The notes below the pieces were generated by a model, which was given only the letters and a program-made list of their open reading frames with translations, had not been told where the DNA came from and made no database searches. Source: Candidatus Rokuibacteriota bacterium (GTDB taxonomy: Bacteria; Methylomirabilota; Methylomirabilia; Rokubacteriales; DASRDR01). Taken from it: DNA of 64,000 bases. Shown here piece after piece: positions 1 to 64,000 of this stretch. The stretch lies in NCBI GenBank assembly GCA_044866005.1, contig JBIOTN010000175.1, forward strand, positions 6,330 to 70,329. Reading direction: 5' to 3'. Positions within the stretch are counted from its first letter, which is position 1, and each line of letters begins with the position of its first letter. The position numbers and the translations under genes were made by a program.

Positions 1-23
1 TGGGCGGCGGCACGCATCACCCG

Positions 24-2477
24 ATGTTCCTTCAGGCCCACCTGCACCTCTTCTATCCCCTGAACGTGCTCTGGCTCGGCCTCGCCGAGCGGAAGCAGTT
101 CATCCCCCACGCACTCCTCCAGTACCATCACGCGTTTCACTACCTCCTGGCGGGCGTCTTCACCTACGCGTACGGACGCCAGCTCGGGCTGGCCCGGTTT
201 CCCGCGAGCCTGGCCGGGATCGCCTTCATGTTCTCGGGGTTCCTGCTCGCGCACGTCCAGCACTGGACGATGGTGGACACGATCGTCTGGCTCCCGCTCG
301 TCCTGGCGTGCGTGGTCCGGGCCGACGCGACCGGCCAGCGGCGATGGGGCGTCCTGGCCGGGCTCGGCCTCGGGATCGCCTTCCTCGCGGGGCATCCACA
401 GATCTTTTACTACATGGCCCTGGTCGCGGCCGCGCTCGGGCTCACGCTCCTCGGTCGGCGGGTCATGGCGCGGCAGCCCTGGGCGCGCCTCGCGACGGTC
501 TACCTCCTCGTGCCGGCCGTCGCGCTCGGCATCGCGGCGGTGCAGCTCCTGCCGTCGTGGGAGGCGGCGCTCGGCTCGCACCGCGCGGGACTCGACTACG
601 GCTGGAAGGCGATCGGCTCCTATCGTCCGGCGTTCCTGCTGCAGCTCGTTCTTCCCTGGGGCCTCCTGCCGGTCGAGGGGTGGCAGGCCAGCACCTCGGA
701 GTTCTACCTCTATCCCGGGATCCTTCCCCTCGTGCTCGCCGGGTACGCGGTGGCACGACGGTGGGACTGGCGGGTGGGCTTCCATGCGGCGGTGGCGCTC
801 GGCGCGGTCCTCCTGGCCTTCGGCGACAACTACGGCGCGTTCCGTCTGGCCTACGAGCTGATCCCCGGGCTGGGCCTCTTCCGGATCCCGGCCCGGATCC
901 TGGGACTCGTGAGCTTCGCGCTGGCCGTGCTCGCTGGGCTCGGCGCGCAGACGCTCCTCGGGGAGTCCGGATCACCGGGGCTGACGCGCTTCCTCCGCGC
1001 CGCCCTCGCCATCGCCGGGATCGGCGCCGTCGCCGTCCACCTCCTGCTCGTCCGTAGCCAGGCGCCGCCGGCCTCGGACCTCGCCCAGCGCCTCGCCGAC
1101 CAGTACGTCATGCTCGCTCTCCTCCTCGCCGGGACCCTGCTCGTCGTCAGCTGGCGGCCGCGCGCGTCGCCCGCGCTCGTCCGGGCCGGCCTCCTCGTCA
1201 TCCTGCTCGTCGATCTCCTCTTCGGCTCGTTCAGCCTCGGCAGCGCCGCGTCCAACCCGGACCACCGCCCGCCGGCCGAGCCGGAGTGGCTCGCCGTGCT
1301 GCGTCAGGAGCGGGAGCCGATCCGCCTGAGCCGGGGCCGGCGAATCCATCCCCGCCTGATCTACGAGCACGGCTGGGGCATCGTCGACGGCGAGAGCACG
1401 TTCGCGCCCCCGGCGTTTCTGGACCTGTACGGGCTGATCGAGGCGAACCCGCGGATCTTCGACCTCCTCAACGTGAAGTACGTGGTGACGGGATCGAGCC
1501 GCGAGCTCCGCGTGCCGCGCGCGAAGTTCGGGCGGCTCGCGCTCTGGCCGGACGCCCTTCGCCGCGTGGCGCTGCCGGCACCCACGGCGGCGCGCACGCT
1601 CGAGCTCGACTCCCACCTGGTGTACGGCGCCGGCGTGCCCCAGGGCGCGCCCGTCGCCGTGGTCCACGCCGTCTTCGAGGACGGCTCGACCGAACGGTTG
1701 ACCCTCCGTGCGGGCGTGGAGACCGCCGAATGGGCGCTCGACCGTCCGGGAAGCGCGGCGCGCCACGGCCGGCCGCCGGCGATCGCGCGCTCCTGGACCG
1801 TCGGCGACGAGGGCTTCCGCGGGCACACGTACCGGGCGACCCTGCCGCTGCGGCCGGCCGGGCGGCTCACCGAGCTGATCGTCGAGCACGCCGGGACGGA
1901 CGCGGTGCTGGTCGTCGAGGCCCTGCGCCTCGATGGCCGCGATCCGCCGCCGCCCCCCGACCGGCTGGAGCCCGTCGTCCCGGGGCTCTACCGGAACCGC
2001 TACGCGCTGCCACGGGCGTTCCTCGTCCGCCGCGCGCGGCAGGTCCCCCCGGAGCGCATCCTCGACGCGCTGCGCGATCTGGACCCCGCCGAGGAGGCCC
2101 TCGTGACCGACCCGCTGCCGACCGGCTGGCCGACGCCGGGCCGGCCGACGGGACCCCCCCTCCCGGCGGTCCGGATCGTCGACTACCTCCCGGAGCGGGT
2201 CCGCCTGGAGACCGAGGTCGCCGAGCCGCTGATCCTGGTCCTCGGCGACACCTACGATGCGCGCTGGCGCGCCTGGGACAACGGCCGGCCGGTCCCCATC
2301 CTCCGCGCCGACCATGCGCTCCGCGCGGTCCCCCTCCAGCCGGGCCGCCATGTGGTCGAGTTCCGCTACCGCCAGCCCTCGTTCTGGGTCGGCCTGGCGC
2401 TCTCGCTCGGGACGATCGGCGCCGTCGTGACCGGCGGCCTTGTCGCGGGCCGCCGACGGGGGAAGCGCGCGCCCTAG
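24..2477 (+). CDS. YfhO-family GT-C membrane glycosyltransferase (N-terminus may extend upstream of the window)
   Basis: ORF 24..2477 (817 aa): many N-terminal TM helices, DLLNVKYVV motif, large periplasmic domain and a C-terminal TM anchor (RYRQPSFWVGLALSLG) typical of the YfhO family. The frame stays open back to nt 3. Confidence 0.8.
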   Translation: MFLQAHLHLFYPLNVLWLGLAERKQFIPHALLQYHHAFHYLLAGVFTYAYGRQLGLARFPASLAGIAFMFSGFLLAHVQHWTMVDTIVWLPLVLACVVRADATGQRRWGVLAGLGLGIAFLAGHPQIFYYMALVAAALGLTLLGRRVMARQPWARLATVYLLVPAVALGIAAVQLLPSWEAALGSHRAGLDYGWKAIGSYRPAFLLQLVLPWGLLPVEGWQASTSEFYLYPGILPLVLAGYAVARRWDWRVGFHAAVALGAVLLAFGDNYGAFRLAYELIPGLGLFRIPARILGLVSFALAVLAGLGAQTLLGESGSPGLTRFLRAALAIAGIGAVAVHLLLVRSQAPPASDLAQRLADQYVMLALLLAGTLLVVSWRPRASPALVRAGLLVILLVDLLFGSFSLGSAASNPDHRPPAEPEWLAVLRQEREPIRLSRGRRIHPRLIYEHGWGIVDGESTFAPPAFLDLYGLIEANPRIFDLLNVKYVVTGSSRELRVPRAKFGRLALWPDALRRVALPAPTAARTLELDSHLVYGAGVPQGAPVAVVHAVFEDGSTERLTLRAGVETAEWALDRPGSAARHGRPPAIARSWTVGDEGFRGHTYRATLPLRPAGRLTELIVEHAGTDAVLVVEALRLDGRDPPPPPDRLEPVVPGLYRNRYALPRAFLVRRARQVPPERILDALRDLDPAEEALVTDPLPTGWPTPGRPTGPPLPAVRIVDYLPERVRLETEVAEPLILVLGDTYDARWRAWDNGRPVPILRADHALRAVPLQPGRHVVEFRYRQPSFWVGLALSLGTIGAVVTGGLVAGRRRGKRAP

Positions 2478-2579
2478 CCGTCCGACGGCCCACGCCGGCC
2501 GCCGGCCAGGCCCGGCGGCCGCCCGGCGGGCCGCGCGGGTCCACGGGAGCGGACGGTGCGCCCCGGACCGGCCGGCGGG

Positions 2580-5318
2580 TCACTCGAAGGCGTCGAGCTC
2601 GGCGAGGCTCCAGGCACTCGCGGCCGCGGGTCCGTCGGACGAGAGCCGGAGGTAGCGCAGCGAGGTCGGGGGAAACGCGACCGCCCAGCTCTCCTCCCCG
2701 TTCCGCAAGAGCTCCGAGCCGGACCAGTAGAGCGGCCCCGCCCACGCGAGGGGCTGAAGCGCGCGCCAGTCGCGGCCGTCCACCGACCCTTCGACCCGGA
2801 GGCCCCGCGCTCCGCCCGCCGCCGGCCCGGGCCGGCCCGCCAGCCCGCCGACCCGGCGCACCTGGCCGAGATCCACCGTGAGCTGGCTCGCCGGCGTCGC
2901 GCCCGCCTGCCAGCGCGTCTCGTCGGCCCCGTCGATCGCGTGCCAGGCCTCCGCCGTGTTCTCGCTCGCCGTCGCGCGCCACCCGTCCCGCGGCAGCCGC
3001 CGCGGCACCGGCCCCGGGGTCAGGAGGAGCAGGCGGTACGCGCCGGCGGCGCGCTCCCGGACCGCGATGCCCTGGCCCGCGAGCATGGCCCGGACGCCCG
3101 GGGCGTCGGCGTCGGCCCCCAGAAGGATCGCGTAGTCCCGTCGCGCCCGGAAGCGCCCGAGCTCTCGAGGGTCGGGCGAGTGCCCGTAGGAGTTCGTGGC
3201 CGCGTTCGACTGCTCGCCGGCGATGCGGCCGTGGGACTCGGCCTGGACCCACGCCGACAGCCAGTGATCGGCGTACACGAACTGGACGCCCTCCTCGCGC
3301 AGCGCCGCCGTGATCTCTCCCTCCCGCGGCAGCGGCGGACGCGGCCCTCCCGGTCCGTACACGAACAGCTCCCGCGCCGCCCAGTCGCGATACGGGACCT
3401 CTCCCGTCTGCACCAGCCGCACCAGCCGCGTCCGCACCGGCGGGAAGATCGCCTGCACGCGCCCCTGCCGCACCTTGAGGAATGCATGGTGCTCGGAGAA
3501 GAACAGCGGCCCCCAGTACTGCGGGACGACGACCACCGGCTGCCAGCGCTTGCCGTCTCTCGACACCTCCACGCGATACCCCGAGGGCACCTCCTGCCAG
3601 TCGATCGCCAGGAGATCCACCCGGGTGACCGTCTCCTCCCTGCCGAGATCCACGGCGACCCACTGCCCCGGCGCCTGCGGGCCGGGGCTCCGCCACCCCG
3701 TCGACGCGTCCCGGTCGATCAGGTTCGCCGCCTCCGACGCGTTCCCGCTCGCCCTCACCACCCATCCCTCGGGCCCGATCGGCACGAACCCCGTGGCGAA
3801 GGTCGGCACCGGCTCGAGGACGTAGATCGCGCCCACCGGCGTCTCGCGGACGTCGATGCCGAGGGCCCGCAGCCCGCTGTGAAGCTCCTTCCGGAGCGTT
3901 CGGGTCACGATGGGCGGCGCCGCCGCGGCGTCCACCGCGTGGGCGTGCGGCAGCGCGCCCTCGCGCCAGAGATCGGCCGCCACGATCCGCATCCCCGTGA
4001 GGTAGGTGAACTCGTACGATTGCAAGTGGGGCACGTCGGCGAAGTAGACCCGCCGGATCCCCCGCTCGTCCAGCCAGCGCACCACCGGGGCCATGCGCCC
4101 CTTGACCGAGGCCCAGCGCCACTGGGACGGGGTGGTCCGGGCCACGGTGTCCCCCGTGTTGCTCCAGGCATGGAGGCCGAGCAGCGTGGCCAGCGCTGCG
4201 GCGCCGACCGCTCGCCGCGCCGACCACAGCCCGTGGAGCGTGTCGCCGATCCAGTACGGCAGGACGGAGTAGAGCGGCAGGAGGTAGCGGCCTTCGAGGG
4301 GACGCGAGCTGACGGCGGCGAGGGCGAGGTTGGCGAGCAGCACCCCCCACAGGAGCAGTCGGCCAGCCGCGGCCGGGGGCGCGGACCGCCGCGCCCCCGC
4401 GGCCCACCTCAGCGCGCCACGGTCTCGGATCGCGGCCCCGACGACCGCGGCCACGGCGAGCAGCAGCACGGCCAGCTCGAGCACGCCCTCCAGGGAGGGT
4501 GTCAGGCGAGCGAGCCGGACGCCCAGCACATCGGGAATCAGTCGGCCGGTCAGGAGGCGGATCCGTTCGCCGAGGGGCTCGGCCTCGACGTAGCCGGCCT
4601 GGTGCAGGACGAAGCGGCTCGAGGGGAAGTACTGCGCCTCGTACACCCACGCGGGCAGCCCGCCGAGGGCCAGGCCGCCGACGAAGAGCCAGATCCGGGG
4701 GCGCCAGAGGAGGCCCGTCCGCACCGCCAGGAGGCCGAAGGGCACCAGGTACACCACGACCAGCGGATTCGTCCACCACCCCAGGCCGGTCAGGAGGCCC
4801 AGCACGAGGAGCGCGCGCGGACACCCCGGGCGGCGAAAGAAGAGGGTATGGGTGGCGAGCAGGACGAGGTTCCCGAGGAGCACCAGGAAGATCCAGTTCA
4901 TGTTCCCCGAGAGGCTCCAGTGGGACAGCTCGACCGGAGGGACGGCCAGGACGGCCAGGGCGAAGAGCGCGGGGATGGGCTCGAGGACGCGTCGCGCCAG
5001 CAACCAGCCGGTCCACAGACACGCGACTCCCGCCGCCCAGGCGAAGATGTCCAGCGCGACCGAGGACCCGCCGGCCAGGGTGAACCAGATCGCCAGCGGG
5101 TAGGACGGGCTCGCGCCCAGGTACTCGATCGTCATGTGGTGGACCGGGAAGTCTCCCCCGAGGGCCTGGAGCGCCTGGATCGCGAGCTTGCTCTCGTCCC
5201 AGTGCGCCCAGGCCAGGCCGGCGAAGCGCCCCGCAAACCTGAGAGCGCGGACGAGCGCGCCGAGCGCGAGGAGGGCCACGACCACGAGCACGGCCCGCGG
5301 CGGCCTCAGTCGAAACAC
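2580..5318 (-). CDS. ArnT/PMT-like GT-C glycosyltransferase fused to two C-terminal F5/8 type C (discoidin) domains, paralog A
   Basis: C-terminal part of the fused minus ORF 2580..8015. It has a multi-TM N-terminal domain with a loop-1 acidic motif (WDES), then two discoidin-like modules (DASTGWRSPGPQAPGQWVAVDLG and ETRWQAGATPASQLTVDLG). The start is taken as GTG 5318..5316 (RVFRLRPP...), which overlaps the stop of paralog B. GTG at 5289 is the alternative. Confidence 0.75.
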   Translation of the reverse strand: MFRLRPPRAVLVVVALLALGALVRALRFAGRFAGLAWAHWDESKLAIQALQALGGDFPVHHMTIEYLGASPSYPLAIWFTLAGGSSVALDIFAWAAGVACLWTGWLLARRVLEPIPALFALAVLAVPPVELSHWSLSGNMNWIFLVLLGNLVLLATHTLFFRRPGCPRALLVLGLLTGLGWWTNPLVVVYLVPFGLLAVRTGLLWRPRIWLFVGGLALGGLPAWVYEAQYFPSSRFVLHQAGYVEAEPLGERIRLLTGRLIPDVLGVRLARLTPSLEGVLELAVLLLAVAAVVGAAIRDRGALRWAAGARRSAPPAAAGRLLLWGVLLANLALAAVSSRPLEGRYLLPLYSVLPYWIGDTLHGLWSARRAVGAAALATLLGLHAWSNTGDTVARTTPSQWRWASVKGRMAPVVRWLDERGIRRVYFADVPHLQSYEFTYLTGMRIVAADLWREGALPHAHAVDAAAAPPIVTRTLRKELHSGLRALGIDVRETPVGAIYVLEPVPTFATGFVPIGPEGWVVRASGNASEAANLIDRDASTGWRSPGPQAPGQWVAVDLGREETVTRVDLLAIDWQEVPSGYRVEVSRDGKRWQPVVVVPQYWGPLFFSEHHAFLKVRQGRVQAIFPPVRTRLVRLVQTGEVPYRDWAARELFVYGPGGPRPPLPREGEITAALREEGVQFVYADHWLSAWVQAESHGRIAGEQSNAATNSYGHSPDPRELGRFRARRDYAILLGADADAPGVRAMLAGQGIAVRERAAGAYRLLLLTPGPVPRRLPRDGWRATASENTAEAWHAIDGADETRWQAGATPASQLTVDLGQVRRVGGLAGRPGPAAGGARGLRVEGSVDGRDWRALQPLAWAGPLYWSGSELLRNGEESWAVAFPPTSLRYLRLSSDGPAAASAWSLAELDAFE

Positions 5319-8065
5319 TCGAGCTCCTCGATGACCCACGGGGCCGCGGCCGCCTCCACCGCCGGCGAGAGCCGCAGGTAACGCAGCGCGGTCGCTGGAA
5401 ACGACACCGCCCAGCCGTCCTTGCCGTGGCGCAAGAGCTCCGACCCCGACCAGTACACCGGCCCCGCCCACGCCAGCGGCTGAAGCGGCGTCCACGCCCG
5501 CCCGTCCATCGAGCCCTCGAGCCGAAGCGGCGCGAGACCGCCCGCGCCAGGCCCCGGGCGCACGGCGACGCGGCTCACCCGGCGTCCCTGTCCCAGGTCC
5601 AGCGTGAAGCGCATCGCCGGGCGCGCCGGGCCCGGCGAGGCCCAGGCCGTCCCCCGGTCGCCGTCGATGGCGAGGGGCGCGGCTGCCGCGTTCTCGCTGG
5701 CCGTGGCCCGCCAGCCGCCCCTGGCGAGGCGGGCCGGCGGCGCCGTCCGCGCGGTGATCACCAGCAGGGGGTAGGGCCCCGCCGTCGTGTCCCGCACGGC
5801 CACCGATTGGCCGGCGAGCATGGCCCGGATGGCCGCCGGATCCCCGTCCGACCCGACCAGGATGGCGTGCCCCGGCTCGGCCCGAAAGCGATCCAGGCTC
5901 TCGGGTGGGGGCAGCGTGCGCCCGTACGCATTGAGATTGATGTTGGACGGGAGCGCCCCGATCCTTCCTCGGGACTCCGCCTGCACCCGGGCCGAGAGCC
6001 AATGATTGGCGTAGACGAAGCTCACCCCCGCCTGGCGCAGCGCCGCCGTCAGCTCCCCCTCGCGCAGAACGCTGGGGCGGCCCGGGCCCGGGCCGTAGAC
6101 GAACAGCTCCCGCGCCGCCCAGCCCTGATACGCCACCTCCCCCGTCTGCACGACGCGCACCCGCCGCGCCCGCCGCGGCGGAAAGATCGCCTGCACCCGC
6201 CCGCGCCGCGCTTTCAAGAACGCGTGGTGCTCCGAAAAGAACAGCGGCCCCCAGTACTCCCGGACCGCGACCACCTCCCGCCAGCCCTCGGCTGCCTGGA
6301 AGACCTCCACGCGGAAGCCCACCGGCACCTCTCGCCACTCCACCGCCAGCAGGTCCACCCGCGCCACCGTCTCCTCCCTGCCGAGGTCGACCGCGATCCA
6401 CTGCCCCGGCCGCTGCGGTCCGGCCGTCCGCCAGCCCGTGGACGCGTCGCCGTCGATCAAGTTCGCGGCCGCCGCCCCATTCTCGCTGGCGCTCGCCGCC
6501 CAGCCGTCCGGCCGGATCGGCACGAACCCCGTCTGGAACGTCGGCAGGGGCTCGAGCACCAGGATCCCGGCCCGCCTCGTCTCTCGCGCCGCCATGCCGA
6601 TCCCTCGCAGGCTCTCCCGCAACGGTCCGGCCAGCCGGCTCCGTTCCCGCAGGAGGATGGGCGGCGCCTCGGCCGCGTCCACGAGGTGGCCGTGGGAGAC
6701 CGCTTCCTCGTTCCAGAGGCTGGCGGCGACGACTCGCCTTTCGGCCAGGTAGCTGAACTCGTAGGCCGGCATCCGCAAGGGGTCCACCCAGTAGGCGCGT
6801 CGGATCCCGTCTGCGTCCAGCCACCGCATCAGCGGCTGCGCCGCCCGCGCCACGGGGGCCCAGCGCCGGTCCTCCGCCGGCGTCCGGCCCAGCGTGTCCA
6901 CCCAGTTCGCCCACAGGTGAGCGCCGAGGATCAGGACGACCGCCGCGCGCCCCAGGGCCGGTCGCAGGCGCGCCAGCCAGGACAGCGCCTCGCCCATCCA
7001 GCACGGCGCCACGGAGTAGAGCGAGAGCAGATAGTAGTTGTCGGGGGTCCGGGACGTCGCGAGGATCAGAGCCAGGTTCGTGAGCGCCACCCACCAGAGG
7101 ATCGAGCGGCCTCCCGCGGGACCGCCGCCCAGGCCGATCGTCCACGCGAGCTCGCGCCGGTCCTCCCGTGCCGCGCGGATCAGCGCGAGCCCCCAGAGCA
7201 GAAGGAGGGCGAGCGGCAGGACCGCGGCCGCCGATCGCATCCCCCGGAGATCGACTCCCAGGATGCTGGGGATGAACTTGCCTGCCACGAGGGCCAGCCG
7301 ATCCCGAAACTGCTCCAGCCCGACCGACCCGGCGAGCGCGAAGCGGGACGACGGGAAGTGCTGGAGCTCGTAGAGCCAGGCGGGGAGCCCCCCCAGGAGC
7401 ACGCCCAGGGGAACGAGCCCGGCGCGGGCCCGCCAGAGCAGCGCGGTCCGCACCGCGAGCAGGCCGAACGGCGCCAGGTAGACGACGATCAGCGGATTGG
7501 TCCACCAGCCGAGCCCGGCGAGGACTCCGAGAACCAGCAGCGTGCGGCGACGCCCGGGCCGGCGGAAGAACAGGGTATGGGTGGCGAGGAGCAGCAGATT
7601 TCCGATGATCAGCAGTCCGCTCTGGTTCAGGTTCCCGATGAGACTCCACCGCGCGAGGATCAGGGGCGGAACGGCCAGGACCGCCAGGGCGAGAAGCGCC
7701 GCCCGCGGCGGGAGAAGCCGGCGCGCCACGAGGTACGCGGTCGTGAGGACCCCGAGTCCGACGCCGTAGTCGAACAGATCCAGGGCCAGCGTCGAGGCGC
7801 CGGCGACGGCGAACCAGACGGCGAGGGGATAGGACGGCGCGGCGCCCAGATACTCGAGCCCCAGGATCTGGACGGGGAGCTCTCCTCCCAGGATCTCCAT
7901 GGCGGGGAGCGCGTACCGCGCGTCGTCCCAGTGGGCCCACCAGAACAGGCGCCCCCAGAACCGGAGCGCCCGCACGGCCGCCCCCACCGCGAGGAGCACG
8001 AGCACGGGCAGCCACGCCGGGAGGCGGCGCGCCCCCGGCGACGCGGCCTCGAGCGCGTGCGCCAC
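5306..8065 (-). CDS. ArnT/PMT-like GT-C glycosyltransferase fused to two F5/8 type C domains, paralog B
   Basis: Real part of ORF 5306..8623. The N-terminal roughly 180 codons of that ORF are low-complexity out-of-frame noise. The TM domain carries WDDA, and the C-terminus has tandem discoidin-like repeats ([25 protein letters not shown] and DGDRGTAWASPGPARPAMRFTLDLG). A GTG start at 8065 sits 12 nt after the GT2 stop. Confidence 0.75.
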   Translation of the reverse strand: MAHALEAASPGARRLPAWLPVLVLLAVGAAVRALRFWGRLFWWAHWDDARYALPAMEILGGELPVQILGLEYLGAAPSYPLAVWFAVAGASTLALDLFDYGVGLGVLTTAYLVARRLLPPRAALLALAVLAVPPLILARWSLIGNLNQSGLLIIGNLLLLATHTLFFRRPGRRRTLLVLGVLAGLGWWTNPLIVVYLAPFGLLAVRTALLWRARAGLVPLGVLLGGLPAWLYELQHFPSSRFALAGSVGLEQFRDRLALVAGKFIPSILGVDLRGMRSAAAVLPLALLLLWGLALIRAAREDRRELAWTIGLGGGPAGGRSILWWVALTNLALILATSRTPDNYYLLSLYSVAPCWMGEALSWLARLRPALGRAAVVLILGAHLWANWVDTLGRTPAEDRRWAPVARAAQPLMRWLDADGIRRAYWVDPLRMPAYEFSYLAERRVVAASLWNEEAVSHGHLVDAAEAPPILLRERSRLAGPLRESLRGIGMAARETRRAGILVLEPLPTFQTGFVPIRPDGWAASASENGAAAANLIDGDASTGWRTAGPQRPGQWIAVDLGREETVARVDLLAVEWREVPVGFRVEVFQAAEGWREVVAVREYWGPLFFSEHHAFLKARRGRVQAIFPPRRARRVRVVQTGEVAYQGWAARELFVYGPGPGRPSVLREGELTAALRQAGVSFVYANHWLSARVQAESRGRIGALPSNINLNAYGRTLPPPESLDRFRAEPGHAILVGSDGDPAAIRAMLAGQSVAVRDTTAGPYPLLVITARTAPPARLARGGWRATASENAAAAPLAIDGDRGTAWASPGPARPAMRFTLDLGQGRRVSRVAVRPGPGAGGLAPLRLEGSMDGRAWTPLQPLAWAGPVYWSGSELLRHGKDGWAVSFPATALRYLRLSPAVEAAAAPWVIEELECFD

Positions 8066-8076
8066 GAGCGGCAGAG

Positions 8077-8835
8077 TCAGACGGCGGGGCGGGCCCGCGG
8101 CATGAAGAGCGGGTCCCGCCGGAGGCCCAGGCGGTGGGCGTAGAAGCGGCCGAGCGTCCAGAGCGTCTTCACGCCGTAGGTCACGCTCCGCCGGAAGCCG
8201 ATGGACGACGCTTCGGCCATGTAGCGGACCGGGACCGGCACGTCGCCGATCCGGAAGTCGAAGTGCACGGCCTGGATCAGGAGCTGCGAGTCGAAGACGA
8301 AGTCGTCGGAGTTGGCGTGGTAGGGGATCGTCTCGAGGACCTGCCGCGCGTAGGCCCGGAAGCCCGAGTGGAACTCGCCGAGGTTCTGCCCCAGCGCCAC
8401 GTTCTCCACCAGCGTGAGGAACCGGTTCGCGAAGTACTTGTAGACCGGCATGCCGCAGTCCAGCGCCTCGCGCCGGGTGCGGATGCGCGAGCCCAGGACG
8501 ACGTCGCAGACGCCGGCCTCGATGAAGCCCGTGAGGAACGGCGTGAGCCGGCTGTCGTACTGGTAGTCGGGATGGATCATGATGACGATGTCCGCGCCCC
8601 GCTTGAGCGCCTCGTCGTAGCACGTCTTCTGGTTGGCCCCGTACCCGCGGTTGGCGGCGTGCGCGATGACCGAGAGGCCGAGCGCCCGCGCGATCTCGAC
8701 GGTCCGATCCCGGCTCGCATCGTCCACGACGATGACCTCGTCCACGGTCTCGGGCGGGATGTCACGGTAGGTCTTCTCCAGGGTCGACGCCGCGTTGTAC
8801 GCCGGCATGACCGCGACGACCCGCAGACGGCCCAT
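8077..8835 (-). CDS. GT2 polyprenyl-phosphate sugar synthase (Dpm1/ArnC-like)
   Basis: [23 protein letters not shown]...[12 protein letters not shown] matches the GT2 DxD fold. ATG at 8835..8833, stop TGA at 8079..8077. Confidence 0.85.
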
Positions 8836-8878
8836 GGAGTCCGATTCTGCCTCATCGACGTCGCGGGGGAAAGCGTCC

Positions 8879-8887
8879 TGATACAAT
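8879..8887 (+). promoter_or_regulatory. extended -10-like element TGaTACAAT, suggesting a leaderless or very short-leader transcript for paralog C
   Basis: cctGaTACAATggg is 11 nt upstream of ATG 8898. The first ATG (8886) lies inside the hexamer. Confidence 0.3.
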
Positions 8888-8897
8888 GGGCAGGCGC

Positions 8898-11651
8898 ATG
8901 GCCTCCCCGCCTCCGCCCGCCGGCGCCGCCCGGGTCGGGATCGCTTCGACGTTCCGCGCCGGACGCCTCTTCCGCGTCGCACTCGCGGTCACCGCCCTCG
9001 GCCTCGCGATCCGTCTGGGCGCCGCCGTCACCGCGCCGATCTGGTTCGACGAGGCGACGGTCGGGCTCATGGGCCGCCACGTCCTGCGGGGGGACTTCCC
9101 GTGGTTCTTCTACGGCCAGACGTTCATGGGCGCGGCGGAGGCGTACCTCCACGCCATCCCCTTCGCCCTGTGGGGCGCCTCGGAGACGACCTTGCGCCTG
9201 TGGCCGGTGACCCTGTCGCTCGTCCACGCCGCGCTCGTCGGCCTCCTGGCACGGCGCCTCTTCGGGATGGGGCGCTTCGCCGCCCTGCTGGCCATCGTCC
9301 CCCCGCCGTTCCTCCTCAAGTGGGCGTACGACGCCCGGCTCCACTACGACGCGATCCTCGTCTTCACGCCGCTCCTCCTCCTGCTCGGCCTCGTCGTGCT
9401 CGACGCGGCCCGGACGCCGGCCGAGCGGAGCCGCGCGCTCCTGGTCTTCGCCGTCGTCGCCGGGATCGGATGGTGGATCAACCTGCTGCTCTCGCTCCTC
9501 CCCGCGGCGCTCGCGGTGGCGCTCCTCCTCGTCCGGCCACGGCTGCACCCCTCGGCCTGGGCCGCGCCCCTGGGGTTCCTCGCGGGGAGCGCGCCCTTCT
9601 GGCTCTTCTCGCTGGCTCACGGTCGGCTGGCCCTGGGCACGGCGCGGCTCGTCTCGGCGCCCGATCTGGCCGACCACGGGCGGGAGCTCGTCCTGCACGC
9701 CCTGCCGATCGTCCTGGGTCTCCCCGCGCGATGGCTCCCCGGCCTGCCGCGCCCCGGCCTGGCCGTGGCCGGCGTCGGCCTCGTCCTCGCCGCCGCCGTC
9801 GTGGCGCTCGGCGATCGCCGCGCCCGGGCGGGCGGCCGGCTCCTCCTGGCGACGCTCGTGGCGCTGACGGTCGCCTCCGTGCTGGCCACCGAGCACGGGC
9901 GGAACCTCGCGACCGAAGACCCGCGCTACCTGCTGCCCCTGGTCGCCGTCCTGCCCGTGCTGGTGGGCGGGGCCCTGGCGCGCCTTCATCGCGTCTCGCC
10001 CGTCGTGGCCGGCGCCGCCGCGCTCCTGCTCGTCCTGTCGAACGGCGCCGGCCTCATCACGCGCTACTCGTTCCTCGTCTCGCCCGCGAGGTGGCAGGCG
10101 TACCGGCTCTCCGTGCTCGGCCCGGCGCAGCGCGTGGCCTTCATGCGCGCGCGCGGGCTTACCGCGCTCTACACCCACGACCCGGACGTCCTCACCTTCG
10201 TGAGCGGCGAGCGGGCGAGCGTCTCCCACTTTTACCTGGAGTCCTACCCACCGCTGGCGCGGCACGTGGACGGCGCCGAACGCGTCGCCTACTTCTCGCA
10301 GGACCCGCCGGCCGGCTTCGCCGAGAGCCTGACGGCCGCCGGCATCCGGTTCGCGCGCATGCGCTCCCCGCTCGGGACCCTCTACACCGAGTTCACCCTC
10401 GAGCACGCCGACTACCGGGAGATCCCGCGAGAGCGGCTCGTCGCGACGGCCTCGGACCGTCCCCGGAGCGCCGCGCACGCCCTCGATCGCGACGCCGCGA
10501 CGCGCTGGGACAGCGGCGGGCCGGCGCGCGCCGGGACGTGGTTCCAGGTCGACCTCGGGCGGATCCACCCGATCGGCATGCTGGCGTGGCTTCCGGGCGG
10601 ATTCCAGGAAGTGCCCGCCGGCTTCCGCGTCGAGGCCTCGGCGGACGGCGAGGCCTGGACGACCGTCCGCGAGGCGGCGCCGTACTACGGACCGCTCTAC
10701 TGGTCCGGCGCCCATCCCCTGGGCCGCGTCCGGTGGGGCCGCGTCGAGGTGCGCTTTCCGAGCATATGGGCCCGCCATCTCAGGATCACGCACCTGGGCG
10801 AGCAGCAGCGCTTCCCCTGGAGCATCCGCGAGCTCTCCGTCTACGAGGCCCTGCCCGCGCTCACCGCGGTCCGGCCCGCCGACGTCGGCGCGACCGCCGC
10901 CGCGCTCCGTCGCGCCGGGATCGAGCGCGTCTACGCCGACCACGGCGTGGGCGCCCGGCTCGCGGCGGCCGCCGGGCAGGCCCTCGCCCTCCAGCCGGCG
11001 AACCTTCGCGTCGACGCCTACGGCTGGAGTCCCGCGCCGAACGAGCTGCCGCTCTTCCGGCCGCACGCCGACACGGCCCTCGTCCACCCCGTCGGGCTCG
11101 CCTCGGCCGAGTCGATCCAGGCCATGCTCCGGGACGCGGGCTGGACCTTCGCCGTCGAGGAGGTCGGCGGCCACCGGATCCTGAGCCGCTTCACGCCCGG
11201 CGCGCTGCCGGCGGGTGGCAGCGCCCCGCGCATCGCCCGGGTCGTCGCGTCGACCGCCGGGGCCGACGCCGCGGCCGTCCTCGACGGGCAGCCCGCGACC
11301 CGGTGGACCACCGCCGGACCGCAGCGCCCGGGCGCCTGGCTGCGGGTCGAGCTCGCGGAGCCGGCCCGGGTCGCGGGGCTCGTGCTCGAGCTCGGCCCGT
11401 TCCGCACCGACTATCCCCGGGGCCTGGTGGTCGAGAGCTCGGCGGACGGCCTCGGCTGGGACCCCGTGCGCGCCGACCTCCTGCTGCTCGGGCCGCTCCG
11501 GTGGACGGGCACGCACCTCCTCCGGGACGGGGTCGATCGCGTGCTCCTGCGCTTCGTGCCGCGACGGACCCGCGCGCTCCGGCTGACCTTGACGGGCCAG
11601 GATCCGGTTTTCGACTGGTCGGTCGCGGAGCTCCGGCTCTTCGGCGGCTGA
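8898..11651 (+). CDS. ArnT/PMT-like GT-C glycosyltransferase fused to two F5/8 type C domains, paralog C
   Basis: ORF 8886..11651. The TM domain carries the FDEA loop motif. The C-terminus has two discoidin-like modules ([26 protein letters not shown] and [26 protein letters not shown]). It is divergent from the GT2 gene at 8835. The start is ATG 8886 or 8898. Confidence 0.8.
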
Positions 11652-11737
11652 ACGCCCCGCGCCCGCACGACCCGTCGGCGAAGCCTGAGGCCCGGACACG
11701 CTGCCGTTTTCCGGCCGCCGGCCCGCCCGGGGGCCGC

Positions 11738-11746
11738 TGGTATAAT
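11738..11746 (+). promoter_or_regulatory. extended -10 promoter element TGgTATAAT
   Basis: Exact TGnTATAAT, 25 nt upstream of ATG 11771, in an otherwise ~75% GC context. Confidence 0.45.
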
Positions 11747-11770
11747 GCCCCGGTGGACGCGGGACCTTCC

Positions 11771-13192
11771 ATGCGGCTGTCCGTCGTCGTGCCGGTCTAC
11801 AACGAGCGGCTCACGCTGCCCGAGATCCTCGAGCGGATCCAGGCGGTCACGATCCCCAAGGAGATCGTGATCGTCGACGACGGCTCCACGGACGGGACCC
11901 GCGAGATGCTCCGGCAGCTCGAGGCCGAGCTCGATGCGGCCCGGCGGGCCGGCACGTTCGACGAGAAGAACGAGATCCGGGTCTTCTACCAGGAGACGAA
12001 CCAGGGAAAGGGCGCGGCGCTTCGCCGGGGGTTTGCCGAGGCGCGGGGCGACATCGTCCTGGTGCAGGACGCCGACCTCGAGTACGACCCCCGCGAATAT
12101 CCCAAGCTCATCGCCCCCATCCTCGACGGCAAGGCCGACGCGGTCTACGGCTCCCGCTTCATGGGCTTTCCCCGCCGGGTCCTCTTCTTCTGGCACCACC
12201 TGGCCAACAAGTTCCTCACGCTCGCCTCGAACGTGGCCACCAACCTGAACCTGACCGACATGGAGACGGGCTACAAGGCCTTCCGGGCGGACATCATCAA
12301 GAGCATTCCGATCCGCTCGAACCGGTTCGGGGTCGAGCCCGAGGTGACGGCGAAGCTCGCGAAGCTGCGCGCCCGGATCTACGAGGTCCCCATCTCGTAC
12401 GCCGGCCGCGGGTACTGGGAAGGGAAGAAGATCCGCTGGACCGACGGCGTGGCGGCGCTCTGGACCATCCTGAAGTACGTGGTCGTGGACGACCAGGACA
12501 ACGCCGACCCGGGATACCAGACGCTCCTGCGCCTGGGGCGCGCCGAGCGCTACAACCGCTGGATGTTCGGCCAGCTCCAGCCCTACCTGGGGCAGCGGGT
12601 CCTGGAGATCGGCGCGGGGATCGGGACCCTGACCCGCTACCTGGTCGGGCGCGACCTCGTCCTCGTCAGCGAGCTGAACCCGCGCTACGTGCGGATCCTG
12701 GCCAACACCTTCGAGCGCCACACGCGCGTCCACGTGCTGCCGCTGGACCTCGAAGGCTTCGACCCCGCGGCGCTGCGGACCCACCGGCTCGACACCATCG
12801 TCTGCCTCAACGTCCTCGAGCACGTGCAGGACGACCGCGGGGCGCTCCGGCGGCTCCACGAGAGCCTGGTCCCGGGCGGGCGGCTCGTGCTCCTCGTGCC
12901 GGCGCACCGGCGGCTCCACGGCGCCATCGACGAGGCGCTCGGTCACCACCGGCGCTACGAGCGGGCGGAGCTCGCGGCCCGGCTTCAGGAGGCCGGCTTC
13001 CAGGTCGAGCGCCTCGCCTTCTTCAACCGGCTCGGCGTGCTGGGCTGGTACCTGAACAGCGTCCTGCTGCGCCGGAGCCGCGTCCCGGGACTCCAGGTGC
13101 GGCTCCAGAACCTGCTCGTCCCGGTCCTGCGCGCCGAGGGGGCCCTCTCGCTGCCCTTCGGCCTCTCCCTGATCGGCGTGGGGCGGACGTAG
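11771..13192 (+). CDS. bifunctional GT2 (Dpm1-like) / class I SAM-dependent methyltransferase fusion
   Basis: N-terminus [19 protein letters not shown]...[11 protein letters not shown]...[10 protein letters not shown] is a GT2. The C-terminus [14 protein letters not shown]...[10 protein letters not shown] is the Rossmann-fold methyltransferase motif I. This is the real C-terminal part of track ORF 9101..13192. Confidence 0.85.
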
Positions 13193-13196
13193 CGGC

Positions 13197-13886
13197 GTGG
13201 CCTCCCCGCTCGCGCACGGGCTGGCCGGGGCCGTCGTGTACGCCGCGCTCACGCCGCGCAGCGCGACGGCGTGGGACTGGCGGCCCTGGGCGCTCGCGGC
13301 GTTCGCGGGGGCGGCGGCGGACCTGGACTTCCTGCCGGGCCTGGTCGTCGGCCATCCCAACCGCTACCACCACTGGGCCACGCACAGCCTGCTCGCCGCC
13401 GTCGCCTTCGCCCTGGTCGTGGGCGCCGTGGCGTCCCCGGCGCTCGGCTCGCTCCGCCGCCGGGCGAGCGTGCTCGGCCTCGCCTACCTCTCGCACCTCG
13501 GGCTCGACGTCCTCACCGCGCACGTGCGGGTCCAGGGCATCCCGCTCTTCTGGCCGCTCTCCGACCGCGTCTTCATCGCGCCGGTCAGCGTCTTCTGGCA
13601 CGTCCGGCACGGCCACGGCTGGGCGGCCTTCGTGAACTGGCACAACGTGGGGGCGGTCCTCCTCGAAGCGCTCCTCGTCGGCATCCCCGTCGCCCTCGTC
13701 CTCGCCTGGCGCGCCATGCGCGAGACCCGCGACGCAACAGCGCCGGCTTTCCCCGGGGGGAGGCAGGCCCGATCCGTTCGCCGCCACGGCCGGGACTCCG
13801 TCCCGGCCGCCAATCGATCAGAACGGCCGCGGCTCAGGCCCGGAGGGCCGTCGGAGGGGGGCAACGCCCCCCTCCGAAGCGTATGA
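13197..13886 (+). CDS. membrane-bound metal-dependent hydrolase (DUF457/YdjM-like)
   Basis: Multi-TM protein with conserved His clusters (HPNRYHHWATHS, HLGLDVLTAH). GTG start lies 4 nt after the preceding TAG. Confidence 0.65.
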   Translation: MASPLAHGLAGAVVYAALTPRSATAWDWRPWALAAFAGAAADLDFLPGLVVGHPNRYHHWATHSLLAAVAFALVVGAVASPALGSLRRRASVLGLAYLSHLGLDVLTAHVRVQGIPLFWPLSDRVFIAPVSVFWHVRHGHGWAAFVNWHNVGAVLLEALLVGIPVALVLAWRAMRETRDATAPAFPGGRQARSVRRHGRDSVPAANRSERPRLRPGGPSEGGNAPLRSV

Positions 13887-14851
13887 GGCGCTGGAAGCTC
13901 TGGCTCGGGATCGCGGTGAGCGCGGGGCTCCTCTACCTCGCCGGGCGCGGGGTCGAGCTGGAGGAGCTCCAGCGCTCGCTCGGCGAGGTCCGGACGGCGT
14001 GGCTCGTCCCGGTGCTCGCCAGCATCCTTGTCCGCTTCTGGCTCACGGCGCTGCGCTGGCGGATGCTCCTCCGGCCGATCAAGGCGATCGCGGTGCACCG
14101 GCTCTTCGGCGTCACCATGATCGGCTTCATGGCGAACAACGTGCTGCCGGCGCGCATGGGCGAGTTCGTCCGGGCCTACGCGCTCGGGAAGTCGGAGTCG
14201 CTCTCCAAGTCGCTCTCGTTCGCCACCATCGTCCTGGAGCGCGTGTTCGACGGCTTCACGCTGCTCGCCTTCCTCCTGGTCGGCGTCCTCGCCCGCCGGC
14301 CGGAGCCCTGGCTCGTCTGGTCGGCGGTCGGCTCCTTCTGCCTCTACCTGGGCGTGCTGGGCGGACTGCTCTGGTTACGGCACGGGCGCGGCCTCGGCGC
14401 GCTGCTGGCGTGGCTGCCGGAGGCCCTCCGCCGCCGGGCGGCCGGGCCCCTCGATTCGTTCACGCTCGGGCTCGACGTCTTGAACGACGGCCGGGCGCTC
14501 GGGCTCGTGGCCCTGCTCTCGCTCGGGATCTGGCTCGTCAACGTCGCGGGCTTCTACGCGATGTTCCTGGCCTTCTCGCTGGATCTCCCGCTCGACGCGG
14601 CGTTCCTCGTCCTCGCCATCATCGCGGTCGCGCTGGTCATCCCCTCGACGCCCGGCTACGTGGGGCCCTTCCAGGCGGGAACGGTGCTCGGGCTCGCCCT
14701 CTTCGCGGTGCCGAAGGCCACGGCGCTGTCGCTCTCCATCGTCTACCACGCCGTCAACTACGTCCCCATCACCCTCATCGGTCTCGCCTACCTGGGGGTC
14801 ATGAACCTGACGCTCGGCGAGCTCCGCGCGGCGGGGGAGAAGGTCTCGTGA
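13883..14851 (+). CDS. flippase-like TM protein (UPF0104 / MprF C-terminal-like)
   Basis: MRRWKLWLGIAVSAGLLYLAG..., 8 predicted TM helices. The ATG overlaps the upstream stop as ATGA. It is the real part of ORF 13271..14851. Confidence 0.8.
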   Translation: MRRWKLWLGIAVSAGLLYLAGRGVELEELQRSLGEVRTAWLVPVLASILVRFWLTALRWRMLLRPIKAIAVHRLFGVTMIGFMANNVLPARMGEFVRAYALGKSESLSKSLSFATIVLERVFDGFTLLAFLLVGVLARRPEPWLVWSAVGSFCLYLGVLGGLLWLRHGRGLGALLAWLPEALRRRAAGPLDSFTLGLDVLNDGRALGLVALLSLGIWLVNVAGFYAMFLAFSLDLPLDAAFLVLAIIAVALVIPSTPGYVGPFQAGTVLGLALFAVPKATALSLSIVYHAVNYVPITLIGLAYLGVMNLTLGELRAAGEKVS

Positions 14852-15837
14852 GCGGGCCGGCGGGACGGCCGCCGGACGTGGCCGGCATGGTGTCGATCGT
14901 CGTCCCCGTCTACAACGAGGCGCAGAACGTCGGCCCGTTGCTGGAGAGCGTGCGCGACGTGCTCGACGGGCTCGGCCGCCCCTGGGAGCTGATCGTCGTG
15001 GACGACGGCTCGACCGACGACACGGCGGCGCGGCTGCGGGAGCTGACGGCGCGGGTGCCGGCGCTCCGGGTGGTGCGCCTGCGGTCGAACTTCGGGCAGT
15101 CGGCCGCGCTGGCGGCGGGATTCGACCTGGCGCGGGGCGAATTCGTCGTCACGATGGACGGGGACCGCCAGAACGACCCGGCCGACATCCCGCGGCTCCT
15201 GGACGAGCTCAAGGACGGCTACGACGTCGTGAGCGGATGGCGGCGGGAGCGGCGAGACCCCTTCTGGTCGCGGCGCGTCCCCTCCCGCCTGGCGAACGCG
15301 CTCATCTCCTGGATCACCGGGGTGCGCCTCCACGACTACGGCTGCGCGCTCAAGGTCTACCGGCGCGAGATCCTCCGCGACATCCAGCTCTACGGGGAGA
15401 TGCACCGGTTCCTCCCCGCGCTCGCCCGCTGGGTGGGCGCGACGGTCGGCGAGGTTCCCGTCACGCACTGGCCGCGACGGAGCGGCGTCTCGAAGTACGG
15501 GATCGGACGGACGGTCCGCGTGCTGCTCGATCTCCTGACCGTGAAGTTCCTGATGAGCTACTGGACGCGACCGATCCAGATCTTCGGCCTCCTGGGCCTC
15601 GCGGTGGGCGGGAGCGGGATGCTGCTGGCCGTGGTCCTCTCGTATCAAAGGATCGTCCAGGGCGTGCCGCTGGCGAACCGGCCGATCCTGCTGCTGGCCG
15701 TGCTGCTCGTCGTCGTGGGCGCGCAGTTCGTGGGCATCGGCCTTCTCGGAGAGATGATGGTCCGCACCTATCACGAGTCCCAGCGGAAGCCCGTCTACAG
15801 CGTGCGAGAGATCGTCTCCGGCGAGGACCGCCCGTGA
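14848..15837 (+). CDS. GT2 polyprenol-phosphate glycosyltransferase (GtrB/CsbB/ArnC-like) with C-terminal 2-TM anchor
   Basis: MVSIVVPVYNEAQNV...LIVVDDGSTDDT...TMDGDRQNDP, with C-terminal TM helices. GTG 14848 overlaps the upstream stop (GTGA) and follows the RBS GGGGGAGAAGG. ATG 14887 is the alternative start. Confidence 0.85.
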   Translation: MSGPAGRPPDVAGMVSIVVPVYNEAQNVGPLLESVRDVLDGLGRPWELIVVDDGSTDDTAARLRELTARVPALRVVRLRSNFGQSAALAAGFDLARGEFVVTMDGDRQNDPADIPRLLDELKDGYDVVSGWRRERRDPFWSRRVPSRLANALISWITGVRLHDYGCALKVYRREILRDIQLYGEMHRFLPALARWVGATVGEVPVTHWPRRSGVSKYGIGRTVRVLLDLLTVKFLMSYWTRPIQIFGLLGLAVGGSGMLLAVVLSYQRIVQGVPLANRPILLLAVLLVVVGAQFVGIGLLGEMMVRTYHESQRKPVYSVREIVSGEDRP

Positions 15838-16613
15838 AGACCGGGCCTGCCGGCCGGACGGGGGCGCGCGGCCTCCTCCTCCTGGCCGTCGTGCTGGCCC
15901 TCGCCGCCTGCGGCGGCAGCAGCAGCAAGACGACGGGGCCCAATGCCCCGACGAGCTTCAACTTCGGGTCGAACGATCCCCGGCGCGCCACCGCCTTCGG
16001 GGACAGCATCACGGTCGGCGTCCTCGACCTGCGGGTCCGGGGGAACCTCACCACGAGCAGCAACTACCCCGCCGTCCTCCAGGGGATGCTCCAGGGCCTG
16101 GACCCCGCCTGGCGCGTCGTCAACCGGGGCGTGGGCGGCGAGCGGACGGCGGGCGGGTTTCGGCGGTTTTCCAGCGTGCTGGCCGCCGACCACCCGGGGT
16201 TCGTGCTCATCATGGAAGGGACGAACGACGCCTCGGAGGAGGACGATCCCGCCTTCATCGCCGCGAACCTCGACGCGATGGTGGGGCAGGCGCAGGACAA
16301 TCACACGATCCCGATCCTCGGCACGATCCCGCCGAACTTCCGGAACGATCCGCAGGCCCGCGCGATCATCGACGAGGCGAACGTGCTCATCCGGAACATC
16401 GCGCAGGCGCGCGGCATCGTCCTCGCGGAGATCTTCAACGGGATGAACGATCGCACGCTCTTCGGCATCGCGCCCGACCGGGACCCCATCCACCCCAACG
16501 AGCGCGGCTACGGGGTCATGGCGGGCATCTGGTTCAGTGCGATGCGGCAGGCCATCCCGCCGTCGGCGGCGCCGCCGCCCATGGCCCAGAAGCAGCGTCG
16601 GGCCCGGCGGTAG
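15834..16613 (+). CDS. SGNH/GDSL hydrolase-family lipoprotein
   Basis: Signal peptide plus lipobox LALAAC. GDSI motif (AFGDSITVG) and C-terminal DxxH (DPIHPNERG). GTG 15834 overlaps the upstream TGA (GTGA). Confidence 0.8.
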   Translation: MKTGPAGRTGARGLLLLAVVLALAACGGSSSKTTGPNAPTSFNFGSNDPRRATAFGDSITVGVLDLRVRGNLTTSSNYPAVLQGMLQGLDPAWRVVNRGVGGERTAGGFRRFSSVLAADHPGFVLIMEGTNDASEEDDPAFIAANLDAMVGQAQDNHTIPILGTIPPNFRNDPQARAIIDEANVLIRNIAQARGIVLAEIFNGMNDRTLFGIAPDRDPIHPNERGYGVMAGIWFSAMRQAIPPSAAPPPMAQKQRRARR

Positions 16614-17266
16614 GTCTTCAGCCGCAGCCCTCGACCCCGAACGCCACGCTGGTCGACACAACCGACGGGACGCGAAGCCTACTCACTGACGCCATCGACT
16701 CCACGCTCGCGCTGACGGACGCGGGCGCCGCCGTCGCGACCGAGTACACCTACGAGCCCTTCGGCGCCACCACGGTGACGGGCGCACCTTCGACGAGCCC
16801 GGCCCAGTTCACCGGCCGCGAGGACGACGGGACCGGGCTCTACTACTATCGGGCCCGGTACTACCACCCTTCCCTGCAACGATTCGTCAGCGAGGATTCC
16901 CATGTGGTCCCGGTGTACTGGGTGTGTTCTGGCGGACCCGATGTCGGGGGGCGCGTCCGGGTTCTTGTCTCAAACGATCCACGGGAGTTCAATCTGTACA
17001 TGTACGCATTGAACAGTCCCACCGGCTTCGTGGATCGCCACGGCCTTCAGGCAACGCGTCCCTGGGACACGTGTCGACCGTGTCCAGCCGTGCCGAACTG
17101 CACCCTATTCGAGGTCTCAGAGTTCAGCCTACCGGTCGCGCCCGGCATACCCTTCTTCAACTACTGGCGGCTGTGCGTCTACGGCTGTTGGGAGCGAAAG
17201 AGGGGCATCTACAAGCACGAAGAGCCGATCCTCTGCGGAGTCGGACCGACTCCCCTGCAGCCTTGA
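16614..17266 (+). pseudogene. orphan Rhs core C-terminal fragment plus C-terminal toxin (CT) domain, lacking the N-terminal body
   Basis: The frame translates to ...YTYEPFGATTVTGAPSTSPAQFTGREDDGTGLYYYRARYYHPSLQRFVSEDS...NLYMYALNSPTGFVDRHGL. This is the hallmark end of the Rhs repeat-associated core (PxxxxDPxGL), followed by a 73-aa Cys-rich tail. The frame opens directly after the GDSL gene stop, so no upstream Rhs body exists. GC content falls across this region. Confidence 0.65.
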
Positions 17267-17300
17267 GGCGGCGGCTCTGGCAAGCGGCAGAGGGCAAACA

Positions 17301-18266
17301 ATGAGGCGTGTTAAGCAGACCGCGACCGTCCTGCTTGCAGGAATCGGAATGTGGTGGGTGGCTGGGCATGCCACAGCATCTTCTGATGACCTTCTCTCCT
17401 GCAAGATGGCGCAGAAGGTGCCACCGGTTCACTGGATCCCCCTGAACAGGGGAGATCACCTGCAACTCGGTCCCTATGACGCCCTGCTGACCTGCCGCGG
17501 GTCGCATGCTGTGTTCCGAGCAACGCGACCGTTTGGTCTTCGCATAGCTTGGGAGCAAGACGGGACCTCGGTGATCGGCACGATCGGTGAAGAGCATTTC
17601 GTGACGGTCCGAGCCATTCCCGGGGAGTCTCGGCCAGGCGTCCAGATCGAAGTGCTGGACGTCGTAGGCCAGGTCTTCTATTCCCGCGATCGACGAGAGA
17701 TTCGTCGGGCTTTGGTGGCGGAATCCCGGAGTGGGCCCTTTAACGAGGATAGTGAAGGCGAGGACAGGCGCTACGAAGACCTGGTGCAGCTCGGGTGGCG
17801 AACCCTGTCGATGAACGACAGGCTCGGCCCGTGGGACATGATTTGGACGCAGGCTGATGGCAGGCTCGAGGTCGAATTTGAGGGCCCAAATAACCGGATC
17901 GGCGTCTACAACGACGTGCTTGATGGACAGGCTCGCCCCACTGGCAAGGTGCGATTCCGCCCCAACGAATTCTGGGTCGTGGTACCGGGCTATTTCTCTG
18001 ACGCCAGGGTGAACAAGATCATCGGCGAGGTGTGGATCGCCACCGATCGCGCAAGGGTGGAGAGCTTCTTCCAGAAGTATCGGACCCATCACCTTTGGAG
18101 CCAATTCCCCAGCCCAGCCGAGAAGCGGGCCTGGTACTCAGAGTTGGAAGAGAGGCGGAAGCTAGACCCCGGCGGCGCTTACCAGGTATGGCAGCAGGTC
18201 CTCAAGGAGTCCGAGAAGGCGAAACGAGAGTGGGAGCGGATGCTCAGGAGCGATGTGCTGGAATGA
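17301..18266 (+). CDS. hypothetical secreted protein (candidate immunity/cargo protein of the Rhs-CT islet)
   Basis: ATG follows the RBS GAGGG and lies 35 nt after the Rhs-CT stop. N-terminal signal peptide (MRRVKQTATVLLAGIGMWWVAGHA). Local GC is about 55% against about 72% background. No recognisable domain. Confidence 0.6.
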   Translation: MRRVKQTATVLLAGIGMWWVAGHATASSDDLLSCKMAQKVPPVHWIPLNRGDHLQLGPYDALLTCRGSHAVFRATRPFGLRIAWEQDGTSVIGTIGEEHFVTVRAIPGESRPGVQIEVLDVVGQVFYSRDRREIRRALVAESRSGPFNEDSEGEDRRYEDLVQLGWRTLSMNDRLGPWDMIWTQADGRLEVEFEGPNNRIGVYNDVLDGQARPTGKVRFRPNEFWVVVPGYFSDARVNKIIGEVWIATDRARVESFFQKYRTHHLWSQFPSPAEKRAWYSELEERRKLDPGGAYQVWQQVLKESEKAKREWERMLRSDVLE

Positions 18267-19068
18267 GCCGCCTCAGGTGACGGCCCCCGGACGGCCCTCA
18301 CCCTCGAACCTGTGCAGCACGGTAAGTGCGCTTCGGGGCCGTCGGGCCGCCCGTAGATTCCGGGGGTTAGGCTGCACACGCCCCCGCGCTTTATCTTGCG
18401 CTACACGTTGCGAACATCCTGACCGGGCTGGTAGCTGAAGTCGAACGCGTCCAGCCCTTTGACAAAGGGGAAGCGGGCGAGGTGGGGGTCGGCGCGGAGC
18501 TACGGGTCAGGAGCTGGCGATGCCTGGCTGTCCGTATCTGCCGTTACTACGTGCCGGCGCGAAGTCCTATGACTCCGTGTGAGTTCTACAGAAACTTGAT
18601 GCTTTCCCAAACCCCCCAAGAGGCCCCGGCAGGTGCCGAATGTGGTTTCGAGCTCGCTCGTTTCCAGGGGAGGTAACTGGCCGTAAGGAGCCACACTAAT
18701 CCGAGTCGCGTAGACAGTCCGCTTGTACCCAAGCAAGGGTGTGGGACTGGCACCGCCTTGACCGGACGGCTCGCAGGTCCACTATGTGCGGATCTCGGGG
18801 AGCGACGCGACGCCGGGCAGCAACGTCTTCGAGCACACCAGTAGCCCCACCCGCTTCTACAAGTCCCGGATCGCGTGGAATCCCGCCGACGCCGCCTGGA
18901 ACCTCACGCTCAAGGACGGGACGGTCTACGTCCACGGCGATGTCGCCCCGCTCCAGGCGATCCGGGACCTGCGCCGCGGACCAGCGGATGACCTTCGGCC
19001 TGCCTGAAAATCCCTTAGCACCTGTCCCCCTCCGGCGCCGGACACGGGGAGCCGTACGGAGGGGACAG

Positions 19069-19601
19069 ATGCCTCGCAAGAAGGCGACACGATCCGAGGG
19101 GACCGGGGGAACGCTCGCTCGGGCGGCCCGGTCGCCGTGGCCCCTGGAAGTCCGACTGCGGGTGGCCCGGGCGGTGGTCGAGGAGGGGCTCGCCTTGGCG
19201 ACGGTGGCGCGCGCCTGCGGCGTCAGTGCGAAGACGGCGATCCTGTGGGTGCGTCGGTATCGGGCACGCGGGGTGGACGGGTTGCTCCCGGTGACGGCGC
19301 CGCCGGTTCCCGCGACGGGGGCCGAGGCGCGACGGGAGGCCGTGGTGGGGATCCGGCGGGCGCATCCCGAGGTGGGGACGCGCCGGATCCGAGATATCCT
19401 CGAGCGGTTTCACGCCTGGGCGTGTCGGAGCGGACGGTGCGGCGGATTCTGCACGCGGAGGGCCTGAGCGCGCCGCCGGCCCCGCCGCGGGCGAAGGCCC
19501 GGCCGGCCGAGCGGCGGTTTGAGCGGGCGGAGGCGAATCAGCTCTGGCAATCGGATCTCTTCACGTTTCTGCTGCGGCGGCACGAGCGGGTCTACCTGGC
19601 C
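19069..19601 (+). mobile_element. IS481-family transposase remnant (frameshifted near 19410 and 3'-truncated)
   Basis: HTH part (LEVRLRVARAVVEEGLALATVARACGVSAKTAILWVRRYRARGVDGLLP, ...RIRDILER). It then continues in another frame (LGVSERTVRRILHAEGLS...RFERAEANQLWQSDLFTF, the start of the DDE integrase core) and breaks off at the stop of the sigma-54 activator gene. A 12-13 bp inverted repeat (19023..19035 / 19056..19067) lies just upstream of the ATG. Confidence 0.7.
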
Positions 19602-21044
19602 TTAGACGCCGGCGGCGCCGGCGCCGGGCTCTTCCTCGGGCTCGCTCTCCTCGTCGCCGCGGAGGAGCTGGTACTCCTTGAGCTTGTTGTAGAGCGTCTT
19701 GTAGTTGATCCCCAGCAGCCGCGCCGCCTGGGCGCGGTTCCAGCGCGTCCGCTCCAGCGTGCGGACGATCAGGTCCCGCTCGGCCGTCTCGACGACGTGC
19801 CGCACCACGTCCTTGAGCGTGTTCCCCGGCCCCGCCCCGGCCCCCGGGGCGGTCGCGACGAGCGGCGCGCCCCGGCCCCGGAACTCGCCGGGCAGGTCGC
19901 GCAGGGTGAGCGGGCCCTCGGCGAGCACGGCGGCGCGCTTGAGCGCGTTCCGGAGCTCCCGCACGTTCCCCGGCCAGGGGTAGGCCCGCAGGGCCGCGAG
20001 CGCCTCGGCCGTCACGCCGGGCACGGGCTTTCCCAGCTCCTCGCCGATGCGCTGGAGGAAGTGGTCCACGAGCGCCGGCAGGTCCTCGTTCCGCTCGCGA
20101 AGCGCGGGGGCGTGGATGGTGAACTCGTTGAGCCGGTGGTAGAGGTCCTCGCGGAACCGCCCCTCGCGGATGGCGTCCTCGAAGTTGACGTGCGTCGCCG
20201 CGACGATCCGCACGTCGATGGGGATCTGGCCGCGCCCGCCCAGGCGCGTGATGGCGCGGTCCTCGAGCACGCGGAGGAGCTTCATCTGCGTGGAGAGCGG
20301 GAGGTTGCCGATCTCGTCGAGGAAGAGCGTGCCGCCGTGCGCCAGCTCGAACCGGCCCAGGCGGCGCTGGGTCGCGCCGGTGAAGGCCCCCCGCTCGTGT
20401 CCGAACAGCTCGGACTCGACGAGCGTCTCGGGGAGCGCCGCGCAGTCGAGCGGGATGAAGGGGCCCCGCCGGCGCTTGCTCTGGGCGTGGATGGCGTGGG
20501 CGACCAGCTCCTTGCCCGTCCCGCTCTCGCCGCGGATCAGGATCGTCACGTCGTACGGGGCGACGCGCGCGATGAACTGGCGCAGCTCCTCCATGGCGGC
20601 GCTCCCGCCGACGAGGTCCTCGGGGCTGGCGCGCTCGCGCATGGCGGCGCGGAGCGTCTGGACCTCGGCGTGCAGGCGCCGGGTCTCCAGCCCCTTCTCC
20701 ACGACCACCCGCACCTCCTCGAGGTGGACCGGCTTGATCAGGTAATCGAAGGCGCCCAGCTTCATCGCGCGGACGGCGGACTCGATCGTCCCGTGCCCGG
20801 TGAGCATGACGACCGGGACGTGCTCGTCGATCTCCCGGATGCGCCGGAGGACGTCGAGCCCGTCGCCGTCGGGGAGGCGGAGGTCGAGCAGCACCGCCTC
20901 CGGCGCCTGGGCCTCGAAGGCGGCCACGGCGGCCTGGGCGGTCTCGGCCGTCGCGACCTCGTAGCCCAGCTCGCCGAGCGCGCGGGAGAGGATCCAGCAG
21001 ATCTCGGGCTCGTCGTCAACCAGCAGCAGGCGTGTCCGGACCAT
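19602..21044 (-). CDS. sigma-54-dependent response regulator (NtrC family enhancer-binding protein)
   Basis: REC domain (LLVDDEP...D54), AAA+ sigma-54 interaction domain (GESGTGKE, GAFTGA, ESELFGHE) and C-terminal Fis-type HTH. Confidence 0.9.
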   Translation of the reverse strand: MVRTRLLLVDDEPEICWILSRALGELGYEVATAETAQAAVAAFEAQAPEAVLLDLRLPDGDGLDVLRRIREIDEHVPVVMLTGHGTIESAVRAMKLGAFDYLIKPVHLEEVRVVVEKGLETRRLHAEVQTLRAAMRERASPEDLVGGSAAMEELRQFIARVAPYDVTILIRGESGTGKELVAHAIHAQSKRRRGPFIPLDCAALPETLVESELFGHERGAFTGATQRRLGRFELAHGGTLFLDEIGNLPLSTQMKLLRVLEDRAITRLGGRGQIPIDVRIVAATHVNFEDAIREGRFREDLYHRLNEFTIHAPALRERNEDLPALVDHFLQRIGEELGKPVPGVTAEALAALRAYPWPGNVRELRNALKRAAVLAEGPLTLRDLPGEFRGRGAPLVATAPGAGAGPGNTLKDVVRHVVETAERDLIVRTLERTRWNRAQAARLLGINYKTLYNKLKEYQLLRGDEESEPEEEPGAGAAGV

Positions 21045-23244
21045 GGCTCGGCTCCGGTAGGTCGGACCGTTCCGGCGCGCCGCCGCCCGGCGGCGCGCTC
21101 CGGGCGGCGGGGAGGAGGACCATGAAGGTCGTCCCGCGCCCCGGCTCGCTGGCGGCCTCGATCGCGCCGCCGTGCTCCTCGATGATGCGGCGCGTGATGG
21201 CGAGGCCCAGGCCAGTGCCGCGACGCTTGGTGGTGTAGTAGGGCTCGAAGATGACGCCGAGGTGGGAGCCCTCGATGCCGGTCCCCGTGTCCGCCACCGT
21301 GACCGCGACGTTGCCGCTCCGTGGCGCGGGCGTCGCGCCGAACGTGAGCCGGCCGCCGTGCGGCATCGCGTCGAGCGCGTTCAGCGCGAGGTTGAGCAAG
21401 GCTTGCTCCAGCAGCCGCGCGTCGAGCATCAGGCCGGGGAGCCCGGGCTCCGCCTCGACCCGGACCTCCACCGACCGCTGGCGCGCCCGCACGCGGACGA
21501 ACGCCGCGACCGCCTCGAGGATCGGCTCGATCCGCGCGGGCTGTGGCCGGAGCTCCAGGGGGCGCGAGAAGCTCAGGAGCCCCTCCAGCGACTCGTCCAT
21601 GTCGCGCACCTTCCGGTCCGCCGCGTCGAGGAGGGCGCGCTGCTCGTCCCCCACCGGGAGTCGGTCTCGCAGGTACTGGACCGTGGTCCCGATCACCGTG
21701 AGCGGGTTCCGGATCTCGTGCGCCAGGGCCGCGGCCAGTCGCCCGATCGTCGCGTACCGCTCGGCGCGCGCCAGCCGCACCTCCAGGCGCAGCCGCTCCT
21801 CGAGGCCGAAGGTCGTCGCGCGGAGCAGCCGCGCGTGGCGCACGGCGACCGCCAGCTGCTCGGCGATGGGACGCAGCAGGCGCAGGTCGCGACGCCGGAA
21901 GCGGCCCCGCGTCCGGCTGACCAGGGTGAGCGCGCCGACGCTCTCCCGCTCCACGACGAGCGGCACGGTGGTCAGCGAGCGCGCGCCGGGCAGCTCGCGG
22001 AGGAACGGCAGCACGGGGCGGCTCGACGTGGCGATGTCGGCGACGATCGCGGCGCGGCCGGTGCGCATGGCCTCACCGCTGACGGTCTCCCGGAACTCGG
22101 GCGACCACGGGAGCGTCCGTGGCGGCCGGCCGACCTCGCCCACCATCACCTGCCCGCCGTTCCCCTCCGCGTCCATCACCACGATCGCCGAGGCGTCGAA
22201 GGCCGTGATCCGCCGGATCTCCTGCGTGGCGACCCGGAAGATCTCCTCCAGCGACAGGCAGGCCGAGATCGCCTTGCCGATCCGCCGGGTCGCCCGCACC
22301 TGCCGGTTCCGCTCCCGGAGGTCGTCGCGCAGGCAGACGTTCACGATGGGGACCGTCGCGACGTCGGCCAGCTCCAGCAGCCGCTCCGCCAGCGGCTCGC
22401 CGAACGGCCGATCGCCATCGAGCCGCCCCACTGCCAAGAGGCCGACCAGCTCGTCGTCCTGGTGCAGCGGGATGAGGACGGCCGCGGAGACGGCGTCGTC
22501 CCGGAGGTACTCGCGCGGCACGGCGAGGGGGAAGGGCGGCGCGCAGAGGGCGGCGGCGCCCAGCAGCCGGTCGAGGTCGGTCGGCGGCAGCAGCGGCCGT
22601 GGGCCGCGCCGGCCGAGCACGCGGCGCGCCGCGCGCAGGGTCAGGTCCTCCCCGGGCCGCTCGCGCAGCCAGAGGCCGCCCACGTCCCCGTCGGTCAGCG
22701 TCACGGCGAGATCGAGGACCTGCTGACAGATCTCGTCGAGGTCGCGGCCCGGCTTGGCCAGCCGGAGCATCTGGCGGAAGTGGTTGACGTGGAGCTCGGC
22801 GTGGCGGGCGCGGCGCCGCGCCGCGTCGAGCTCCGCGACGACGGCGAGCGCGGGGCCGAGCACGGCCGCCCGCGCCCGCGTCTCCGCCGACACGCCGGCG
22901 CCCGGCCGGCCGAGCAGGAGGAGGACGCCCCGCGTCTCCTCGGCCGAGCCCACCGGGAACGCGACCGCCTCCGGCCACTCGGGGGTGAGCGGCGCATCGG
23001 GGACGAGGGCGGCCGCCGCCGGGGACCGGCTCGCCTGCCGGGCGAAGGCGACGACCGGCGCCTGCTGGAAGGGCTCCTCGGTCGGATGGGCGCCCACGAG
23101 ACGCACGTCCGCCTCGACGGCGAGGAAGAGCGCCCCGCCCTCGCCATGATCGAGGGCCGAGGCGAGGAGATCCCGCGTCACTCGAGCACCGGCACTCCCG
23201 AGGGCCTGGCGAAGGCCGTGAGCCAGGTCCAGGGGCCACGTCAT
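21016..23244 (-). CDS. GAF-domain sensor histidine kinase
   Basis: Several GAF-like modules, an HisKA H-box (LAAALAHEIRNPL) and HATPase_c (DTGTGI...GTGLGLAI). It overlaps the activator gene by 29 nt. Confidence 0.85.
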   Translation of the reverse strand: MTWPLDLAHGLRQALGSAGARVTRDLLASALDHGEGGALFLAVEADVRLVGAHPTEEPFQQAPVVAFARQASRSPAAAALVPDAPLTPEWPEAVAFPVGSAEETRGVLLLLGRPGAGVSAETRARAAVLGPALAVVAELDAARRRARHAELHVNHFRQMLRLAKPGRDLDEICQQVLDLAVTLTDGDVGGLWLRERPGEDLTLRAARRVLGRRGPRPLLPPTDLDRLLGAAALCAPPFPLAVPREYLRDDAVSAAVLIPLHQDDELVGLLAVGRLDGDRPFGEPLAERLLELADVATVPIVNVCLRDDLRERNRQVRATRRIGKAISACLSLEEIFRVATQEIRRITAFDASAIVVMDAEGNGGQVMVGEVGRPPRTLPWSPEFRETVSGEAMRTGRAAIVADIATSSRPVLPFLRELPGARSLTTVPLVVERESVGALTLVSRTRGRFRRRDLRLLRPIAEQLAVAVRHARLLRATTFGLEERLRLEVRLARAERYATIGRLAAALAHEIRNPLTVIGTTVQYLRDRLPVGDEQRALLDAADRKVRDMDESLEGLLSFSRPLELRPQPARIEPILEAVAAFVRVRARQRSVEVRVEAEPGLPGLMLDARLLEQALLNLALNALDAMPHGGRLTFGATPAPRSGNVAVTVADTGTGIEGSHLGVIFEPYYTTKRRGTGLGLAITRRIIEEHGGAIEAASEPGRGTTFMVLLPAARSAPPGGGAPERSDLPEPSHGPDTPAAG

Positions 23245-23296
23245 GCGGCTTTATTGTCTCACGCCGGCGCGGGCGAAGCACTCACCGGCGGCGGGG

Positions 23297-24850
23297 CTAG
23301 GGACGCGGCAGTTCGGAGGGAAGGGCGCCCACCGGGAGACCCAGGCGGCGCAGCAGGAAGGCCAGGAGCAAGCGGGCGTCGCGCCGCCGGCTCCGGGCGG
23401 CGGCATAGAGCCGGTCGAGGGCCAGGCGGTCCGCGGACCGCAGCGGCATCGGCGTCAGGTCCGCGAGCGTGACGAGGCCCGGCGGGGCGAGCGGCAGCTG
23501 GCCGCGCGCGGCGAGCAGGCCCCACTCCGACTCCGAGCGCGCCGCCGTGCCGACCCAGTGGAGGTCGCCCCGCACGACGTTCCAGAGGTGAGGCGCCCGC
23601 GCGAGGCCGAGACGACTGAGAAGGCGCCCGAGCCGGCCCCGGCTCGCCACGCGACGGAGCAGGGCGACGTCCCCGCGGGCGCCGACGACGCGCCGCCGGG
23701 TGAGCGGCCGGCCACCGCTCTCCACGGCCAGGCCCGCGAGCACCGGCAGCCACAGGGGCGCGGCGCCGGCGACGATCGCCATCGCCAGGAGCCGGCCCAT
23801 GAGGCTCCCCGGGTGCGGCCGGAGCGGAACGCGCGTGTCGCCGAGGATCCGCGGATCGCTCACCCGGGTCCAGCTGCCGGCGTGGGCGCGACCGAGCCGC
23901 TCGCGGTCGACGAGCGCGCCCTCCAGGGCGAGCCCACGCCCCACGTGCGTGCGGGGCAGCAGGACCGAGTGCCGCACGGTCGAGCCGCCGCCCACGATGA
24001 CGTCCTCGCCGACGACGCTCCGCTCGACGACCGCGCCGCGCCCGATCACCGCGTTCACGCCCACCAGGACCGGCGGCCGGACGGCGGCGCCCGGGTGGAC
24101 GAGGGCGCCGCGGGACAGGCGGACCCCCGGGCGGACTTCGAAGCCGGGCAGGACGAGTCCCGGCAGCTCGCCGCCGATCGCCATGTGGTTGGCAGCGAGG
24201 AGGTCGCCGGGCGTGCGAACGAGGCGCCCCGGGTCCGTCGTGACGTAGCCGCAGGTGGTGAGGCCGGCGGCCAGGAGGCGCGGCAACAGATCGTCGACCA
24301 GGTCGGCGGGCGTCGCCGGCGACAGCTCGGCGAGCGCCGCGGGGCTGACGAGGGCGAGCCCCGTCGTGGCGAAGCGCCCGCTCACGGGGCGCCGCGGCGG
24401 CGCCAGGCCCCCCTCGTCATCGACGTCCACGTCGCCGTCCTCGCCGTCGGCGGGGACCACGATCAGCGTGAGGACCGCGCCCCGCAGCTGGTGGAACGCG
24501 GCGGCCTTCGAGATGTCGGCGGTGGTCAGCGCGGTGCCCGCGGCCACCAGGAACGGCTCGCTCCACCGAGCGGCGACGCGACGGACCGCGCCGGCGGTGC
24601 CGAGCGGCGTCCGCTCCAGCGCGTACCGGAGCCGCAGGCCCCAGCGCGTGCCATCCCCGAGGCCGGCCTCGATGGGGTACGGGCAGTGGTGGAGGGCCAT
24701 CACCACCTCGCGGACGCGGTGCCGGACGAGGTGGTCGAGGAGGTGCTCGACGACCGGGCGGTTCGCCACCGGCAGCAGCGCGGCCGGCCAGTCGAGCGTG
24801 AGCGGGTGCAGGCGTGTCGCCGCGCCGCCGGCCAGGACGACCGCGTTCAC
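23297..24850 (-). CDS. sugar-1-phosphate nucleotidyltransferase + left-handed beta-helix + degenerate C-terminal bacterial-sugar-transferase (PHPT-like) domain fusion
   Basis: N-terminus MNAVVLAGGAATRLHPLT is the NTP-transferase G-rich loop. The middle is hexapeptide repeats. The C-terminus has a TM helix plus HLWNVVRGDLHWVGTAARSESEWG, which resembles the PHPT core ([21 protein letters not shown]) but lacks the DE dyad. Confidence 0.7.
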   Translation of the reverse strand: MNAVVLAGGAATRLHPLTLDWPAALLPVANRPVVEHLLDHLVRHRVREVVMALHHCPYPIEAGLGDGTRWGLRLRYALERTPLGTAGAVRRVAARWSEPFLVAAGTALTTADISKAAAFHQLRGAVLTLIVVPADGEDGDVDVDDEGGLAPPRRPVSGRFATTGLALVSPAALAELSPATPADLVDDLLPRLLAAGLTTCGYVTTDPGRLVRTPGDLLAANHMAIGGELPGLVLPGFEVRPGVRLSRGALVHPGAAVRPPVLVGVNAVIGRGAVVERSVVGEDVIVGGGSTVRHSVLLPRTHVGRGLALEGALVDRERLGRAHAGSWTRVSDPRILGDTRVPLRPHPGSLMGRLLAMAIVAGAAPLWLPVLAGLAVESGGRPLTRRRVVGARGDVALLRRVASRGRLGRLLSRLGLARAPHLWNVVRGDLHWVGTAARSESEWGLLAARGQLPLAPPGLVTLADLTPMPLRSADRLALDRLYAAARSRRRDARLLLAFLLRRLGLPVGALPSELPRP

Positions 24851-24869
24851 CGACGCCCCCCGGGGTCCC

Positions 24870-25178
24870 TCACGCGGCCCGGCTCGAGACGAGAGCGTCG
24901 GCCAGCGAGGTGAGGACCGGCATGAGGCTCGGCGAGGCGAGGATGCGGACCCGGCGCTCCCGCGCCAGCTGCCGGAGACCGCGCGAGAGGACCTCCAGCC
25001 CGAAGGCTTCGACGACGGTCAGTCCCGACAGGTCGAGCACGAGCTCGCGAGCCTGCGACGGCGTGCGGGCGAGCACGTCCAGCACGTGGCAGGCCGTCGA
25101 GCCGTCCACCGCGCCCTCCAGCGTCACCGTACATCGGTCCTGGCGCTGGCGGCGGCGCACTCGCAGGCGTGGCGCCAT
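24870..25178 (-). CDS. STAS-domain anti-sigma-factor antagonist
   Basis: MAPRLRVRRRQRQDRCTVTLEGAVDGSTACHVLDVL...LVLDLSGLTVVEAFGLEVL. Preceded by the RBS GGGAGG. Confidence 0.7.
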   Translation of the reverse strand: MAPRLRVRRRQRQDRCTVTLEGAVDGSTACHVLDVLARTPSQARELVLDLSGLTVVEAFGLEVLSRGLRQLARERRVRILASPSLMPVLTSLADALVSSRAA

Positions 25179-25191
25179 GCAATCCTCCCGG

Positions 25192-25623
25192 CTAGCTGGC
25201 GACCCGCCGCTCGAGCGGCGCGCGCGCCAGGCGGATCTTCCCCAGGTGCCGCTGCGGCGCATGGCCCGGCGCCGCCACCCCGCCGGCGGCGAGCGCCTCG
25301 ACGGCCGAGGCGACGTCGTCGCAGACGTCGAAGAGCAGGTGGAGCTGCATGATCTCCAGGACGAGTCTGACCTGCGAGGCCAGCCCCACGAGGCAGACAT
25401 CCCCGCCGCGGCGCTCGGCCTGCCGGAGCAGCGTGACCAGCGCGGCAAAGCCGCTGGAGTCCACCCGCCGCACGCCGCTCAGGTCGATGGCCACCCGCGG
25501 CACCCCGATCGGCGCCAGCATGAGTCTGACGCGGCGCAGGAAGGCCGGTGCGGTGGGGACCGTGAGCTCGCCCTCGACGGTCAGGACGGTCACGCTGCCG
25601 AGTTGCTTGGACGTCACCTGCAT
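25192..25623 (-). CDS. STAS-domain anti-sigma-factor antagonist (SpoIIAA-like)
   Basis: MQVTSKQLGSVTVLTVEGELT...IDLSGVRRVDSSGFAALVTL is the classic STAS fold signature. Confidence 0.8.
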   Translation of the reverse strand: MQVTSKQLGSVTVLTVEGELTVPTAPAFLRRVRLMLAPIGVPRVAIDLSGVRRVDSSGFAALVTLLRQAERRGGDVCLVGLASQVRLVLEIMQLHLLFDVCDDVASAVEALAAGGVAAPGHAPQRHLGKIRLARAPLERRVAS

Positions 25624-26095
25624 GGACCAGGCTCCTTCTCCCGACCTCGACCCCGCGATGCACGCGACGTGGGGGCGCTCACGACGCCGCGTGACCGGAG
25701 GTCGGTGCCGTGCCTGGCTCGCGCGCTCCTGATTCGCTCCATCCGTGCCACCGGGTCGTGCGCTCGAAAATGATGCCGACTGATGCCCCTTCCGAGGAGC
25801 AAGACGGATGCCGAGCCCCCGTGGGCCGTGGGGACGCCTCGCTGGAGCCTGCCCCGGCGCGCCGACGCCGGATCAGAGGCCATGATCGGCGACCCGGCCC
25901 CGCGGCGCCCGGGCCGAAAGGTTGCGGACGAGGCTGCAACATTTGCCGCCCCGCCGGCCTGGGATGGCACACGCATGGCGTGGCATTCGCCTTGCCCGCT
26001 CGGGATCGCGACGACCGCGACGTCGTGCGTCGGTCGCCACCCCGCGAGTCGTGTCGGGCGCACCTCGCGCCGCGCAGAGCCGGACGATCGAGCCG

Positions 26096-26830
26096 TCAGG
26101 ACGCCCCCTTCCCCGAGATCACCGCGGGAATCGTACGCAACAGGATCACGAGGTCCATGCCCAAGGTCTGACGCTCGATGTACTGGACGTCGAGTCGGAC
26201 CTGGCCCGGGAAGTCGATGGCGTTCCGGCCCATCACCTGCCAGAGGCAGGTGATGCCCGGCGTCGCCATGAGCCGCCGTCGGTCGGCGGGGTCGTACAGC
26301 GCGACCTCCGACGGGAGCGGCGGACGCGGGCCGACCAGCGACATCTCGCCCTGGAGGACGTTCAGGAGCTGTGGCAGCTCGTCCAGGGACAGCTTGCGAA
26401 TCACGCGGCCGACCCGCGTGATGCGGGGATCGTTCTTGATCTTGAAGAGGATCCCGTCCCGCATCTCGTTCTGCGCCATGAGGTCGGCCTTCAGCGCCTC
26501 GGCGTTCAGCACCATGGAGCGGAACTTGTACATCACGAACAGGCGGCCGTCCTTGCCCACCCGAACCTGGTGGAAGAGGATCGGCCCGCCGTCCTCCAGC
26601 TTGATCCCGAGGGCGATGGCGAGCCAGATCGGCGCGGCGATCACGAGGAGCACGAGCCCGCCGAGGAGGTCCACGGCCCGCTTGAGGCGGGGCGTGGTCC
26701 CGACCCGCACGCGCCACAGGAGCCGGCCGACCGCGATGACGAAGAGGTCGCGGCGGCGCGCCCAGCCGACGCCGCCGCGGGCGAGACGCCGGTGAGTTTG
26801 ACGGAGGAGGCGGGCGCGCTCGGCCGTCAC
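26096..26830 (-). CDS. polyprenyl-phosphate hexose-1-phosphate transferase (bacterial sugar transferase, priming PHPT)
   Basis: [25 protein letters not shown]...[21 protein letters not shown]...[23 protein letters not shown] carries the reentrant helix plus the DE dyad and PRP motif. The GTG start is tentative. Confidence 0.8.
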   Translation of the reverse strand: [244 protein letters not shown]

Positions 26831-26867
26831 GCCAGACCCCCAACGGCGCTGCGTCCCCGGCCCGCGG

Positions 26868-28082
26868 TCATGCCGCTTTCTCCGTCGCCGGCACCCGCTT
26901 CCGCGGCGTGGGCACCCACTCCCGCGAGGCCCCGCCCAGGACCAGGGCGCAGTACCAGACCTTGGCGACCGCGTAGACCGGCCCGTACACGAACAGCGCG
27001 GCATAGGCGCGCGCCGGCACGCGAGCGAGCGCGCACCCGGTGAAGACGTAAAAGGCCTGCGCCGCGAGCAGGCCGGCCCAGATCACCGCCGGCGCGACGG
27101 GGCCGCCAGCGAGCCACGAGAGGCCGTGGAGCATCGCCGGGCCGGCGGTCCCGGCCGCGAGCAAGGCGAAGGGCGGCGTCGCCAGGTCCAGCATCAGGTC
27201 GAGATAGGGCACGCGCGCCCGGCCCGTCCGGGCCGTCGCGGCGCGGAGCAGCGGCACGAGGGCTCGCCGCGCCAGGGCGAACCGACCGCCCTCCCAGCGC
27301 AGCTCCTGGCTCCGCGCCGTCTTCATGGTCGGCTCCATGACCGTCTCGACCACGGCCCGGGGCACGAACACCGAGCGGATCCCGTGGAAGACGAGCCGGA
27401 GGTGGTACTCCTGGTCCTCCGCCACCGAGGCCGTCTCCCAGGGGACCTCCCGCAGCACTGCCCGGGTGAGGCAGATGCCGTTCCCCTGGAGGCCGGCCGA
27501 AGCGCCCAGCGCCTGCCGTCCCGCAGGACGCAGGTAGTGGATGAGCGCCATGTCCGCCGCCATCAGCGCGGTCCGCCAGCTCTCGTCGGCATTGCCAACG
27601 GCGCAGTACGCTTGCACGACCCGCGCTCCGGCCTGAAGGGCCAGATCCAGCTCGGTGAGCAGATCCGGCGCGGGGCGCGAGTCGGCGTCGAGGATGACGA
27701 ACGCGTCGTGACGGCGCTCGGGAAGCAGTCGCGCGAAGGCCCAGCCGAGCGCGGCGCCCTTGCTGCGGCGCGTGGGATCGCGGCGCTGGAGGACCCGCGC
27801 CCCGTGGGCCAGCGCGACCACCGCGGTGCCGTCGTCGCAGTTGTCGGCGACGACGATGACCTCGTAGCGTGGACGGGGATAGTCGAGCGCGTCGAGCGCG
27901 GCGAGCAGCTCAGGCAGCATCGCCGCCTCGTTGTGCGCGGGGACCACCACGGCGAACCGGTGGCGCGGCGCGCGCGGCGCCCGGCGCGCCGGGCGGGCGA
28001 CCGCCGCCGCGCCCGCCACCAGGGCCAGGTAGCCCGTGAAGACGGCGGCCAGCGCGATCAGCGGGAGCTCAGCGAGCCACAT
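26868..28082 (-). CDS. GT2 membrane glycosyltransferase
   Basis: FAVVVPAHNEAAMLPE...VIVVADNCDDGT...ILDADS, with C-terminal TM helices. Confidence 0.85.
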   Translation of the reverse strand: MWLAELPLIALAAVFTGYLALVAGAAAVARPARRAPRAPRHRFAVVVPAHNEAAMLPELLAALDALDYPRPRYEVIVVADNCDDGTAVVALAHGARVLQRRDPTRRSKGAALGWAFARLLPERRHDAFVILDADSRPAPDLLTELDLALQAGARVVQAYCAVGNADESWRTALMAADMALIHYLRPAGRQALGASAGLQGNGICLTRAVLREVPWETASVAEDQEYHLRLVFHGIRSVFVPRAVVETVMEPTMKTARSQELRWEGGRFALARRALVPLLRAATARTGRARVPYLDLMLDLATPPFALLAAGTAGPAMLHGLSWLAGGPVAPAVIWAGLLAAQAFYVFTGCALARVPARAYAALFVYGPVYAVAKVWYCALVLGGASREWVPTPRKRVPATEKAA

Positions 28083-28090
28083 GGGTGCCC

Positions 28091-30331
28091 TCAGGCGCTC
28101 TCGCGTCGGCCATCGTGCGCGTAATAGCCGTAGTTGGCGTAGAAGTACCGGTTACGGGAGAGCCGCACGTCGTTGAGCACGACGCCGAGGATCCGGGCCC
28201 CCAGGGCCTCGAGGCGGTCCCGCGCGATCTGGACGGCCTCCACCGGCGTGGCGTGGGCGCGGACCACCAGGAGCACGCCGTCCACGAGCGACGCCAGCAC
28301 GGAGGCGTCCGAGACGGCCAGGACGGGCGGGGAGTCGATGATGATCCAGGGGAACCGTTGCCGGAGCGTTCCCAGCAGGGTGCGCGCGCGCTCCGAGGAG
28401 AGCAGCGCGGCCGGATCGGGCGGCTTCGGCCCCGCCGGCAGGAACGTGAGGTTCGCGATCCCCGTCGTCACGAGCGCGACATCATGCGGCAGCCCGCGGT
28501 AGAGGAGCGAGGAGAGCCCCACCCGCGGGGACTCGATCCCGAACGCGCGATGACAGGCCGAGCGGCGGAAGTCCGCGTCGATCAGCAAGACCGTCTCGCC
28601 GCCTTCGGCGAGCGCGACCGCGAGGTTCACCGCGCTGAACGACTTGCCCTCCTGGGGCTGGGCGCTCGTCACCAGGATCGTGCGCGGCGTGTCGAAGGCG
28701 CGGCTGTGCAACACCAGCGCGCGGATCGATCGGAACGCCTCGCCGGCGATCTGCGCCGGCCAGGACAGCGCGTCCTCCGGAACCGCGCGCGTCGGCAGGT
28801 CCTCGAGCGCCGGGAGCGACTGGCGCGTATAGCTGCGCACCGACGGGACGGTGCCGAGGTTCGGCAAGCGGACGAGCAGATCGACCTCGCGCGGCGTCCG
28901 CAGCGTCTGATCGCCCGCCTCCCGGAAGAACGCGAGGGCGGCGCCGCCGATCAGGCCGGCGATGGTGGCGAGCAGCAAATCGCGGGTCTTCTTCGGGCTG
29001 GCGGGCCGGAGCGGCGCCCGGGCCGGGTCGGCGATCTTCACGTTCGTCACGCGGAGCTGGGCGGCGAGCTGCAGCTCCTTCAGCCGCTTCATCAGCTCGG
29101 CGTACACGGACTCGGTCGCGTCCGATTCCTTCTTGAGGAGCTGGAGCTGCATCTGCCGGGCGTGCTGGCTGATCGCCTCGCGCCGCTGGGAATCGAGCCG
29201 CCGGCCCAGCTCCGCCGCGCGGCGCGTCGCCGCCTGGTATTCCTGCTGGACCGCGTCCTTCGCCTTCTTGGTCTCGGTGTCGAGCCGGAGCTTCGCCAGC
29301 GAGAGCTCCGCCTCCAGCTCGATCATCTTGGGATGCTGCGGCCCGTACACCGTCTTGGCCCGCGCCAGCTCGCGCTCCAGCCGGGTGTACTCGCCCTTGA
29401 GGTTCCGGACGAGCTCGCTTCCCAGGGCGGCCGCCAGCGTCTCGGGGTCGGCGGAGGCGAGCATCCGGTAGCGCGCCTCCTTCTGGATACGGTCGCTCTC
29501 CGCCTCGGTGTAGGCGCGGTTCTGGTCGTCGAGCTGCTGGAGGACGAACTCCGTCTTGCCCTCGCGCGTCGGCACCAGGTTGTTCTTCTCGACGAACTGC
29601 TGGATGACGCCGCTCGCCTCCTGCGTGCGGGCGCGCAGACCGCCGAGCTGGTCCTCCAGCCACCGGCTGGCCGCCTCCGACGCCTCCCGCCGCTGGGCGT
29701 TCGTCATGGCGATGTACTCGCTGGCGATCGCGTTGGGAATGGCCGCCGCCAGGTCCCGGTCGGGGACGCGCGCGCTGATCCGCACGAGCCGGCTCCGCTT
29801 GACGGGCTCGATCTTGATGTCCTGCTCCAGGCCCTCGATGAACTCGTCCATGCCCGCCGACGGCTTCGGCGCGGCGGGACGCAGGCCCACCAGCCGGGCG
29901 GCGAAGGCGAAGACCTGTTCCCGCCGGCTCTGGCCCGGGGCGAAGGCGGGATGACGGGGAAGGTCGAGCCGCTCGGCCATCCGGGCGAGGAGCGTCCGGC
30001 TCCCCAGCAACTCGAACTGCGTCTGGTAGTAGGCGTCGAACACCCGCTCGTTCGCCGATTCCTCGTTCGGAGAGAGCTCCTGGAACGCGACCACGCGCGG
30101 CCGCTCGGGATCGATCTGGATCACGGCCGCGGCCTCGTAGAGCGGCCGCGTGGTGAAGCTCCACGTCGCGACCAGGCCCATCACGGCCGCGGTGAAGCCG
30201 AGAATCAGCCAGCGGCGGCCGACGAGGATGTCCCAGATGCTGCGCGCGGGCCGCTCGCCCTCGATGCGGACCACCTCGAGCTCGCGGTCGCCCGGCAGCG
30301 CGGACATCGGCCGGTGCGGGATCTCTCGCAT
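28091..30331 (-). CDS. polysaccharide co-polymerase / tyrosine autokinase (Wzc/EpsV-like PCP-2a)
   Basis: Wzz-like TM plus a long coiled-coil periplasmic domain, then a C-terminal P-loop kinase (SAQPQEGKSFSAVNLA, Walker A; DADFRRS; C-terminal YANYGYYAHD tyrosine cluster). Confidence 0.9.
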   Translation of the reverse strand: MREIPHRPMSALPGDRELEVVRIEGERPARSIWDILVGRRWLILGFTAAVMGLVATWSFTTRPLYEAAAVIQIDPERPRVVAFQELSPNEESANERVFDAYYQTQFELLGSRTLLARMAERLDLPRHPAFAPGQSRREQVFAFAARLVGLRPAAPKPSAGMDEFIEGLEQDIKIEPVKRSRLVRISARVPDRDLAAAIPNAIASEYIAMTNAQRREASEAASRWLEDQLGGLRARTQEASGVIQQFVEKNNLVPTREGKTEFVLQQLDDQNRAYTEAESDRIQKEARYRMLASADPETLAAALGSELVRNLKGEYTRLERELARAKTVYGPQHPKMIELEAELSLAKLRLDTETKKAKDAVQQEYQAATRRAAELGRRLDSQRREAISQHARQMQLQLLKKESDATESVYAELMKRLKELQLAAQLRVTNVKIADPARAPLRPASPKKTRDLLLATIAGLIGGAALAFFREAGDQTLRTPREVDLLVRLPNLGTVPSVRSYTRQSLPALEDLPTRAVPEDALSWPAQIAGEAFRSIRALVLHSRAFDTPRTILVTSAQPQEGKSFSAVNLAVALAEGGETVLLIDADFRRSACHRAFGIESPRVGLSSLLYRGLPHDVALVTTGIANLTFLPAGPKPPDPAALLSSERARTLLGTLRQRFPWIIIDSPPVLAVSDASVLASLVDGVLLVVRAHATPVEAVQIARDRLEALGARILGVVLNDVRLSRNRYFYANYGYYAHDGRRESA

Positions 30332-30353
30332 CAGACGCTCCTTGCGGTGTCGC

Positions 30354-31403
30354 TCACGGTGAAATCCCGATGCTGAAGATGCCTTTGAAGAAGTCGAGGA
30401 CGCCGTAGGCCGCCGTCTTGGCGCCGCTCGCCGGGACCACGACGACGTCCTGCGCCTGGAGCGCGACGTCCTGGCTCCGGTCGCCGGCCATGACGGCCTT
30501 GAGGTCGATCCCCCCGATCTCCTTCTTCTCCCCGGTCGGCAGCGTCCGAACGATCTTGATCTCCCGGGTCGCCGCCCGGTTGGTCACGCCGCCGGCCTCG
30601 GTGATCGCCTTGGAGATCGTGGTGTCGCGGCGCAGCGTGTAGGCCCCGCGCTTCTCCACCTCGCCCGCGACGTAGTAGGTGTTCGCCTCCGGGACGTAGA
30701 CGGAGTCTCCCGGCTCGAGCACGACGTTCTGGCGCGGGTCGCCGCTCCGCAGCAGCGCTTCGAGGTCCACGGTGACCGGCTGGGGCTCGCCCTGCCGCGG
30801 CTTCGCGCGGAGCACGTAGGCGACCCGGTCGGCGTTTTCCTTGACGCCCTTGGCCTCGGACATGGCGAGGAGCACGGTCGTGGAGTTGCTCTTCAGCGCG
30901 TACGATCCCGGCTGGTTGACCGCGCCCATGACCGCGACCTGCCGGCCCTGGAACTCCGTCACGCTGACGGTCACCTTCGGGTTGAGGAGGTAGCGGCCGC
31001 GAAGGCCGGACTCGAGCTTCTCCTCGACTTCCTTCGGAGACAGGCCCACGACGGGGACCTCGCCCAGGAGCGGAAGCGTGATCGTCCCCGTCTCGCTCAC
31101 GCGGACGGTGCGGCTGAGGTCCTCCTGCCCGTAGACGTGGATCGCCAGCTGGTCCTTGGGCGCGACCTTGTAGTCGCCCTCGGGAGCGGTGGCCGGCGTC
31201 GGCGGAGGCTGGAGCGAGACCGGCGGGGGCGCGAGCGTCGGGCCGCCCGGCGGCGTCACCGCGCCCGACGGCGTCGCCGCTCGCCCGGTCGCGGGGCTCG
31301 ACGCCGCCGGCCGGGCTCCCTCGGCGGGAGCCTTCGAGGCAGTGGCGCAGCCGCTGCCCGCGATCAAACTGCCGATCAGAGCGAACACAATCCCATGCCG
31401 CAT
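30354..31403 (-). CDS. outer-membrane polysaccharide export lipoprotein (Wza/OPX family)
   Basis: MRHGIVFALIGSLIAGSGC lipobox, Pro/Ala-rich linker, PES and SLBB-like motifs (YKVAPKDQLAIHVYG, VAVMGAVNQPGSYAL). ATG 31403 follows the RBS GAGGGG. Confidence 0.85.
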   Translation of the reverse strand: MRHGIVFALIGSLIAGSGCATASKAPAEGARPAASSPATGRAATPSGAVTPPGGPTLAPPPVSLQPPPTPATAPEGDYKVAPKDQLAIHVYGQEDLSRTVRVSETGTITLPLLGEVPVVGLSPKEVEEKLESGLRGRYLLNPKVTVSVTEFQGRQVAVMGAVNQPGSYALKSNSTTVLLAMSEAKGVKENADRVAYVLRAKPRQGEPQPVTVDLEALLRSGDPRQNVVLEPGDSVYVPEANTYYVAGEVEKRGAYTLRRDTTISKAITEAGGVTNRAATREIKIVRTLPTGEKKEIGGIDLKAVMAGDRSQDVALQAQDVVVVPASGAKTAAYGVLDFFKGIFSIGISP

Positions 31404-31430
31404 CGTACGCACTGCCCCTCCCGACCGCGG

Positions 31431-31446
31431 AGCAAGGGATGTGCCA
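31431..31446 (-). promoter_or_regulatory. sigma-54 (-24/-12) promoter driving wza-wzc-GT2-PHPT
   Basis: Minus-strand sequence TGGCACatcccTTGCT matches TGGCAC-N5-TTGCW exactly. The predicted TSS near 31420 leaves a 17-nt leader containing GAGGGG before ATG 31403. Confidence 0.6.
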
Positions 31447-31682
31447 GGGAGGGGGGCACTTCCCGGGACCCTTCGCGGAAGCGTCCCCGCTCCACGGTCC
31501 GATCGCGGGTCCGGACATCTGAGGTCCGGCCCCGGACTGGGCCGCTGCCGGTTGTGGCCCTGCATATCCCCGGCCGGCGGAGCGCGCGACCCAAAGTTGC
31601 CCACGTCAGTGCAACAATTTCCGGGGGCGGGCGGGGCGCGTGGCCGATGACCGGCCGAGGCGACGGAAGCGGAGCGGTCCAC

Positions 31683-31698
31683 TGGCACGCCCATTGCT
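31683..31698 (+). promoter_or_regulatory. sigma-54 (-24/-12) promoter driving wzy-RR-wzx-deacetylase
   Basis: TGGCACgcccaTTGCT, with GG and GC at the canonical 10-nt spacing, about 20 nt upstream of ATG 31718. Confidence 0.6.
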
Positions 31699-31717
31699 GC
31701 CTCCGGAGAAACGAGCC

Positions 31718-33193
31718 ATGCGCGCCGTGGCGTCGTTCTCCCGGGTCCGCCCCGAAGAAGCCCTGCTCGTCGGCCTCACCGCCCTCGCCCTGGTGGCCGG
31801 GCTCACGGTCGGCGCCGAGACGCCGCTCGCCTACCTCGTCCTGGCGGTCCCCGTCGTCGCCGGCCTGGCGATGTGGCGGCCGGTCTACGGCCTCGCCCTC
31901 CTGCTCGGGGCGGTCCTCTTCTCCGAGCAGTACACGATCGAGACACTCGCGGGCGACATCAAGCCCTTCCTGCTCCAGAACCTGCCGATCTTCGAGAGCC
32001 TCGACCGCTTCACCCCGGTGCCGGTCAAGACGAACGTCGTCGAGCTCTGGCTCATCGGCCTGACCGTCATCTGGGCCGTCAAGGCGATCGCCGCCCACCG
32101 GTTCCAGCTCCGCCCCGTCCCGTGCACCGTCGCCTGGATGCTCGCCGGCATCACCCTCGCCGTCACGTTCGTGCGGGGGATGTCGAGCGGCGGCGACCTG
32201 AGCGCGGCGATCGTGGAGGTCCGAGCGCTCGGCTACCTGATCGGGCTCACCTGGCTCGTCCCGCAGATCGTCGAGCACCGGCGCGACGTCGGGCTGCTCG
32301 TCGGGGTGATGGTGATCGCGCTCGCCGCCAAAGCGGTACAGGGCCTCTACCGGTACTTCGTCATCCTCGGCATGCACCTCGACCTGACCCAGACGTTTCT
32401 GGCGCACGAGGATCCCGTGATGTTCGTGCCGCTCTTCTACCTCATGATCGCGCTCTGGGGCGCGTCGACGGAGCTCCGGCTCCGGCGCCTGCTGCAGGTC
32501 AGCACGCCGATCATGTTCGCCGCGCTGGTGCTGACGCAGCGGCGCATCGCCTACATCACGCTCTGCCTGTGCGCGGTCTTCTTCGCCTTCATCCTCGCGC
32601 CGGCCGCCCGCCGGACGTTCCTGCGCGTGACCGTGCCGATCGCGCTCGCCGGGGCGGCTTACGCCGTGGCGTTCGCGGGCTCCTCCTCGCCGCTGGCGCA
32701 GCCCATCGACCGCGCGCTCACCCTCTTCGACCCGACGAACCGGTCGAACCTCTACCGGCTGATCGAGCTGGAGAACCTCCGCTACACGATCCAGCTCCAC
32801 CCGTGGGGCATCGGCTTCGGTCAGCGGTACGAGATTCTCCGGTCGCTGCCCAAGCTCGATTGGGCGCTCTACGAGTACATCCCGCACAACGAGATCCTGT
32901 GGATCTGGGTCAAGGCCGGCTGGATCGGCTTCATCCTCGTGATGTTCTTCTTCGCCCGCGTCGTGATCGAGGCGGTGTGGACCTACCGGCGGCTTCGCGA
33001 TCCGCTCCTGTCCGCGGTGGCGGCCGTCGTCGGGATCGCCGTCGTGAACCAGCTCTTCGCCTCGTACTACGAGCTCCAGCTGACGTACGGGCGGAACATG
33101 ATCTACCTCGGCACGCTGATCGGACTCCTCGGACCGATCCAGGCATGGGGCGGCCTGCGGCCGCCGCCGTCGCTCTGGCGCTGGCGTCTGTAA
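31718..33193 (+). CDS. O-antigen ligase / Wzy-like polysaccharide polymerase
   Basis: About 11 TM helices and the Wzy_C-type loop (YIPHNEILWIWVKAGWIGFILVMFF). ATG follows GGAGAAA. Confidence 0.8.
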   Translation: MRAVASFSRVRPEEALLVGLTALALVAGLTVGAETPLAYLVLAVPVVAGLAMWRPVYGLALLLGAVLFSEQYTIETLAGDIKPFLLQNLPIFESLDRFTPVPVKTNVVELWLIGLTVIWAVKAIAAHRFQLRPVPCTVAWMLAGITLAVTFVRGMSSGGDLSAAIVEVRALGYLIGLTWLVPQIVEHRRDVGLLVGVMVIALAAKAVQGLYRYFVILGMHLDLTQTFLAHEDPVMFVPLFYLMIALWGASTELRLRRLLQVSTPIMFAALVLTQRRIAYITLCLCAVFFAFILAPAARRTFLRVTVPIALAGAAYAVAFAGSSSPLAQPIDRALTLFDPTNRSNLYRLIELENLRYTIQLHPWGIGFGQRYEILRSLPKLDWALYEYIPHNEILWIWVKAGWIGFILVMFFFARVVIEAVWTYRRLRDPLLSAVAAVVGIAVVNQLFASYYELQLTYGRNMIYLGTLIGLLGPIQAWGGLRPPPSLWRWRL

Positions 33194-33205
33194 AGGGGAA
33201 ACAGG

Positions 33206-33619
33206 ATGAAGGGGGCCGGAGGGCGGCCGCCGGCGATCCTCGTCGCCGACGACGACGTGGCGATCACCGCGACGTTCGAGAACATCCTCCGGAGCGAGGG
33301 GTACGACGTCGCCACGGCGAGCGACGGGCTGGAGGCGGTCGAGCTGGCGCGGGCGCGTCGGTTCGACCTGATCCTGCTGGACCTCATCATGCCGCGCCAG
33401 GACGGCCTGGCCGCGCTCCGCGAGATCCGCGCCGTCGCGCCGGACAGCCGGGTGGTGATCCTCTCCGCCTACATCGAGCCGGATCGGGAGGCGGAGGCCT
33501 ATCGGCTCGGCGCCGTGGGCGTGCTCGCGAAGCCGCCCGACCTCAAGAAGCTGCTCCGGTTCATCGACGAGCTGACACGCGCCGAGCAGCCAGGCCCCAG
33601 CTCGGGAGCACCCCGATGA
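33206..33619 (+). CDS. single-domain response regulator (CheY-like receiver)
   Basis: ILVADDD...DLILLDLIMP...AKP, 137 aa with no output domain. Confidence 0.85.
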   Translation: MKGAGGRPPAILVADDDVAITATFENILRSEGYDVATASDGLEAVELARARRFDLILLDLIMPRQDGLAALREIRAVAPDSRVVILSAYIEPDREAEAYRLGAVGVLAKPPDLKKLLRFIDELTRAEQPGPSSGAPR

Positions 33620-33635
33620 GCCTTCACGTCGGCCC

Positions 33636-35114
33636 ATGGACCCGCTGAGCAGCATCCTGCGCAACTCCTCCCTCCTCGCCGCGGCTCAGGCGGTGTCGAG
33701 CCTGATCGGGATGGCGCTGGTCGTACTGCTGCCGCGCTTCCTGGGCGACGCGGAGTTCGGCCGCCTCCACCTCGCGCTCTCGCTCACGGGGATGTTCAGC
33801 GTGGCCGTGCAGTTCGGCCTCACCAGCGTGGTGGCGCGGGCGGTGGCGCGTCAGCGGACGCTGGCGCGTCCCTACTTCCGGAGCGCGACGGCCCTGATCA
33901 CGGCGCTGGGCGCGGTGACGTACGTGGTGCTCCTCGCCCTGGTCCGCATCCTGGGCTACCCCGTGCACATCCACGAGCTGGCCGCGATCCTCGGGATCGT
34001 GATGGTCGCCGACGCGCTGTCCGAGACGCTCAGCGCGCTCTTCCTGGCGCACGAGCGGATGCTCGTGCCGGCCGCGGCCCGGATCGTCGGCAACGCTTTC
34101 ACGCTCGCCGTCGCCGTGCCGCTCCTCGCCCACGGCTACGGCGCGCGGGCCGTGGCCACGGTCATGGTGACGGCGGCGGGGCTCCGGCTCATGATCCAGG
34201 CCGCCTCGCTCCGGCGCCTCGACGGCTTCCGGGGCACCGACGCGCCGCCGGCCGGATCCTGGCGCGAGCTCCTCGCGGCGGGCTTTCCGTTCCTCGTGTG
34301 GGAAGCCCTCGGGATCCTCTACTTCCGGATCGACGTCCTGATGCTCGGCCTGATGACCACCGACGCGACCGTCGGCTGGTACGGCGCGGCCTCCCGGCTC
34401 CTCGACGCGCTCGGGTTCGTCCCGCACATCCTGACGGTGGCGACCTTCCCGGTCGCGGCCCGTCTCTGGGTGACCGCCCCCGACGAGTTCCGCGCGATCG
34501 TGCGGAAGGCGCTCCAGCTCATGCTCGTCGTCACGGTCCCCGTGGCGGTCCTCCTCCTGACGCTCGCGCGGGACATCGTGGGGTTCCTCTTCACGCTGGA
34601 GTCGTTCGGGCCGTCGGTCCCCATCCTGAGAATCCACGCGCTGACGCTCGCGGTGCTCTTCATCAACTTCTTCCTGGTCGGGGTGCTCATGGCGATCGGC
34701 CGCGAGCGGGCCTGGATCGCGGTGGCCGGGCTGGCGTGCCTCCTGAACCCCGCCATGAACCTGGTGCTGATCCCCCTGACCGACGCGCGGTTCGCCAACG
34801 GCGGCATCGGCGCGGCGATCGCCACGCTGCTCACCGAGCTGTTCGTCCTGGCCTGCGCCGTGGCGCTCTATCCGGCCGGCACGCTGGGCCGCGCCTCGTG
34901 GCGGATCGCGGCGCAGGCGGCCGGGTCCGGCGCCCTCATGGGGGCGCTCGTCCTGGGGAGTCGCGCGCTGGACCTCCCGTGGATGCTGGCCGCGGTCGTG
35001 GGCGGGCTCGGCTATCTCCTCGCGGTCGTCCGGCTCGGCATCGTGCCCGAGGCCGTCACCGGCCTCGTGCGACGGGGCGCGGCGCGACGCTCCCCGGCGG
35101 AGCTGGTGTCGTGA
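33636..35114 (+). CDS. Wzx-type polysaccharide flippase (MOP superfamily)
   Basis: 492 aa, 12-14 TM helices. N-terminal LLAAAQAVSSLIGMALVVLLPRFLG is typical of polysaccharide biosynthesis proteins. Confidence 0.85.
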   Translation: MDPLSSILRNSSLLAAAQAVSSLIGMALVVLLPRFLGDAEFGRLHLALSLTGMFSVAVQFGLTSVVARAVARQRTLARPYFRSATALITALGAVTYVVLLALVRILGYPVHIHELAAILGIVMVADALSETLSALFLAHERMLVPAAARIVGNAFTLAVAVPLLAHGYGARAVATVMVTAAGLRLMIQAASLRRLDGFRGTDAPPAGSWRELLAAGFPFLVWEALGILYFRIDVLMLGLMTTDATVGWYGAASRLLDALGFVPHILTVATFPVAARLWVTAPDEFRAIVRKALQLMLVVTVPVAVLLLTLARDIVGFLFTLESFGPSVPILRIHALTLAVLFINFFLVGVLMAIGRERAWIAVAGLACLLNPAMNLVLIPLTDARFANGGIGAAIATLLTELFVLACAVALYPAGTLGRASWRIAAQAAGSGALMGALVLGSRALDLPWMLAAVVGGLGYLLAVVRLGIVPEAVTGLVRRGAARRSPAELVS

Positions 35115-35190
35115 GGGCCGCCGGCACCCCCGCGAGCGTGCCCGCCGCCCGGGACGGCCGGACAGGCGCCTCGCCGCCCCGGACCCGCCG

Positions 35191-35973
35191 GTGACGACGC
35201 CCGGCCGCGCCACGCTCGCTTCGTCCCCGGAGCGGAGCCGACGGCGAAAGGCCTCGCTCGGTCAACCGCCCGTCTTCATGTACCACGGCCTCACGCCCCG
35301 GACGGGCAGCCATCCGGGAAGCCTCGCCGTCTCGCGGTTCCGCGCCCAGCTCGCCGCGCTGCGGACGCTGGGCTACCGGTCGATCCGACCCGGCACGCTC
35401 GCCGCGGCCCTCCGCGGCGAGGCCCCGTTGCCCTCAGGCTCGGTCGTGCTCACCTTCGACGACGGCTACCTCGATACGCTCACCGAGGCGCTGCCGCTCC
35501 TCCTGGAGTTCGGCTTCACGGCGACCTGCTACGTGGTGGCGGGCGCCGTCGGCGGCGTCTGCCATTGGACCGACCCGGCGCCGCTCATGGGCTGGGACCA
35601 CCTGCGGAGCTGGCTTGCCGCCGGCATGGAGATCGGGGCCCACTCGGTGAGCCACCGCGACCTCACCCGGCTCGACACCGCGGCGCTCCGGGAGGAGGTC
35701 GAGGGCGCGAAGGCGCGCCTGGAGGACCGGCTCGGGGAAGCGATCCCCACGTTCGCCTATCCTTTCAACCGTGTCGACCGCCGTGCCATGGCGGGAGTCG
35801 AGGCGGCCGGCTACGCGTCGGCCTGCGCCGGCGTGGAGGTCCGCCACTCGCCCTACGCGCTCTCCCGCGTGGACGTCGCCCACGACTCCTGGGCGTGGTT
35901 CGGGCTTCAGCTCCTCCCCGTCTACCACGAGCTTCACGGCGCCTACCGCGCCCTGGTCCCGCGGCGCCGCTGA
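35191..35973 (+). CDS. polysaccharide deacetylase (CE4 / NodB homology)
   Basis: VVLTFDDGY...EIGAHSVSHRDL...PFN. GTG start, with ATG 35278 as the alternative. Confidence 0.8.
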   Translation: MTTPGRATLASSPERSRRRKASLGQPPVFMYHGLTPRTGSHPGSLAVSRFRAQLAALRTLGYRSIRPGTLAAALRGEAPLPSGSVVLTFDDGYLDTLTEALPLLLEFGFTATCYVVAGAVGGVCHWTDPAPLMGWDHLRSWLAAGMEIGAHSVSHRDLTRLDTAALREEVEGAKARLEDRLGEAIPTFAYPFNRVDRRAMAGVEAAGYASACAGVEVRHSPYALSRVDVAHDSWAWFGLQLLPVYHELHGAYRALVPRRR

Positions 35974-36202
35974 GCGCCATCGCGCCCCGCCGCGGCGGCC
36001 ACCCCGGGCCCGCCGCAGGTCCTGTCGCCGCGTCGGGCCGCCGACCGCCCGGGCGCCGCCGCGGGTCCTGTCGCCGGCTCGCCCCGGTCCGGCCGGGCTC
36101 CGTCACCCGCGGCGGCGGGGGCCGGGTCGGGATCACCGCCACCGAACTGCGTTCCGCTCCGCGAGCGGCGGCTTGGCCGCCGCAACTCCAGGGGGAGGTT
36201 TC

Positions 36203-36225
36203 GGAGGGGCCGTCGAGGCCCCCTC
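36203..36225. terminator. GC-rich hairpin between the convergent deacetylase and GH9 genes
   Basis: GGAGGGGCC gtcga GGCCCCTCC is a perfect 9-bp stem with a 5-nt loop. It lies 4 nt downstream of the GH9 stop and is followed on the + strand by GATTCAATT. Confidence 0.35.
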
Positions 36226-36229
36226 CGAT

Positions 36230-37912
36230 TCAATTCGCCAGGAAGTAGGCGAGGACGTGGGCGAGCCCCGCGTTCCAGTAGATCGCGGGCTCGTTCACGC
36301 CGTAGAGGCGGTCGTTGTCCTGGTAGGCGCGCGCGGGGAAGGGCGCGCGCACACCCTCGTCTTTGTCGTTGGGACCGCCGACGAGGAGCCCCGGCAGCAT
36401 GGCACGCGCCCGGTTGGTGAGGGACGGCTGATGGTAAGCGCGCCGCGGGGGATCGGCGCCGATGCCGGTGACGAAGCTCTTGCCGAGCGCGTTCCGGCCG
36501 AACACGTAGTGGAGCTGGTCGAGCGCGGCGCGCTGGAAGGCGGGACGGCCGCTCTCGCGGAAGGCGGCCAGGAGCTGGACGGCGCGGCCGAGCACGAGGC
36601 CGTTCGAGCCCCAGTAGTAGTCCTTGACGCCGAGCGCGACCCGGTAGCCTCCCGGGCGCTCGATCGCCTGGAGCTCCCATCCCGAGCGCTCGATGAGCGC
36701 CGCCGCGAGGCGCGCGCGCCGCGCCGGGTCGAGGGCGCTGCCCGCCTCCAGCAGCGAGAGCATCGCCAGGTTGTGGACGTGCTTCCAGGACGCGGGGTAG
36801 TCGAAGGCGGGGAACTTCTCGAGGCTGGCGAGCACGGCGGTACCGTAGCGCGCGTTCCCCGTCGCCCGCCAGAGCTCGACCGCGGCCCAGAACCGGTCGT
36901 CGCGGTCGTCGTCGTCCGCGTACTCGCCGCTCTCCACGCCGGGGGGGTTCCGGAAGCCGCCGGGCGGGAACAGGTCCGGATGGCGCTCGAGCCAGCCCCA
37001 CGCGCCCTCGGCCGCCGCGACGAGGCGCGCCGCGTATGCCGGGTCCCGGGGCTGGTAGAGCCGCGCGGTCCGCGCCGCCGCGGCGGCGAGCGTCGCGGTC
37101 GCCACGGAGGAGACGCCGAAGAGGTAGCGCGGGTCCGGGTCCTCGTGAGGCGCCCGGTCGCCCGTCCAGCGGACCTGGGCCACCTTGTGGTGGACGGCCC
37201 CGTCAGCACGCTGCATCCGGAGCAGCCAGTCGAGCTCCCACCGCATCTCGTCGAGGAGGTCCGGGAAGCCGCCCGGCTCGGACCGGGCCGCGGCGGCCTT
37301 CGGCGGCGCCGAGAGCAGCTCGTGCGTGGCGGCCAGGTGCCAGAGCGTGATGCCGGCGGCCGGCACGTACTTGCCGTAGTCACCCGCGTCGTGCCAGCCG
37401 CCCGTCACGGCGCGTCGCTCTCCCGCCTGGCCCCAGACCATCGCGTCGGCGAGGTGGCAGGCCGGGTGGGCGAACGGCGACCCGTCGCGGATCGCCGTCC
37501 CGCAGCGCTGGTAGCCGAAGATCCGCAGCGCGGCGCGGAGCGGCTCGGCGTAGATCCGGGGCCCGATCCGGAAGGGCGGCGAGCTGGCCACCCCGGGCGC
37601 CGTCACGACGTACTCCCCGGGACTCGTGAGCGGGCCGAAGTCGAGCGCCGCGACGCGATCGCCCGAGGCGGGGTCGAGCGGCCCCGGCGGACCGGCCACC
37701 CCTTCGAAGACCGGGCGCTGGGTCGCGGCCTCCCGCACGACGAAGCTCCGCGGCGCGGCCGCCACGAAGGCCACCTTCGGATCGGCGGGCCGGTAGCCGA
37801 CCTGGTCCACCCGGATCGCGGGGCCCTCGGCGCGGGGCGCCCGACCGCCGACGAGCGCGGCGGCGAGGGCGAGCGCGCCGAGGACGAGCCAGGCGGGGCG
37901 GCGGCGGCTCAC
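36230..37912 (-). CDS. glycoside hydrolase family 9 endoglucanase with N-terminal Ig-like (CelD_N) domain, secreted
   Basis: Signal peptide (SRRRPAWLVLGALALAAALVGG). GH9 signatures GGWHDAGDYGKY and the C-terminal catalytic region. The GTG start overlaps the GT4 stop (GTGA). Confidence 0.85.
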   Translation of the reverse strand: MSRRRPAWLVLGALALAAALVGGRAPRAEGPAIRVDQVGYRPADPKVAFVAAAPRSFVVREAATQRPVFEGVAGPPGPLDPASGDRVAALDFGPLTSPGEYVVTAPGVASSPPFRIGPRIYAEPLRAALRIFGYQRCGTAIRDGSPFAHPACHLADAMVWGQAGERRAVTGGWHDAGDYGKYVPAAGITLWHLAATHELLSAPPKAAAARSEPGGFPDLLDEMRWELDWLLRMQRADGAVHHKVAQVRWTGDRAPHEDPDPRYLFGVSSVATATLAAAAARTARLYQPRDPAYAARLVAAAEGAWGWLERHPDLFPPGGFRNPPGVESGEYADDDDRDDRFWAAVELWRATGNARYGTAVLASLEKFPAFDYPASWKHVHNLAMLSLLEAGSALDPARRARLAAALIERSGWELQAIERPGGYRVALGVKDYYWGSNGLVLGRAVQLLAAFRESGRPAFQRAALDQLHYVFGRNALGKSFVTGIGADPPRRAYHQPSLTNRARAMLPGLLVGGPNDKDEGVRAPFPARAYQDNDRLYGVNEPAIYWNAGLAHVLAYFLAN

Positions 37913-39153
37913 GCCGCGCCCTTCGTCCTGGGCACGGCGCGCGGCCAGACCTGGGTGGCGGCGCGCGTCCGGTGAAGCTCCTGGTAGAACGCGCTCAGAC
38001 GCTCTCCGATCGCCTCCCACCGGTAGCGGCGCTCGACCAGCTCGCGCCCGCGGGCGCCGAGCCCGGCCCGCAGCGCCGGGTCGCGAAGGCAGCGCACGAC
38101 CGCGCCGGCGAACTCCGCGGGTCGGTCGGCGACGAGCACATCCGAGCCGGGGGTGAGCTCGATCCCCTCGCAGCCGAGGGACGTCGTGACGACCGCGCAC
38201 CCGGCGGCCAGGGCCTCGAGGATCTTGAGCCGCGTCCCGCCGCCCACGCGGAGCGGCACCACGAAGACCGCCGCCTGGCGCATCCACGGGCGCACGTCCG
38301 CGACCGTCCCGGTGACGAGGACGCCGTCGCCCTGGAGCCTGCGCACCCGGTCCGGCGGGTCCTTGCCGACCACCGCGAACGTCGCCTCGGGCACGGCGGC
38401 CCGGATGCGGGGCAGGATGTCCGCGCAGAAATGGAGCACGGCGTCACTGTTCGGCTGATAGTCGATGGCCCCGGTGAAGACGATGCGCGCGGGATCCTCG
38501 GCGTCGCCGGTGGCGCGGGGCACGAAGTAGGCCGTGTCCACGCCGTTCGGGACCACGCGGATGGGGATCCCGGGCACATCATGCGCGAGCGCCGCGCGGT
38601 CGACATCCGACGTGGTGAGGATCGCGTCCACCCGGCGGCAGGCGCCGAGCTCGTCGCGCCGGAGCTTCCGGCTCTGGACGCGGTTGTAGAGGCGACGGAG
38701 CGGCCCGCGCTCCTGTCGCCACGTCCGCTCGAGCAGCCGGTATTCGACGTTGTGCTCGTCGAGCACCGTGAGGACGGTGTCCGGCCGGCGGTAGTAGCCG
38801 GCCATGTCGCCGAACTCGAGCTGGACCACGTCGAACCGGTGGCGCGCGAGCAGCGCGGTCAGCGTCGCGGCCATCTGCGGCGAGTAGTTGGCGTGGTAGG
38901 CGTAGGCGCGTCCCACGAGCGATCTCAGCTGATGGAGCCGCTTCCACCGGGCCCCCGCCGGATAGTCCACGGTGTGGACGGCGATGCCCATCTCCCGGAG
39001 CGGGCCGAGGCTGGCGCGTTCCTCGGACGAGGCGAAGCAGAGGAGCGTGACCCGGTGCGCGGCGGCGAGGACGCGGACGAGGTGGAAGATGCGGGCGGCG
39101 CCCCCGAACCGAGGCGGGTAGGGCGGGTATGGCGCGAGGACCAGGATCTCCAC
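37909..39153 (-). CDS. GT4 (GT-B fold) glycosyltransferase
   Basis: ILVLAPYPPYPPRFGGAARIFHL is the GT4 N-terminus. The C-terminus has EGIELT...GCEGIE-like motifs. GTG start 39153. Confidence 0.85.
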   Translation of the reverse strand: MEILVLAPYPPYPPRFGGAARIFHLVRVLAAAHRVTLLCFASSEERASLGPLREMGIAVHTVDYPAGARWKRLHQLRSLVGRAYAYHANYSPQMAATLTALLARHRFDVVQLEFGDMAGYYRRPDTVLTVLDEHNVEYRLLERTWRQERGPLRRLYNRVQSRKLRRDELGACRRVDAILTTSDVDRAALAHDVPGIPIRVVPNGVDTAYFVPRATGDAEDPARIVFTGAIDYQPNSDAVLHFCADILPRIRAAVPEATFAVVGKDPPDRVRRLQGDGVLVTGTVADVRPWMRQAAVFVVPLRVGGGTRLKILEALAAGCAVVTTSLGCEGIELTPGSDVLVADRPAEFAGAVVRCLRDPALRAGLGARGRELVERRYRWEAIGERLSAFYQELHRTRAATQVWPRAVPRTKGAA

Positions 39154-39158
39154 GGGGC

Positions 39159-39350
39159 TCAGCGCGAGCCCATGAGGAGGCTGCGCAGCTGGTCGAACGG
39201 ACCTCCCGAGGTGCCGTGCCAGCTCAGGAACTCGCCGGCGACGGCGGCCCCGATGAGGAAGATCAGGAGGAGCTGGACCACGGGCGTGATGCGGCGGACG
39301 ACCTTCCCGATCACCAGCGCCGCGGCGAGGATCACCAGAAGCGCGGTCAT
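39159..39350 (-). CDS. small 2-TM membrane protein (63 aa), hypothetical
   Basis: MTALLVILAAALVIGKVVRRITPVVQLLLIFLIGAAVAGEF... is hydrophobic and not low-complexity. The GC3 bias is consistent with coding. It ends 6 nt before the GT4 start. Confidence 0.5.
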   Translation of the reverse strand: MTALLVILAAALVIGKVVRRITPVVQLLLIFLIGAAVAGEFLSWHGTSGGPFDQLRSLLMGSR

Positions 39351-39362
39351 GCCCCGGGACAG

Positions 39363-39378
39363 AGCAATTGTCTTGCCA
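39363..39378 (-). promoter_or_regulatory. sigma-54-like promoter (TGGCAA-N5-TTGCT) upstream of the small-TM/GT4/GH9 operon
   Basis: Minus-strand sequence TGGCAAgacaaTTGCT. The predicted TSS is near 39352, which is 2 nt from ATG 39350, so the transcript would be leaderless. Confidence 0.4.
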
Positions 39379-39615
39379 GGGCCCCGGGCCCCGCGGCGAC
39401 GGGACGGCCGTCCGACCCCCGCGGGAAGGCGTGGGCGCCCCGGACCCGGCCGCGCCCGCCTCGCCCCGACCTGGGCGCCCGCCGGATGAAATAGTTGCCG
39501 GGGCTCGGGAAAAAGTTGGCCCGGGCGGACCGTCCACGGCTCGTCGCTCCCCCGACCGGTACGCCGTGACGCCGTGTTTCTCTCATGGTATCCCGTTTGC
39601 TGGAAGCCAGACAGG

Positions 39616-40665
39616 ATGATCGCGCTGACCGAGGGCGTACGCGGGTGTCTCGCCGAGGTCGGAGAGGCGCTCGACGATGGCCTGCTGCTCGTCGATCAGC
39701 AGGGTACGATCCACTTCTCCAACCGCACCGCTCGCAACCTCCTCGACCTCCCGGCCGACCGCTCGACGCTCGAGGCCGCGACCCAGTGGAAGAACGAGCT
39801 GATGGAGCTCCTGCGGCGACTGCCGACCGAGGGCGCGGCCACCGAGGTGCACCTCGGGAGCGCCGTCCCGCTCGTGCTCGAGGGCCACGCCGTGGAGGCC
39901 GACGGCGCCTTCTGGGGTGGCGTCTTCGTCGCCCGCTCCGCCGCCGGCCGCCGCCGCGACCTCGACTCGAACCGCGCGGGCGAGTTCGCCCACGAGGTGA
40001 AGAACTCCCTCCACTCGCTGCTCCTCAACCTCTACATGCTGCGAAAGTGGGCCGCCTCCCTGGCCTTCGTGGAGACCCAGACCCTCGGGAAGTTCGACCT
40101 GCTCTCGAACGAGGTCCACCGCCTGAACAACCTCGCCGAAGACTTCCTCCCCGACGCGCGCACGATGCGCGTGCGCCGCGACACCGTGCGGCTTCCGCAG
40201 CTCCTCGCCGAGGTCATGGGCCTGGTGACCGCGGAGGCCCGCGACGCCTGCGTCGAGATCCGCTACCGGGTGCCCGGCGAGCTGCCGCCGCTCCAGGGCG
40301 ACGCGCGGCTCCTCAAGGACGCCTTCCTGAACCTGCTGCTCAACCGGCTCCAGGTCATGCAGGGCGGCGAGCTCGAGATCCTCGCCGGACAGGGCGGGAA
40401 GCACGTCTTCGTGATGGTGAGCGACAACGGTCCCGCCATCCCGTTCGGGCTGCGGGACTCGCTCGTCGGCGAAGGGCTGCCCGGCCGCGCGGGCGCGAGC
40501 AGCCGCGGTCTCGGGATGACCGAGTGGGTGGTCCGTGGCCACGGCGGGAGCTGCGAGACGTTCAGCGCCGCCGGCCTGGGGACGACGTTCGTCCTGAAGC
40601 TCCCGCTCGCCGGGACGCCGCCCGGCGTCGCCGACGCCGACGTCGGCTTGATCCGAGAAGCCTGA
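39616..40665 (+). CDS. cytoplasmic PAS-domain sensor histidine kinase
   Basis: PAS-like N-terminus, H-box (EFAHEVKNSLHSL), and N, G1 and G2 boxes (LLNLLLNRL, DNGPAIP, GLGM). GTG 39574 is the alternative start. Confidence 0.8.
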   Translation: MIALTEGVRGCLAEVGEALDDGLLLVDQQGTIHFSNRTARNLLDLPADRSTLEAATQWKNELMELLRRLPTEGAATEVHLGSAVPLVLEGHAVEADGAFWGGVFVARSAAGRRRDLDSNRAGEFAHEVKNSLHSLLLNLYMLRKWAASLAFVETQTLGKFDLLSNEVHRLNNLAEDFLPDARTMRVRRDTVRLPQLLAEVMGLVTAEARDACVEIRYRVPGELPPLQGDARLLKDAFLNLLLNRLQVMQGGELEILAGQGGKHVFVMVSDNGPAIPFGLRDSLVGEGLPGRAGASSRGLGMTEWVVRGHGGSCETFSAAGLGTTFVLKLPLAGTPPGVADADVGLIREA

Positions 40666-40709
40666 GGCGGCCCCGCCCCGGCGCGCGCGCCGGGGCGACG
40701 GCGACCGCG

Positions 40710-41498
40710 TCAGTCGGCCAGCAGGCGGGCCAGCCCCTTGTCGCGGAGGAAGCGGCGGATCTCCGAGGCCGGGACGACGAACGTCTCCCCCGGCATCGGC
40801 ACGTCGAACGAATAGGCGTTCCCCGCGAGCTGCAGCGACACGGTGGCGGTGCGGTAGCCCTCCACGATCCCGATGAGCCGTCCCCGACGCACCTGGAAGA
40901 CGCCGCCGCCACTCGAGCCGTAGCCCACCGGCGCATCCACCTTCAGGAGCGGCTCGGATTGCTCGCCCTCCGCGGCGCTCACCGCGCCGAGCTGGCTCAC
41001 GATCCCGCTGGAGACCGACAGCCCGCGGCCGAACGGCGAGCCGACGACGACCACGTCGTCGCCGAGCCGGAGGTGCTCCTCGCGATCGAAGCGCGCCGCC
41101 GGCAGCCGGATCCCGTCGAGCCGCACGACGGCGAGGTCCGTCCCTTCGTCGATCGCCTCGACCGCGGCGGGGGCGCGGTGGAGGGCCTGGTCCGGGCCGT
41201 GATAGCGGACGGTCAGGCGCGCGGCCTCCGCCGGCGTCCCGAGGACGACATGCCCGCTGGTGACGATGTAGCTGGCGGCCGTGGCGCTTCGCCGGGGTTC
41301 GGCGCCGGAGCCCACGACGACGCCGCTCGCGACGCGGATCGGCGCGTCGTCCCGCTCGTAGACGAGCTGGACCATCGACGGCATGACCTGCTGGACGACG
41401 TCGGACTTGTTTGCAGGCGGCGGCGTGCGCTGGACGGCACAGCTCGAGACGATGACGAGCGCGAGAGAGACGGCGGCGGATCGGAATGTGTTCGTCAT
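40710..41498 (-). CDS. trypsin-like serine protease lipoprotein (S1C/DegP-like, no PDZ)
   Basis: Lipobox VSSCA. Catalytic triad context TSGHVV, DLAVV and GSSGGGVF. Confidence 0.85.
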   Translation of the reverse strand: MTNTFRSAAVSLALVIVSSCAVQRTPPPANKSDVVQQVMPSMVQLVYERDDAPIRVASGVVVGSGAEPRRSATAASYIVTSGHVVLGTPAEAARLTVRYHGPDQALHRAPAAVEAIDEGTDLAVVRLDGIRLPAARFDREEHLRLGDDVVVVGSPFGRGLSVSSGIVSQLGAVSAAEGEQSEPLLKVDAPVGYGSSGGGVFQVRRGRLIGIVEGYRTATVSLQLAGNAYSFDVPMPGETFVVPASEIRRFLRDKGLARLLAD

Positions 41499-41561
41499 GG
41501 CGCCCGATGGTAACCGGCGGCCGGGGCGATGACCATCGGGTGATCACCGGAGGGAAAAGCG

Positions 41562-41593
41562 CGAGGGGCGACGCCCCGAGACGCCGCCCCTCG
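41562..41593. terminator. GC-rich inverted repeat downstream of the Ser/Gly-repeat protein gene
   Basis: CGAGGGGCG...CGCCCCTCG are 9-bp arms around a 14-nt loop. There is no U tract. Confidence 0.25.
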
Positions 41594-41629
41594 AGCCTGC
41601 GAGGTGCTGCGAGGTGAAGGATCGACGCC

Positions 41630-42241
41630 CTACTGCTTCTCGGCCTCGATCACGGTGACGAAGTTCTCGCCGTTCCTCACCTCGTACGCCGCCTTGACCT
41701 TCGCCCCTTCGCGGAGCTCGATCATGGTGGCCTTCTTGCAGTCCACGAGGATGCTCGAGCTCGGGTCGAGCTTGAGCTTCACGTTCTGGATCTCGAAGCT
41801 GCGGCCGCTCGGGTCGAGATTCTTGATCTCGCCCTCGACCCGCTGGGTCCCCGCCGAGCCGCTCGCGCTGCCCGTGGTCCCCGCGCCGCCGCTCACCGAG
41901 GGGTAGCTGCTGCTGGATCCCGCCGAGCCGCTCGCGCTGCCCGTGGTCCCCGCGCCGCCGCTCACCGACGGCGAGGTACTCCCGGCGCCGGACGCGCCGG
42001 CCCCGCTCGTCCCGCTCGACCCCATGGCCGCGCTCGACGGGCAGTCGATCGTTGCCATGTGTCCTCCGGCCGATCCGGACGCGCCGCCGCTCTGCGAGGC
42101 CCCGACCCCGCCACTCGAGCCCGGCGACTGGGCCGGACTCGGGGCGGGTGGCGACGTCGGCCCGGTCTGCTGCGCCCCGGACAGGGAAGCGACGCCTACC
42201 ATCAGCCCGAGCACGAGGGTTACGGCCACGAGTTGTTTCAT
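41630..42241 (-). CDS. secreted Ser/Gly-rich tandem-repeat protein with conserved C-terminal domain
   Basis: ATG 42241 follows the RBS AAAGGAG. Signal peptide MKQLVAVTLVLGLMVGVASLSGA. Two copies of a 23-aa repeat (SSYPSVSGGAGTTGSASGSAG). C-terminal about 70 aa are Lys/Glu-rich and non-repetitive. Confidence 0.7.
   Translation of the reverse strand: MKQLVAVTLVLGLMVGVASLSGAQQTGPTSPPAPSPAQSPGSSGGVGASQSGGASGSAGGHMATIDCPSSAAMGSSGTSGAGASGAGSTSPSVSGGAGTTGSASGSAGSSSSYPSVSGGAGTTGSASGSAGTQRVEGEIKNLDPSGRSFEIQNVKLKLDPSSSILVDCKKATMIELREGAKVKAAYEVRNGENFVTVIEAEKQ
41849..41967. repeat. 69-bp tandem direct repeat (2 copies) inside the Ser/Gly-repeat protein gene
   Basis: cccgccgagccgctcgcgctgcccgtggtccccgcgccgccgctcaccga occurs twice with a 69-nt period (23 codons). 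Confidence 0.7.
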
Positions 42242-42537
42242 CTCGAAGCTCCTTTCTTCCACCTCCCGCGGGAGCATCCATGCAGGCGAGAGTGCCGCGA
42301 CGACACTGCCGCGGAACCGGCGTCTCCCAGGGTGCAAAGCCGGTACCGGCAGACCGTCGCGGCGAAGCCGTCGATCCCGCGCGGGATTCCCCCGGGCGGG
42401 TCCGCGCACCCTGATGCCGGGTCATACACCGGCAGACCGGGCCCGACACCGCCCGGGGGACGAGGACGTCCGGGCGGCTGCCGTTGACCCCGACCCGCGC
42501 GAAATGCTTTGATGGCGGAGGCCAGCGAGGGGGATCC

Positions 42538-42759
42538 GTGCTCGACGCCGTCACGCTGAAGGAGATCGAGGCCATCTTCGCGGTCACCGACGCGCTGGGG
42601 ATTTCGCGCGAGGCGCTCGTGATCCCGCTCGCCCCCGGTCGGCCGGGCCGCGTGCGGCGTCTGCCGAGCGGCAAGCTCGAGATCGTGGTCGACGCGGACG
42701 TGCCGCTCGCCGAGTGGCTGACGGGGCTTCCCGCCCTGATCGACGCGGCGCGGGCGTGA
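42538..42759 (+). CDS. small hypothetical protein (73 aa) translationally coupled to the AddB-like gene
   Basis: GTG follows GAGGGGGA. Its stop overlaps the AddB-like GTG start (GTGA). The sequence (VLDAVTLKEIEAIFAV...) has no recognisable domain. Confidence 0.4.
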   Translation: MLDAVTLKEIEAIFAVTDALGISREALVIPLAPGRPGRVRRLPSGKLEIVVDADVPLAEWLTGLPALIDAARA

Positions 42760-45700
42760 ACCGCCCCGCCCGCCGCGCCGCGCGCGGGCCCGAGCCGCGC
42801 CACCCGTCCCGGACGGAGGCCTCGACGCGGAGCGTTGCGGCCCTGCCGGCGAAGACGGCGTGGACCGGGCCGTTCCAGCCCGTGCTCGAGGCGGCCTGGC
42901 TCGACGCGCTCCGCGCGGTGCGCGCGCGCGATCCGCTGGGCGCCGTCTGGCTGCTGGTGCCCTCGCGCTTCCTCGGTCTCCACCTGGCGCGGCTCGCCGC
43001 GCGCGCCGGCGGCGCCGTCAACGTCCACGTCCTCACCTTCACCGACCTGGCCGACCGCCTCCTCGCATCCGCCACCCGGCCGCTCCGCCGCCTCCCCGAG
43101 GTGGGGGACGTGCTCGTCCTGCGCCAGGCCCTCCGCGCCGTCGTCCGCGACGACGGCTACTTCGCCGCCGTTCGCGAGGCGCGACGCTTCCCCGCGCTCC
43201 TGGCCGCCACGCTGGCCGAGCTGCGCACGGCAGGGGTCGCGCCCGACGACCTCGAGGCCGCCGCCGCGAAGGCCGTGACCGTCGCCGGCGCGGCGAAGCT
43301 CCGTGAGGTCGCGCAGATCGCGCGCCACGCGGCCGAACTGCTCGGCGCCGGCGGGTTCACGCACCCCACGGACGCCCTCTGGGCCGCGGCCGAGCGCGCG
43401 CCGAGGGCGCCGGCGCTCGAGGGCTGCGCGGCCCTCCTGGTGTACGGGTTCGTGGACTGGAACGCGGCCGAGCGCGCCCTGCTCGCCCGCCTCGTCGCGC
43501 GACTCCCCGGCGTCTGCTTCGTGCCCGCGGAGCCCGGTCCGGCCTTCGCCCCGCTCGAGCCGCTCCTCGCCTGGCTCGCCGACCAGGGGTTCACCATCGA
43601 GCCTCCGCCGACCGCGCCCCCGCCGCGCGGGCCACGGGCCCTCGCCGCGCGCCTCTTCCACGAGGCCGGGACCGCGCCGCCGGCGCCCGATCCGGTCACG
43701 GGGCTCGAGGTGATCGCGGCGCCCGGCGAGGAACGCGAGGTCCGCGAGATCGCGCGCCGCATCCTCGCGGCCGCGGCCGAGGGGATCCCGTTCGACGCGA
43801 TGGGCATCCTCGTGCGACGCCCCGACGACTACCGCAGCGCGATCCGCGACGTCTTCGCCGTGGCGGGCATCCCCTACACCTGGGGCGTGGCGCCGCGCCT
43901 GGGCGAGACGCGCGCCGGGCGGAGCCTGCGACTCCTGCTCCTGGCACGGCGCGACGGCTTCGGGCGCGCGGCGGTCATGGAGTTCCTGGCGACAGCCGAG
44001 CTGCGGGCCGGCGAGGGGGTGGAGCCGGCCGAGTGGGACCGGCTGTCGCGCGAGGCGGGGATCGTCGCCGGCCGCGAGGACTGGCGGCGCGGGCTCGGGC
44101 GCCTCCGTCACCGGCTCGCGACGGCGCCGCCGCCGGCCGATGACGAGGACCGCGTGGCGCCCCCGCCGCCCGACGCGACGGCGGTGGACGCCCTCGGCCG
44201 CATCGTCGGAACGCTCCTCGACGCGCTCGCGACGCTGTCCGACCCGGCCCCCGCGGCCACGCTCGCGCGCGGCCTCCTCCGGGCCTTCCTCCGCTTGTGC
44301 CGGCGCGACCACGATGTCGAGCAGGTCGCCGCCGGGCTGGCCGGCTTCGAGGCGCTCGCCCCGCTCGCAGAGCCCATCTCGCTCGACGAGTTCGCGGACC
44401 TCGTGGACGTGGCGCTCGCGCTCCCCGCCGAGCCGGGACCCGAGGCCCGCCAGGGCAAGGTCTTCGTCGGCGAGCTCCACCAGGCGCTCGGGTTGCCCTT
44501 CCGCTTCGTCGTGATCCCCGGGCTCGTGGAGCAGGGCTTCCCCGCCGCGCCCCGGCCGGACCCCATCCTCGCCGAGGACGAGCGCGCGACGCTCGACGCG
44601 CAGGTCCCGGGCGGACGGCCCGGCCTCGGCGCCGCGGCCCGCCGGCCGGCCGAGGAGCGCCTCGCCTTCCGGCTCGCGGTCGCGGCGGCGGAGGAGCGAC
44701 TCCTCCTCACCTACCCGCGGGTCGAGGTGCCGTCCGGGCGGCCGCGCGTCCCGTCCTTCTTCCTCCTGCGGCTCGCGGAGGCCGCGACGGGACGGCCCTT
44801 CGACTTCTCGCGCCTGGAGACGGAATGGCCCGCGTTCCGCCGCGTCGCGCTCGCGCCGGCGCCGCGCGAAGCGATCGCCGCGCCCATCGACGAGCGCGAG
44901 TGGCTGCTCGCGCAGGCGAGCCGCGGCCGGGAGGGCGGCGCGCGGGGGCGCGCGGCCTGCCTGGCGCTCTCGCCGCGCGCGGCGCGGGGCCGCGTCGTGC
45001 TCGAGGCGCGCGAGCACGGCCTCGTCGTCAGCCCCTGGGACGGCCTCCTGCCCGCCGAGCTTCGCCCGGCGCTGGCGCGTCACCACCGCCCCGCGGAGGC
45101 GCCGGTAGCCGCGACGCCGCTCGAGACCTACGCGACGTGCCCCTTTCGCTACTACCTCGCGCACGTGCTGGGCCTGGCCCCCGCACGCGAGCCCGAACGG
45201 CTGCTCACGCTGCCTCCGGCCGACCGCGGCCGGCTGCTCCACACGGTCCTCGCCCGCGCTTACGCCGCGTTCCGCGACGGGGGCCTCCTGCCGCTCACCC
45301 CCGAACGCCTGCCCGAGGCGCGGCCGATCGTCGAGCGCGCCTTCGACGAGGCCGAAGCCGCCCTCGGCGCGCTCGGTCTGGCGCCCTTCTGGCAGGGCGA
45401 GCGCGCGCGGCTCCGCGCCGACGTCCTCGCCGCGCTCGAAGCCGAGGCGCGCGCCACGGCGGATGGCGTCGGCTGGGTCCCCAGCGAGTTCGAGCTCGCC
45501 TTCGGCGCGGGTCCGGAGCCGGGGGTCGAGCACCGGCTGGCGAGCGGCCGCGTCCTCGGCTTCCGCGGGCGCCTGGACCGACTCGACGTCTCGGCCGACG
45601 GGACGCGCGCGCGGGTCATCGACTACAAGTCCGGCCGGGCGCGCGGCGCCGCCGGGAAGCTCGCCGGCGGGACCGCGCTGCAGCTGCCGATCTATCGCCT

Positions 45701-46031
45701 CGCCGCGGAGGCGATCTGCGAGGCCCGCGGGCTCGGCGCGCGCGTCGAGCGGGCGGAGTACTACTTCCTCACGCGTCGGGGCGGGCGCCGGCACGTGCCC
45801 TTCGGCCTCGAGGACTGGCAGGCACGCCGCGCGGACTTCGACCGCGCGCTGGAGGCGGTCCTGGACGGCATCGCGGCCGGGCGTTTCTTTCAGGAGCCGA
45901 GCGCCGAGAGCTGTCGCGCCTGCGACTACCCGGTCGCGTGCGGGCCGGAGCGGGAGCGCATCGCCTGGGTCGAGCAGAAGCGCGCCGATCCCGTCCGGGA
46001 GCCGTTCGCGCGCCTCCGGGAGATCCAGTGA
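42755..46031 (+). CDS. AddB/RexB-like PD-(D/E)XK nuclease subunit of a helicase-nuclease complex
   Basis: Inactivated helicase-like N-terminus. C-terminal RecB-family nuclease (VIDYKSGRA...LQLPIY) and a Cys cluster (SCRACDYPVAC) suggest an Fe-S domain. The start is GTG 42755 or GTG 42714. Confidence 0.75.
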
Positions 46032-49000
46032 GGGCCCCGGGCCGGCCTCCCGGCCGCGGACAACTGCCCGACGAGGCGGCCCGCGTGCGCGCCACCACCG
46101 ATCTCGACACCTCGCTCCTCGTCGAGGCGCCCGCCGGGAGCGGGAAGACCACCCTCCTCGTCGCCCGCATCCTCGCCTGGCTCATGAGCGGCCGCGCCCG
46201 CCTCTCCCAGATCGTGGCCATCACGTTCACCGAAAAGGCGGCGGCCGAGCTCCGCCTGCGCGTCCGCGAGAGCGTGGAGGCGGCGCGGCGCGCGGCCCCG
46301 CCCGCCGAGCGCCCGGTCCTCGACCAGGCGCTGGCCGACCTCGACCTGGCGCCGATCCGGACGATTCACGGCTTCTGCGGCGATCTCCTCCGCCAGCGGC
46401 CGGTCGAGGCCGGCGTGGACCCCGGCTTCGCCATCGCCGACGCGCTCGGCGCCGGGCTCGCGTTCGAGGAGACGTGGGAGCGGTGGCTGGAGGAGGCCGT
46501 CGCCGGGGCGCCGCCCGCGCTCGCGGAGGCCGTGGCGCTCGGGGTCTCGGTCGAGACGCTGCGGGCCCTGGCGCGCGCGATGCTCGAGGACCGCGAGCTC
46601 CTCGACGGGCTCCCCGGACCGCGCCTGGAGGACACGGCGGCGCTCAACCGCGAGGTCCGCGCGCGGCTGCCGGCCTTGCTGGCGAGCGCGCCGCCGAGCG
46701 CCCGCGCCGAGCGCGACCGGCTCGTCCAGCATCTGGGAGAGCTGGCCGCGTGGGTCCGGCAGACCGATCCCTTGCCGGACGCCGAGCAGGTGACGGCCGT
46801 CCTCACCGAGCTGCCGTTCCGCAAGGTCGCGCACCTCGGGACCCAGACCGCGTGGGGACGCGAGCGGATCGCGGACGTGCGCCGGGAGCTCGCCGAGCTG
46901 ACGGACCGCGTCGCCGCGGCGCGGACGATCCGCCTCCACAACCTCGCGGCGACCCTCGGCGGCTGGCTTCGCGGCTTCACCGCCGTCTACGAGGAGCGCC
47001 TGCGACGGGGCGGCGCCCTCGACTTCCACGGCCTGCTCGCGCGCGCCCGCGACCTCGTGCGCGACCGGCCCGACGTGCGGCGCGACTTCCAGCAGCGCTA
47101 CCGGACGATCCTGGTCGACGAGTTCCAGGACACGGACCCGCTCCAGGTCGAGATCGCCTTCTTCCTGGCCGAGGACCCCGCGAGCCCGCCCGCCGCGACG
47201 TGGGAGGCCGTCCGGCTCGCGCCCGGCCGCCTGTTCGTCGTCGGCGACCCCAAGCAGTCCATCTACCGGTTCCGGCGGGCCGACATCGAGACGTACGAGC
47301 GCGCCCGGGAGCGCATCGCCGCGCAGGGCGACGTCCTCATGCTGACGACGAACTTCCGCTCGGTCGGGCGGCTCCTCGACGCCGTGAACCGAACGTTCGC
47401 CGATCAGATGCAGCCGCCGGACGACGGCCGCTACCAGCCCGCCTACGCGCCGGTGGCGCGGGCGCCCGACACGCCCGAGGGCGAGGGGCCGCTCCTGCTC
47501 GAATGGCCCGCGGACGCGCCCCCGTCGCCCGCCGCCGGCGCCGACGACCGCCGCGCCCGCGAGGCGGCCGCCCTGGCGCGTCTCGTCGCGCGCGCCGTGG
47601 CGGAGGCGGCGTGGCCCGTGCGCGAGCGTCAGGGCGGCACGACGCGGCCCGCGACCTTCGGTGACGTGGTGTGCCTGTTCCGCACCTACGTCGGCGTCGC
47701 GACGTACGAGGAGGCCTTCCGCGCGGCGGGGGTGCCCTTCCGCACGCTCGGTGGCCGCCAGTACTACGAGCGCTCCGAGGTCGGCTGGGCGCTCGCCGCG
47801 CTCGCCGCGATCGAGGACCCCTACGATCCGGTCGCGCTGGTCGCGGCGCTCCGCTCGCCCTTCTTCGGTGTCCCGGACGGCGCGCTCCTCGCGCACGCGG
47901 CGGCGGGCGGGCGCTTCTCCTACCTGGCCCCGCTCCCGGCCGAGGCCGACCCCGGCCTCGCGGAGGGCTGGCGGCTCCTGCGCGAGCTCCACGGCCGCCG
48001 CACGCGCGAGAGCCCGGCCGCCGTCGTGGAGGCGCTCTACGCCGAGACGGAAGTGCTCGCCACCTACGCCCTCGACCCGTTCGGCGACCAGCGCGTGGCG
48101 AACCTCCTGCGGATCATCGACACCGCGCGCGGCCTCGAGGCGGCGGGCCGGCCGACCTTCCGCGCGCTGACGCGCTGGCTCGGCGCGCAGACCACCGGCG
48201 GCTACGAGGAGAGCGAGTCGCCGGTCGCCGAGGAGGGCGACCAGGTCGTCCGCTTCATGACCGTCCACGCGGCGAAGGGTCTCGAGTTTCCGGTCGTGAT
48301 CGTGCCGGATCTCGACTGGGACCGCGCGCCCCGGACGCCGCCGCTGCTGGTGGACCGCCGCGCCGAGGGCGCGACCCTCGGCGTCTCGCTGGGCAAGGCC
48401 GGGGAGTTCCGCGTGGAGACGGAGAACCTCGCCGCGTTCCAGGAGCGCGAAGCGCGGCGCGCCGAGGCCGAAGCGCTGCGGCTCTTCTACGTCGCCACGA
48501 CCCGCGCGCGCGACCACCTCGTCCTGCCGCTCCTCTTCGCCGAGCCGCGCGGCTTCGCCGGCTTCTGCGCCCCCCTCTGCGACCCGGCGTGGGACGGCGC
48601 GCGGCGCGTCGCCCTCCAGGCGGCGGACGTGGCCGCGGCGGCGGGCGGGGACGCGCCCGAGGCGGTGGGCCAGGCGGCGGACGCGCTCGTGCCGCGCGCG
48701 GTGTGGGCCGCCGCGCGGGCGCGCGTGCTCGCGCGCGGCGCGACGGCGGCGACCGTCGTGCACCCGGGCAGCCGCCCGGCCGCCGCGGCGGACGGCGCCG
48801 GCCGGCGGCTCGGCGCGCTCGTGCACCTCGCCCTCGCGCTCGCCGAGCTCCAGGCGTCGGAGGGCGCGGCGGCCGCGGTCGAGGCCGCGGCGGGACGTCT
48901 CGGCGAGCGGGGCGAGCGCGTCGCGCTGGCCCGGCGACTCGTCGCGCGCGCGCTCGCCTCGCCGCCCTACCGGCGGGCGGCGACGGCGGCCCGCGCCTCC

Positions 49001-49246
49001 CGCGAGGTGCCCGTGGCCGCCGTCGTCGACGGCCAGCTCGTCGAAGGGGTCGTGGACCTCGTGTTCGAGAGCGTCGCGGGTCCGGTCGCCGTGGAGGTCA
49101 AGCTGGCGCCGGCCGACGCGGCGGCGCGGGGCCAGCTCGGCGCGTACTGCCGCGCCCTGGCGGCCGGCGGCTTGCCGGTCGCGGAGGCGTGCCTGCTCGT
49201 GCTCGCGCCCGACCGCGCGGAGCCGATCCCCGTCCCCGTTCGTTGA
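46028..49246 (+). CDS. AddA/UvrD-like helicase-nuclease subunit
   Basis: Walker A (EAPAGSGKTTLL) and UvrD motifs (VVAITFTEKAAAEL, ILVDEFQDTDPLQ, VGDPKQSIYRFRRAD). C-terminal PD-(D/E)XK nuclease (VVDLVFES...VEVKL). The GTG start overlaps the addB-like stop (GTGA). Confidence 0.85.
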   Translation: MRAPGRPPGRGQLPDEAARVRATTDLDTSLLVEAPAGSGKTTLLVARILAWLMSGRARLSQIVAITFTEKAAAELRLRVRESVEAARRAAPPAERPVLDQALADLDLAPIRTIHGFCGDLLRQRPVEAGVDPGFAIADALGAGLAFEETWERWLEEAVAGAPPALAEAVALGVSVETLRALARAMLEDRELLDGLPGPRLEDTAALNREVRARLPALLASAPPSARAERDRLVQHLGELAAWVRQTDPLPDAEQVTAVLTELPFRKVAHLGTQTAWGRERIADVRRELAELTDRVAAARTIRLHNLAATLGGWLRGFTAVYEERLRRGGALDFHGLLARARDLVRDRPDVRRDFQQRYRTILVDEFQDTDPLQVEIAFFLAEDPASPPAATWEAVRLAPGRLFVVGDPKQSIYRFRRADIETYERARERIAAQGDVLMLTTNFRSVGRLLDAVNRTFADQMQPPDDGRYQPAYAPVARAPDTPEGEGPLLLEWPADAPPSPAAGADDRRAREAAALARLVARAVAEAAWPVRERQGGTTRPATFGDVVCLFRTYVGVATYEEAFRAAGVPFRTLGGRQYYERSEVGWALAALAAIEDPYDPVALVAALRSPFFGVPDGALLAHAAAGGRFSYLAPLPAEADPGLAEGWRLLRELHGRRTRESPAAVVEALYAETEVLATYALDPFGDQRVANLLRIIDTARGLEAAGRPTFRALTRWLGAQTTGGYEESESPVAEEGDQVVRFMTVHAAKGLEFPVVIVPDLDWDRAPRTPPLLVDRRAEGATLGVSLGKAGEFRVETENLAAFQEREARRAEAEALRLFYVATTRARDHLVLPLLFAEPRGFAGFCAPLCDPAWDGARRVALQAADVAAAAGGDAPEAVGQAADALVPRAVWAAARARVLARGATAATVVHPGSRPAAAADGAGRRLGALVHLALALAELQASEGAAAAVEAAAGRLGERGERVALARRLVARALASPPYRRAATAARASREVPVAAVVDGQLVEGVVDLVFESVAGPVAVEVKLAPADAAARGQLGAYCRALAAGGLPVAEACLLVLAPDRAEPIPVPVR

Positions 49247-49353
49247 TTTCCGACGCCGTGGGGCCGTATGCTTCGGGGGGGTTTGGGATAGCCTCGCGGA
49301 TGGCACCGCCGCCGTCTGGCCCGCGTCCGAGCGGCGGCTCTGCCGCCGCCACC

Positions 49354-49405
49354 GAGGGGGGAATCGGGGGGGTCTTCCCGGACCCCCCGAGACAGCTCCG
49401 GAGGC
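49354..49405. repeat. repeated palindromic intergenic element type A, copy 1 (GGGGAATCGGGGGGGTnTTCCnGAnCCCCCCGA)
   Basis: Hairpin CGGGGGGGTC/GACCCCCCG in the 5' leader of the aminotransferase gene. A near-identical copy lies at 52605..52658. Confidence 0.5.
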
Positions 49406-49409
49406 GACC

Positions 49410-50756
49410 ATGAGCAAGCAGGTCATCCAGTCGAGCGTCCTCTACCGCGACCTCAAGCGCGAGTACCCCGTCATCGTCCGCGGCGAGGGCGTGTACCTCT
49501 GGGACGCGGACGGCAAGCGCTACCTGGACGGGTCGGGCGGCTCCTCCGCGGTGACCTCGATCGGGCACGGCGTGAAGGAGATCGCCGACGCCATGGCGGC
49601 CCAGGCGCGCAAGGTCGCGTTCGTCCCCATGCACCTGTTCACGAGCGAGCCGCTGCCGGCGCTGGCCGAGGCGGTCGCGAAGTTCGCGCCCGCCGACCTG
49701 AACAAGGTCTGGTTCGTCTCGGGCGGCTCCGAGGCCACCGAGAACGCCGCGAAGCTGGCGCGCCAGTACTGGCTCGAGCGGGGGCAGCCGTCCAAGTCCA
49801 TCGTGATCGGGCGCTGGCAGTCATTCCACGGGAACCTCTTCGACTCGCTCGGCTTCGGCGGCCACACCATCCGGCGGCGAAAGTACGTGCCGATGCTGCA
49901 GGAAGGGAGCCACCTGCCGCCGATGTACTGCTACCGCTGCCACTTCAACCTCACCTATCCCGCCTGCGAGACCTACTGCGCCGACTACCTCGAGCGGCTC
50001 ATCCGGATGCAGGGTCCGGAAAACGTCGCCGCGTTCATCGCCGAGCCGGTCGTGGGGGCGACGCTCGGCGCCGTCCCGCCGGTGCCCGAGTACTTCCCGA
50101 AGATCCGCCAGATCTGTGACCGGTACGAGGTCCTCTTCATCGCGGACGAGGTGATGACCGGCTTCGGGCGCACCGGCGCGAACTTCGCGGTCGACCACTG
50201 GGGGGTCGTCCCCGACCTGATCGCGACGGCCAAGGGCATCTCCGGCGGCTACATCCCGCTCGGCGCCGTCATCGTGCGCGACGAGGTCTTCGCGGCGTTC
50301 GAGCGAAACCAGTCGAACTTCGTGGGCGGCCACACCTACACGGGGCACCCGGTGGCCGCGGCCGTCGGGCTGGCCGTTCTCCGCTACATCGAGGCCCACG
50401 ACCTGGTGCGCAACGCGCGCGAGGTGGGCGCGCACCTCCTGGCCGGTCTCACCCGGCTCATGGCCAGGCACCCGATCATCGGCGACGTCCGAGGGCTCGG
50501 CCTCATGGTCGGGCTCGAGTTCGTCGCCGACCGCCGGACCCGCGCCCCGTTCCCGCCGGAGCGCGAGGTCGCCCGGGCCATCGCCCTGGAGGCGCTCGAC
50601 CGCGGCCTCGTCACCTATCCCGGCACGGGGTCCGTGGACGGGATCCTGGGTGACCACATGAAGTTCACCCCACCCCTCGTGCTCACGCGCGCGCAAGCCG
50701 ACGAGCTCGTGGCGGCCCTCGACGCGGCGATCGCGGCCGTCGAGGCGCGGCTTTAA
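49410..50756 (+). CDS. class III (omega) aminotransferase, PLP-dependent
   Basis: YLWDADGKRYLDGSGG...ADEVMTGFGRTG...TAKGISGGYIPLGA, with PLP Lys in the TAKG context. Confidence 0.9.
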   Translation: MSKQVIQSSVLYRDLKREYPVIVRGEGVYLWDADGKRYLDGSGGSSAVTSIGHGVKEIADAMAAQARKVAFVPMHLFTSEPLPALAEAVAKFAPADLNKVWFVSGGSEATENAAKLARQYWLERGQPSKSIVIGRWQSFHGNLFDSLGFGGHTIRRRKYVPMLQEGSHLPPMYCYRCHFNLTYPACETYCADYLERLIRMQGPENVAAFIAEPVVGATLGAVPPVPEYFPKIRQICDRYEVLFIADEVMTGFGRTGANFAVDHWGVVPDLIATAKGISGGYIPLGAVIVRDEVFAAFERNQSNFVGGHTYTGHPVAAAVGLAVLRYIEAHDLVRNAREVGAHLLAGLTRLMARHPIIGDVRGLGLMVGLEFVADRRTRAPFPPEREVARAIALEALDRGLVTYPGTGSVDGILGDHMKFTPPLVLTRAQADELVAALDAAIAAVEARL

Positions 50757-50761
50757 TTTCG

Positions 50762-50800
50762 GCGGGGGCCTCGGACGGCCTCTCCGATGCCTCCCCCGAC
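50762..50800. repeat. repeated intergenic element type B, copy 1 (TTCGGnGGGGGCCTCGGACGGCC...CCGATGCCTCCCCCG)
   Basis: Lies immediately 3' of the aminotransferase TAA. A second copy is immediately 3' of the GT2 gene stop at 59891. Confidence 0.4.
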
Positions 50801-50928
50801 TCCGCTTCGGGCTGGGTGAGTGGGCCGGCGGCGAGCCGCCGCTCGAAGCGCTTCGGTGGAAGCGGGAGCGAGAGACGACGCGTGGCGGCCTTGATCAGGG
50901 TCCGCTGGGGACGGGCGGGAGGCGCGGC

Positions 50929-51540
50929 GTGATCTGCCCGCAGTGTCGCGCCACGGTCCCGGACGAGAGCGCCTTCTGCCTGCGCTGCGGCGCGCGGCTC
51001 CGGTCCCCCGAGCGCCCCGCCCGGACCAACGGCGGCGGCTCGGCCCTGACGACCGCGCCGCGCGAGACCCCGCCGGCGAGCGCGACGACCCGAGGGCCCA
51101 CGGCGGCCCCGGGCGGCAAGCACCCCTACGCCCTGAGCTTCAAGCCGCTCGCGGACGAGCGCCTGCGCTACCGCGTCGCGCGGTGGGTCTGCGAGCAGGC
51201 GCCGGCCCACGGGCTCCCCGACGTCCAGGCGGCGTTGACGCGGGGCGAGTTCGCCACCTTCCTGGCGCTGACCCATGATGAGGCCGGGCGGGCGCGTGCG
51301 GGCATCGAGGCGCTCGGCGTCCATCCCGCGCTCTGGCAGCTCGCGCCGGCGACGGCCGCTGAGTTGCTCCTGCCGCGGACGTCCCCGCCGGCGACGGCGG
51401 GCTGGAGCCTGCAGAAGAAGCTCGTCGTCGCGGTCCTCGCGGTCGCCGCGCTGGCCGGGTTGGGCACGGCGGCGATGTATCTGCACCATCCGGGCGCCCC
51501 GGTGTCTCCCGGCGCGCCCTCGATCGGAGGCCAGCCATGA
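50929..51540 (+). CDS. zinc-ribbon domain protein with C-terminal TM anchor
   Basis: N-terminus ICPQCRATVPDESAFCLRCGARL has CxxC...CxxC. The C-terminus has a TM helix (LVVAVLAVAALAGLG). Confidence 0.6.
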   Translation: MICPQCRATVPDESAFCLRCGARLRSPERPARTNGGGSALTTAPRETPPASATTRGPTAAPGGKHPYALSFKPLADERLRYRVARWVCEQAPAHGLPDVQAALTRGEFATFLALTHDEAGRARAGIEALGVHPALWQLAPATAAELLLPRTSPPATAGWSLQKKLVVAVLAVAALAGLGTAAMYLHHPGAPVSPGAPSIGGQP

Positions 51541-52490
51541 GCGATGTCTCGCGCCGTGACTTTCTCGCGGGGGCCGCCGCGACGACCGCCGCGTCCGCCG
51601 TCGCCGCGTCCCCGGCCGCGGCCCTCGAGACCGTCAACGTCGAGGCCTTCATCACGGGGGTCCGCGCGGCGCGCGTCTTCGATCTCGGCTTCACCTGGGA
51701 CAGCCGCGCCCCCGTCCTGTCGCTCAACCCGCCGTTCGCCTTCGCGCTGAACGCCACGCACCGGCAGACGTACGAGGTCTTCGGGAGCGCGGCGGGGAGC
51801 CAGGTGTCCTGGGCGTCGGAGATCATGTACTTCTCGGGCCAGCACGGCGCCCCGACCATCGACGCCATCGGCCACATCGGGCGGAACCTGAAGCTCCACG
51901 GCGGGGTGGACGCGGTCGCGGCGACCGCGCGCCCCGACGGCATCGGCAACGACCTGGGGATCGAGACCTTCCCCGCCGAGCTGCTCCTCAGCCGGGGCCT
52001 GCTCCTCGACGTGGCCCGCGTCGTCGCGAGCGGACGACCGGATCCGCTCGCCTCGGGCTTCGAGATCACCGCGCGCCACCTCGAGGACGCCGCGCGCGCC
52101 CACGGCGTCACCCTGCGCCGGGGCGATGCCGTGCTGATCCGGACGGGGTGGGGTCAGTACTTCGGGAAGGACAACGCCCGGTACCTGGGCGAGAAGTCAC
52201 CCGGTCCGGGGGTGGACGCCGCGCGCTGGCTGGCCGCGCAGGGCGTGCGGCTCACCGGGACGGACACGGCGACCTACGAGGTCCGTCCCGCCGTGCACGG
52301 CTCGGAGCTCTTCCCCGTCCACATGCTCCTGATCGCGGACCACGGGATCTATCTCGTCGAGAACGCGAACCTCGAAGAGCTCGGCGCGGCCGACGTCCAT
52401 CTCTTCCTGCTCGTCGTGCCGCCGCTCCGGATCCGAGGGGCCTCCGGCTCCCCCCTCCGGATGCTGGCCCTGACCCCCCGGACCACCTGA
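51537..52490 (+). CDS. cyclase-family protein (kynurenine formamidase-like) with Tat signal peptide
   Basis: SRRDFLAGAAATTAASAVAASPAAA twin-arginine motif. The ATG overlaps the upstream stop (ATGA). Cyclase-family His motifs (HIGRN...HGG). Confidence 0.8.
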   Translation: MSDVSRRDFLAGAAATTAASAVAASPAAALETVNVEAFITGVRAARVFDLGFTWDSRAPVLSLNPPFAFALNATHRQTYEVFGSAAGSQVSWASEIMYFSGQHGAPTIDAIGHIGRNLKLHGGVDAVAATARPDGIGNDLGIETFPAELLLSRGLLLDVARVVASGRPDPLASGFEITARHLEDAARAHGVTLRRGDAVLIRTGWGQYFGKDNARYLGEKSPGPGVDAARWLAAQGVRLTGTDTATYEVRPAVHGSELFPVHMLLIADHGIYLVENANLEELGAADVHLFLLVVPPLRIRGASGSPLRMLALTPRTT

Positions 52491-52604
52491 CCGCCCCGCC
52501 GAGGGCCGGCAACGTCTCGCAGTAGCGAAGGGTCTGCGCCCTAGTGGGATCATGCGCGAGCCGTCCGAGCGCCGGCTCCGCCGGCGGCCCACCCGCCCAG
52601 CCCG

Positions 52605-52658
52605 AAGAGGTTGGGGAATCGGGGGGGTGTTCCGAGACCCCCCCGAAAAGCTAGCGGG
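52605..52658. repeat. repeated palindromic intergenic element type A, copy 2
   Basis: TCGGGGGGGT gttccgag ACCCCCCCGA has a perfect 10-bp stem. It lies between the convergent cyclase gene and the minus-strand hypothetical gene. Confidence 0.5.
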
Positions 52659-53235
52659 CCGACCAGGTGACCTTGCCGGACTTGCTGAAGAGCGTCAGGC
52701 CGGGCGAGCCGTCGGCCTCGAGGTTCAAGAGCGCCCGCCCCTGGCCGTCGCGGTCGTAGAGGCCGAAGGCCAGGATCCCGTCCACCGTCGTCCCGAGCAC
52801 CGCGCGCAGCTTGCCGTTCTGCTCGAGCCGCAAGGCCGGCCGGCCGTCGGGGTTGACGAAGAGCTTCACGCCCGTCCCGCTCTCCCCGCCGGAGAGCAGG
52901 AGCTCGGATTGCGCCAGCGCGGCGCGCGTCCGCTCGTTCTCGTCGAGGAGCACGAGCACGGGCGCGCCCTCGTGCGAGATGGCGAGCGTCGCCCGCATGA
53001 CCCCGCTCTTGTCCCGCAGCACGAACTGCTGCGCCTCGACGACGTCCGGCGCCTTCCGCGGCATCGGGAGCGGCAGCTCGACCCCCTTGGCCGTGGCCCA
53101 CGGCACGGTCTGGCCCGCCGCGACGGCGGCGGCGACCCCCGCGAGGCCGAGGACGGCGAGACGTCGCCAGCGGCGATTCTCCCGCTCGAGGCGTTCGACG
53201 CGGCGGGTCAGCTCGGCGGTGGTCGGCTCGATCAT
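52651..53235 (-). CDS. hypothetical membrane-anchored or secreted protein
   Basis: MIEPTTAELTRRVERLERENRRWRRLAVLGLAGVAAAVAAG, then a beta-rich periplasmic domain. No recognised family. Confidence 0.55.
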   Translation of the reverse strand: MIEPTTAELTRRVERLERENRRWRRLAVLGLAGVAAAVAAGQTVPWATAKGVELPLPMPRKAPDVVEAQQFVLRDKSGVMRATLAISHEGAPVLVLLDENERTRAALAQSELLLSGGESGTGVKLFVNPDGRPALRLEQNGKLRAVLGTTVDGILAFGLYDRDGQGRALLNLEADGSPGLTLFSKSGKVTWSAR

Positions 53236-53541
53236 TGGCGCCCTCCCTCGCATCGGCGGCGGTGGCGATACCGCACCGGGTCACGCGGCCCCCGCTACCC
53301 TGCCCTCCGCCGCGGCGCTTTGTCAAATCTTCAGGAGATCGGGGAACTCCCCTACGGCCCCGGCGGGGCAAAAATTGCGCGGCGCCGTGCAAGGGGGCGG
53401 GATCCCGGGCACGGCCGGCGCGCCCAGGCGGGCCGCGACGGCGGCGGGGCGGACGACGCGGGTTGGCGAGCGCTTTGCTCTGACGCCCGGTAGGCCCACG
53501 TGTGGCCCGCGGTCCACCGCGTCGTGACCCGGAGGTCGACC

Positions 53542-54312
53542 ATGATCCGACCCGCACGCGTCCTCGCCCCGCCCCTCCCCTCCGTGGCCTCCCTCGCCGA
53601 CGCGCCGGCCGCCGGCCCCCCCGGGCCGCCGCGCCCCCGGGCCAGGCGGCCCGCCGTGCTGGCGGCGCTCCTGGCCGCCCTCGCCGTCGCCGGGTGCGCG
53701 GGCCCGATGAGGCAAGTCGCCCGGAGCGTCGAGCACCTCTACCGCTCCGATCGGCTCAACGGCGACCTCCCCAAGCACCGCGTCGCCGTGCTCCTCGCCT
53801 CCACGCGCCCGGAGCTCGGCCAGTGGCGGCAGTCCGCGTCCGACTCCCTCGTCGGCGTCTTCCGGGAGCAGCGGCCCGACGTCGCCGTGATCCCGTGGGA
53901 GGAGACGGTGAGCCGGATCAACGCGGCCGAGGCCACCGACGCCTATGCGGAGATGCTGCGGACCTACGACGCGACCGGCATCCTCAAGAAGGCGCACCTC
54001 AAGACGCTCGGCACCACCCTGAACACCCGCTACATCGCGCAGCCCAGCCTGATCGTGTTCACCGAGCGCACCAACACGCGGCTGGGCTTCTTCGGGCTCC
54101 GCCTCGTGGAGACGCGCGAGGCGACGGCCCGCGGGCGGCTTCAGATCTGGGACGTGGAGGACGCGCGGATCGTCTGGACGGCGGAGAGCGAGGCGACGCT
54201 GGCCGGCGAAAACGTCCTCTCCCGCCCGATCGGGTTCGAGGTGATCCGCTTCGTGTGGCAGGACCTCGTCCGCCGCCTGCTAGACGGGAACGATCATCCA
54301 CAGGCCAGCTGA
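53542..54312 (+). CDS. hypothetical lipoprotein
   Basis: ATG follows GGAGG. Signal peptide plus lipobox LAVAGC. Confidence 0.65.
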   Translation: MIRPARVLAPPLPSVASLADAPAAGPPGPPRPRARRPAVLAALLAALAVAGCAGPMRQVARSVEHLYRSDRLNGDLPKHRVAVLLASTRPELGQWRQSASDSLVGVFREQRPDVAVIPWEETVSRINAAEATDAYAEMLRTYDATGILKKAHLKTLGTTLNTRYIAQPSLIVFTERTNTRLGFFGLRLVETREATARGRLQIWDVEDARIVWTAESEATLAGENVLSRPIGFEVIRFVWQDLVRRLLDGNDHPQAS

Positions 54313-54582
54313 CGCGAGCAGGAGCCCGAGCCCGACGAGGGCGCTCCCGGCGCCCGTCGCCAGACCGAACGCCAGCCAGCCGTAACCGATCGCGCCGAGG
54401 CCCAGGACCATGAGCGCGGCGCCGACGACGTTCCAGTAGCCCCACACCCAGGTGAGCGCGCGCCGCCGGAACACGAGCCACGTGAGGACGTGGGCGGTGA
54501 CGCCGATCAGCACGACGAGCGTGGCGAGGGAGAGCGCCGTCCGCAGGCCCGAGCCCACCGTCTCGACGAGCCGTTCCAGCAT
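54280..54582 (-). CDS. small 3-TM membrane protein (100 aa), hypothetical
   Basis: MLERLVETVGSG...; RBS GGGAGGG. Sits downstream of the PhyH gene. Confidence 0.5.
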   Translation of the reverse strand: MLERLVETVGSGLRTALSLATLVVLIGVTAHVLTWLVFRRRALTWVWGYWNVVGAALMVLGLGAIGYGWLAFGLATGAGSALVGLGLLLASAGLWMIVPV

Positions 54583-54614
54583 CGACCCTCCCGGCGCGCG
54601 CGCGGCGCCGGGCC

Positions 54615-55391
54615 TCACTCCCGCGACAGGCAGTCGTCGGGGAGGCACTCCACGGGCGTGAAGTCGCGCTCGTGGATGTAGTCCGGCCGCTTGAACGTGA
54701 GCTGGGCGTTCTCGACGGGGTTGGCGATCGCGGAGAAGATCGTCCGCGGCCACGGCGACATGTTGCCGTTCGAGCCGTGGACCATGCAGTCGCCGAAGAC
54801 GAGGCCCGTGCCGGCCGGTCCCGTGGCCGACACGATCCCGCGCGCCTCGACGAGCCGGGCGATGGTCGCGTGGTCGAGCGTCCAGAGCGGATAGCTCGTG
54901 GTCGCGGTGTCGTGCCCCGCGCCGAGCAGCCCGTACCGGTGGGAGCCCGGGATGAACATCAGCGGGCCGTTGAACTCGTTGACGTCGTCCAGGAACACGT
55001 GGAGGTTCAAGGCCGTCGGCTGGGGGACCCCGTCTTCCGCGTGGTGCGTCGCGAAGTCCTGGTGCCACTGCCAGACCTCGCCCGCGAACGGCGCCTTCGC
55101 GTTGACCTTGATCTGCTGGAGGTAGACCTTGCCGCCCGTGAGCTGCATGGCCGGCTCGAGGAGGCGCGGGTGCCGCACGAGGCGCGCGAAGAGCGCGCTG
55201 CGGCGATGGAGCGCGAACGCGGTCCGGACCTCGTCGCTCCCCTTCTCCCGCCAGTTCTCGGGCCGGCGCTCGGCGTAGAGGGCGGGCAGCTCCCCGCGGA
55301 GCCGTGCGGCCTCCGCGGGCGAGAAGAGGCCCGGCAGGACGAGGAAGCCGTCCCGCTGGTATCGCGCGACCTGCTCGTCCGTCAGCCACAT
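54615..55391 (-). CDS. phytanoyl-CoA dioxygenase (PhyH) family Fe(II)/2-oxoglutarate oxygenase
   Basis: MWLTDEQVARYQRDGFLVLPGLF...WHQD...H...GDCMVHGSNGN has the PhyH-family HxD...H facial triad context. Confidence 0.8.
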   Translation of the reverse strand: MWLTDEQVARYQRDGFLVLPGLFSPAEAARLRGELPALYAERRPENWREKGSDEVRTAFALHRRSALFARLVRHPRLLEPAMQLTGGKVYLQQIKVNAKAPFAGEVWQWHQDFATHHAEDGVPQPTALNLHVFLDDVNEFNGPLMFIPGSHRYGLLGAGHDTATTSYPLWTLDHATIARLVEARGIVSATGPAGTGLVFGDCMVHGSNGNMSPWPRTIFSAIANPVENAQLTFKRPDYIHERDFTPVECLPDDCLSRE

Positions 55392-55562
55392 GGGCGGGCC
55401 CTCCGTCGTCTCGCGCCGCGGGGTGGGCGTCTCCCGGCGGGGCAAGCCTAGCCGGGGGGACGCCGCCGGTCAAGGCGCGCCAGACAGGCGCGGCAGAACC
55501 GCACGGGCGCCGGGGTGGCCCGGCGCCCGTATGGACGCTGCGTGGAGGCGGCGATCGCGGGT

Positions 55563-55784
55563 TTACCGCGACCAGTCGTAGATCGTGCCGGCCGCCGCCC
55601 CCACGCCGGTACCGATCAGGGCGCCACTCGCCGCCCCGCGCCCGCGGTCCTTCTTGTCGACGCCGGCGCCGATGGCGGCGCCGGCACCCGCGCCCACCGC
55701 CGCGCCGCCGAGCGTGCCGCAGGCGGCCGTCAGCAGCGCGAGCAGGGACAGGCCCACGATCGGGGCTACCACGTGCTTCTTCAT
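55563..55784 (-). CDS. small glycine-zipper lipoprotein
   Basis: MKKHVVAPIVGLSLLALLTAACG lipobox, followed by GxxxG glycine-zipper repeats. RBS GGAGG. Confidence 0.65.
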   Translation of the reverse strand: MKKHVVAPIVGLSLLALLTAACGTLGGAAVGAGAGAAIGAGVDKKDRGRGAASGALIGTGVGAAAGTIYDWSR

Positions 55785-55810
55785 GGGACTCGACCTCCTA
55801 GCCGGAGTCG

Positions 55811-56131
55811 GTGGAGCAAACGACGTTCCAGGCCCGCCTCGCTGCCTGCCGGGGCGTCCCCTCCGACGCCCTTCCTACACACCGACGATCACCCTCGCGC
55901 AGCCTGCCTGCGGGAGCGACCGACACCACGGTGCGGCTCAATCGGGTGCACGACAACGCCCTGGGCGGGATCCAGGTCGGCGAGGGCGGCACCGGAAACC
56001 TCTTGCAAGCCAATCGGGCGCGCCAGAACGGCGTGTACGATCTGGCGGACTTCCCACCCGGCCCCTGCGCTCTCAACACATGGAAGGCCAACCGCGGCAC
56101 ACATCTCCTGGATGGCTGCGAGACGGGCTGA
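55811..56131 (+). pseudogene. possible C-terminal fragment of a right-handed beta-helix repeat protein
   Basis: VRLNRVHDNALGGIQVGEGGTGNLLQANRARQNGVYDLAD looks like pectate-lyase-type beta-helix rungs. There is no credible N-terminus or RBS. Confidence 0.25.
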
Positions 56132-56242
56132 GCCCCTGCTCCTGTGTGACCGGCAGGCCAACAGACGGCCCCCTTGGCGACGCCGCATCCTCGCGGCCCT
56201 GCACACGTCCCGGGCTTTGGGCTACAATAAGGCGCGAAGGCC

Positions 56243-56509
56243 ATGCCGGACGCCTACCGCGAGTTCGAAGCCGAGAGCCTGTTCTGCCCGCGCTGCCGGC
56301 GGGCCGTGGCCGTGCGGAAGAAGCTCCTCCTCGTCCTGCCGACCGGCAACAAGTACGACTACGTCTGCCAGCAGTGCGGGACGCCGGTCGGCGGGAAGCT
56401 CGACCACGACTCCACCGCGTTCCGGCAGACCTCGCAGGCCGCCGTCGCGGCGGCTCGGCGCGCGCCGCCGCCCGAGCGTCCCACGCGGCCGCGTCGGCCC
56501 ACTCCCTGA
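56243..56509 (+). CDS. small zinc-ribbon protein (CPRC...CQQC)
   Basis: 88 aa with two CxxC pairs 28 residues apart and a Pro/Arg-rich tail. Confidence 0.5.
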   Translation: MPDAYREFEAESLFCPRCRRAVAVRKKLLLVLPTGNKYDYVCQQCGTPVGGKLDHDSTAFRQTSQAAVAAARRAPPPERPTRPRRPTP

Positions 56510-56522
56510 CGCGGAGGTCGCC

Positions 56523-56915
56523 ATGCCCAGGACCACCCAGCTCGTCCTCAGCCTCGCCTCGAAGCCCGGCGTCCTCGCGCAGGTCGCCTCGACGCTCGCC
56601 CAGGCCGGCGTGAACATCACGGCCATCTGCGCGGGCGAGGCCACCGGCGGCCGCGGCAAGATCCGCCTCCTCGTCGACAATCCGGCCCGCGCCACCGAGG
56701 CGCTCAAGGCGGCGAAGCTCCGGGTGGGCGAGGAAGAGGCGCTGACCGTCACCCTCGACAACCGCCCCGGCAGCCTCGCCGAGGTCGCCGAGCGGCTCGG
56801 CCGCGCCCGGGTCAACGTGAAGTGCGCCTACGCGACCACCCAGGGCGGCGGCCCGGCGCTCGTCGTGCTCTCGGTCTCGAACGCGGCGAAGGCACAGGCA
56901 GCGCTCGGCGGGTAG
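56523..56915 (+). CDS. tandem ACT-domain protein
   Basis: Two ACT-like modules of about 60 aa (LVLSLASKPGVLAQVASTLAQAGVNI..., LTVTLDNRPGSLAEVAERLGRARVNV...). Confidence 0.75.
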   Translation: MPRTTQLVLSLASKPGVLAQVASTLAQAGVNITAICAGEATGGRGKIRLLVDNPARATEALKAAKLRVGEEEALTVTLDNRPGSLAEVAERLGRARVNVKCAYATTQGGGPALVVLSVSNAAKAQAALGG

Positions 56916-56923
56916 GGCGCCCG

Positions 56924-58531
56924 GTGGCCGGGGCGCGCGAGGGCGCCGAGGCAGGCCGCGCGCGCGCCTATCACGAGGCGACGAAGCACTCGTGGCAGAG
57001 CGTCCGGGCGAGCGAGCACGTCCTCGACTGGGCGAACAAGCCCTTCCTCTTCAAGGTCTATCCTGACGCGCCGGCCGTCCCGCTGCCGCGCGATCTCCCG
57101 GCGCCCGAGATGCCCGCCCTCGACGCGGTGGGGGCAGGGCCGGTTGCCGCGGCGGGCCGCGCGCTCGACCTCGGCGGCCTCGCCCAGCTCCTCTTCTTCT
57201 CGGCCGGGCTGACCAAGAAGAAGGTCTACCCGGGCGGCGAGACGATCCACTTCCGCGCCGCCGCCTCGACCGGCGCGCTCTACGAGGTCGAGGTCTACGT
57301 CGTGGCGGGCGCCGTGGCCGGCCTCGAGCCGGGCGTCTACCATTTCGGGCCGGGCGACTTCGCCCTGCGCCGCCTCCGCGCGGGCGACTGCCGGGCCGCC
57401 CTGGCCGACGCCGCGAGCGACCCCGACGCGGTCCGGCGCGCGCCCGCCTCGCTCGTCCTGACCGCCCTCTACGCGCGCAACACGTGGAAGTACCAGGCGC
57501 GGGCCTTCCGCCACTTCTTCTGGGATGCCGGGACCCTCCTCGCGAACCTCACCGCGACCGCGACCGCGGCGGGGCGGCCGGCGGCGATCCTGGTCGGCTT
57601 CGCCGATCCCGCCGTGAACCATCTCCTCGGCCTCGACCCGACCCGCGAGGGGAGCCTCGCCGTCGTGCCGCTCGGCGACGGCGCGCCGCTCCCGCCGGCG
57701 GCGCCCGCCCTGCCGCCGCTCGACCTGCCCGTCATCCCGCTCGCGGACCGCGAGGTGGACGCTCCGCTGGTCCGGGAGGCCTACGCGGCGTCCTCGCTGC
57801 CGAGCGGCGCCGCCGCGCGCGCCTGGGCCGGTGCGGACACGCCCGCCGACCCGCCGCCGTCGAGCGATCCGGCGGCGGCCCCGTTCCACGCCCTGGCCGT
57901 GACCGGCGCGGCGCCGCCGGCCTCGCTCGGCGCGACCATCCTCCGCCGGGGCTCGACCCGGGCCTTCAGCCGCGAGCCGATCGCCTTCGCCGAGCTGTCG
58001 CGAATCCTGGACGCGGCCGGCCGCCCGCTGCCGCTGGACGTCGGCGGCGCCGGGACGCCGCTCGTGCGCGTGTACCTGCTCGTCCACGCGGTGGACGGCT
58101 TCCCCGCCGGCGCCTACCGCCACGACCCCCGGCGCCGCGGGCTCCAGCTCCTGCAGGCCGGCGCGTTCCGCGCCGAGGGCGGCTACCTCTGCCTCGAGCA
58201 GCCGCTCGGCGCCGACGCCGGCGCCGTGCTCTTCTTCCTCTCGGACCTCGGGGCGATCCTCGACCGGTACGGCGATCGGGGCTACCGCGCGGTGAACCTG
58301 GCCGCCGGCCTCCTCGGGGGGCGCGCCTATCTCGCCGCGTACGCCCAGGGACTCGGCGCCTCGGGCCTCACCTTCTACGACGACGACGTGGTGCGCTTCT
58401 TCTCGCCCGACGCCGCGGGCACGGAGGCGATCTTCGTGACGGCCCTCGGCCGTGCCCACCGGGCGCCGGCGCGCGGGCTCGGGCGCATCGAGGGCCGCGT
58501 CGCGGCCCTGCGCCCGGGCGAGCACGGATGA
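56924..58531 (+). CDS. SagB-type (ThcOx-like) two-domain nitroreductase-fold dehydrogenase
   Basis: N-terminal YHEATKHS signature of SagB-type dehydrogenases. Two nitroreductase-like halves (...RRGSTRAFSREPIAF...). GTG start lies 9 nt after the ACT gene stop. Confidence 0.8.
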   Translation: MAGAREGAEAGRARAYHEATKHSWQSVRASEHVLDWANKPFLFKVYPDAPAVPLPRDLPAPEMPALDAVGAGPVAAAGRALDLGGLAQLLFFSAGLTKKKVYPGGETIHFRAAASTGALYEVEVYVVAGAVAGLEPGVYHFGPGDFALRRLRAGDCRAALADAASDPDAVRRAPASLVLTALYARNTWKYQARAFRHFFWDAGTLLANLTATATAAGRPAAILVGFADPAVNHLLGLDPTREGSLAVVPLGDGAPLPPAAPALPPLDLPVIPLADREVDAPLVREAYAASSLPSGAAARAWAGADTPADPPPSSDPAAAPFHALAVTGAAPPASLGATILRRGSTRAFSREPIAFAELSRILDAAGRPLPLDVGGAGTPLVRVYLLVHAVDGFPAGAYRHDPRRRGLQLLQAGAFRAEGGYLCLEQPLGADAGAVLFFLSDLGAILDRYGDRGYRAVNLAAGLLGGRAYLAAYAQGLGASGLTFYDDDVVRFFSPDAAGTEAIFVTALGRAHRAPARGLGRIEGRVAALRPGEHG

Positions 58532-59190
58532 CCCGGCGCCCCGCGCTCGGCCGCCTGCTCGGGCTCGGCCTCGCCCTCGCGCTCGGGTACGCGGCGACCG
58601 GCCGCGCGGCGCCCGGCGTCCCGGATCCCTCGCCCGCCACGCCTTCGGCCGCGGAGCGCCAGCGCCTGCGCGAGGGCGAGGTGGTCTACCGGAACGGCGC
58701 GGCCCCGCGCGACGGCGTCGCCGTCCCGGGCGCGCGCGGGGCCGTCGCCTTCGTTCGCGTGCCGACCGCGCCCGAGCCGGTCTGGGCGATCCTCACCACG
58801 CCGACCCGGTACCCCGAGATCTTCCCGGGTCTCCAGCGCGTCGAGGTGCTCGAGACCGGGGCCGAGGGGTGGCTCCTCCGGACCGAGGGCAAGGTCGGCC
58901 CCTTCACCTTCCGCTACCACACGTGGTACCGCGTCCGGCCGGAGGCGCGCACCATCGCCTGGCGCCTGGACGGGAGCCGGGACAACGACGTCCTCGACGA
59001 CAACTGGGGGTGGTGGCGCCTGGTCCCGGACGACGGCGGGACCCTGGTCGTCTACGCCATCGGGTCGATCCCGTCGAGCTGGCAGCCGCTGGCCGGCTTC
59101 TTCGAGCGGCGCGGCATCGTGCAGGCACTGGCCGCGCTGCGGGACGCCGCGGCCCGCCGCGCCGCGGCCCGCGACGGGGGCGCGGGGTGA
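58528..59190 (+). CDS. secreted SRPBCC (START/Bet v1-like, polyketide cyclase/dehydrase-type) protein
   Basis: The ATG overlaps the upstream stop (ATGA). Signal peptide MTRRPALGRLLGLGLALALGYAA. Beta-grip-like core (FVRVPTAPEPVWAIL...WRLVPDDGGTLVVY). Confidence 0.7.
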   Translation: MTRRPALGRLLGLGLALALGYAATGRAAPGVPDPSPATPSAAERQRLREGEVVYRNGAAPRDGVAVPGARGAVAFVRVPTAPEPVWAILTTPTRYPEIFPGLQRVEVLETGAEGWLLRTEGKVGPFTFRYHTWYRVRPEARTIAWRLDGSRDNDVLDDNWGWWRLVPDDGGTLVVYAIGSIPSSWQPLAGFFERRGIVQALAALRDAAARRAAARDGGAG

Positions 59191-59891
59191 TCAGCGTGGT
59201 CATTCCCGCCCGCAACGAAGCCCGGACGATCGGCGCGACGCTCGACCATCTCGAGGCCTGCACGCCCCCGGACGCGGCAGAGGTCGTGGTCGCCGTCGGC
59301 GGCTCGACCGACGAGACGGCGAAGATCGCCGCCCGGGCCGCGCGCGTCGTCCACGGGGACGACCCCACGCGCGCCGGGCTCCTCAACGCCGGGGCGCGAG
59401 CGGCCCGGGGGGACGTCCTCCTCTTCCTCCACGCCGACACGCTCCCCCCGCCGGACTACGTCGCCGCGATCGAGGCCGCGCTCGTCCCCCCCGCGGTCGT
59501 CGGCGGCGCGTTCGACTTCGAGTTCCAGGAGCGGGCCTGGCGCCTCGCGGCGATCTCGACGCTGAACCGCCTGCGCTGTCGCCTCACGGGCAACTTCTAC
59601 GGCGACCAGGGCATCTTCGTCCGCCGCGCCGTCTTCGACCGGCTCGGGGGCTTCCCGCGCCGGCAGCTCTTCGAGGACGTCGTCTTCTCGCAGGCGATGC
59701 GCGAGGCGGGGCAGACCGTGCTCCTCCGGGGCCGGCGCGTCCGGAGCTCCGGCCGGCGGCTCCTCGCGCGCGGCTTCTGCCGGACGATCGGTCTCATGAC
59801 GTGGCTCATCGCGCTCCACGCGCTCGGCCGGGACACCGAAGGCTATGCCGCCCGCTATCACGGCGGGCGGCCGACGGGCCCGGGCTCGTGA
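59187..59891 (+). CDS. small soluble GT2 glycosyltransferase (possibly the TIGR04283-like subfamily)
   Basis: VISVVIPARNEARTI...VAVGGSTDET...FLHADT is a GT2 A-fold. The GTG start overlaps the upstream stop (GTGA). The subfamily assignment is from memory only. Confidence 0.75.
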   Translation: MISVVIPARNEARTIGATLDHLEACTPPDAAEVVVAVGGSTDETAKIAARAARVVHGDDPTRAGLLNAGARAARGDVLLFLHADTLPPPDYVAAIEAALVPPAVVGGAFDFEFQERAWRLAAISTLNRLRCRLTGNFYGDQGIFVRRAVFDRLGGFPRRQLFEDVVFSQAMREAGQTVLLRGRRVRSSGRRLLARGFCRTIGLMTWLIALHALGRDTEGYAARYHGGRPTGPGS

Positions 59892-59929
59892 CGCCTTCGG
59901 AGGGGGCCTCGACGGCCCCCGCCGATGCC
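59891..59929. repeat. repeated intergenic element type B, copy 2
   Basis: gagggggcctcgacggcccccgccgatgcctcccccggg lies immediately 3' of the GT2 stop. Compare 50762..50800. Confidence 0.4.
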
Positions 59930-60021
59930 TCCCCCGGGAAGTGCGCCGGCACAGCCGGCGCTCGGAGCGCTCGTTCCAGAGCGCGGGGTCATTCGGCGAC
60001 TGGAGCCCCCTGCGCGGCGCT

Positions 60022-60957
60022 TCAGGCCGCGCGGGCGCCTGGCGTCGCCGGGGGCTCGCCGGCCCGGTGGACGGGGTGCCCGCCGTACTGGTTGCGCAGG
60101 AGGGCGACCGCCTTGGCGGTGGGCGAGTCGAGGTCGCGATACTGCATGAGCATGGTCTGCGAGAGCGTCACGACGGGGGTCGGGATGTCCCGCTGGAAGG
60201 CCCAGTCCACGACCCACTTGACCTCGCCCGTGTCCTCGACGTAGGGCGAGAGCCGCGCGAACTCCGGCTCCTCCCGGAGCGCCTGGCCCATCAGCTCGAC
60301 GAGCCAGCTCCGGATCACCGAGCCGTGCTGCCAGTTGTCGAAGAGGGCCGGGAGGTCGAGCGCGAAGCCGGAGCGCTGCAAGAGCTCCACGCCCTCCGCG
60401 ATCGCCTGGACCATCCCGAACTCGATCGCGTTGTGGACGAGCTTGACGAAGTGGCCGGCTCCCGAGGGGCCGACGAAGACCGCGCCGCGCGCGTCCACCG
60501 CCAGGTCCCGGAGGATCGGGAGGACGAGGTCATAGGCCGCGCGGTCGCCGCCGGCCATGAAGCAGGCCCCGTGGCGGGCGCCGCTCACCCCGCCGCTCGT
60601 GCCGACGTCCAGGAACCGGATCCCGCGCTCGGCGAAGAGGCGCGCCCGCCGCTGGGAGTCCGCCCAGTGGGAGTTGCCGCCGTCCACCACGACGTCGCCC
60701 GCCGCGAGGAGCGGTCGGAGCCCGTCGCACACGCTCTCGGTCGCGGCCCCGTGCGGCACGTAGACGAAGACGATGCGCGGCGGCTCGAGCCGCGCGGCCA
60801 GCTCGGCGAGCGACGCGGCCGCCGCGAGCCCTTCCCGGGCGAGCCGCTCGGTGGGCCCGGGATCGCGGTTGTAGCCGGCGACGCGGTGGCCTTTCTCCAT
60901 CGCGCGCCGCGCCAGGTTCGCCCCCATGCGACCGAGGCCGACGATCCCGAAGGTCAT
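60022..60957 (-). CDS. 6-phosphogluconate dehydrogenase-like NAD(P)-binding dehydrogenase (short Gnd/YqeC type)
   Basis: MTFGIVGLGRMGANLA Rossmann motif. Central GxxGxGH-type motif (VGPSGAGHFVKLVHN) is typical of the 6PGDH/beta-hydroxyacid dehydrogenase family. Confidence 0.85.
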   Translation of the reverse strand: MTFGIVGLGRMGANLARRAMEKGHRVAGYNRDPGPTERLAREGLAAAASLAELAARLEPPRIVFVYVPHGAATESVCDGLRPLLAAGDVVVDGGNSHWADSQRRARLFAERGIRFLDVGTSGGVSGARHGACFMAGGDRAAYDLVLPILRDLAVDARGAVFVGPSGAGHFVKLVHNAIEFGMVQAIAEGVELLQRSGFALDLPALFDNWQHGSVIRSWLVELMGQALREEPEFARLSPYVEDTGEVKWVVDWAFQRDIPTPVVTLSQTMLMQYRDLDSPTAKAVALLRNQYGGHPVHRAGEPPATPGARAA

Positions 60958-61002
60958 GCCTGCCTCCTTTGCCTCTGCCCGCGCGCCCGCGGCCGGCCCG
61001 CC

Positions 61003-62343
61003 TCAATCCCACATCGCGTCGAAGACGGAGCCCGCGACCGTGGGGAAGACGTAGTGCATGCCCGCCAACTCCCGCCGCGTGAGGCCGCCCCGCATCGCGA
61101 CCGCCGCGATGTGGATCAGGTCCTCCGCGCCGGCCCCCAGGACGTGGACGCCGAGGAGCCGGCCGCTCGACCGCTCGTAGACGACCTTGACGAGCCCCTC
61201 GGTCTCCGCCCGCACGCCGGCCGCCGCGCTGTCCGCGAACGGCGCGCGGCTCACCGCGACGTCGAGCCCCCGGCGCCGCGCCTCGGCCTCCGTGAGGCCG
61301 ACCTGCGCGAGGGTCGGGATCGTGAACACCGTCGTCGGCAGGAGGCCGAAGTCGACGCCGCGGCGGTTGCCCTGGAGCGCGTTCTCCACCGCGAGGCGGC
61401 CCTCGTACCAGGCGACGGGCGTGTGCTGGTGCTGCCCCGTCACGTCGCCGGCCGCGTAGACGTGGGGGGCGCTCACGGACTGGCGGTACTCGTTCACCTT
61501 GACGCCGCCGCGCTCCGTCGCGACACCGGCCGCCTCGAGGCCGAGCCGGCCGGTGTTGGGCGGGCGGCCGGTCGCGACGAGGACGACGTCGGCCCGGAAG
61601 CGCGCCGCCTTGCCGTCCACCTCGGCCTCGACCGTCCGATCGGGCGCGATCCGGCGGACCTTCGCCCCCGTGCGGACCACGAGACCCGCGGCGCGGCCCA
61701 GCTCGACCAGCGCCTCGCGGAGCTCCGCGTCCACGTGCGGGAGCACCGCCGGTCCGGACTGGAGCACCGTGACGCGCGTCCCGGCCCGGGCGAAGGCGAA
61801 GCCGAATTCCATTCCGATGAGGCCGCCGCCGATGACCACGAGCCGCGCGGGACGCGTGGTGCGGTCGAGCAGCTCGTCGCTCGTGAGCGCGCGCTCGACG
61901 CCCTCGATCGATGGACGCGCGGGCGAGGAGCCGGTCGCCAGGACGACGCGCTCGGCGGTCACCCGCCGGTCGCCGACCCGGAGCTCGTGCGCGCCGGTGA
62001 ACGCGGCCTGGCCCCGGAGCACCGCGATGCCTTGATCTTCCAGGCTCCTGGGCTTGCCCTTCGACCACTCCGCGACGAGCCGGTTCTTCCGCGCGATGAC
62101 GGCGCGCCAGTTCAGGCCGACGCCGGCCGTCCCCGTGAGCCCGAGCTTGGCGGCGTGCCGGGCCCGCCACCAGAGCTCGACGGTGCTGACCAGCACCTTC
62201 TTCGGAATTCAGCCCGTGCCGAGGCAGGTCCCCGCGAACCCGTCCTGCTCGACGATCGCCGTCCGGGCGCCGAGCTCCCTGCCCGTCCGGGCGGCCGTCG
62301 TCCCGGCGGTCCCGGCCCCGATGACCACGAGATCGTAGTCCAC
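61003..62343 (-). CDS. flavoprotein disulfide reductase (dihydrolipoamide dehydrogenase/glutathione reductase/MerA class I family) with in-frame UGA (candidate selenocysteine) at 62211..62209
   Basis: Track ORFs 62209..62421 and 61003..62196 are in the same frame, separated by one TGA. Together they read VDYDLVVIGAGTAGTT...GTCLGTG[U]IPKKVLV... The TGA occupies the position of the second Cys in the CxxxxC active-site motif GGTC(V/L)N(V/G)GC(I/V)P(S/K)K. The GTG start 62343 follows GAGGAGGG. The C-terminal HxxxP dimer motif is present (MHYVFPT). Confidence 0.7.
62182..62197 (-). other. SECIS-like hairpin (GGUGCU-GGUC-AGCACC) starting 11 nt downstream of the in-frame UGA
   Basis: 6-bp stem with an apical GGUC loop. 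The E. coli fdhF minimal SECIS is GGUUGCAGGUCUGCACC, also with a GGUC loop 11 nt after its UGA (recalled from memory). Confidence 0.55.
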
Positions 62344-62599
62344 CTGACCCTCCTCGCTCGCGGCGTCGTTCCGCCTCAGCACGGTGTCTCGCGGGCAGAT
62401 TCCGCCGCACAGGTGGCGCACTCGAACGTGAGCCGGTAGCGGCGCCCCAGCACTCGACGGCCTCCCCCGCCTACTACTCTACGATACTGCCAGAAATGCG
62501 CCGGCCTGGCCCGGACGCGCCGCGGTCGCGGCTGCGCCGCGCCGCGAGCAACAGAAGGACGTCGAGCCAGGGGCGATGACAGACAACCGGGCCGCGCCG

Positions 62600-62648
62600 T
62601 TTATTCCGTGGGGACGCGACCCGGCGCCGGGGCGTCGCACGGAATAAA
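62600..62648. promoter_or_regulatory. long near-palindrome with perfect 11-bp AT-containing arms (TTTATTCCGTG ... CACGGAATAAA)
   Basis: Lies in the divergent intergenic region between the selenoprotein gene and the NPCAAK peptide gene. The inner 27 nt are GC-rich and partly self-complementary. Confidence 0.4.
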
Positions 62649-62709
62649 GCCGGGGACTCCTCTGTTGAGGGGGCAGAGTCGCACATCGGGCGAATGGAGG
62701 TGAGGCCCC

Positions 62710-63003
62710 ATGGTTCGAGAAGTCCTGGGCACCGTGTCGGTCGCTGCGCTGCTGGCGCTCGGCGGAACGGACGCGCTGGCTCAAGCCGCGAACCCCTGTG
62801 CCGCGAAGAAGCCGGCCGCGCAGCCCGCCAACCCGTGCGCGGCCAAGAACCCGTGCGCGGCGAAGAACCCGTGCGCCGCCAAGAAGCCCGTCGCCGCTCA
62901 GATCGCGAGAGGCACGACGATCACCACGGCCAGCGCGCCGGAGGAGATCCCACGTTTTCCGCGATCCTTCGGCGCCGGGACCGGTGGCGGCGTCCAGAAG
63001 TAG
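62710..63003 (+). CDS. small secreted protein with four NPCAAK(K/N) cysteine repeats
   Basis: ATG follows GGAGGTGAGG. Signal peptide MVREVLGTVSVAALLALGGTDALA. Mature part is PCAAKKPAAQPANPCAAKNPCAAKNPCAAKKP. Confidence 0.6.
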   Translation: MVREVLGTVSVAALLALGGTDALAQAANPCAAKKPAAQPANPCAAKNPCAAKNPCAAKKPVAAQIARGTTITTASAPEEIPRFPRSFGAGTGGGVQK

Positions 63004-63098
63004 GCCTTAGCCTCCGCGGCTGTCGGGCAGGCCGGGGCGGTGCCACCTGGGCCAGCCCCGGCCTTCGCGGCCACGCGATGGGCCGCGGCGGTCCGCGA

Positions 63099-63563
63099 TC
63101 ATGGCGCGCCTGCCGCCTGCCTCGTGATCTTCTCGAAGATCGGGTCGAGCTCGGCGCCGACCCGGCGTACCTCGGGATGACCGTAGCCCCGGAGGAGCGC
63201 GGACGGCTTTCCGTAGACGAGCGTCGACGTCCGATCCGGGTTCTCGTAGACGTAGATGCGGATCGGCGCCTCGTACGCCGCGCGCGGATCCGCGTTGATC
63301 AGCCGCACGGCGAAGTCGTTGCGGAAGACGAAGAAGACCTGATTGCCCGGTAACGTCACCCCTCGGGCCGCCGCGCCCTGCTGGGCGTTGGCGCGGCAGA
63401 CCAACCCCATGCGCTGGTCCGCGATCGCCTGCTCGAGCGCGGCGGTGACCCGCTCGAAGGGCGCCGTCGAGCTGAGCACGACCGTTTCGTCCTGAGCGGA
63501 TGCCGCCGACCAGGGTCCGGCGGCGAACACCAGCGCGACGGCGAGGGATCCCGGCAGCCACAT
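63099..63563 (-). CDS. DUF302-family protein, secreted
   Basis: Signal peptide, then a domain (...ERVTAALEQAIADQRMGLVCRANAQQGAAARGVTLPGNQVFFVFRNDFAVRLI...) matching DUF302 proteins, as I recall them. Confidence 0.7.
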   Translation of the reverse strand: MWLPGSLAVALVFAAGPWSAASAQDETVVLSSTAPFERVTAALEQAIADQRMGLVCRANAQQGAAARGVTLPGNQVFFVFRNDFAVRLINADPRAAYEAPIRIYVYENPDRTSTLVYGKPSALLRGYGHPEVRRVGAELDPIFEKITRQAAGAP

Positions 63564-63577
63564 ACGACACCTCCGTC

Positions 63578-64000
63578 TCAGCTCAGCGTCAGCTCGCGCG
63601 CGTAGAGCAGGAAGGTCGAGCGTCGCGTCGCGGCGAGGGCCTCTCGGATCTCGAGGGTCCCCTTGCCGGCGCCCTGGGCGAGGAACGATTCGAAGAAGCG
63701 GGTGTAGAAGTGGTCGGGATATACGGTGACGACGACCCGGAGCCGCAGGCCGGGGGCGTCGACCGGGCGCCGATAGGCGAGGACGAAGCGCTCGCCGGGC
63801 GGGATCCGCGTGTCCGCCAGCTCGCGGGAGAGGTCGAGGGGAACGTCGCGGCCGATCACGCGCTCCTCCCGGCTACCGGGCACCGGGCGGCCGGCCGCGT
63901 CGGTCAGCTCGGCCGTCACCACCACGCGCGGCGTGACGTAGGTCGGGAAGTAGTGGCCGACCTTCGTGCTGGCGAGCGTCACGGTCGCGCTCACCGTGTC
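63578..64000 (-). CDS. hypothetical protein, N-terminus beyond the window end
   Basis: The ORF runs to the window edge with no upstream stop. No recognisable domain. Confidence 0.45.
   Translation of the reverse strand, partial: DTVSATVTLASTKVGHYFPTYVTPRVVVTAELTDAAGRPVPGSREERVIGRDVPLDLSRELADTRIPPGERFVLAYRRPVDAPGLRLRVVVTVYPDHFYTRFFESFLAQGAGKGTLEIREALAATRRSTFLLYARELTLS

Follow-up and report, generated by a model that had tools for sequence, protein, structure and literature searches.

Gene content of the locus

The window, the whole 64-kb stretch of DNA analyzed here, has a GC content of 73.8% and carries a surface-polysaccharide locus whose two arms diverge from a 314-bp spacer between wza and wzy. 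The initial annotation had called Wza, a Wzy-like protein, an NtrC-type activator and a GAF histidine kinase, and all four calls are backed by Pfam, as are the genes on either side of the spacer, the length of which was correctly given. The genes are arranged as follows.

30354-31403, minus strand: wza (Poly_export and SLBB; Pfam)
28091-30331, minus strand: wzc, PCP/BY-kinase (Wzz, GNVR and P-loop; Pfam)
26868-28082, minus strand: GT2 (Pfam)
26096 to about 26830-27004, minus strand: PHPT (Bac_transf; Pfam)
26096..31403, minus strand: the minus arm wza-wzc-GT2-PHPT, gaps of 8-37 nt, synteny in relatives
31718-33193, plus strand: wzy (Wzy_C; Pfam)
33206-33619, plus strand: single-domain response regulator, RR (Pfam)
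33636-35114, plus strand: wzx (Polysacc_synt; Pfam)
35191-35973, plus strand: polysaccharide deacetylase (Pfam)
31718..35973, plus strand: the plus arm wzy-RR-wzx-deacetylase, gaps of 12-76 nt, synteny in relatives
19602..25623, minus strand: regulatory and precursor unit (STAS to activator)
25192-25623, minus strand: STAS
24847-25182, minus strand: STAS-like ORF
23297-24850, minus strand: NTP-transferase
21016-23244, minus strand: GAF histidine kinase (Pfam)
19602-21044, minus strand: NtrC-type sigma-54 activator (receiver, Sigma54_activat and HTH_8; Pfam), with GAFTGA
39159-39350, minus strand: small ORF (63-aa, membrane), conserved in relatives
37909-39153, minus strand: GT4
36230-38287, minus strand: GH9
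39616-40665, plus strand: histidine-kinase-like gene with an ATGATC start

The set for a Wzx/Wzy-dependent pathway is complete, PHPT, Wzx, Wzy, Wzc and Wza all being recognized by Pfam. Among the annotated window proteins there was no match to an exosortase or PEP-CTERM family, and among the window genes scanned there was no rpoN or Sigma54-domain protein; related contigs encode several activators of the GAFTGA type, from which we infer that rpoN is present in the genome. Rfam families had no match between 19 and 41 kb, and therefore a riboswitch or known RNA does not account for the spacers. Several starts chosen by the gene caller extend across a promoter, and the small ORF and the true starts of GT4, the kinase gene and PHPT were missed or mis-called.

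Sigma-54-type elements and their conservation

Two divergent, exact TGGCAC-N5-TTGCW sites had been reported in the initial annotation, and both were recovered at the same positions, one on each strand.

31446..31431, minus strand: P_wza, -24/-12 element TGGCACATCCCTTGCT = TGGCACatcccTTGCT, exact TGGCAC-N5-TTGCW, 19.8 bits
31683..31698, plus strand: P_wzy, -24/-12 element TGGCACGCCCATTGCT = TGGCACgcccaTTGCT, exact TGGCAC-N5-TTGCW, 19.3 bits

They are the only exact matches in the 64-kb window on both strands, where 0.01 are expected, and two or more exact matches occurred in none of 100 dinucleotide shuffles. Both are intergenic and face outward within the wza/wzy spacer, and the 10-nt distance between their GG and GC dinucleotides is exactly the one that marks the class. 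Each element is oriented toward its gene and within reach of it, the -12 C lying 28 nt from the wza ATG and 20 nt from the wzy ATG; the latter distance agrees with the ~20 nt first proposed for the plus-strand promoter. A scan with a sigma-54 weight matrix, the check suggested beforehand, ranked P_wza and P_wzy first and second in the window. The matrix uses approximate weights of our own; its maximum in 30 random 64-kb sequences was 17.8 bits, and the exact i.i.d. expectation for sites of at least 19 bits is 0.019 per window.

Short motifs can arise randomly, and the two elements might be functionless matches produced by chance or by base composition in GC-rich intergenic sequence. When two mismatches were allowed, the window held 35 matches compared with 37 expected; because this count equals expectation, the signal resides in the exact matches. 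The matrix scan returned further sites in the window, as listed below.

39378..39363, minus strand: P_sORF, TGGCAAgacaaTTGCT, 18.0 bits, 13 nt from the -12 C to the ATG at 39350
39586..39601, plus strand: P_HK2, TGGTATcccgtTTGCT (TGGTAT-N5-TTGCT), 16.8 bits, 15 nt to the ATG at 39616
25813..25798, minus strand: candidate promoter for the STAS-to-activator unit, CGGCATccgtcTTGCT, 14.2 bits, intergenic
25981..25996, plus strand: orphan sigma-54-like site, TGGCATtcgccTTGCC, 15.3 bits

Five window sites score at least 16.8 bits (0.065 expected) and seven score at least 14 bits (about 1 expected). All of these seven fall between genes, in a window of which at most 18% is non-genic. P_sORF heads small ORF-GT4-GH9 and is conserved in L003, L005, L007 and L021; P_HK2 recurs in L003, L009 and L014, each time ahead of an ATGATC start. 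Together they form a second divergent pair (39350-39616), and sigma-54 control is predicted to extend to small ORF-GT4-GH9 and the second kinase gene. The site at 25813..25798 lies about 175 nt before the STAS ATG, and its assignment to the STAS-to-activator unit is tentative; the STAS-to-activator unit, with its kinase and activator, is possibly within the same control. The model proposed below does not account for the plus-strand sites at 25965-25996. The orphan element points antisense into the 3' end of PHPT, no plus-strand gene follows it, and no counterpart was seen in the relatives. A site at 55830 (minus strand) precedes an unrelated small lipoprotein gene.

The closest genome match is a Candidatus Methylomirabilota MAG (L001), the Wza of which is 75% identical. 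It was the one true relative in a Wza scan of genome contigs, which otherwise gave one distant match, and a metagenome scan with a two-sequence Wza alignment gave no match. A second metagenome scan, with a 43-sequence Wzy alignment as the query, was productive. Wzy orthologues at 53-66% identity are numerous, and the other homologues are labelled Methylomirabilota or Candidatus Rokuibacteriota in their source records. DNA was compared for L001, L003-L011, L013-L022, L046 and L047. Gene order is mostly kept among these relatives, with some rearrangements; between the window and L001, the spacer aligns solidly only at the two promoters, an AT-rich central block and the start codons.

A sigma-54-type site precedes wza in 10/10 loci whose DNA covers that region (window, L001, L003, L005, L007, L011, L021, L022, L046 and L047), and one stands directly before wzy in 14 loci (window, L001, L003, L005, L007, L009, L011, L013-L016, L022, L046 and L047). 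L009 and L014 have wzy behind GH9 on one strand, and the short spacer before wzy still carries the site. It is absent before wzy in L010, L018 and L019, where wzy is operon-internal, and the last two contain no strong sigma-54 site at all; L021 has a weaker site before a small ORF that leads into wzy. None of the 16 scanned loci with only distant (30-34%) Wzy homologues had a sigma-54-type site. In a stack of 28 anchored sites the information is confined to TGGCA[CT] and (C)TTGCT, with ~0 bits in the spacer and flanks, a sharpness that is partly by construction because a matrix from the same consensus selected the sites. The independent evidence is the occurrence of such a site in each orthologous spacer, the chance of a site of at least 17.3 bits in a 300-bp spacer being about 2e-4. 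With two exact matches against 0.01 expected, and with positions conserved across loci whose Wzy proteins share 53-66% identity and whose spacers have diverged, a chance origin of the elements is effectively refuted and retains next to no probability.

Enhancer-like block and linked activator

The AT-rich block is the sole such patch of the 74% GC wza/wzy spacer, and two further copies lie elsewhere in the window.

31590..31622, plus strand: enhancer-like block, CCCAAAGTTGCC-cacgtcag-TGCAACAATTTCC, ~33 bp, bipartite
25915..25947, plus strand: second copy, CGAAAGGTTGC-ggacgaggc-TGCAACATTTGCC, inside the 470-bp PHPT/STAS spacer
39487..39520, minus strand: third copy, GCCAACTTTTTCC-cgagcccc-GGCAACTATTTCA, between P_sORF and P_HK2

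Aligned, the block at 31590-31622 resolves into two ~13-bp units, each loosely GGCAA-N3-TTGCC and ~21 bp apart from centre to centre. Its centre falls at about -103 from the predicted wzy start and about -186 from the predicted wza start, which would place a candidate upstream activator site inside the 70-200 bp range for both promoters. An inverted repeat, GTTGC-N10-GCAAC at 31596..31615, had been put forward in the initial annotation as a weak candidate for such a site. The repeat is present, one of two in the window compared with 0.14 expected, but the grade of weak did not hold, since the repeat forms the inner halves, and hence the core, of the conserved ~33-bp block.

Counterparts of the 31590-31622 block occur in L001, L003, L011, L015, L016, L022, L046 and L047, and across the loci that have them the block terminates 50-67 nt upstream of the wzy -24 element. 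The third copy has counterparts in L003 (13488) and L009 (4551), and the orphan element described above lies 33 nt beyond the second copy; the site at 55830 has no block nearby. A regular expression for the right-hand unit gave 15 matches in 255 kb, where about 0.1 are expected, the expression having been derived from 9 of these same 15. Four of the 6 new matches adjoin sigma-54-type sites (the L003 small ORF, the L009 kinase, the L011 GT4 and a mirror-strand match in the L011 wzy block) and the remaining 2 are inside wzy coding sequence. More block matches were obtained in L046 and L047, loci found independently via the activator. By local alignment, the block alone is common to the wza/wzy and PHPT/STAS spacers, and the small ORF/kinase spacer shares no sequence with the others above the range of shuffled sequences. 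Recent duplication of the control regions was therefore ruled out as the source of the copies, because the spacers share only the ~33-bp block.

Two dyad-like sites near -100 are the classic layout for dimers of the NtrC family, and the two-unit arrangement of the block would suit two such dimers on one helix face. A candidate for the protein is encoded at 19602-21044. This activator carries GESGTGKE (Walker A), an intact GAFTGA and a Sigma54_activat domain (PF00158, 8.8e-71). It belongs to no NCBIfam equivalog family, the AtoC, NtrC, PrsR, ZraR and LuxO models all scoring below cut-off, and its assignment as a PrsR/PEP-CTERM, AtoC, NtrC or ZraR equivalog was rejected accordingly. Its orthologue group is sharply bounded (70-92% identity, next proteins at most 52%) and is conserved far better than Wzy.

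Three orthologues of the activator picked solely for their long contigs were all (3/3) encoded at the end of the wza arm, in the tightly packed order wza-wzc-(GT2)-PHPT-(WecG)-STAS-STAS2-NTP-transferase-kinase-activator. In L045, L046, L047 and L011 the regulatory genes follow PHPT with no large gap, and in L046 and L047 P_wza, P_wzy and the block are all present. Linkage of the activator was also found in L009, L010, L011, P0012 and P0019, the last two from gene lists. This arrangement indicates that P_wza probably also drives the kinase and activator genes; such reach implies positive feedback, which the position of the activator at the end of the wza arm in the sampled loci likewise suggests.

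We consider it likely that the wza/wzy spacer controls transcription in both directions in an enhancer-dependent manner, within one sigma-54 regulon that includes the linked activator. Enhancer-dependent control of both arms had been anticipated in the initial annotation, and the statistics, orientation and conservation of the elements and the linked GAFTGA activator all agree with it at the level of sequence. Sigma-54 RNA polymerase would be held in closed complexes at 31446..31431 and 31683..31698. The GAF histidine kinase would phosphorylate the NtrC-type regulator of the adjacent gene (19602-21044), and the phosphorylated regulator would bind the two-unit block at 31590-31622, oligomerise, loop the DNA and spend ATP to open both promoters. 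The export and initiation genes wza-wzc-GT2-PHPT would in this way be turned on together with wzy-RR-wzx-deacetylase, which would provide polymerisation, flipping and modification. The same promoter-plus-block module would be reused in the small ORF-GT4-GH9/kinase spacer and probably before the STAS-to-activator unit. The whole cluster would then form a single sigma-54 regulon that feeds back positively on the activator encoded within it.

A different protein might occupy the block. On this account the promoters are real, the block is bound by an IHF-like factor, another regulator or a different activator, and the linked activator acts elsewhere or from solution. Bending-protein sites are often the only AT-rich patch of their surroundings, as the block is here. 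In L005 and L007 the two promoters are retained at a separation of only 87 bp; the block and a response-regulator gene are missing there, and no activator is encoded within 10 kb. Because of these two loci, the block and the linked activator are not universal partners of the promoters. In L010 there is an orthologous activator but no match to the block expression. Against this stand the two dyad-like units ~21 bp apart near -100, the layout of NtrC-family dimers, and the co-occurrence of the block with an activator orthologue wherever contigs reach (window, L009, L011, L046 and L047). Judged by eye, the block also matches the IHF consensus WATCAANNNNTTR poorly, and IHF was set aside as the binder except as one form of this alternative, which we regard as unlikely overall. 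Binding of the block by the linked activator remains the reading that we favor.

Leader geometry and comparison with known systems

Transcription from a canonical sigma-54 promoter starts ~12 nt after the -12 C. For wza (-12 C at 31432, ATG at 31403) this spacing predicts a start at about 31420 and a 17-nt leader that begins GAGGGG, and thus reproduces the leader described in the initial annotation. For wzy (-12 C at 31697, ATG at 31718) the predicted start is about 31709 and the leader is ~9 nt, with a GGAG at 31705-31708 just upstream of the predicted start. With its predicted start only ~9 nt before the ATG, the wzy transcript would have no room for a Shine-Dalgarno sequence in its leader. 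A 9-nt leader without a Shine-Dalgarno sequence is unusual for a sigma-54 gene; it could mean that the start site or the start codon lies elsewhere than placed here.

Measured from the -12 C to the start codon, the distances in the compared loci fall into two classes.

wzy, 13 of 14 loci (all but L013): 14-20 nt, no conserved Shine-Dalgarno
small ORF, 5 loci: 13-15 nt, no conserved Shine-Dalgarno
kinase gene, 4 loci: 15-17 nt, no conserved Shine-Dalgarno
wza, 6 loci: 24-28 nt, Shine-Dalgarno GGAGG

Two wza genes depart from the last class: in L007 the distance is 16 nt, and in L005 it is 24 nt, or 15 nt if counted to an earlier ATG, a clear GGAGG being absent. The N-termini agree among orthologues: MR opens most of the 43 Wzy proteins in the alignment, and the first residue of the small-ORF proteins is the Met just past the promoter. 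If transcription starts are canonical, the wzy, small-ORF and kinase transcripts would have leaders of ~2-9 nt. The short-leader subset consists of wzy, the 63-aa membrane ORF and the kinase gene, joined in one relative by an LPG-synthase gene; wza and other neighbouring sigma-54 genes have 24-33 nt and GGAGG. We tentatively propose, as a reading somewhat short of probable, that the sigma-54 subset of this clade with 13-20 nt and no Shine-Dalgarno sequence yields leaderless or near-leaderless mRNAs, wza-type genes forming a separate class. If this is true, one regulon would contain two translation-initiation classes, with an unusual coupling of sigma-54 transcription to Shine-Dalgarno-independent translation; no report of sigma-54-driven leaderless mRNAs was found in the literature searched.

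The same geometry bears on a further alternative, in which the sites bind sigma-54 holoenzyme and are not the main promoters, transcription being driven by a sigma-70 or ECF factor and the closed complexes serving as roadblocks or modulators or being non-productive, as are many sigma-54 sites mapped in E. coli. A -12 element only 13-20 nt from the wzy, small-ORF and kinase start codons suits occlusion of a transcript initiated upstream, and widespread non-canonical sigma-54 binding reported for E. coli (PMC4591121) counts on the same side. Yet the sites face their gene and move with wzy when gene order changes, the block or a linked activator accompanies them (L005 and L007 excepted), and the wza spacing leaves a normal leader with GGAGG. 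A scan for a sigma-70-type consensus between 25 and 40 kb found 0 sites with 0.2 expected, which is weak evidence, if informative at all, for an uncultured phylum. We judge the roadblock explanation improbable, more so than a different block-binding protein, and retain the elements as the likely promoters of the two arms.

Sigma-54 is well established as a controller of exopolysaccharide and of the cell exterior (PMC3162934). In Vibrio fischeri the locus-encoded SypG activates all four operons of syp in a sigma-54-dependent manner (PMC10162802, citing Yip 2005 and Ray 2013), and the syp locus includes the STAS protein SypA (PMC4517449). The likeness to syp lies in the regulatory layout only, namely a multi-operon polysaccharide locus with a locus-encoded response-regulator activator, a STAS protein and extra kinases and receivers, since the phylum is another one and the proteins are not orthologous. 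With LuxO, the Vibrio model that comes nearest to it in NCBIfam, the activator scored 343 bits against an 800-bit cut-off, and no SypG model was among the NCBIfam matches. A syp enhancer is named in the literature and is reportedly (Ray, 2013) repeated before each operon. Unlike in syp, divergent promoter pairs share one block here, and three promoters lie 13-20 nt from the start codon.

In E. coli and Salmonella, ZraR acts on the divergent sigma-54 promoters of zraP and zraSR, its own operon included (PMC4987338). The parallel is that sigma-54 promoters stand back to back in one spacer under an autoregulating response-regulator activator, but ZraR controls an envelope-stress chaperone and not a polysaccharide pathway. 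The activator here reached 390 bits, below the ZraR cut-off of 760. The sequence of the ZraR binding site is not known to be related to the block.

The initial annotation had drawn a parallel to the Myxococcus xanthus eps locus, where EpsI/Nla24 is a c-di-GMP receptor required for EPS (PMC4877007). The functional likeness stands, eps being a Wzx/Wzy-type locus that encodes its own NtrC-like activator. The parallel does not extend to orthology, the Myxococcus Eps models of NCBIfam all scoring far below cut-off (Wzy_EPS 70 vs 670, EpsZ 258 vs 800 and EpsY 99 vs 320 bits), nor to promoter type, the EpsI/Nla24 paper describing no -24/-12 promoters or enhancer at eps (PMC4877007). The sensor also differs, being a GAF histidine kinase here.

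The bep exopolysaccharide cluster of Burkholderia cenocepacia depends on RpoN and on the enhancer-binding protein BerB, a c-di-GMP effector (PMC5552954); it differs in gene content and phylum. In PrsK/PrsR PEP-CTERM/exosortase systems, an activator site and a -24/-12 motif precede single PEP-CTERM protein genes, and phylogenetic profiling links this two-part signature to an NtrC-type regulator and a kinase encoded near EPS genes (PMC1569441). The motif there does not stand before biosynthesis operons, unlike the elements described here. The activator scored 429 bits with PrsR (TIGR02915, cut-off 502.6) and the kinase 86 bits with PrsK (TIGR02916, cut-off 300), and the activator, kinase, Wza and Wzc all fall below the cut-offs of the XrtA/PEP-CTERM models, which places the locus outside that group.

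Because sigma-54 polysaccharide loci and divergent sigma-54 pairs are both precedented, the type of control proposed here is already known in kind, and the short-leader geometry and the orphan antisense-facing site are its only unusual features. No paper joining Rokubacteria and sigma-54 was found in the literature searched, and there has been essentially no study of gene regulation in the Methylomirabilota/Rokuibacteriota, which are uncultured soil bacteria. For these organisms the analysis offers a complete cis-regulatory model of a conserved surface-polysaccharide cluster, one that combines predicted promoters and an enhancer motif with a candidate activator, its candidate kinase and a putative feedback loop. 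This model could be reconstructed in E. coli, with no need to culture the organism. Gene annotation could be improved from the promoter positions, and the promoter-plus-block signature provides a search handle for further members of the regulon in metagenomes.

Response regulator and enhancer-like block

The single-domain response-regulator gene that follows wzy (33206-33619, plus strand, in the window) was found to co-occur with the enhancer block, the conserved ~33-bp two-part enhancer-like element. Both are present in the window and in the related loci L001, L003, L009, L011, L014, L015 and L016, and both are absent from L005, L007, L017-L019 and L021; the exception is L010, which carries the response regulator and lacks the block.

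We also observed a compact spacer variant, in L005 (9868-9984) and L007 (9877-9983), in which the divergent sigma-54 sites lie just 87 bp apart. The variant is without the block, no activator was found within 10 kb, and the AT-rich GTATCATCCATCC / GTATTCATTCACCC, immediately upstream of the wzy -24 element, is common to the two loci.

A small membrane ORF and start-codon calls

A membrane ORF of 60-64 amino acids, with the motif GK.ARRITP.VEL and no Pfam match, is conserved in the window and its relatives. It invariably heads GT4-GH9 or immediately precedes wzy.

Small membrane ORF
window 39159-39350, minus strand
L003 13211-13393
L005 16919-17167, minus strand
L007 16924-17118
L009 4564-4758
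L010 6884-7072

The L005 call spans its own sigma-54 site. The window copy is masked because the longest reading frame of GT4 extends upstream across it; GT4 is one of three window genes whose longest-ORF starts are placed too far upstream.

Start-codon calls in the window
PHPT: longest ORF 26096-27004, likely start ~26830
GT4: longest ORF 37909-39537, likely start ~39153
second (histidine-kinase-like) kinase: longest ORF 39574-40665, likely start ~39616

Further sigma-54-type sites and a second activator

Additional sigma-54-type sites flank the locus in L010, at 1755 (plus), 3823 (minus) and 3930 (plus), and in L009, at 700 (plus). Behind them lie a diacylglycerol-kinase-like gene, an LPG-synthase gene whose ATG falls 15 nt past the -12 C, an ATGATC start not assigned to a gene, and the gene of a second activator type. 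The latter is ~43-45% identical to the NtrC-type activator of the window, and in a sub-lineage of lower GC content its gene is embedded ahead of the small ORF and wzy; no strong sigma-54 site was detected across either 9-kb contig of L018 and L019.

Second activator type
L018 3214-4599
L019 710-2095
L009 748-2205
L010 4204-5628

The window holds a further predicted promoter, ahead of a gene unrelated to the locus.

55815-55830, minus strand: sigma-54-like site TGGAACgtcgtTTGCT, 17.5 bits in the sigma-54 weight matrix

It is followed by AGGAGG, an ATG and the gene (55563-55784, minus strand) for a 73-residue lipoprotein with a Gly-zipper (YMGG-like). Because no enhancer block occurs nearby, this site is probably served by a different activator.

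Two sigma-54-like sites, TGGCACacgcaTGGC and then TGGCATtcgccTTGCC (15.3 bits), stand in tandem at 25965-25996 (plus strand), 33 nt beyond a block copy. They are directed into PHPT, a minus-strand gene, at its 3' end, and no plus-strand gene comes after them. They could be a relic or a decoy site, or could act as a promoter of antisense transcription.

Neighbouring genes

Downstream of the locus, adjacent plus-strand genes encode an AddB-like PD-(D/E)XK nuclease (42714-46031) and a UvrD-type helicase (46034-49246), which form an AddAB-type pair; in L003, too, a homologue is found beside the locus. Upstream of the activator, genes of GT2, GDSL-lipase and LPG-synthase type have as neighbours the genes for two large, divergent proteins that carry F5/8 type C (discoidin) domains (5306-8623, minus; 8886-11651, plus), and this region may constitute another neighbourhood of cell-surface genes.

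Follow-up and report, generated by a model that had tools for sequence, protein, structure and literature searches.

We found that one minus-strand region of the window (the whole 64-kb stretch of DNA analysed here) is very probably a single functional gene for a FAD/NAD(P)H-dependent selenoprotein of the GR/LipDH/MerA fold, in which the UGA at codon 45 specifies selenocysteine (Sec). The first-pass annotation had reported two same-frame ORFs split by a single TGA, and this is what the sequence contains: one frame runs from a GTG start (62343-62341) to a terminator TGA (61005-61003), and its sole interruption is the TGA at 62211-62209 (Table 1). A search of the 64-kb window for other genes with an in-frame TGA found none. 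The protein sequence around the stop is ...GFAGTCLGTG*IPKKVLVSTVEL....

With the stop replaced, the read-through protein matches Pyr_redox_2 (residues 3-315, E 3.6e-61), Pyr_redox (E 2.2e-16) and Pyr_redox_dim (residues 336-440, E 2.6e-27), bearing out its earlier assignment to the DLD/GR/MerA-type flavoproteins. Both dinucleotide-binding glycine motifs, for FAD and NAD(P)H, and the C-terminal dimerisation domain are present, and the motif glycines are invariant across orthologs. When we aligned the protein to its best solved relatives, MerA (5x1y, E 4e-76) and E3 (2eq7, E 2e-68), the stop fell in the column of the second Cys of GTC(V/L)xxGC(V/I)PSK, placing U in the Cys column as had been anticipated. 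The orthologs share a fixed start at M/V-DYDL with no N-terminal extension, several having stop codons upstream, and a conserved C-terminus, ...FDAMW(x); the window protein ends ...FDAMWD.

Table 1 Features of the candidate selenoprotein gene, in window coordinates.
Feature	Position	Strand	Description
Selenoprotein-candidate CDS	61003..62343	-	446 codons including proposed Sec45, plus terminator TGA 61005-61003; CLGTGU redox centre
Shine-Dalgarno-like AGGAGGG	62348..62354	-	4 nt 5' of GTG start 62343-62341; read from sequence
FAD-binding GxGxxG (G8-A-G-T-A-G13)	62305..62322	-	Within the 44-residue N-terminal segment split off by gene callers
Cys40 codon TGC	62224..62226	-	First, interchange-position residue of the redox pair; from sequence and alignment
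In-frame TGA, proposed Sec45	62209..62211	-	Second, flavin-proximal position of CxxxxC; from sequence and alignment
Proposed bSECIS hairpin	62182..62197	-	5' arm 62197-62192, loop 62191-62188, 3' arm 62187-62182
NAD(P)H-binding GGGxxG (G172-G-G-L-I-G177)	61813..61830	-	Pyr_redox residues 167-235; glycines invariant among orthologs
Dimerisation (interface) domain, residues 336-440	61024..61338	-	Pyr_redox_dim E 2.6e-27
Family signature H430-Y-V-F-P-T-V-A-G438	61030..61056	-	H-x-H-P-[ST]-x-S-E in relatives; from alignment to 2eq7 and ortholog columns

The in-frame UGA is conserved throughout the family. We compared the window gene with readable orthologous loci from 25 other species, all of them MAG or metagenome assemblies, from Rokuibacteriota/Methylomirabilota, Binatia, Acidobacteriota and delta-proteobacterial MAGs. 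Codon 45 is TGA in all 26 genes, which share 55-93% pairwise identity, and neither TGC/TGT nor TAA/TAG occurs there in any of the 26 species. The 44 codons before it and the 401 after it are conserved in frame, with 50-84% identity for the N-terminal segment in the 25 other loci. Cys40 is encoded by TGC/TGT in 25 of the 26 orthologs; in the remaining one (L001) this codon is also TGA, giving TGA at both codons. Among the best 120 protein-database matches (71-100% identity), all 120 are about 397 residues long, cover 89% of the query and are cut at the same residue. A search of 1.84 billion representatives returned no full-length Cys form above about 42% identity, and no Cys ortholog lies above about 46%; the Cys homologs P0128, P0129 and P0134 (38-39% identity) have GC(K/V/I)P(K/T)K at the U45 site. 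The family's genes end in TGA in 16 of 26 cases, as do most genes of the window, and thus UGA is not globally reassigned.

These data bear on the null reading of the first-pass annotation, in which a nonsense mutation has turned the gene into a pseudogene, or the stop is an error of assembly. One in-frame stop in a MAG-derived contig is what such an error would look like, and two related loci do show assembly-type defects (a frameshift in L018 and a deletion in L012). But the identical TGA recurs in 26 independent species assemblies, flanked on either side by sequence under purifying selection, the cut falls at the same residue in 120 of 120 database clusters, and the synonymous sites just downstream are frozen (see below); a single contaminating sequence is excluded by the 55-93% pairwise identities among the loci. 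We therefore give the null reading practically no chance, conservation of the UGA, of the frame and of the hairpin together excluding a pseudogene.

Eleven nucleotides past the UGA and inside the coding sequence, the mRNA can form the hairpin GGUGCU-GGUC-AGCACC, with a 6-bp stem and a 4-nt GGUC loop that begins 17 nt past the UGA; its coordinates, fold and spacing agree with the fdhF-like element described in the first-pass annotation. RNAfold predicts the hairpin in every context tried, at -7.8 kcal/mol alone and -10.4 kcal/mol with flanks, though its energy is ordinary: z-scores against dinucleotide shuffles are +0.63 and +0.31, no better than shuffled sequence. Since the DNA is 74% G+C, the folding-energy z-score is uninformative, and we used comparative tests instead; these proved decisive, the orthologs showing the hairpin to be overwhelmingly more than a chance fold. 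Rfam gave no match to the hairpin at gathering or permissive thresholds. Published criteria for the bSECIS model cover the apical loop, the stem, the UGA-to-loop spacing and the minimum free energy (PMC13188914), and the hairpin agrees with all four (a 4-nt loop starting GG, a 6-bp stem, 17 nt and -7.8 to -10.4 kcal/mol).

Where the UGA is conserved, so is the hairpin. Across the 26 species, no synonymous change touches any of the 12 stem nucleotides, against a background of 242 conserved degenerate codon columns with a mean synonymous entropy of 1.02 bit, only 3.7% of them invariant. K49, V50, S53 and T54, the codons of the stem, show no variation; changes are confined to loop nucleotides 1 and 4, and of all 5-codon windows of the gene, that of the hairpin has the lowest diversity. 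In relatives at 34-46% identity, the hairpin lies at the same codons but is built from other stems (GGCUCU/AGGGCC, GGCCCU/AGGGCC and GGCCUU/AAGGUC). A covariation test, resting on these five distant relatives only as the stem is invariant within the family itself, found 96% of cells paired and double compensatory changes in two of the six pairs, a score reached by 0 of 500 shuffles. A possible lower stem, formed by the UGA region and GAGCUN, was also considered; we rejected it on inspection of the orthologs by eye, as its positions vary without covariation.

The window hairpin resembles the E. coli fdhF SECIS in having GGUC in the apical loop, an upper stem 11 nt past the UGA and a location within the coding sequence. 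The fdhF element has a bulged U in its 5' arm; the window hairpin has no such bulge, its 6 bp forming a perfect helix capped by a 4-nt loop.

An ordinary tRNA could also read the UGA, by near-cognate suppression with Trp, Cys or Arg, the hairpin merely stimulating read-through. The missing bulged U and the lack of an Rfam match would suit this explanation, as would the searches for Sec machinery: ARAGORN, run on the window and on 29 loci that each represent a small portion of a genome, detected no tRNA-Sec, and tblastn with approximate E. coli queries gave no hits to SelA, SelB or SelD in the window and L001-L032 (about 500 kb of related loci, again small parts of the genomes). Against it, the codon sits on a redox-active Cys site, at which no residue but Cys or Sec would function; were Cys needed, a single mutation would give TGC, which nevertheless appears in none of the 26 species or 120 database clusters; and in loop and spacing the hairpin conforms to the SelB-type bSECIS model. 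Moreover, as judged from sequence, the lineage uses Sec. The contig holds a second UxxC selenoprotein gene, of TlpA/Redoxin type, at a distance of 3.6 kb, with a UGA at a CxxC Cys (W-U-PHC) and a hairpin of its own, and the phylum is reported to be selenoprotein-rich, with 63 predicted selenoprotein genes in one Methylomirabilota MAG (PMC13188914). Suppression by an ordinary tRNA thus seems to us very unlikely, and Sec insertion is the reading that we follow below. We propose that SelB with Sec-tRNA(Sec), drawn by the GGUC-loop hairpin, would decode the codon.

We take the position of U45 to be equivalent to that of the charge-transfer Cys in LipDH and MerA. The redox pair has the position and x4 spacing of class I reductases and differs in its UGA-encoded second residue (C-x4-U), so that it matches the class provided that Sec is taken as an analogue of Cys. 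The first-pass annotation had placed Sec at the interchange Cys, which is wrong: of the two Cys of CxxxxC, the second is the charge-transfer residue next to the flavin, as Cys63 is in human glutathione reductase (PMC9835686). By homology, Sec45 would replace this charge-transfer Cys, and Cys40 would occupy the interchange position, facing the substrate. Cys40 and Sec45 are the sole conserved Cys/Sec columns of the family, which has no C-terminal Cys or Sec pair.

The family also lacks the acid-base His-Glu dyad (HPxxxE) that the partner subunit contributes in this fold. In the alignment to 2eq7, F433 stands opposite the His before Pro; this catalytic His position is F in 20 of 24 sequences and Y in the other four, and the Glu position is an invariant Gly (G438). 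Together, the loss of the dyad and the lack of a C-terminal Cys/Sec pair indicate that the enzyme is not an ordinary lipoamide, glutathione, thioredoxin or mercuric reductase, and the read-through protein scores below the cut-offs of all NCBIfam equivalogs.

The closest relatives of the family, at 34-46% identity and thus at least as close as any Cys form, are uncatalogued sister clades that have in-frame TGA codons of their own. We identified four UxxxxC forms (L033, L035, L036 and L037) and a low-G+C CxxxxU form (L038). In all five, a TGA falls within the redox motif, a hairpin occupies the codons that it has in the window family, and the annotation is cut short in the same way; all five differ from the window family in keeping the dyad (IHPSLSE or VHPTMSE). 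In the four UxxxxC forms, Sec would occupy the first Cys position rather than the second, with the hairpin 26 nt past the UGA; these genes have a nearer candidate hairpin in addition to the one at the shared position. We consider it slightly more likely than not that the window gene represents an unrecognised reductase clade that is Sec-only in the sequences examined, with selenium in place of sulfur against the flavin (C-x4-U) and the ancestral dyad lost. Taken with the U-x4-C sister clades and the one genome that has TGA at both codons, it would show that Sec can switch its position in the redox centre while a hairpin stays in place. The sister clades would then offer a rare view of a Sec codon relocating within an active site.

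The differing position of the UGA also bears on whether the locus is a split gene, encoding a 44-residue peptide and a 397-residue protein that starts at an internal GTG (62196) and is made separately, the two perhaps associating. Gene callers predict precisely these two products everywhere, and the GTG lies 12 nt past the UGA. The break would, however, fall inside the continuous CxxxxC helix, leaving the FAD-binding fold and Cys40 on a separate chain; TGA is the one stop that occurs here, never TAA/TAG; the internal GTG has no ribosome-binding spacing 5' of it; and in the relatives the break shifts to the other Cys codon, not to a neutral linker. Two separate products are accordingly very improbable in our judgement, and we retain the reading of one continuous selenoprotein.

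We compared this candidate selenoprotein with the known families of its fold. It resembles the class-I reductases (LipDH, GR and MerA) in fold, domain order, both GxGxxG motifs and an x4-spaced redox pair on the same helix, and differs from them in having Sec as the flavin-proximal residue and in lacking the His-Glu dyad. Its score is 305 bits against an NCBIfam cut-off of 480 for glutathione reductase, and 349.1 bits against 408.8 for dihydrolipoyl dehydrogenase (TIGR01350); no 2-oxoacid dehydrogenase gene is a neighbour. Against MerA (TIGR02053) it scores 339.4 bits with a cut-off of 454.45, and it has neither the C-terminal Cys pair nor the NmerA (HMA) domain. The catalytic His position is aromatic in MerA too, as it is in the window family.

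The only well-known selenium-containing members of the fold are, to our knowledge, the animal thioredoxin reductases (TrxR), which carry Sec remotely on a flexible C-terminal tail (GCUG) and have a Cys/Cys flavin-proximal pair. The window protein shares with the high-Mr animal enzymes its status as a selenoprotein, the fold and an N-terminal motif like C-x4-C-IPKK. In contrast to them, it has Sec within the flavin-proximal pair and no C-terminal redox tail, and its UGA is followed by an in-frame bacterial hairpin, whereas TrxR has a SECIS in the 3'-UTR. Against TGR/TrxR (TIGR01438), it scores 159.8 bits with a cut-off of 475.85.

Two catalogued selenoprotein families were also compared. In the TIGR03385 flavoproteins the redox Cys adjoins the FAD. 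Their Sec-containing form belongs, like the window protein, to the superfamily with two dinucleotide-binding domains and has Sec in place of a redox Cys (PMC13188914 Table 1). Unlike the window protein, it represents another subfamily with a single redox residue (UGxP) and no CxxxxC, and the window protein reaches 102.7 bits against a cut-off of 578.8 over residues 132-431 only, with the U45 region outside the match. NF041115 is likewise a predicted selenoprotein, with a catalogue name linked to mercuric reductase, but its motif is UxxU and not an x4-spaced flavoprotein redox centre; from the motif and the catalogue name it is probably of the heavy-metal-binding (HMA) type, and it is not among the NCBIfam families for which the window protein scores at least 103 bits. 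The window family itself is absent from the prokaryotic selenoprotein catalogues of 2022 (87 families) and May 2026 (119 families), the table of the 2026 review also taking in the families of Haft & Tolstoy 2025, Haft & Gwadz 2023 and Deng et al. 2026. There is no NCBIfam model for the family, and annotation pipelines will therefore keep missing it.

From the predicted arrangement of the active site, we suggest a catalytic cycle. NAD(P)H would reduce the FAD, and the reduced flavin would attack selenium, opening a Cys40-S-Se-Sec45 selenenylsulfide. The freed Cys40 thiolate could then attack the oxidised substrate, and the Sec45 selenolate, which would be ionised at neutral pH without a base, would resolve the intermediate as the Se-S bond re-forms. 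Our best guess for the substrate is a small disulfide, a persulfide, or a soft electrophile or metalloid.

Flavoprotein disulfide reductases are the textbook case of electron transfer from a flavin to a dithiol, and a natural Sec in contact with the flavin, in an enzyme without the dyad, would be a ready-made experiment on it. If our reading is true, the effect of selenium on flavin C4a-adduct and charge-transfer chemistry becomes open to study, and the enzyme may perform chemistry beyond that of a dithiol centre, such as the turnover of a class of substrates so far unconnected with the fold. At least 25 species-level genomes contain the family, and its sequences fall into more than 120 clusters; most come from Rokuibacteriota/Methylomirabilota, lineages that abound in soil and groundwater. 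All entries that we saw are truncated and carry the name 'NAD(P)/FAD-dependent oxidoreductase' or 'E3 component'; thousands of entries would be wrongly cut short if the codon is indeed Sec.

The neighbours named in the first-pass annotation are both present, a 6PGDH-like gene (60957..60022) starting 45 nt downstream of the candidate gene and a divergent Cys-repeat ORF (62710..63003, plus strand). The 6PGDH-like gene, Cys-repeat peptides, DUF302 and cytochromes are neighbours in no other locus of the family, and all-against-all clustering of the flanking ORFs revealed clade-level synteny only. As the neighbours are not conserved, the neighbourhood gives no clue to function. Among the sister clades, three forms end ...CCG and adjoin arsD/arsA, copZ/redoxin or an ArsR-type regulator.

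The in-frame TGA of the reductase gene is flanked by the translation ...DGFAGTCLGTG*IPKKVLVSTVEL..., and the 446-residue read-through product matches the Pfam families Pyr_redox_2 (residues 3-315, E 3.6e-61), Pyr_redox and Pyr_redox_dim (residues 336-440, E 2.6e-27). Among proteins of solved structure, it most resembles a mercuric reductase (5x1y, E 4e-76) and a lipoamide dehydrogenase (E3; 2eq7, E 2e-68). In alignments to both, the TGA occupies the column of the second Cys of GTC(V/L)xxGC(V/I)PSK, where the first-pass annotation had proposed selenocysteine (Sec). Its description of a TGA followed 11 nt later by a hairpin proved accurate in all sequence details by sequence, translation and RNAfold, and the 6PGDH-like gene 45 nt away and the divergent Cys-repeat ORF were also as described. 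By homology, the product is predicted to be an enzyme of the class-I flavoprotein disulfide-reductase type whose redox centre is Cys40-x4-Sec45. Long spurious ORFs lie on the opposite strand or in other frames over 61003-62439 and elsewhere (for example 59845-62439 (+), 864 aa), as is typical of 74% G+C DNA; the true frame is told by its third-position G+C of ~0.96.

Coordinates of the reductase gene, its candidate SECIS element, and genes at related or adjoining loci
Feature	Position	Strand	Details
Reductase reading frame	GTG 62343-62341 to terminator TGA 61005-61003	-	sequence and translation
AGGAGGG 5' of reductase start	62354-62348	-	sequence
In-frame TGA, sole interruption of reductase frame	62211-62209	-	sequence
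Hairpin GGUGCU-GGUC-AGCACC	62197-62182	-	starts 11 nt after TGA; RNAfold, all contexts tried
TlpA/Redoxin-type gene, secreted	L031 897-1454 (~66043-65486 in window numbering, just outside window)	+ (in L031)	~3.6 kb from reductase gene
Secreted (A/G)NPCAAK-repeat protein	62710-63003; 18-nt tandem unit 62830-62891	+	signal-peptide-like N-terminus; no Pfam match
Paralogous (A/G)NPCAAK-repeat protein	L031 1513-2094, outside window	+	signal-peptide-like N-terminus; no Pfam match
Sister clade, U-x4-C	L033 2833-4215; L035 2848-4254; L036 642-2024; L037 2848-4230		37-46% identity; His-Glu dyad kept
Distant relative, C-x4-U at second Cys (CLNWG-U-MPKK)	L038 2827-4233		low G+C (41%); VHPTMSE kept

Among 5.8 billion proteins, the best 120 matches to the read-through query were 71-100% identical and 380-401 aa long; they cover just 85-90% of the query, indicating that all are truncated at one shared point. 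Those that carry a name are annotated as 'NAD(P)/FAD-dependent oxidoreductase', 'dihydrolipoyl dehydrogenase family protein' or 'E3 component', and organisms named among them are Candidatus Rokubacteria, Rokuibacteriota and candidate division NC10. An ortholog scan with one genome per species yielded 30 loci, 25 with readable upstream DNA. Codon 45 is TGA in all 25 (TGC/TGT, TAA and TAG in none), and the 44 preceding codons are kept in frame in every one (M/V-DYDLxVIGxGTAG...GTCLxxG), with stop codons immediately 5' of the start in several. The carriers, 55-93% identical pairwise, belong to Rokuibacteriota/Methylomirabilota, Binatia, Acidiferrales, and 'Deltaproteobacteria' and 'Proteobacteria' MAGs. 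A change of genetic code is excluded by the use of TGA as the terminator in 16 of 26 orthologs and in the majority of window genes.

One ortholog from Rokuibacteriota (L001) carries TGA at both redox codons (9971-9973 and 9986-9988; GT-U-LGTG-U), a single observation that could reflect a true U-x4-U form, polymorphism or sequencing error. In a long-read MAG the ortholog is split by a frameshift (L018, 10001-11194), and another is ~34 codons shorter (L012, 2431-3519); both retain the TGA and hairpin, and their defects look like assembly artefacts or decay.

The hairpin was predicted in all sequence contexts tried, but in this 74% G+C sequence its folding energy did not improve on that of dinucleotide shuffles (z +0.63 and +0.31), and an Rfam search gave no match for it; the evidence in its favour is comparative. 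Across 242 conserved degenerate codon columns in 26 orthologs, mean synonymous entropy was 1.02 bit and 3.7% of columns were invariant. All four stem codons (AAG-K49, GTG-V50, AGC-S53 and ACC-T54) were invariant, where Ser has a choice of six codons and Thr and Val of four each, and the 5-codon windows KVLVS and VLVST had the lowest synonymous diversity in the whole gene. Variation in the hairpin was confined to loop positions 1 and 4 (GGUC, CGUG, GGUU, GGUG). With a UGA-loop gap of 17 nt and an MFE of -7.8 kcal/mol alone (-10.4 with flanks), it agrees with all four criteria of a published bacterial SECIS model, which include a stem of 4-16 bp, a gap of 16-37 nt and MFE <= -7.5 kcal/mol (PMC13188914).

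We then searched 1.84 billion cluster representatives exhaustively with the N-terminally truncated database form of the reductase (397 aa). The nearest clusters were also truncated at the N-terminus (P0121, 69%; P0123, 46%; P0125, 45%; P0126, 40%; P0127, 37%; P0133, 34%), and the closest full-length Cys forms shared only 38-42% identity. DNA of five of these relatives contains an in-frame TGA within the same redox motif, at the first Cys in four (L033, L035, L036 and L037; GGT-U-L(N/W)RGC-IPKK). This U-x4-C sister clade includes ~17 truncated clusters from MAGs of Armatimonadetes, Actinobacteria and Blastocatellia, none annotated as a selenoprotein. Three members end in ...CCG, a MerA- or TrxR-like tail, and their genes adjoin arsD/arsA, copZ and a redoxin, or an ArsR-type regulator.

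In all five relatives the same codons form a hairpin, with altered stems (GGCUCU-GGUC-AGGGCC, GGCCCU-GGUC-AGGGCC, GGCCUU-GGU-AAGGUC); that of L038, AGGCCUU-GGU-AAGGUCU, begins 10 nt after the UGA. In an 18-sequence alignment, 96.3% of cells are paired, double compensatory changes occur in two of the six pairs (U-A to C-G; G-C to C-G or U-G), and neither any of 500 shuffles nor any slid register reached the observed pairing score. These comparisons indicate that the hairpin is under selection as RNA. In the U-x4-C forms it lies 26 nt after the UGA, within the range of the bacterial SECIS model; their SECIS may be this shared-codon hairpin or, alternatively, a nearer small hairpin. We consider the reductase very probably a genuine Sec-decoding gene; the finding is real and its initial interpretation essentially right.

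One point of that interpretation is reversed. The first-pass annotation had placed Sec at the interchange Cys. In lipoamide dehydrogenase, MerA and TrxR, the second Cys is the flavin charge-transfer residue. The equivalent residue of human glutathione reductase, Cys63, makes a charge-transfer complex with the flavin (PMC9835686). By this equivalence, Sec45 would be flavin-proximal and Cys40 the substrate-facing interchange residue; these two are the sole conserved Cys/Sec columns in the family. The His-Glu acid-base dyad (HPxxxE) is lost, the family reading H-Y-V-(F/Y)-P-T-L-(A/G)-G with an invariant Gly against H-A-H-P-S-L-S-E in E3, whereas HP(S/T)xSE is retained in all five sister sequences. 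MerA, too, is aromatic at the His position, but its C-terminal Cys pair and N-terminal metal-binding domain are absent from the reductase family. From homology and selenium chemistry, NAD(P)H would reduce FAD, the reduced flavin would attack the selenium of an Se-S bridge, the Cys40 thiolate would attack substrate, and the selenolate, ionised without a base, would resolve the intermediate. Our confidence in this scheme and in any substrate class is much lower than in Sec decoding; tentative substrate candidates are small disulfides or persulfides and soft electrophiles or metalloids. The gene neighbourhood offers no clue to function: no window neighbour of the reductase recurs at other loci.

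Searches of the window, contig flank and ~500 kb of related loci found no tRNA-Sec, selA, selB or selD, an absence expected by chance there and uninformative. On the same contig, adjoining the window (L031; JBIOYM010000024.1, GCA_044870165.1), the TlpA/Redoxin-type gene has a TGA at the first Cys of its thioredoxin-fold motif (FWATW-U-PHC) and a hairpin 12 nt later (GGAGGGA-GUU-UCCCUCC, -10.9 kcal/mol), and AhpC-TSA and Redoxin matches to its read-through product span the stop. This is probably a second selenoprotein, of the catalogued UxxC type. Together with a Methylomirabilota MAG reported to have 63 predicted selenoprotein genes (2026 review, PMC13188914), it indirectly supports Sec use by the source organism.

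Neither a 2022 list of 87 prokaryotic selenoprotein families (PMC9312934) nor a May-2026 list of 119 families and subfamilies (PMC13188914) contains an Lpd/GR/MerA-type protein or a flavoprotein with C-x4-U/U-x4-C. The three nearest entries are different proteins: a CoA-disulfide-reductase/NADH-oxidase-type flavoprotein (TIGR03385, UGxP; the reductase scores 103 against a cut-off of 579), and a type III sulfide:quinone reductase (HxxU) and a third entry, neither among the NCBIfam matches listed. NCBIfam equivalogs, including lipoamide_DH, MerA, GR, mycothione reductase, RclA, HOSCN reductase and TGR, all fell below cut-off, and neither the family nor its sister clade is captured by any model in the June 2026 release. 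The N-terminus is missing from every database entry among the best 120 matches of either search. In 2026, Deng et al. reportedly applied deep-Sep to 44,000 groundwater MAGs, yielding novel, unvalidated candidates. Our full-text literature search did not find the family, and an earlier computational listing is possible (Deng et al. 2026, BSepDB). A family of this fold in which Sec lies next to the flavin, the dyad is gone and every sequence examined is Sec-only appears absent from the catalogues and literature searched. Substitution of Sec for Cys through an in-frame SECIS is classical; we regard the reductase as a solid, testable new selenoprotein family within a classic enzyme superfamily, not as a new principle.

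The two small (A/G)NPCAAK paralogs, which adjoin the reductase in no other genome compared, sit among c-type cytochrome genes (cbb3-type cytochrome c, Cytochrome_C554-like multihaem), DUF302 and the TlpA-like gene, and may bind metals or chalcogens in the periplasm. Unrelated to the reductase finding, the window also holds an exopolysaccharide biosynthesis cluster (~23300-35800) encoding a sugar-nucleotidyl transferase, STAS proteins, Bac_transf, GT2, a Wzz/GNVR tyrosine-kinase type protein, Poly_export, Wzy_C, a response regulator, a flippase and a polysaccharide deacetylase.
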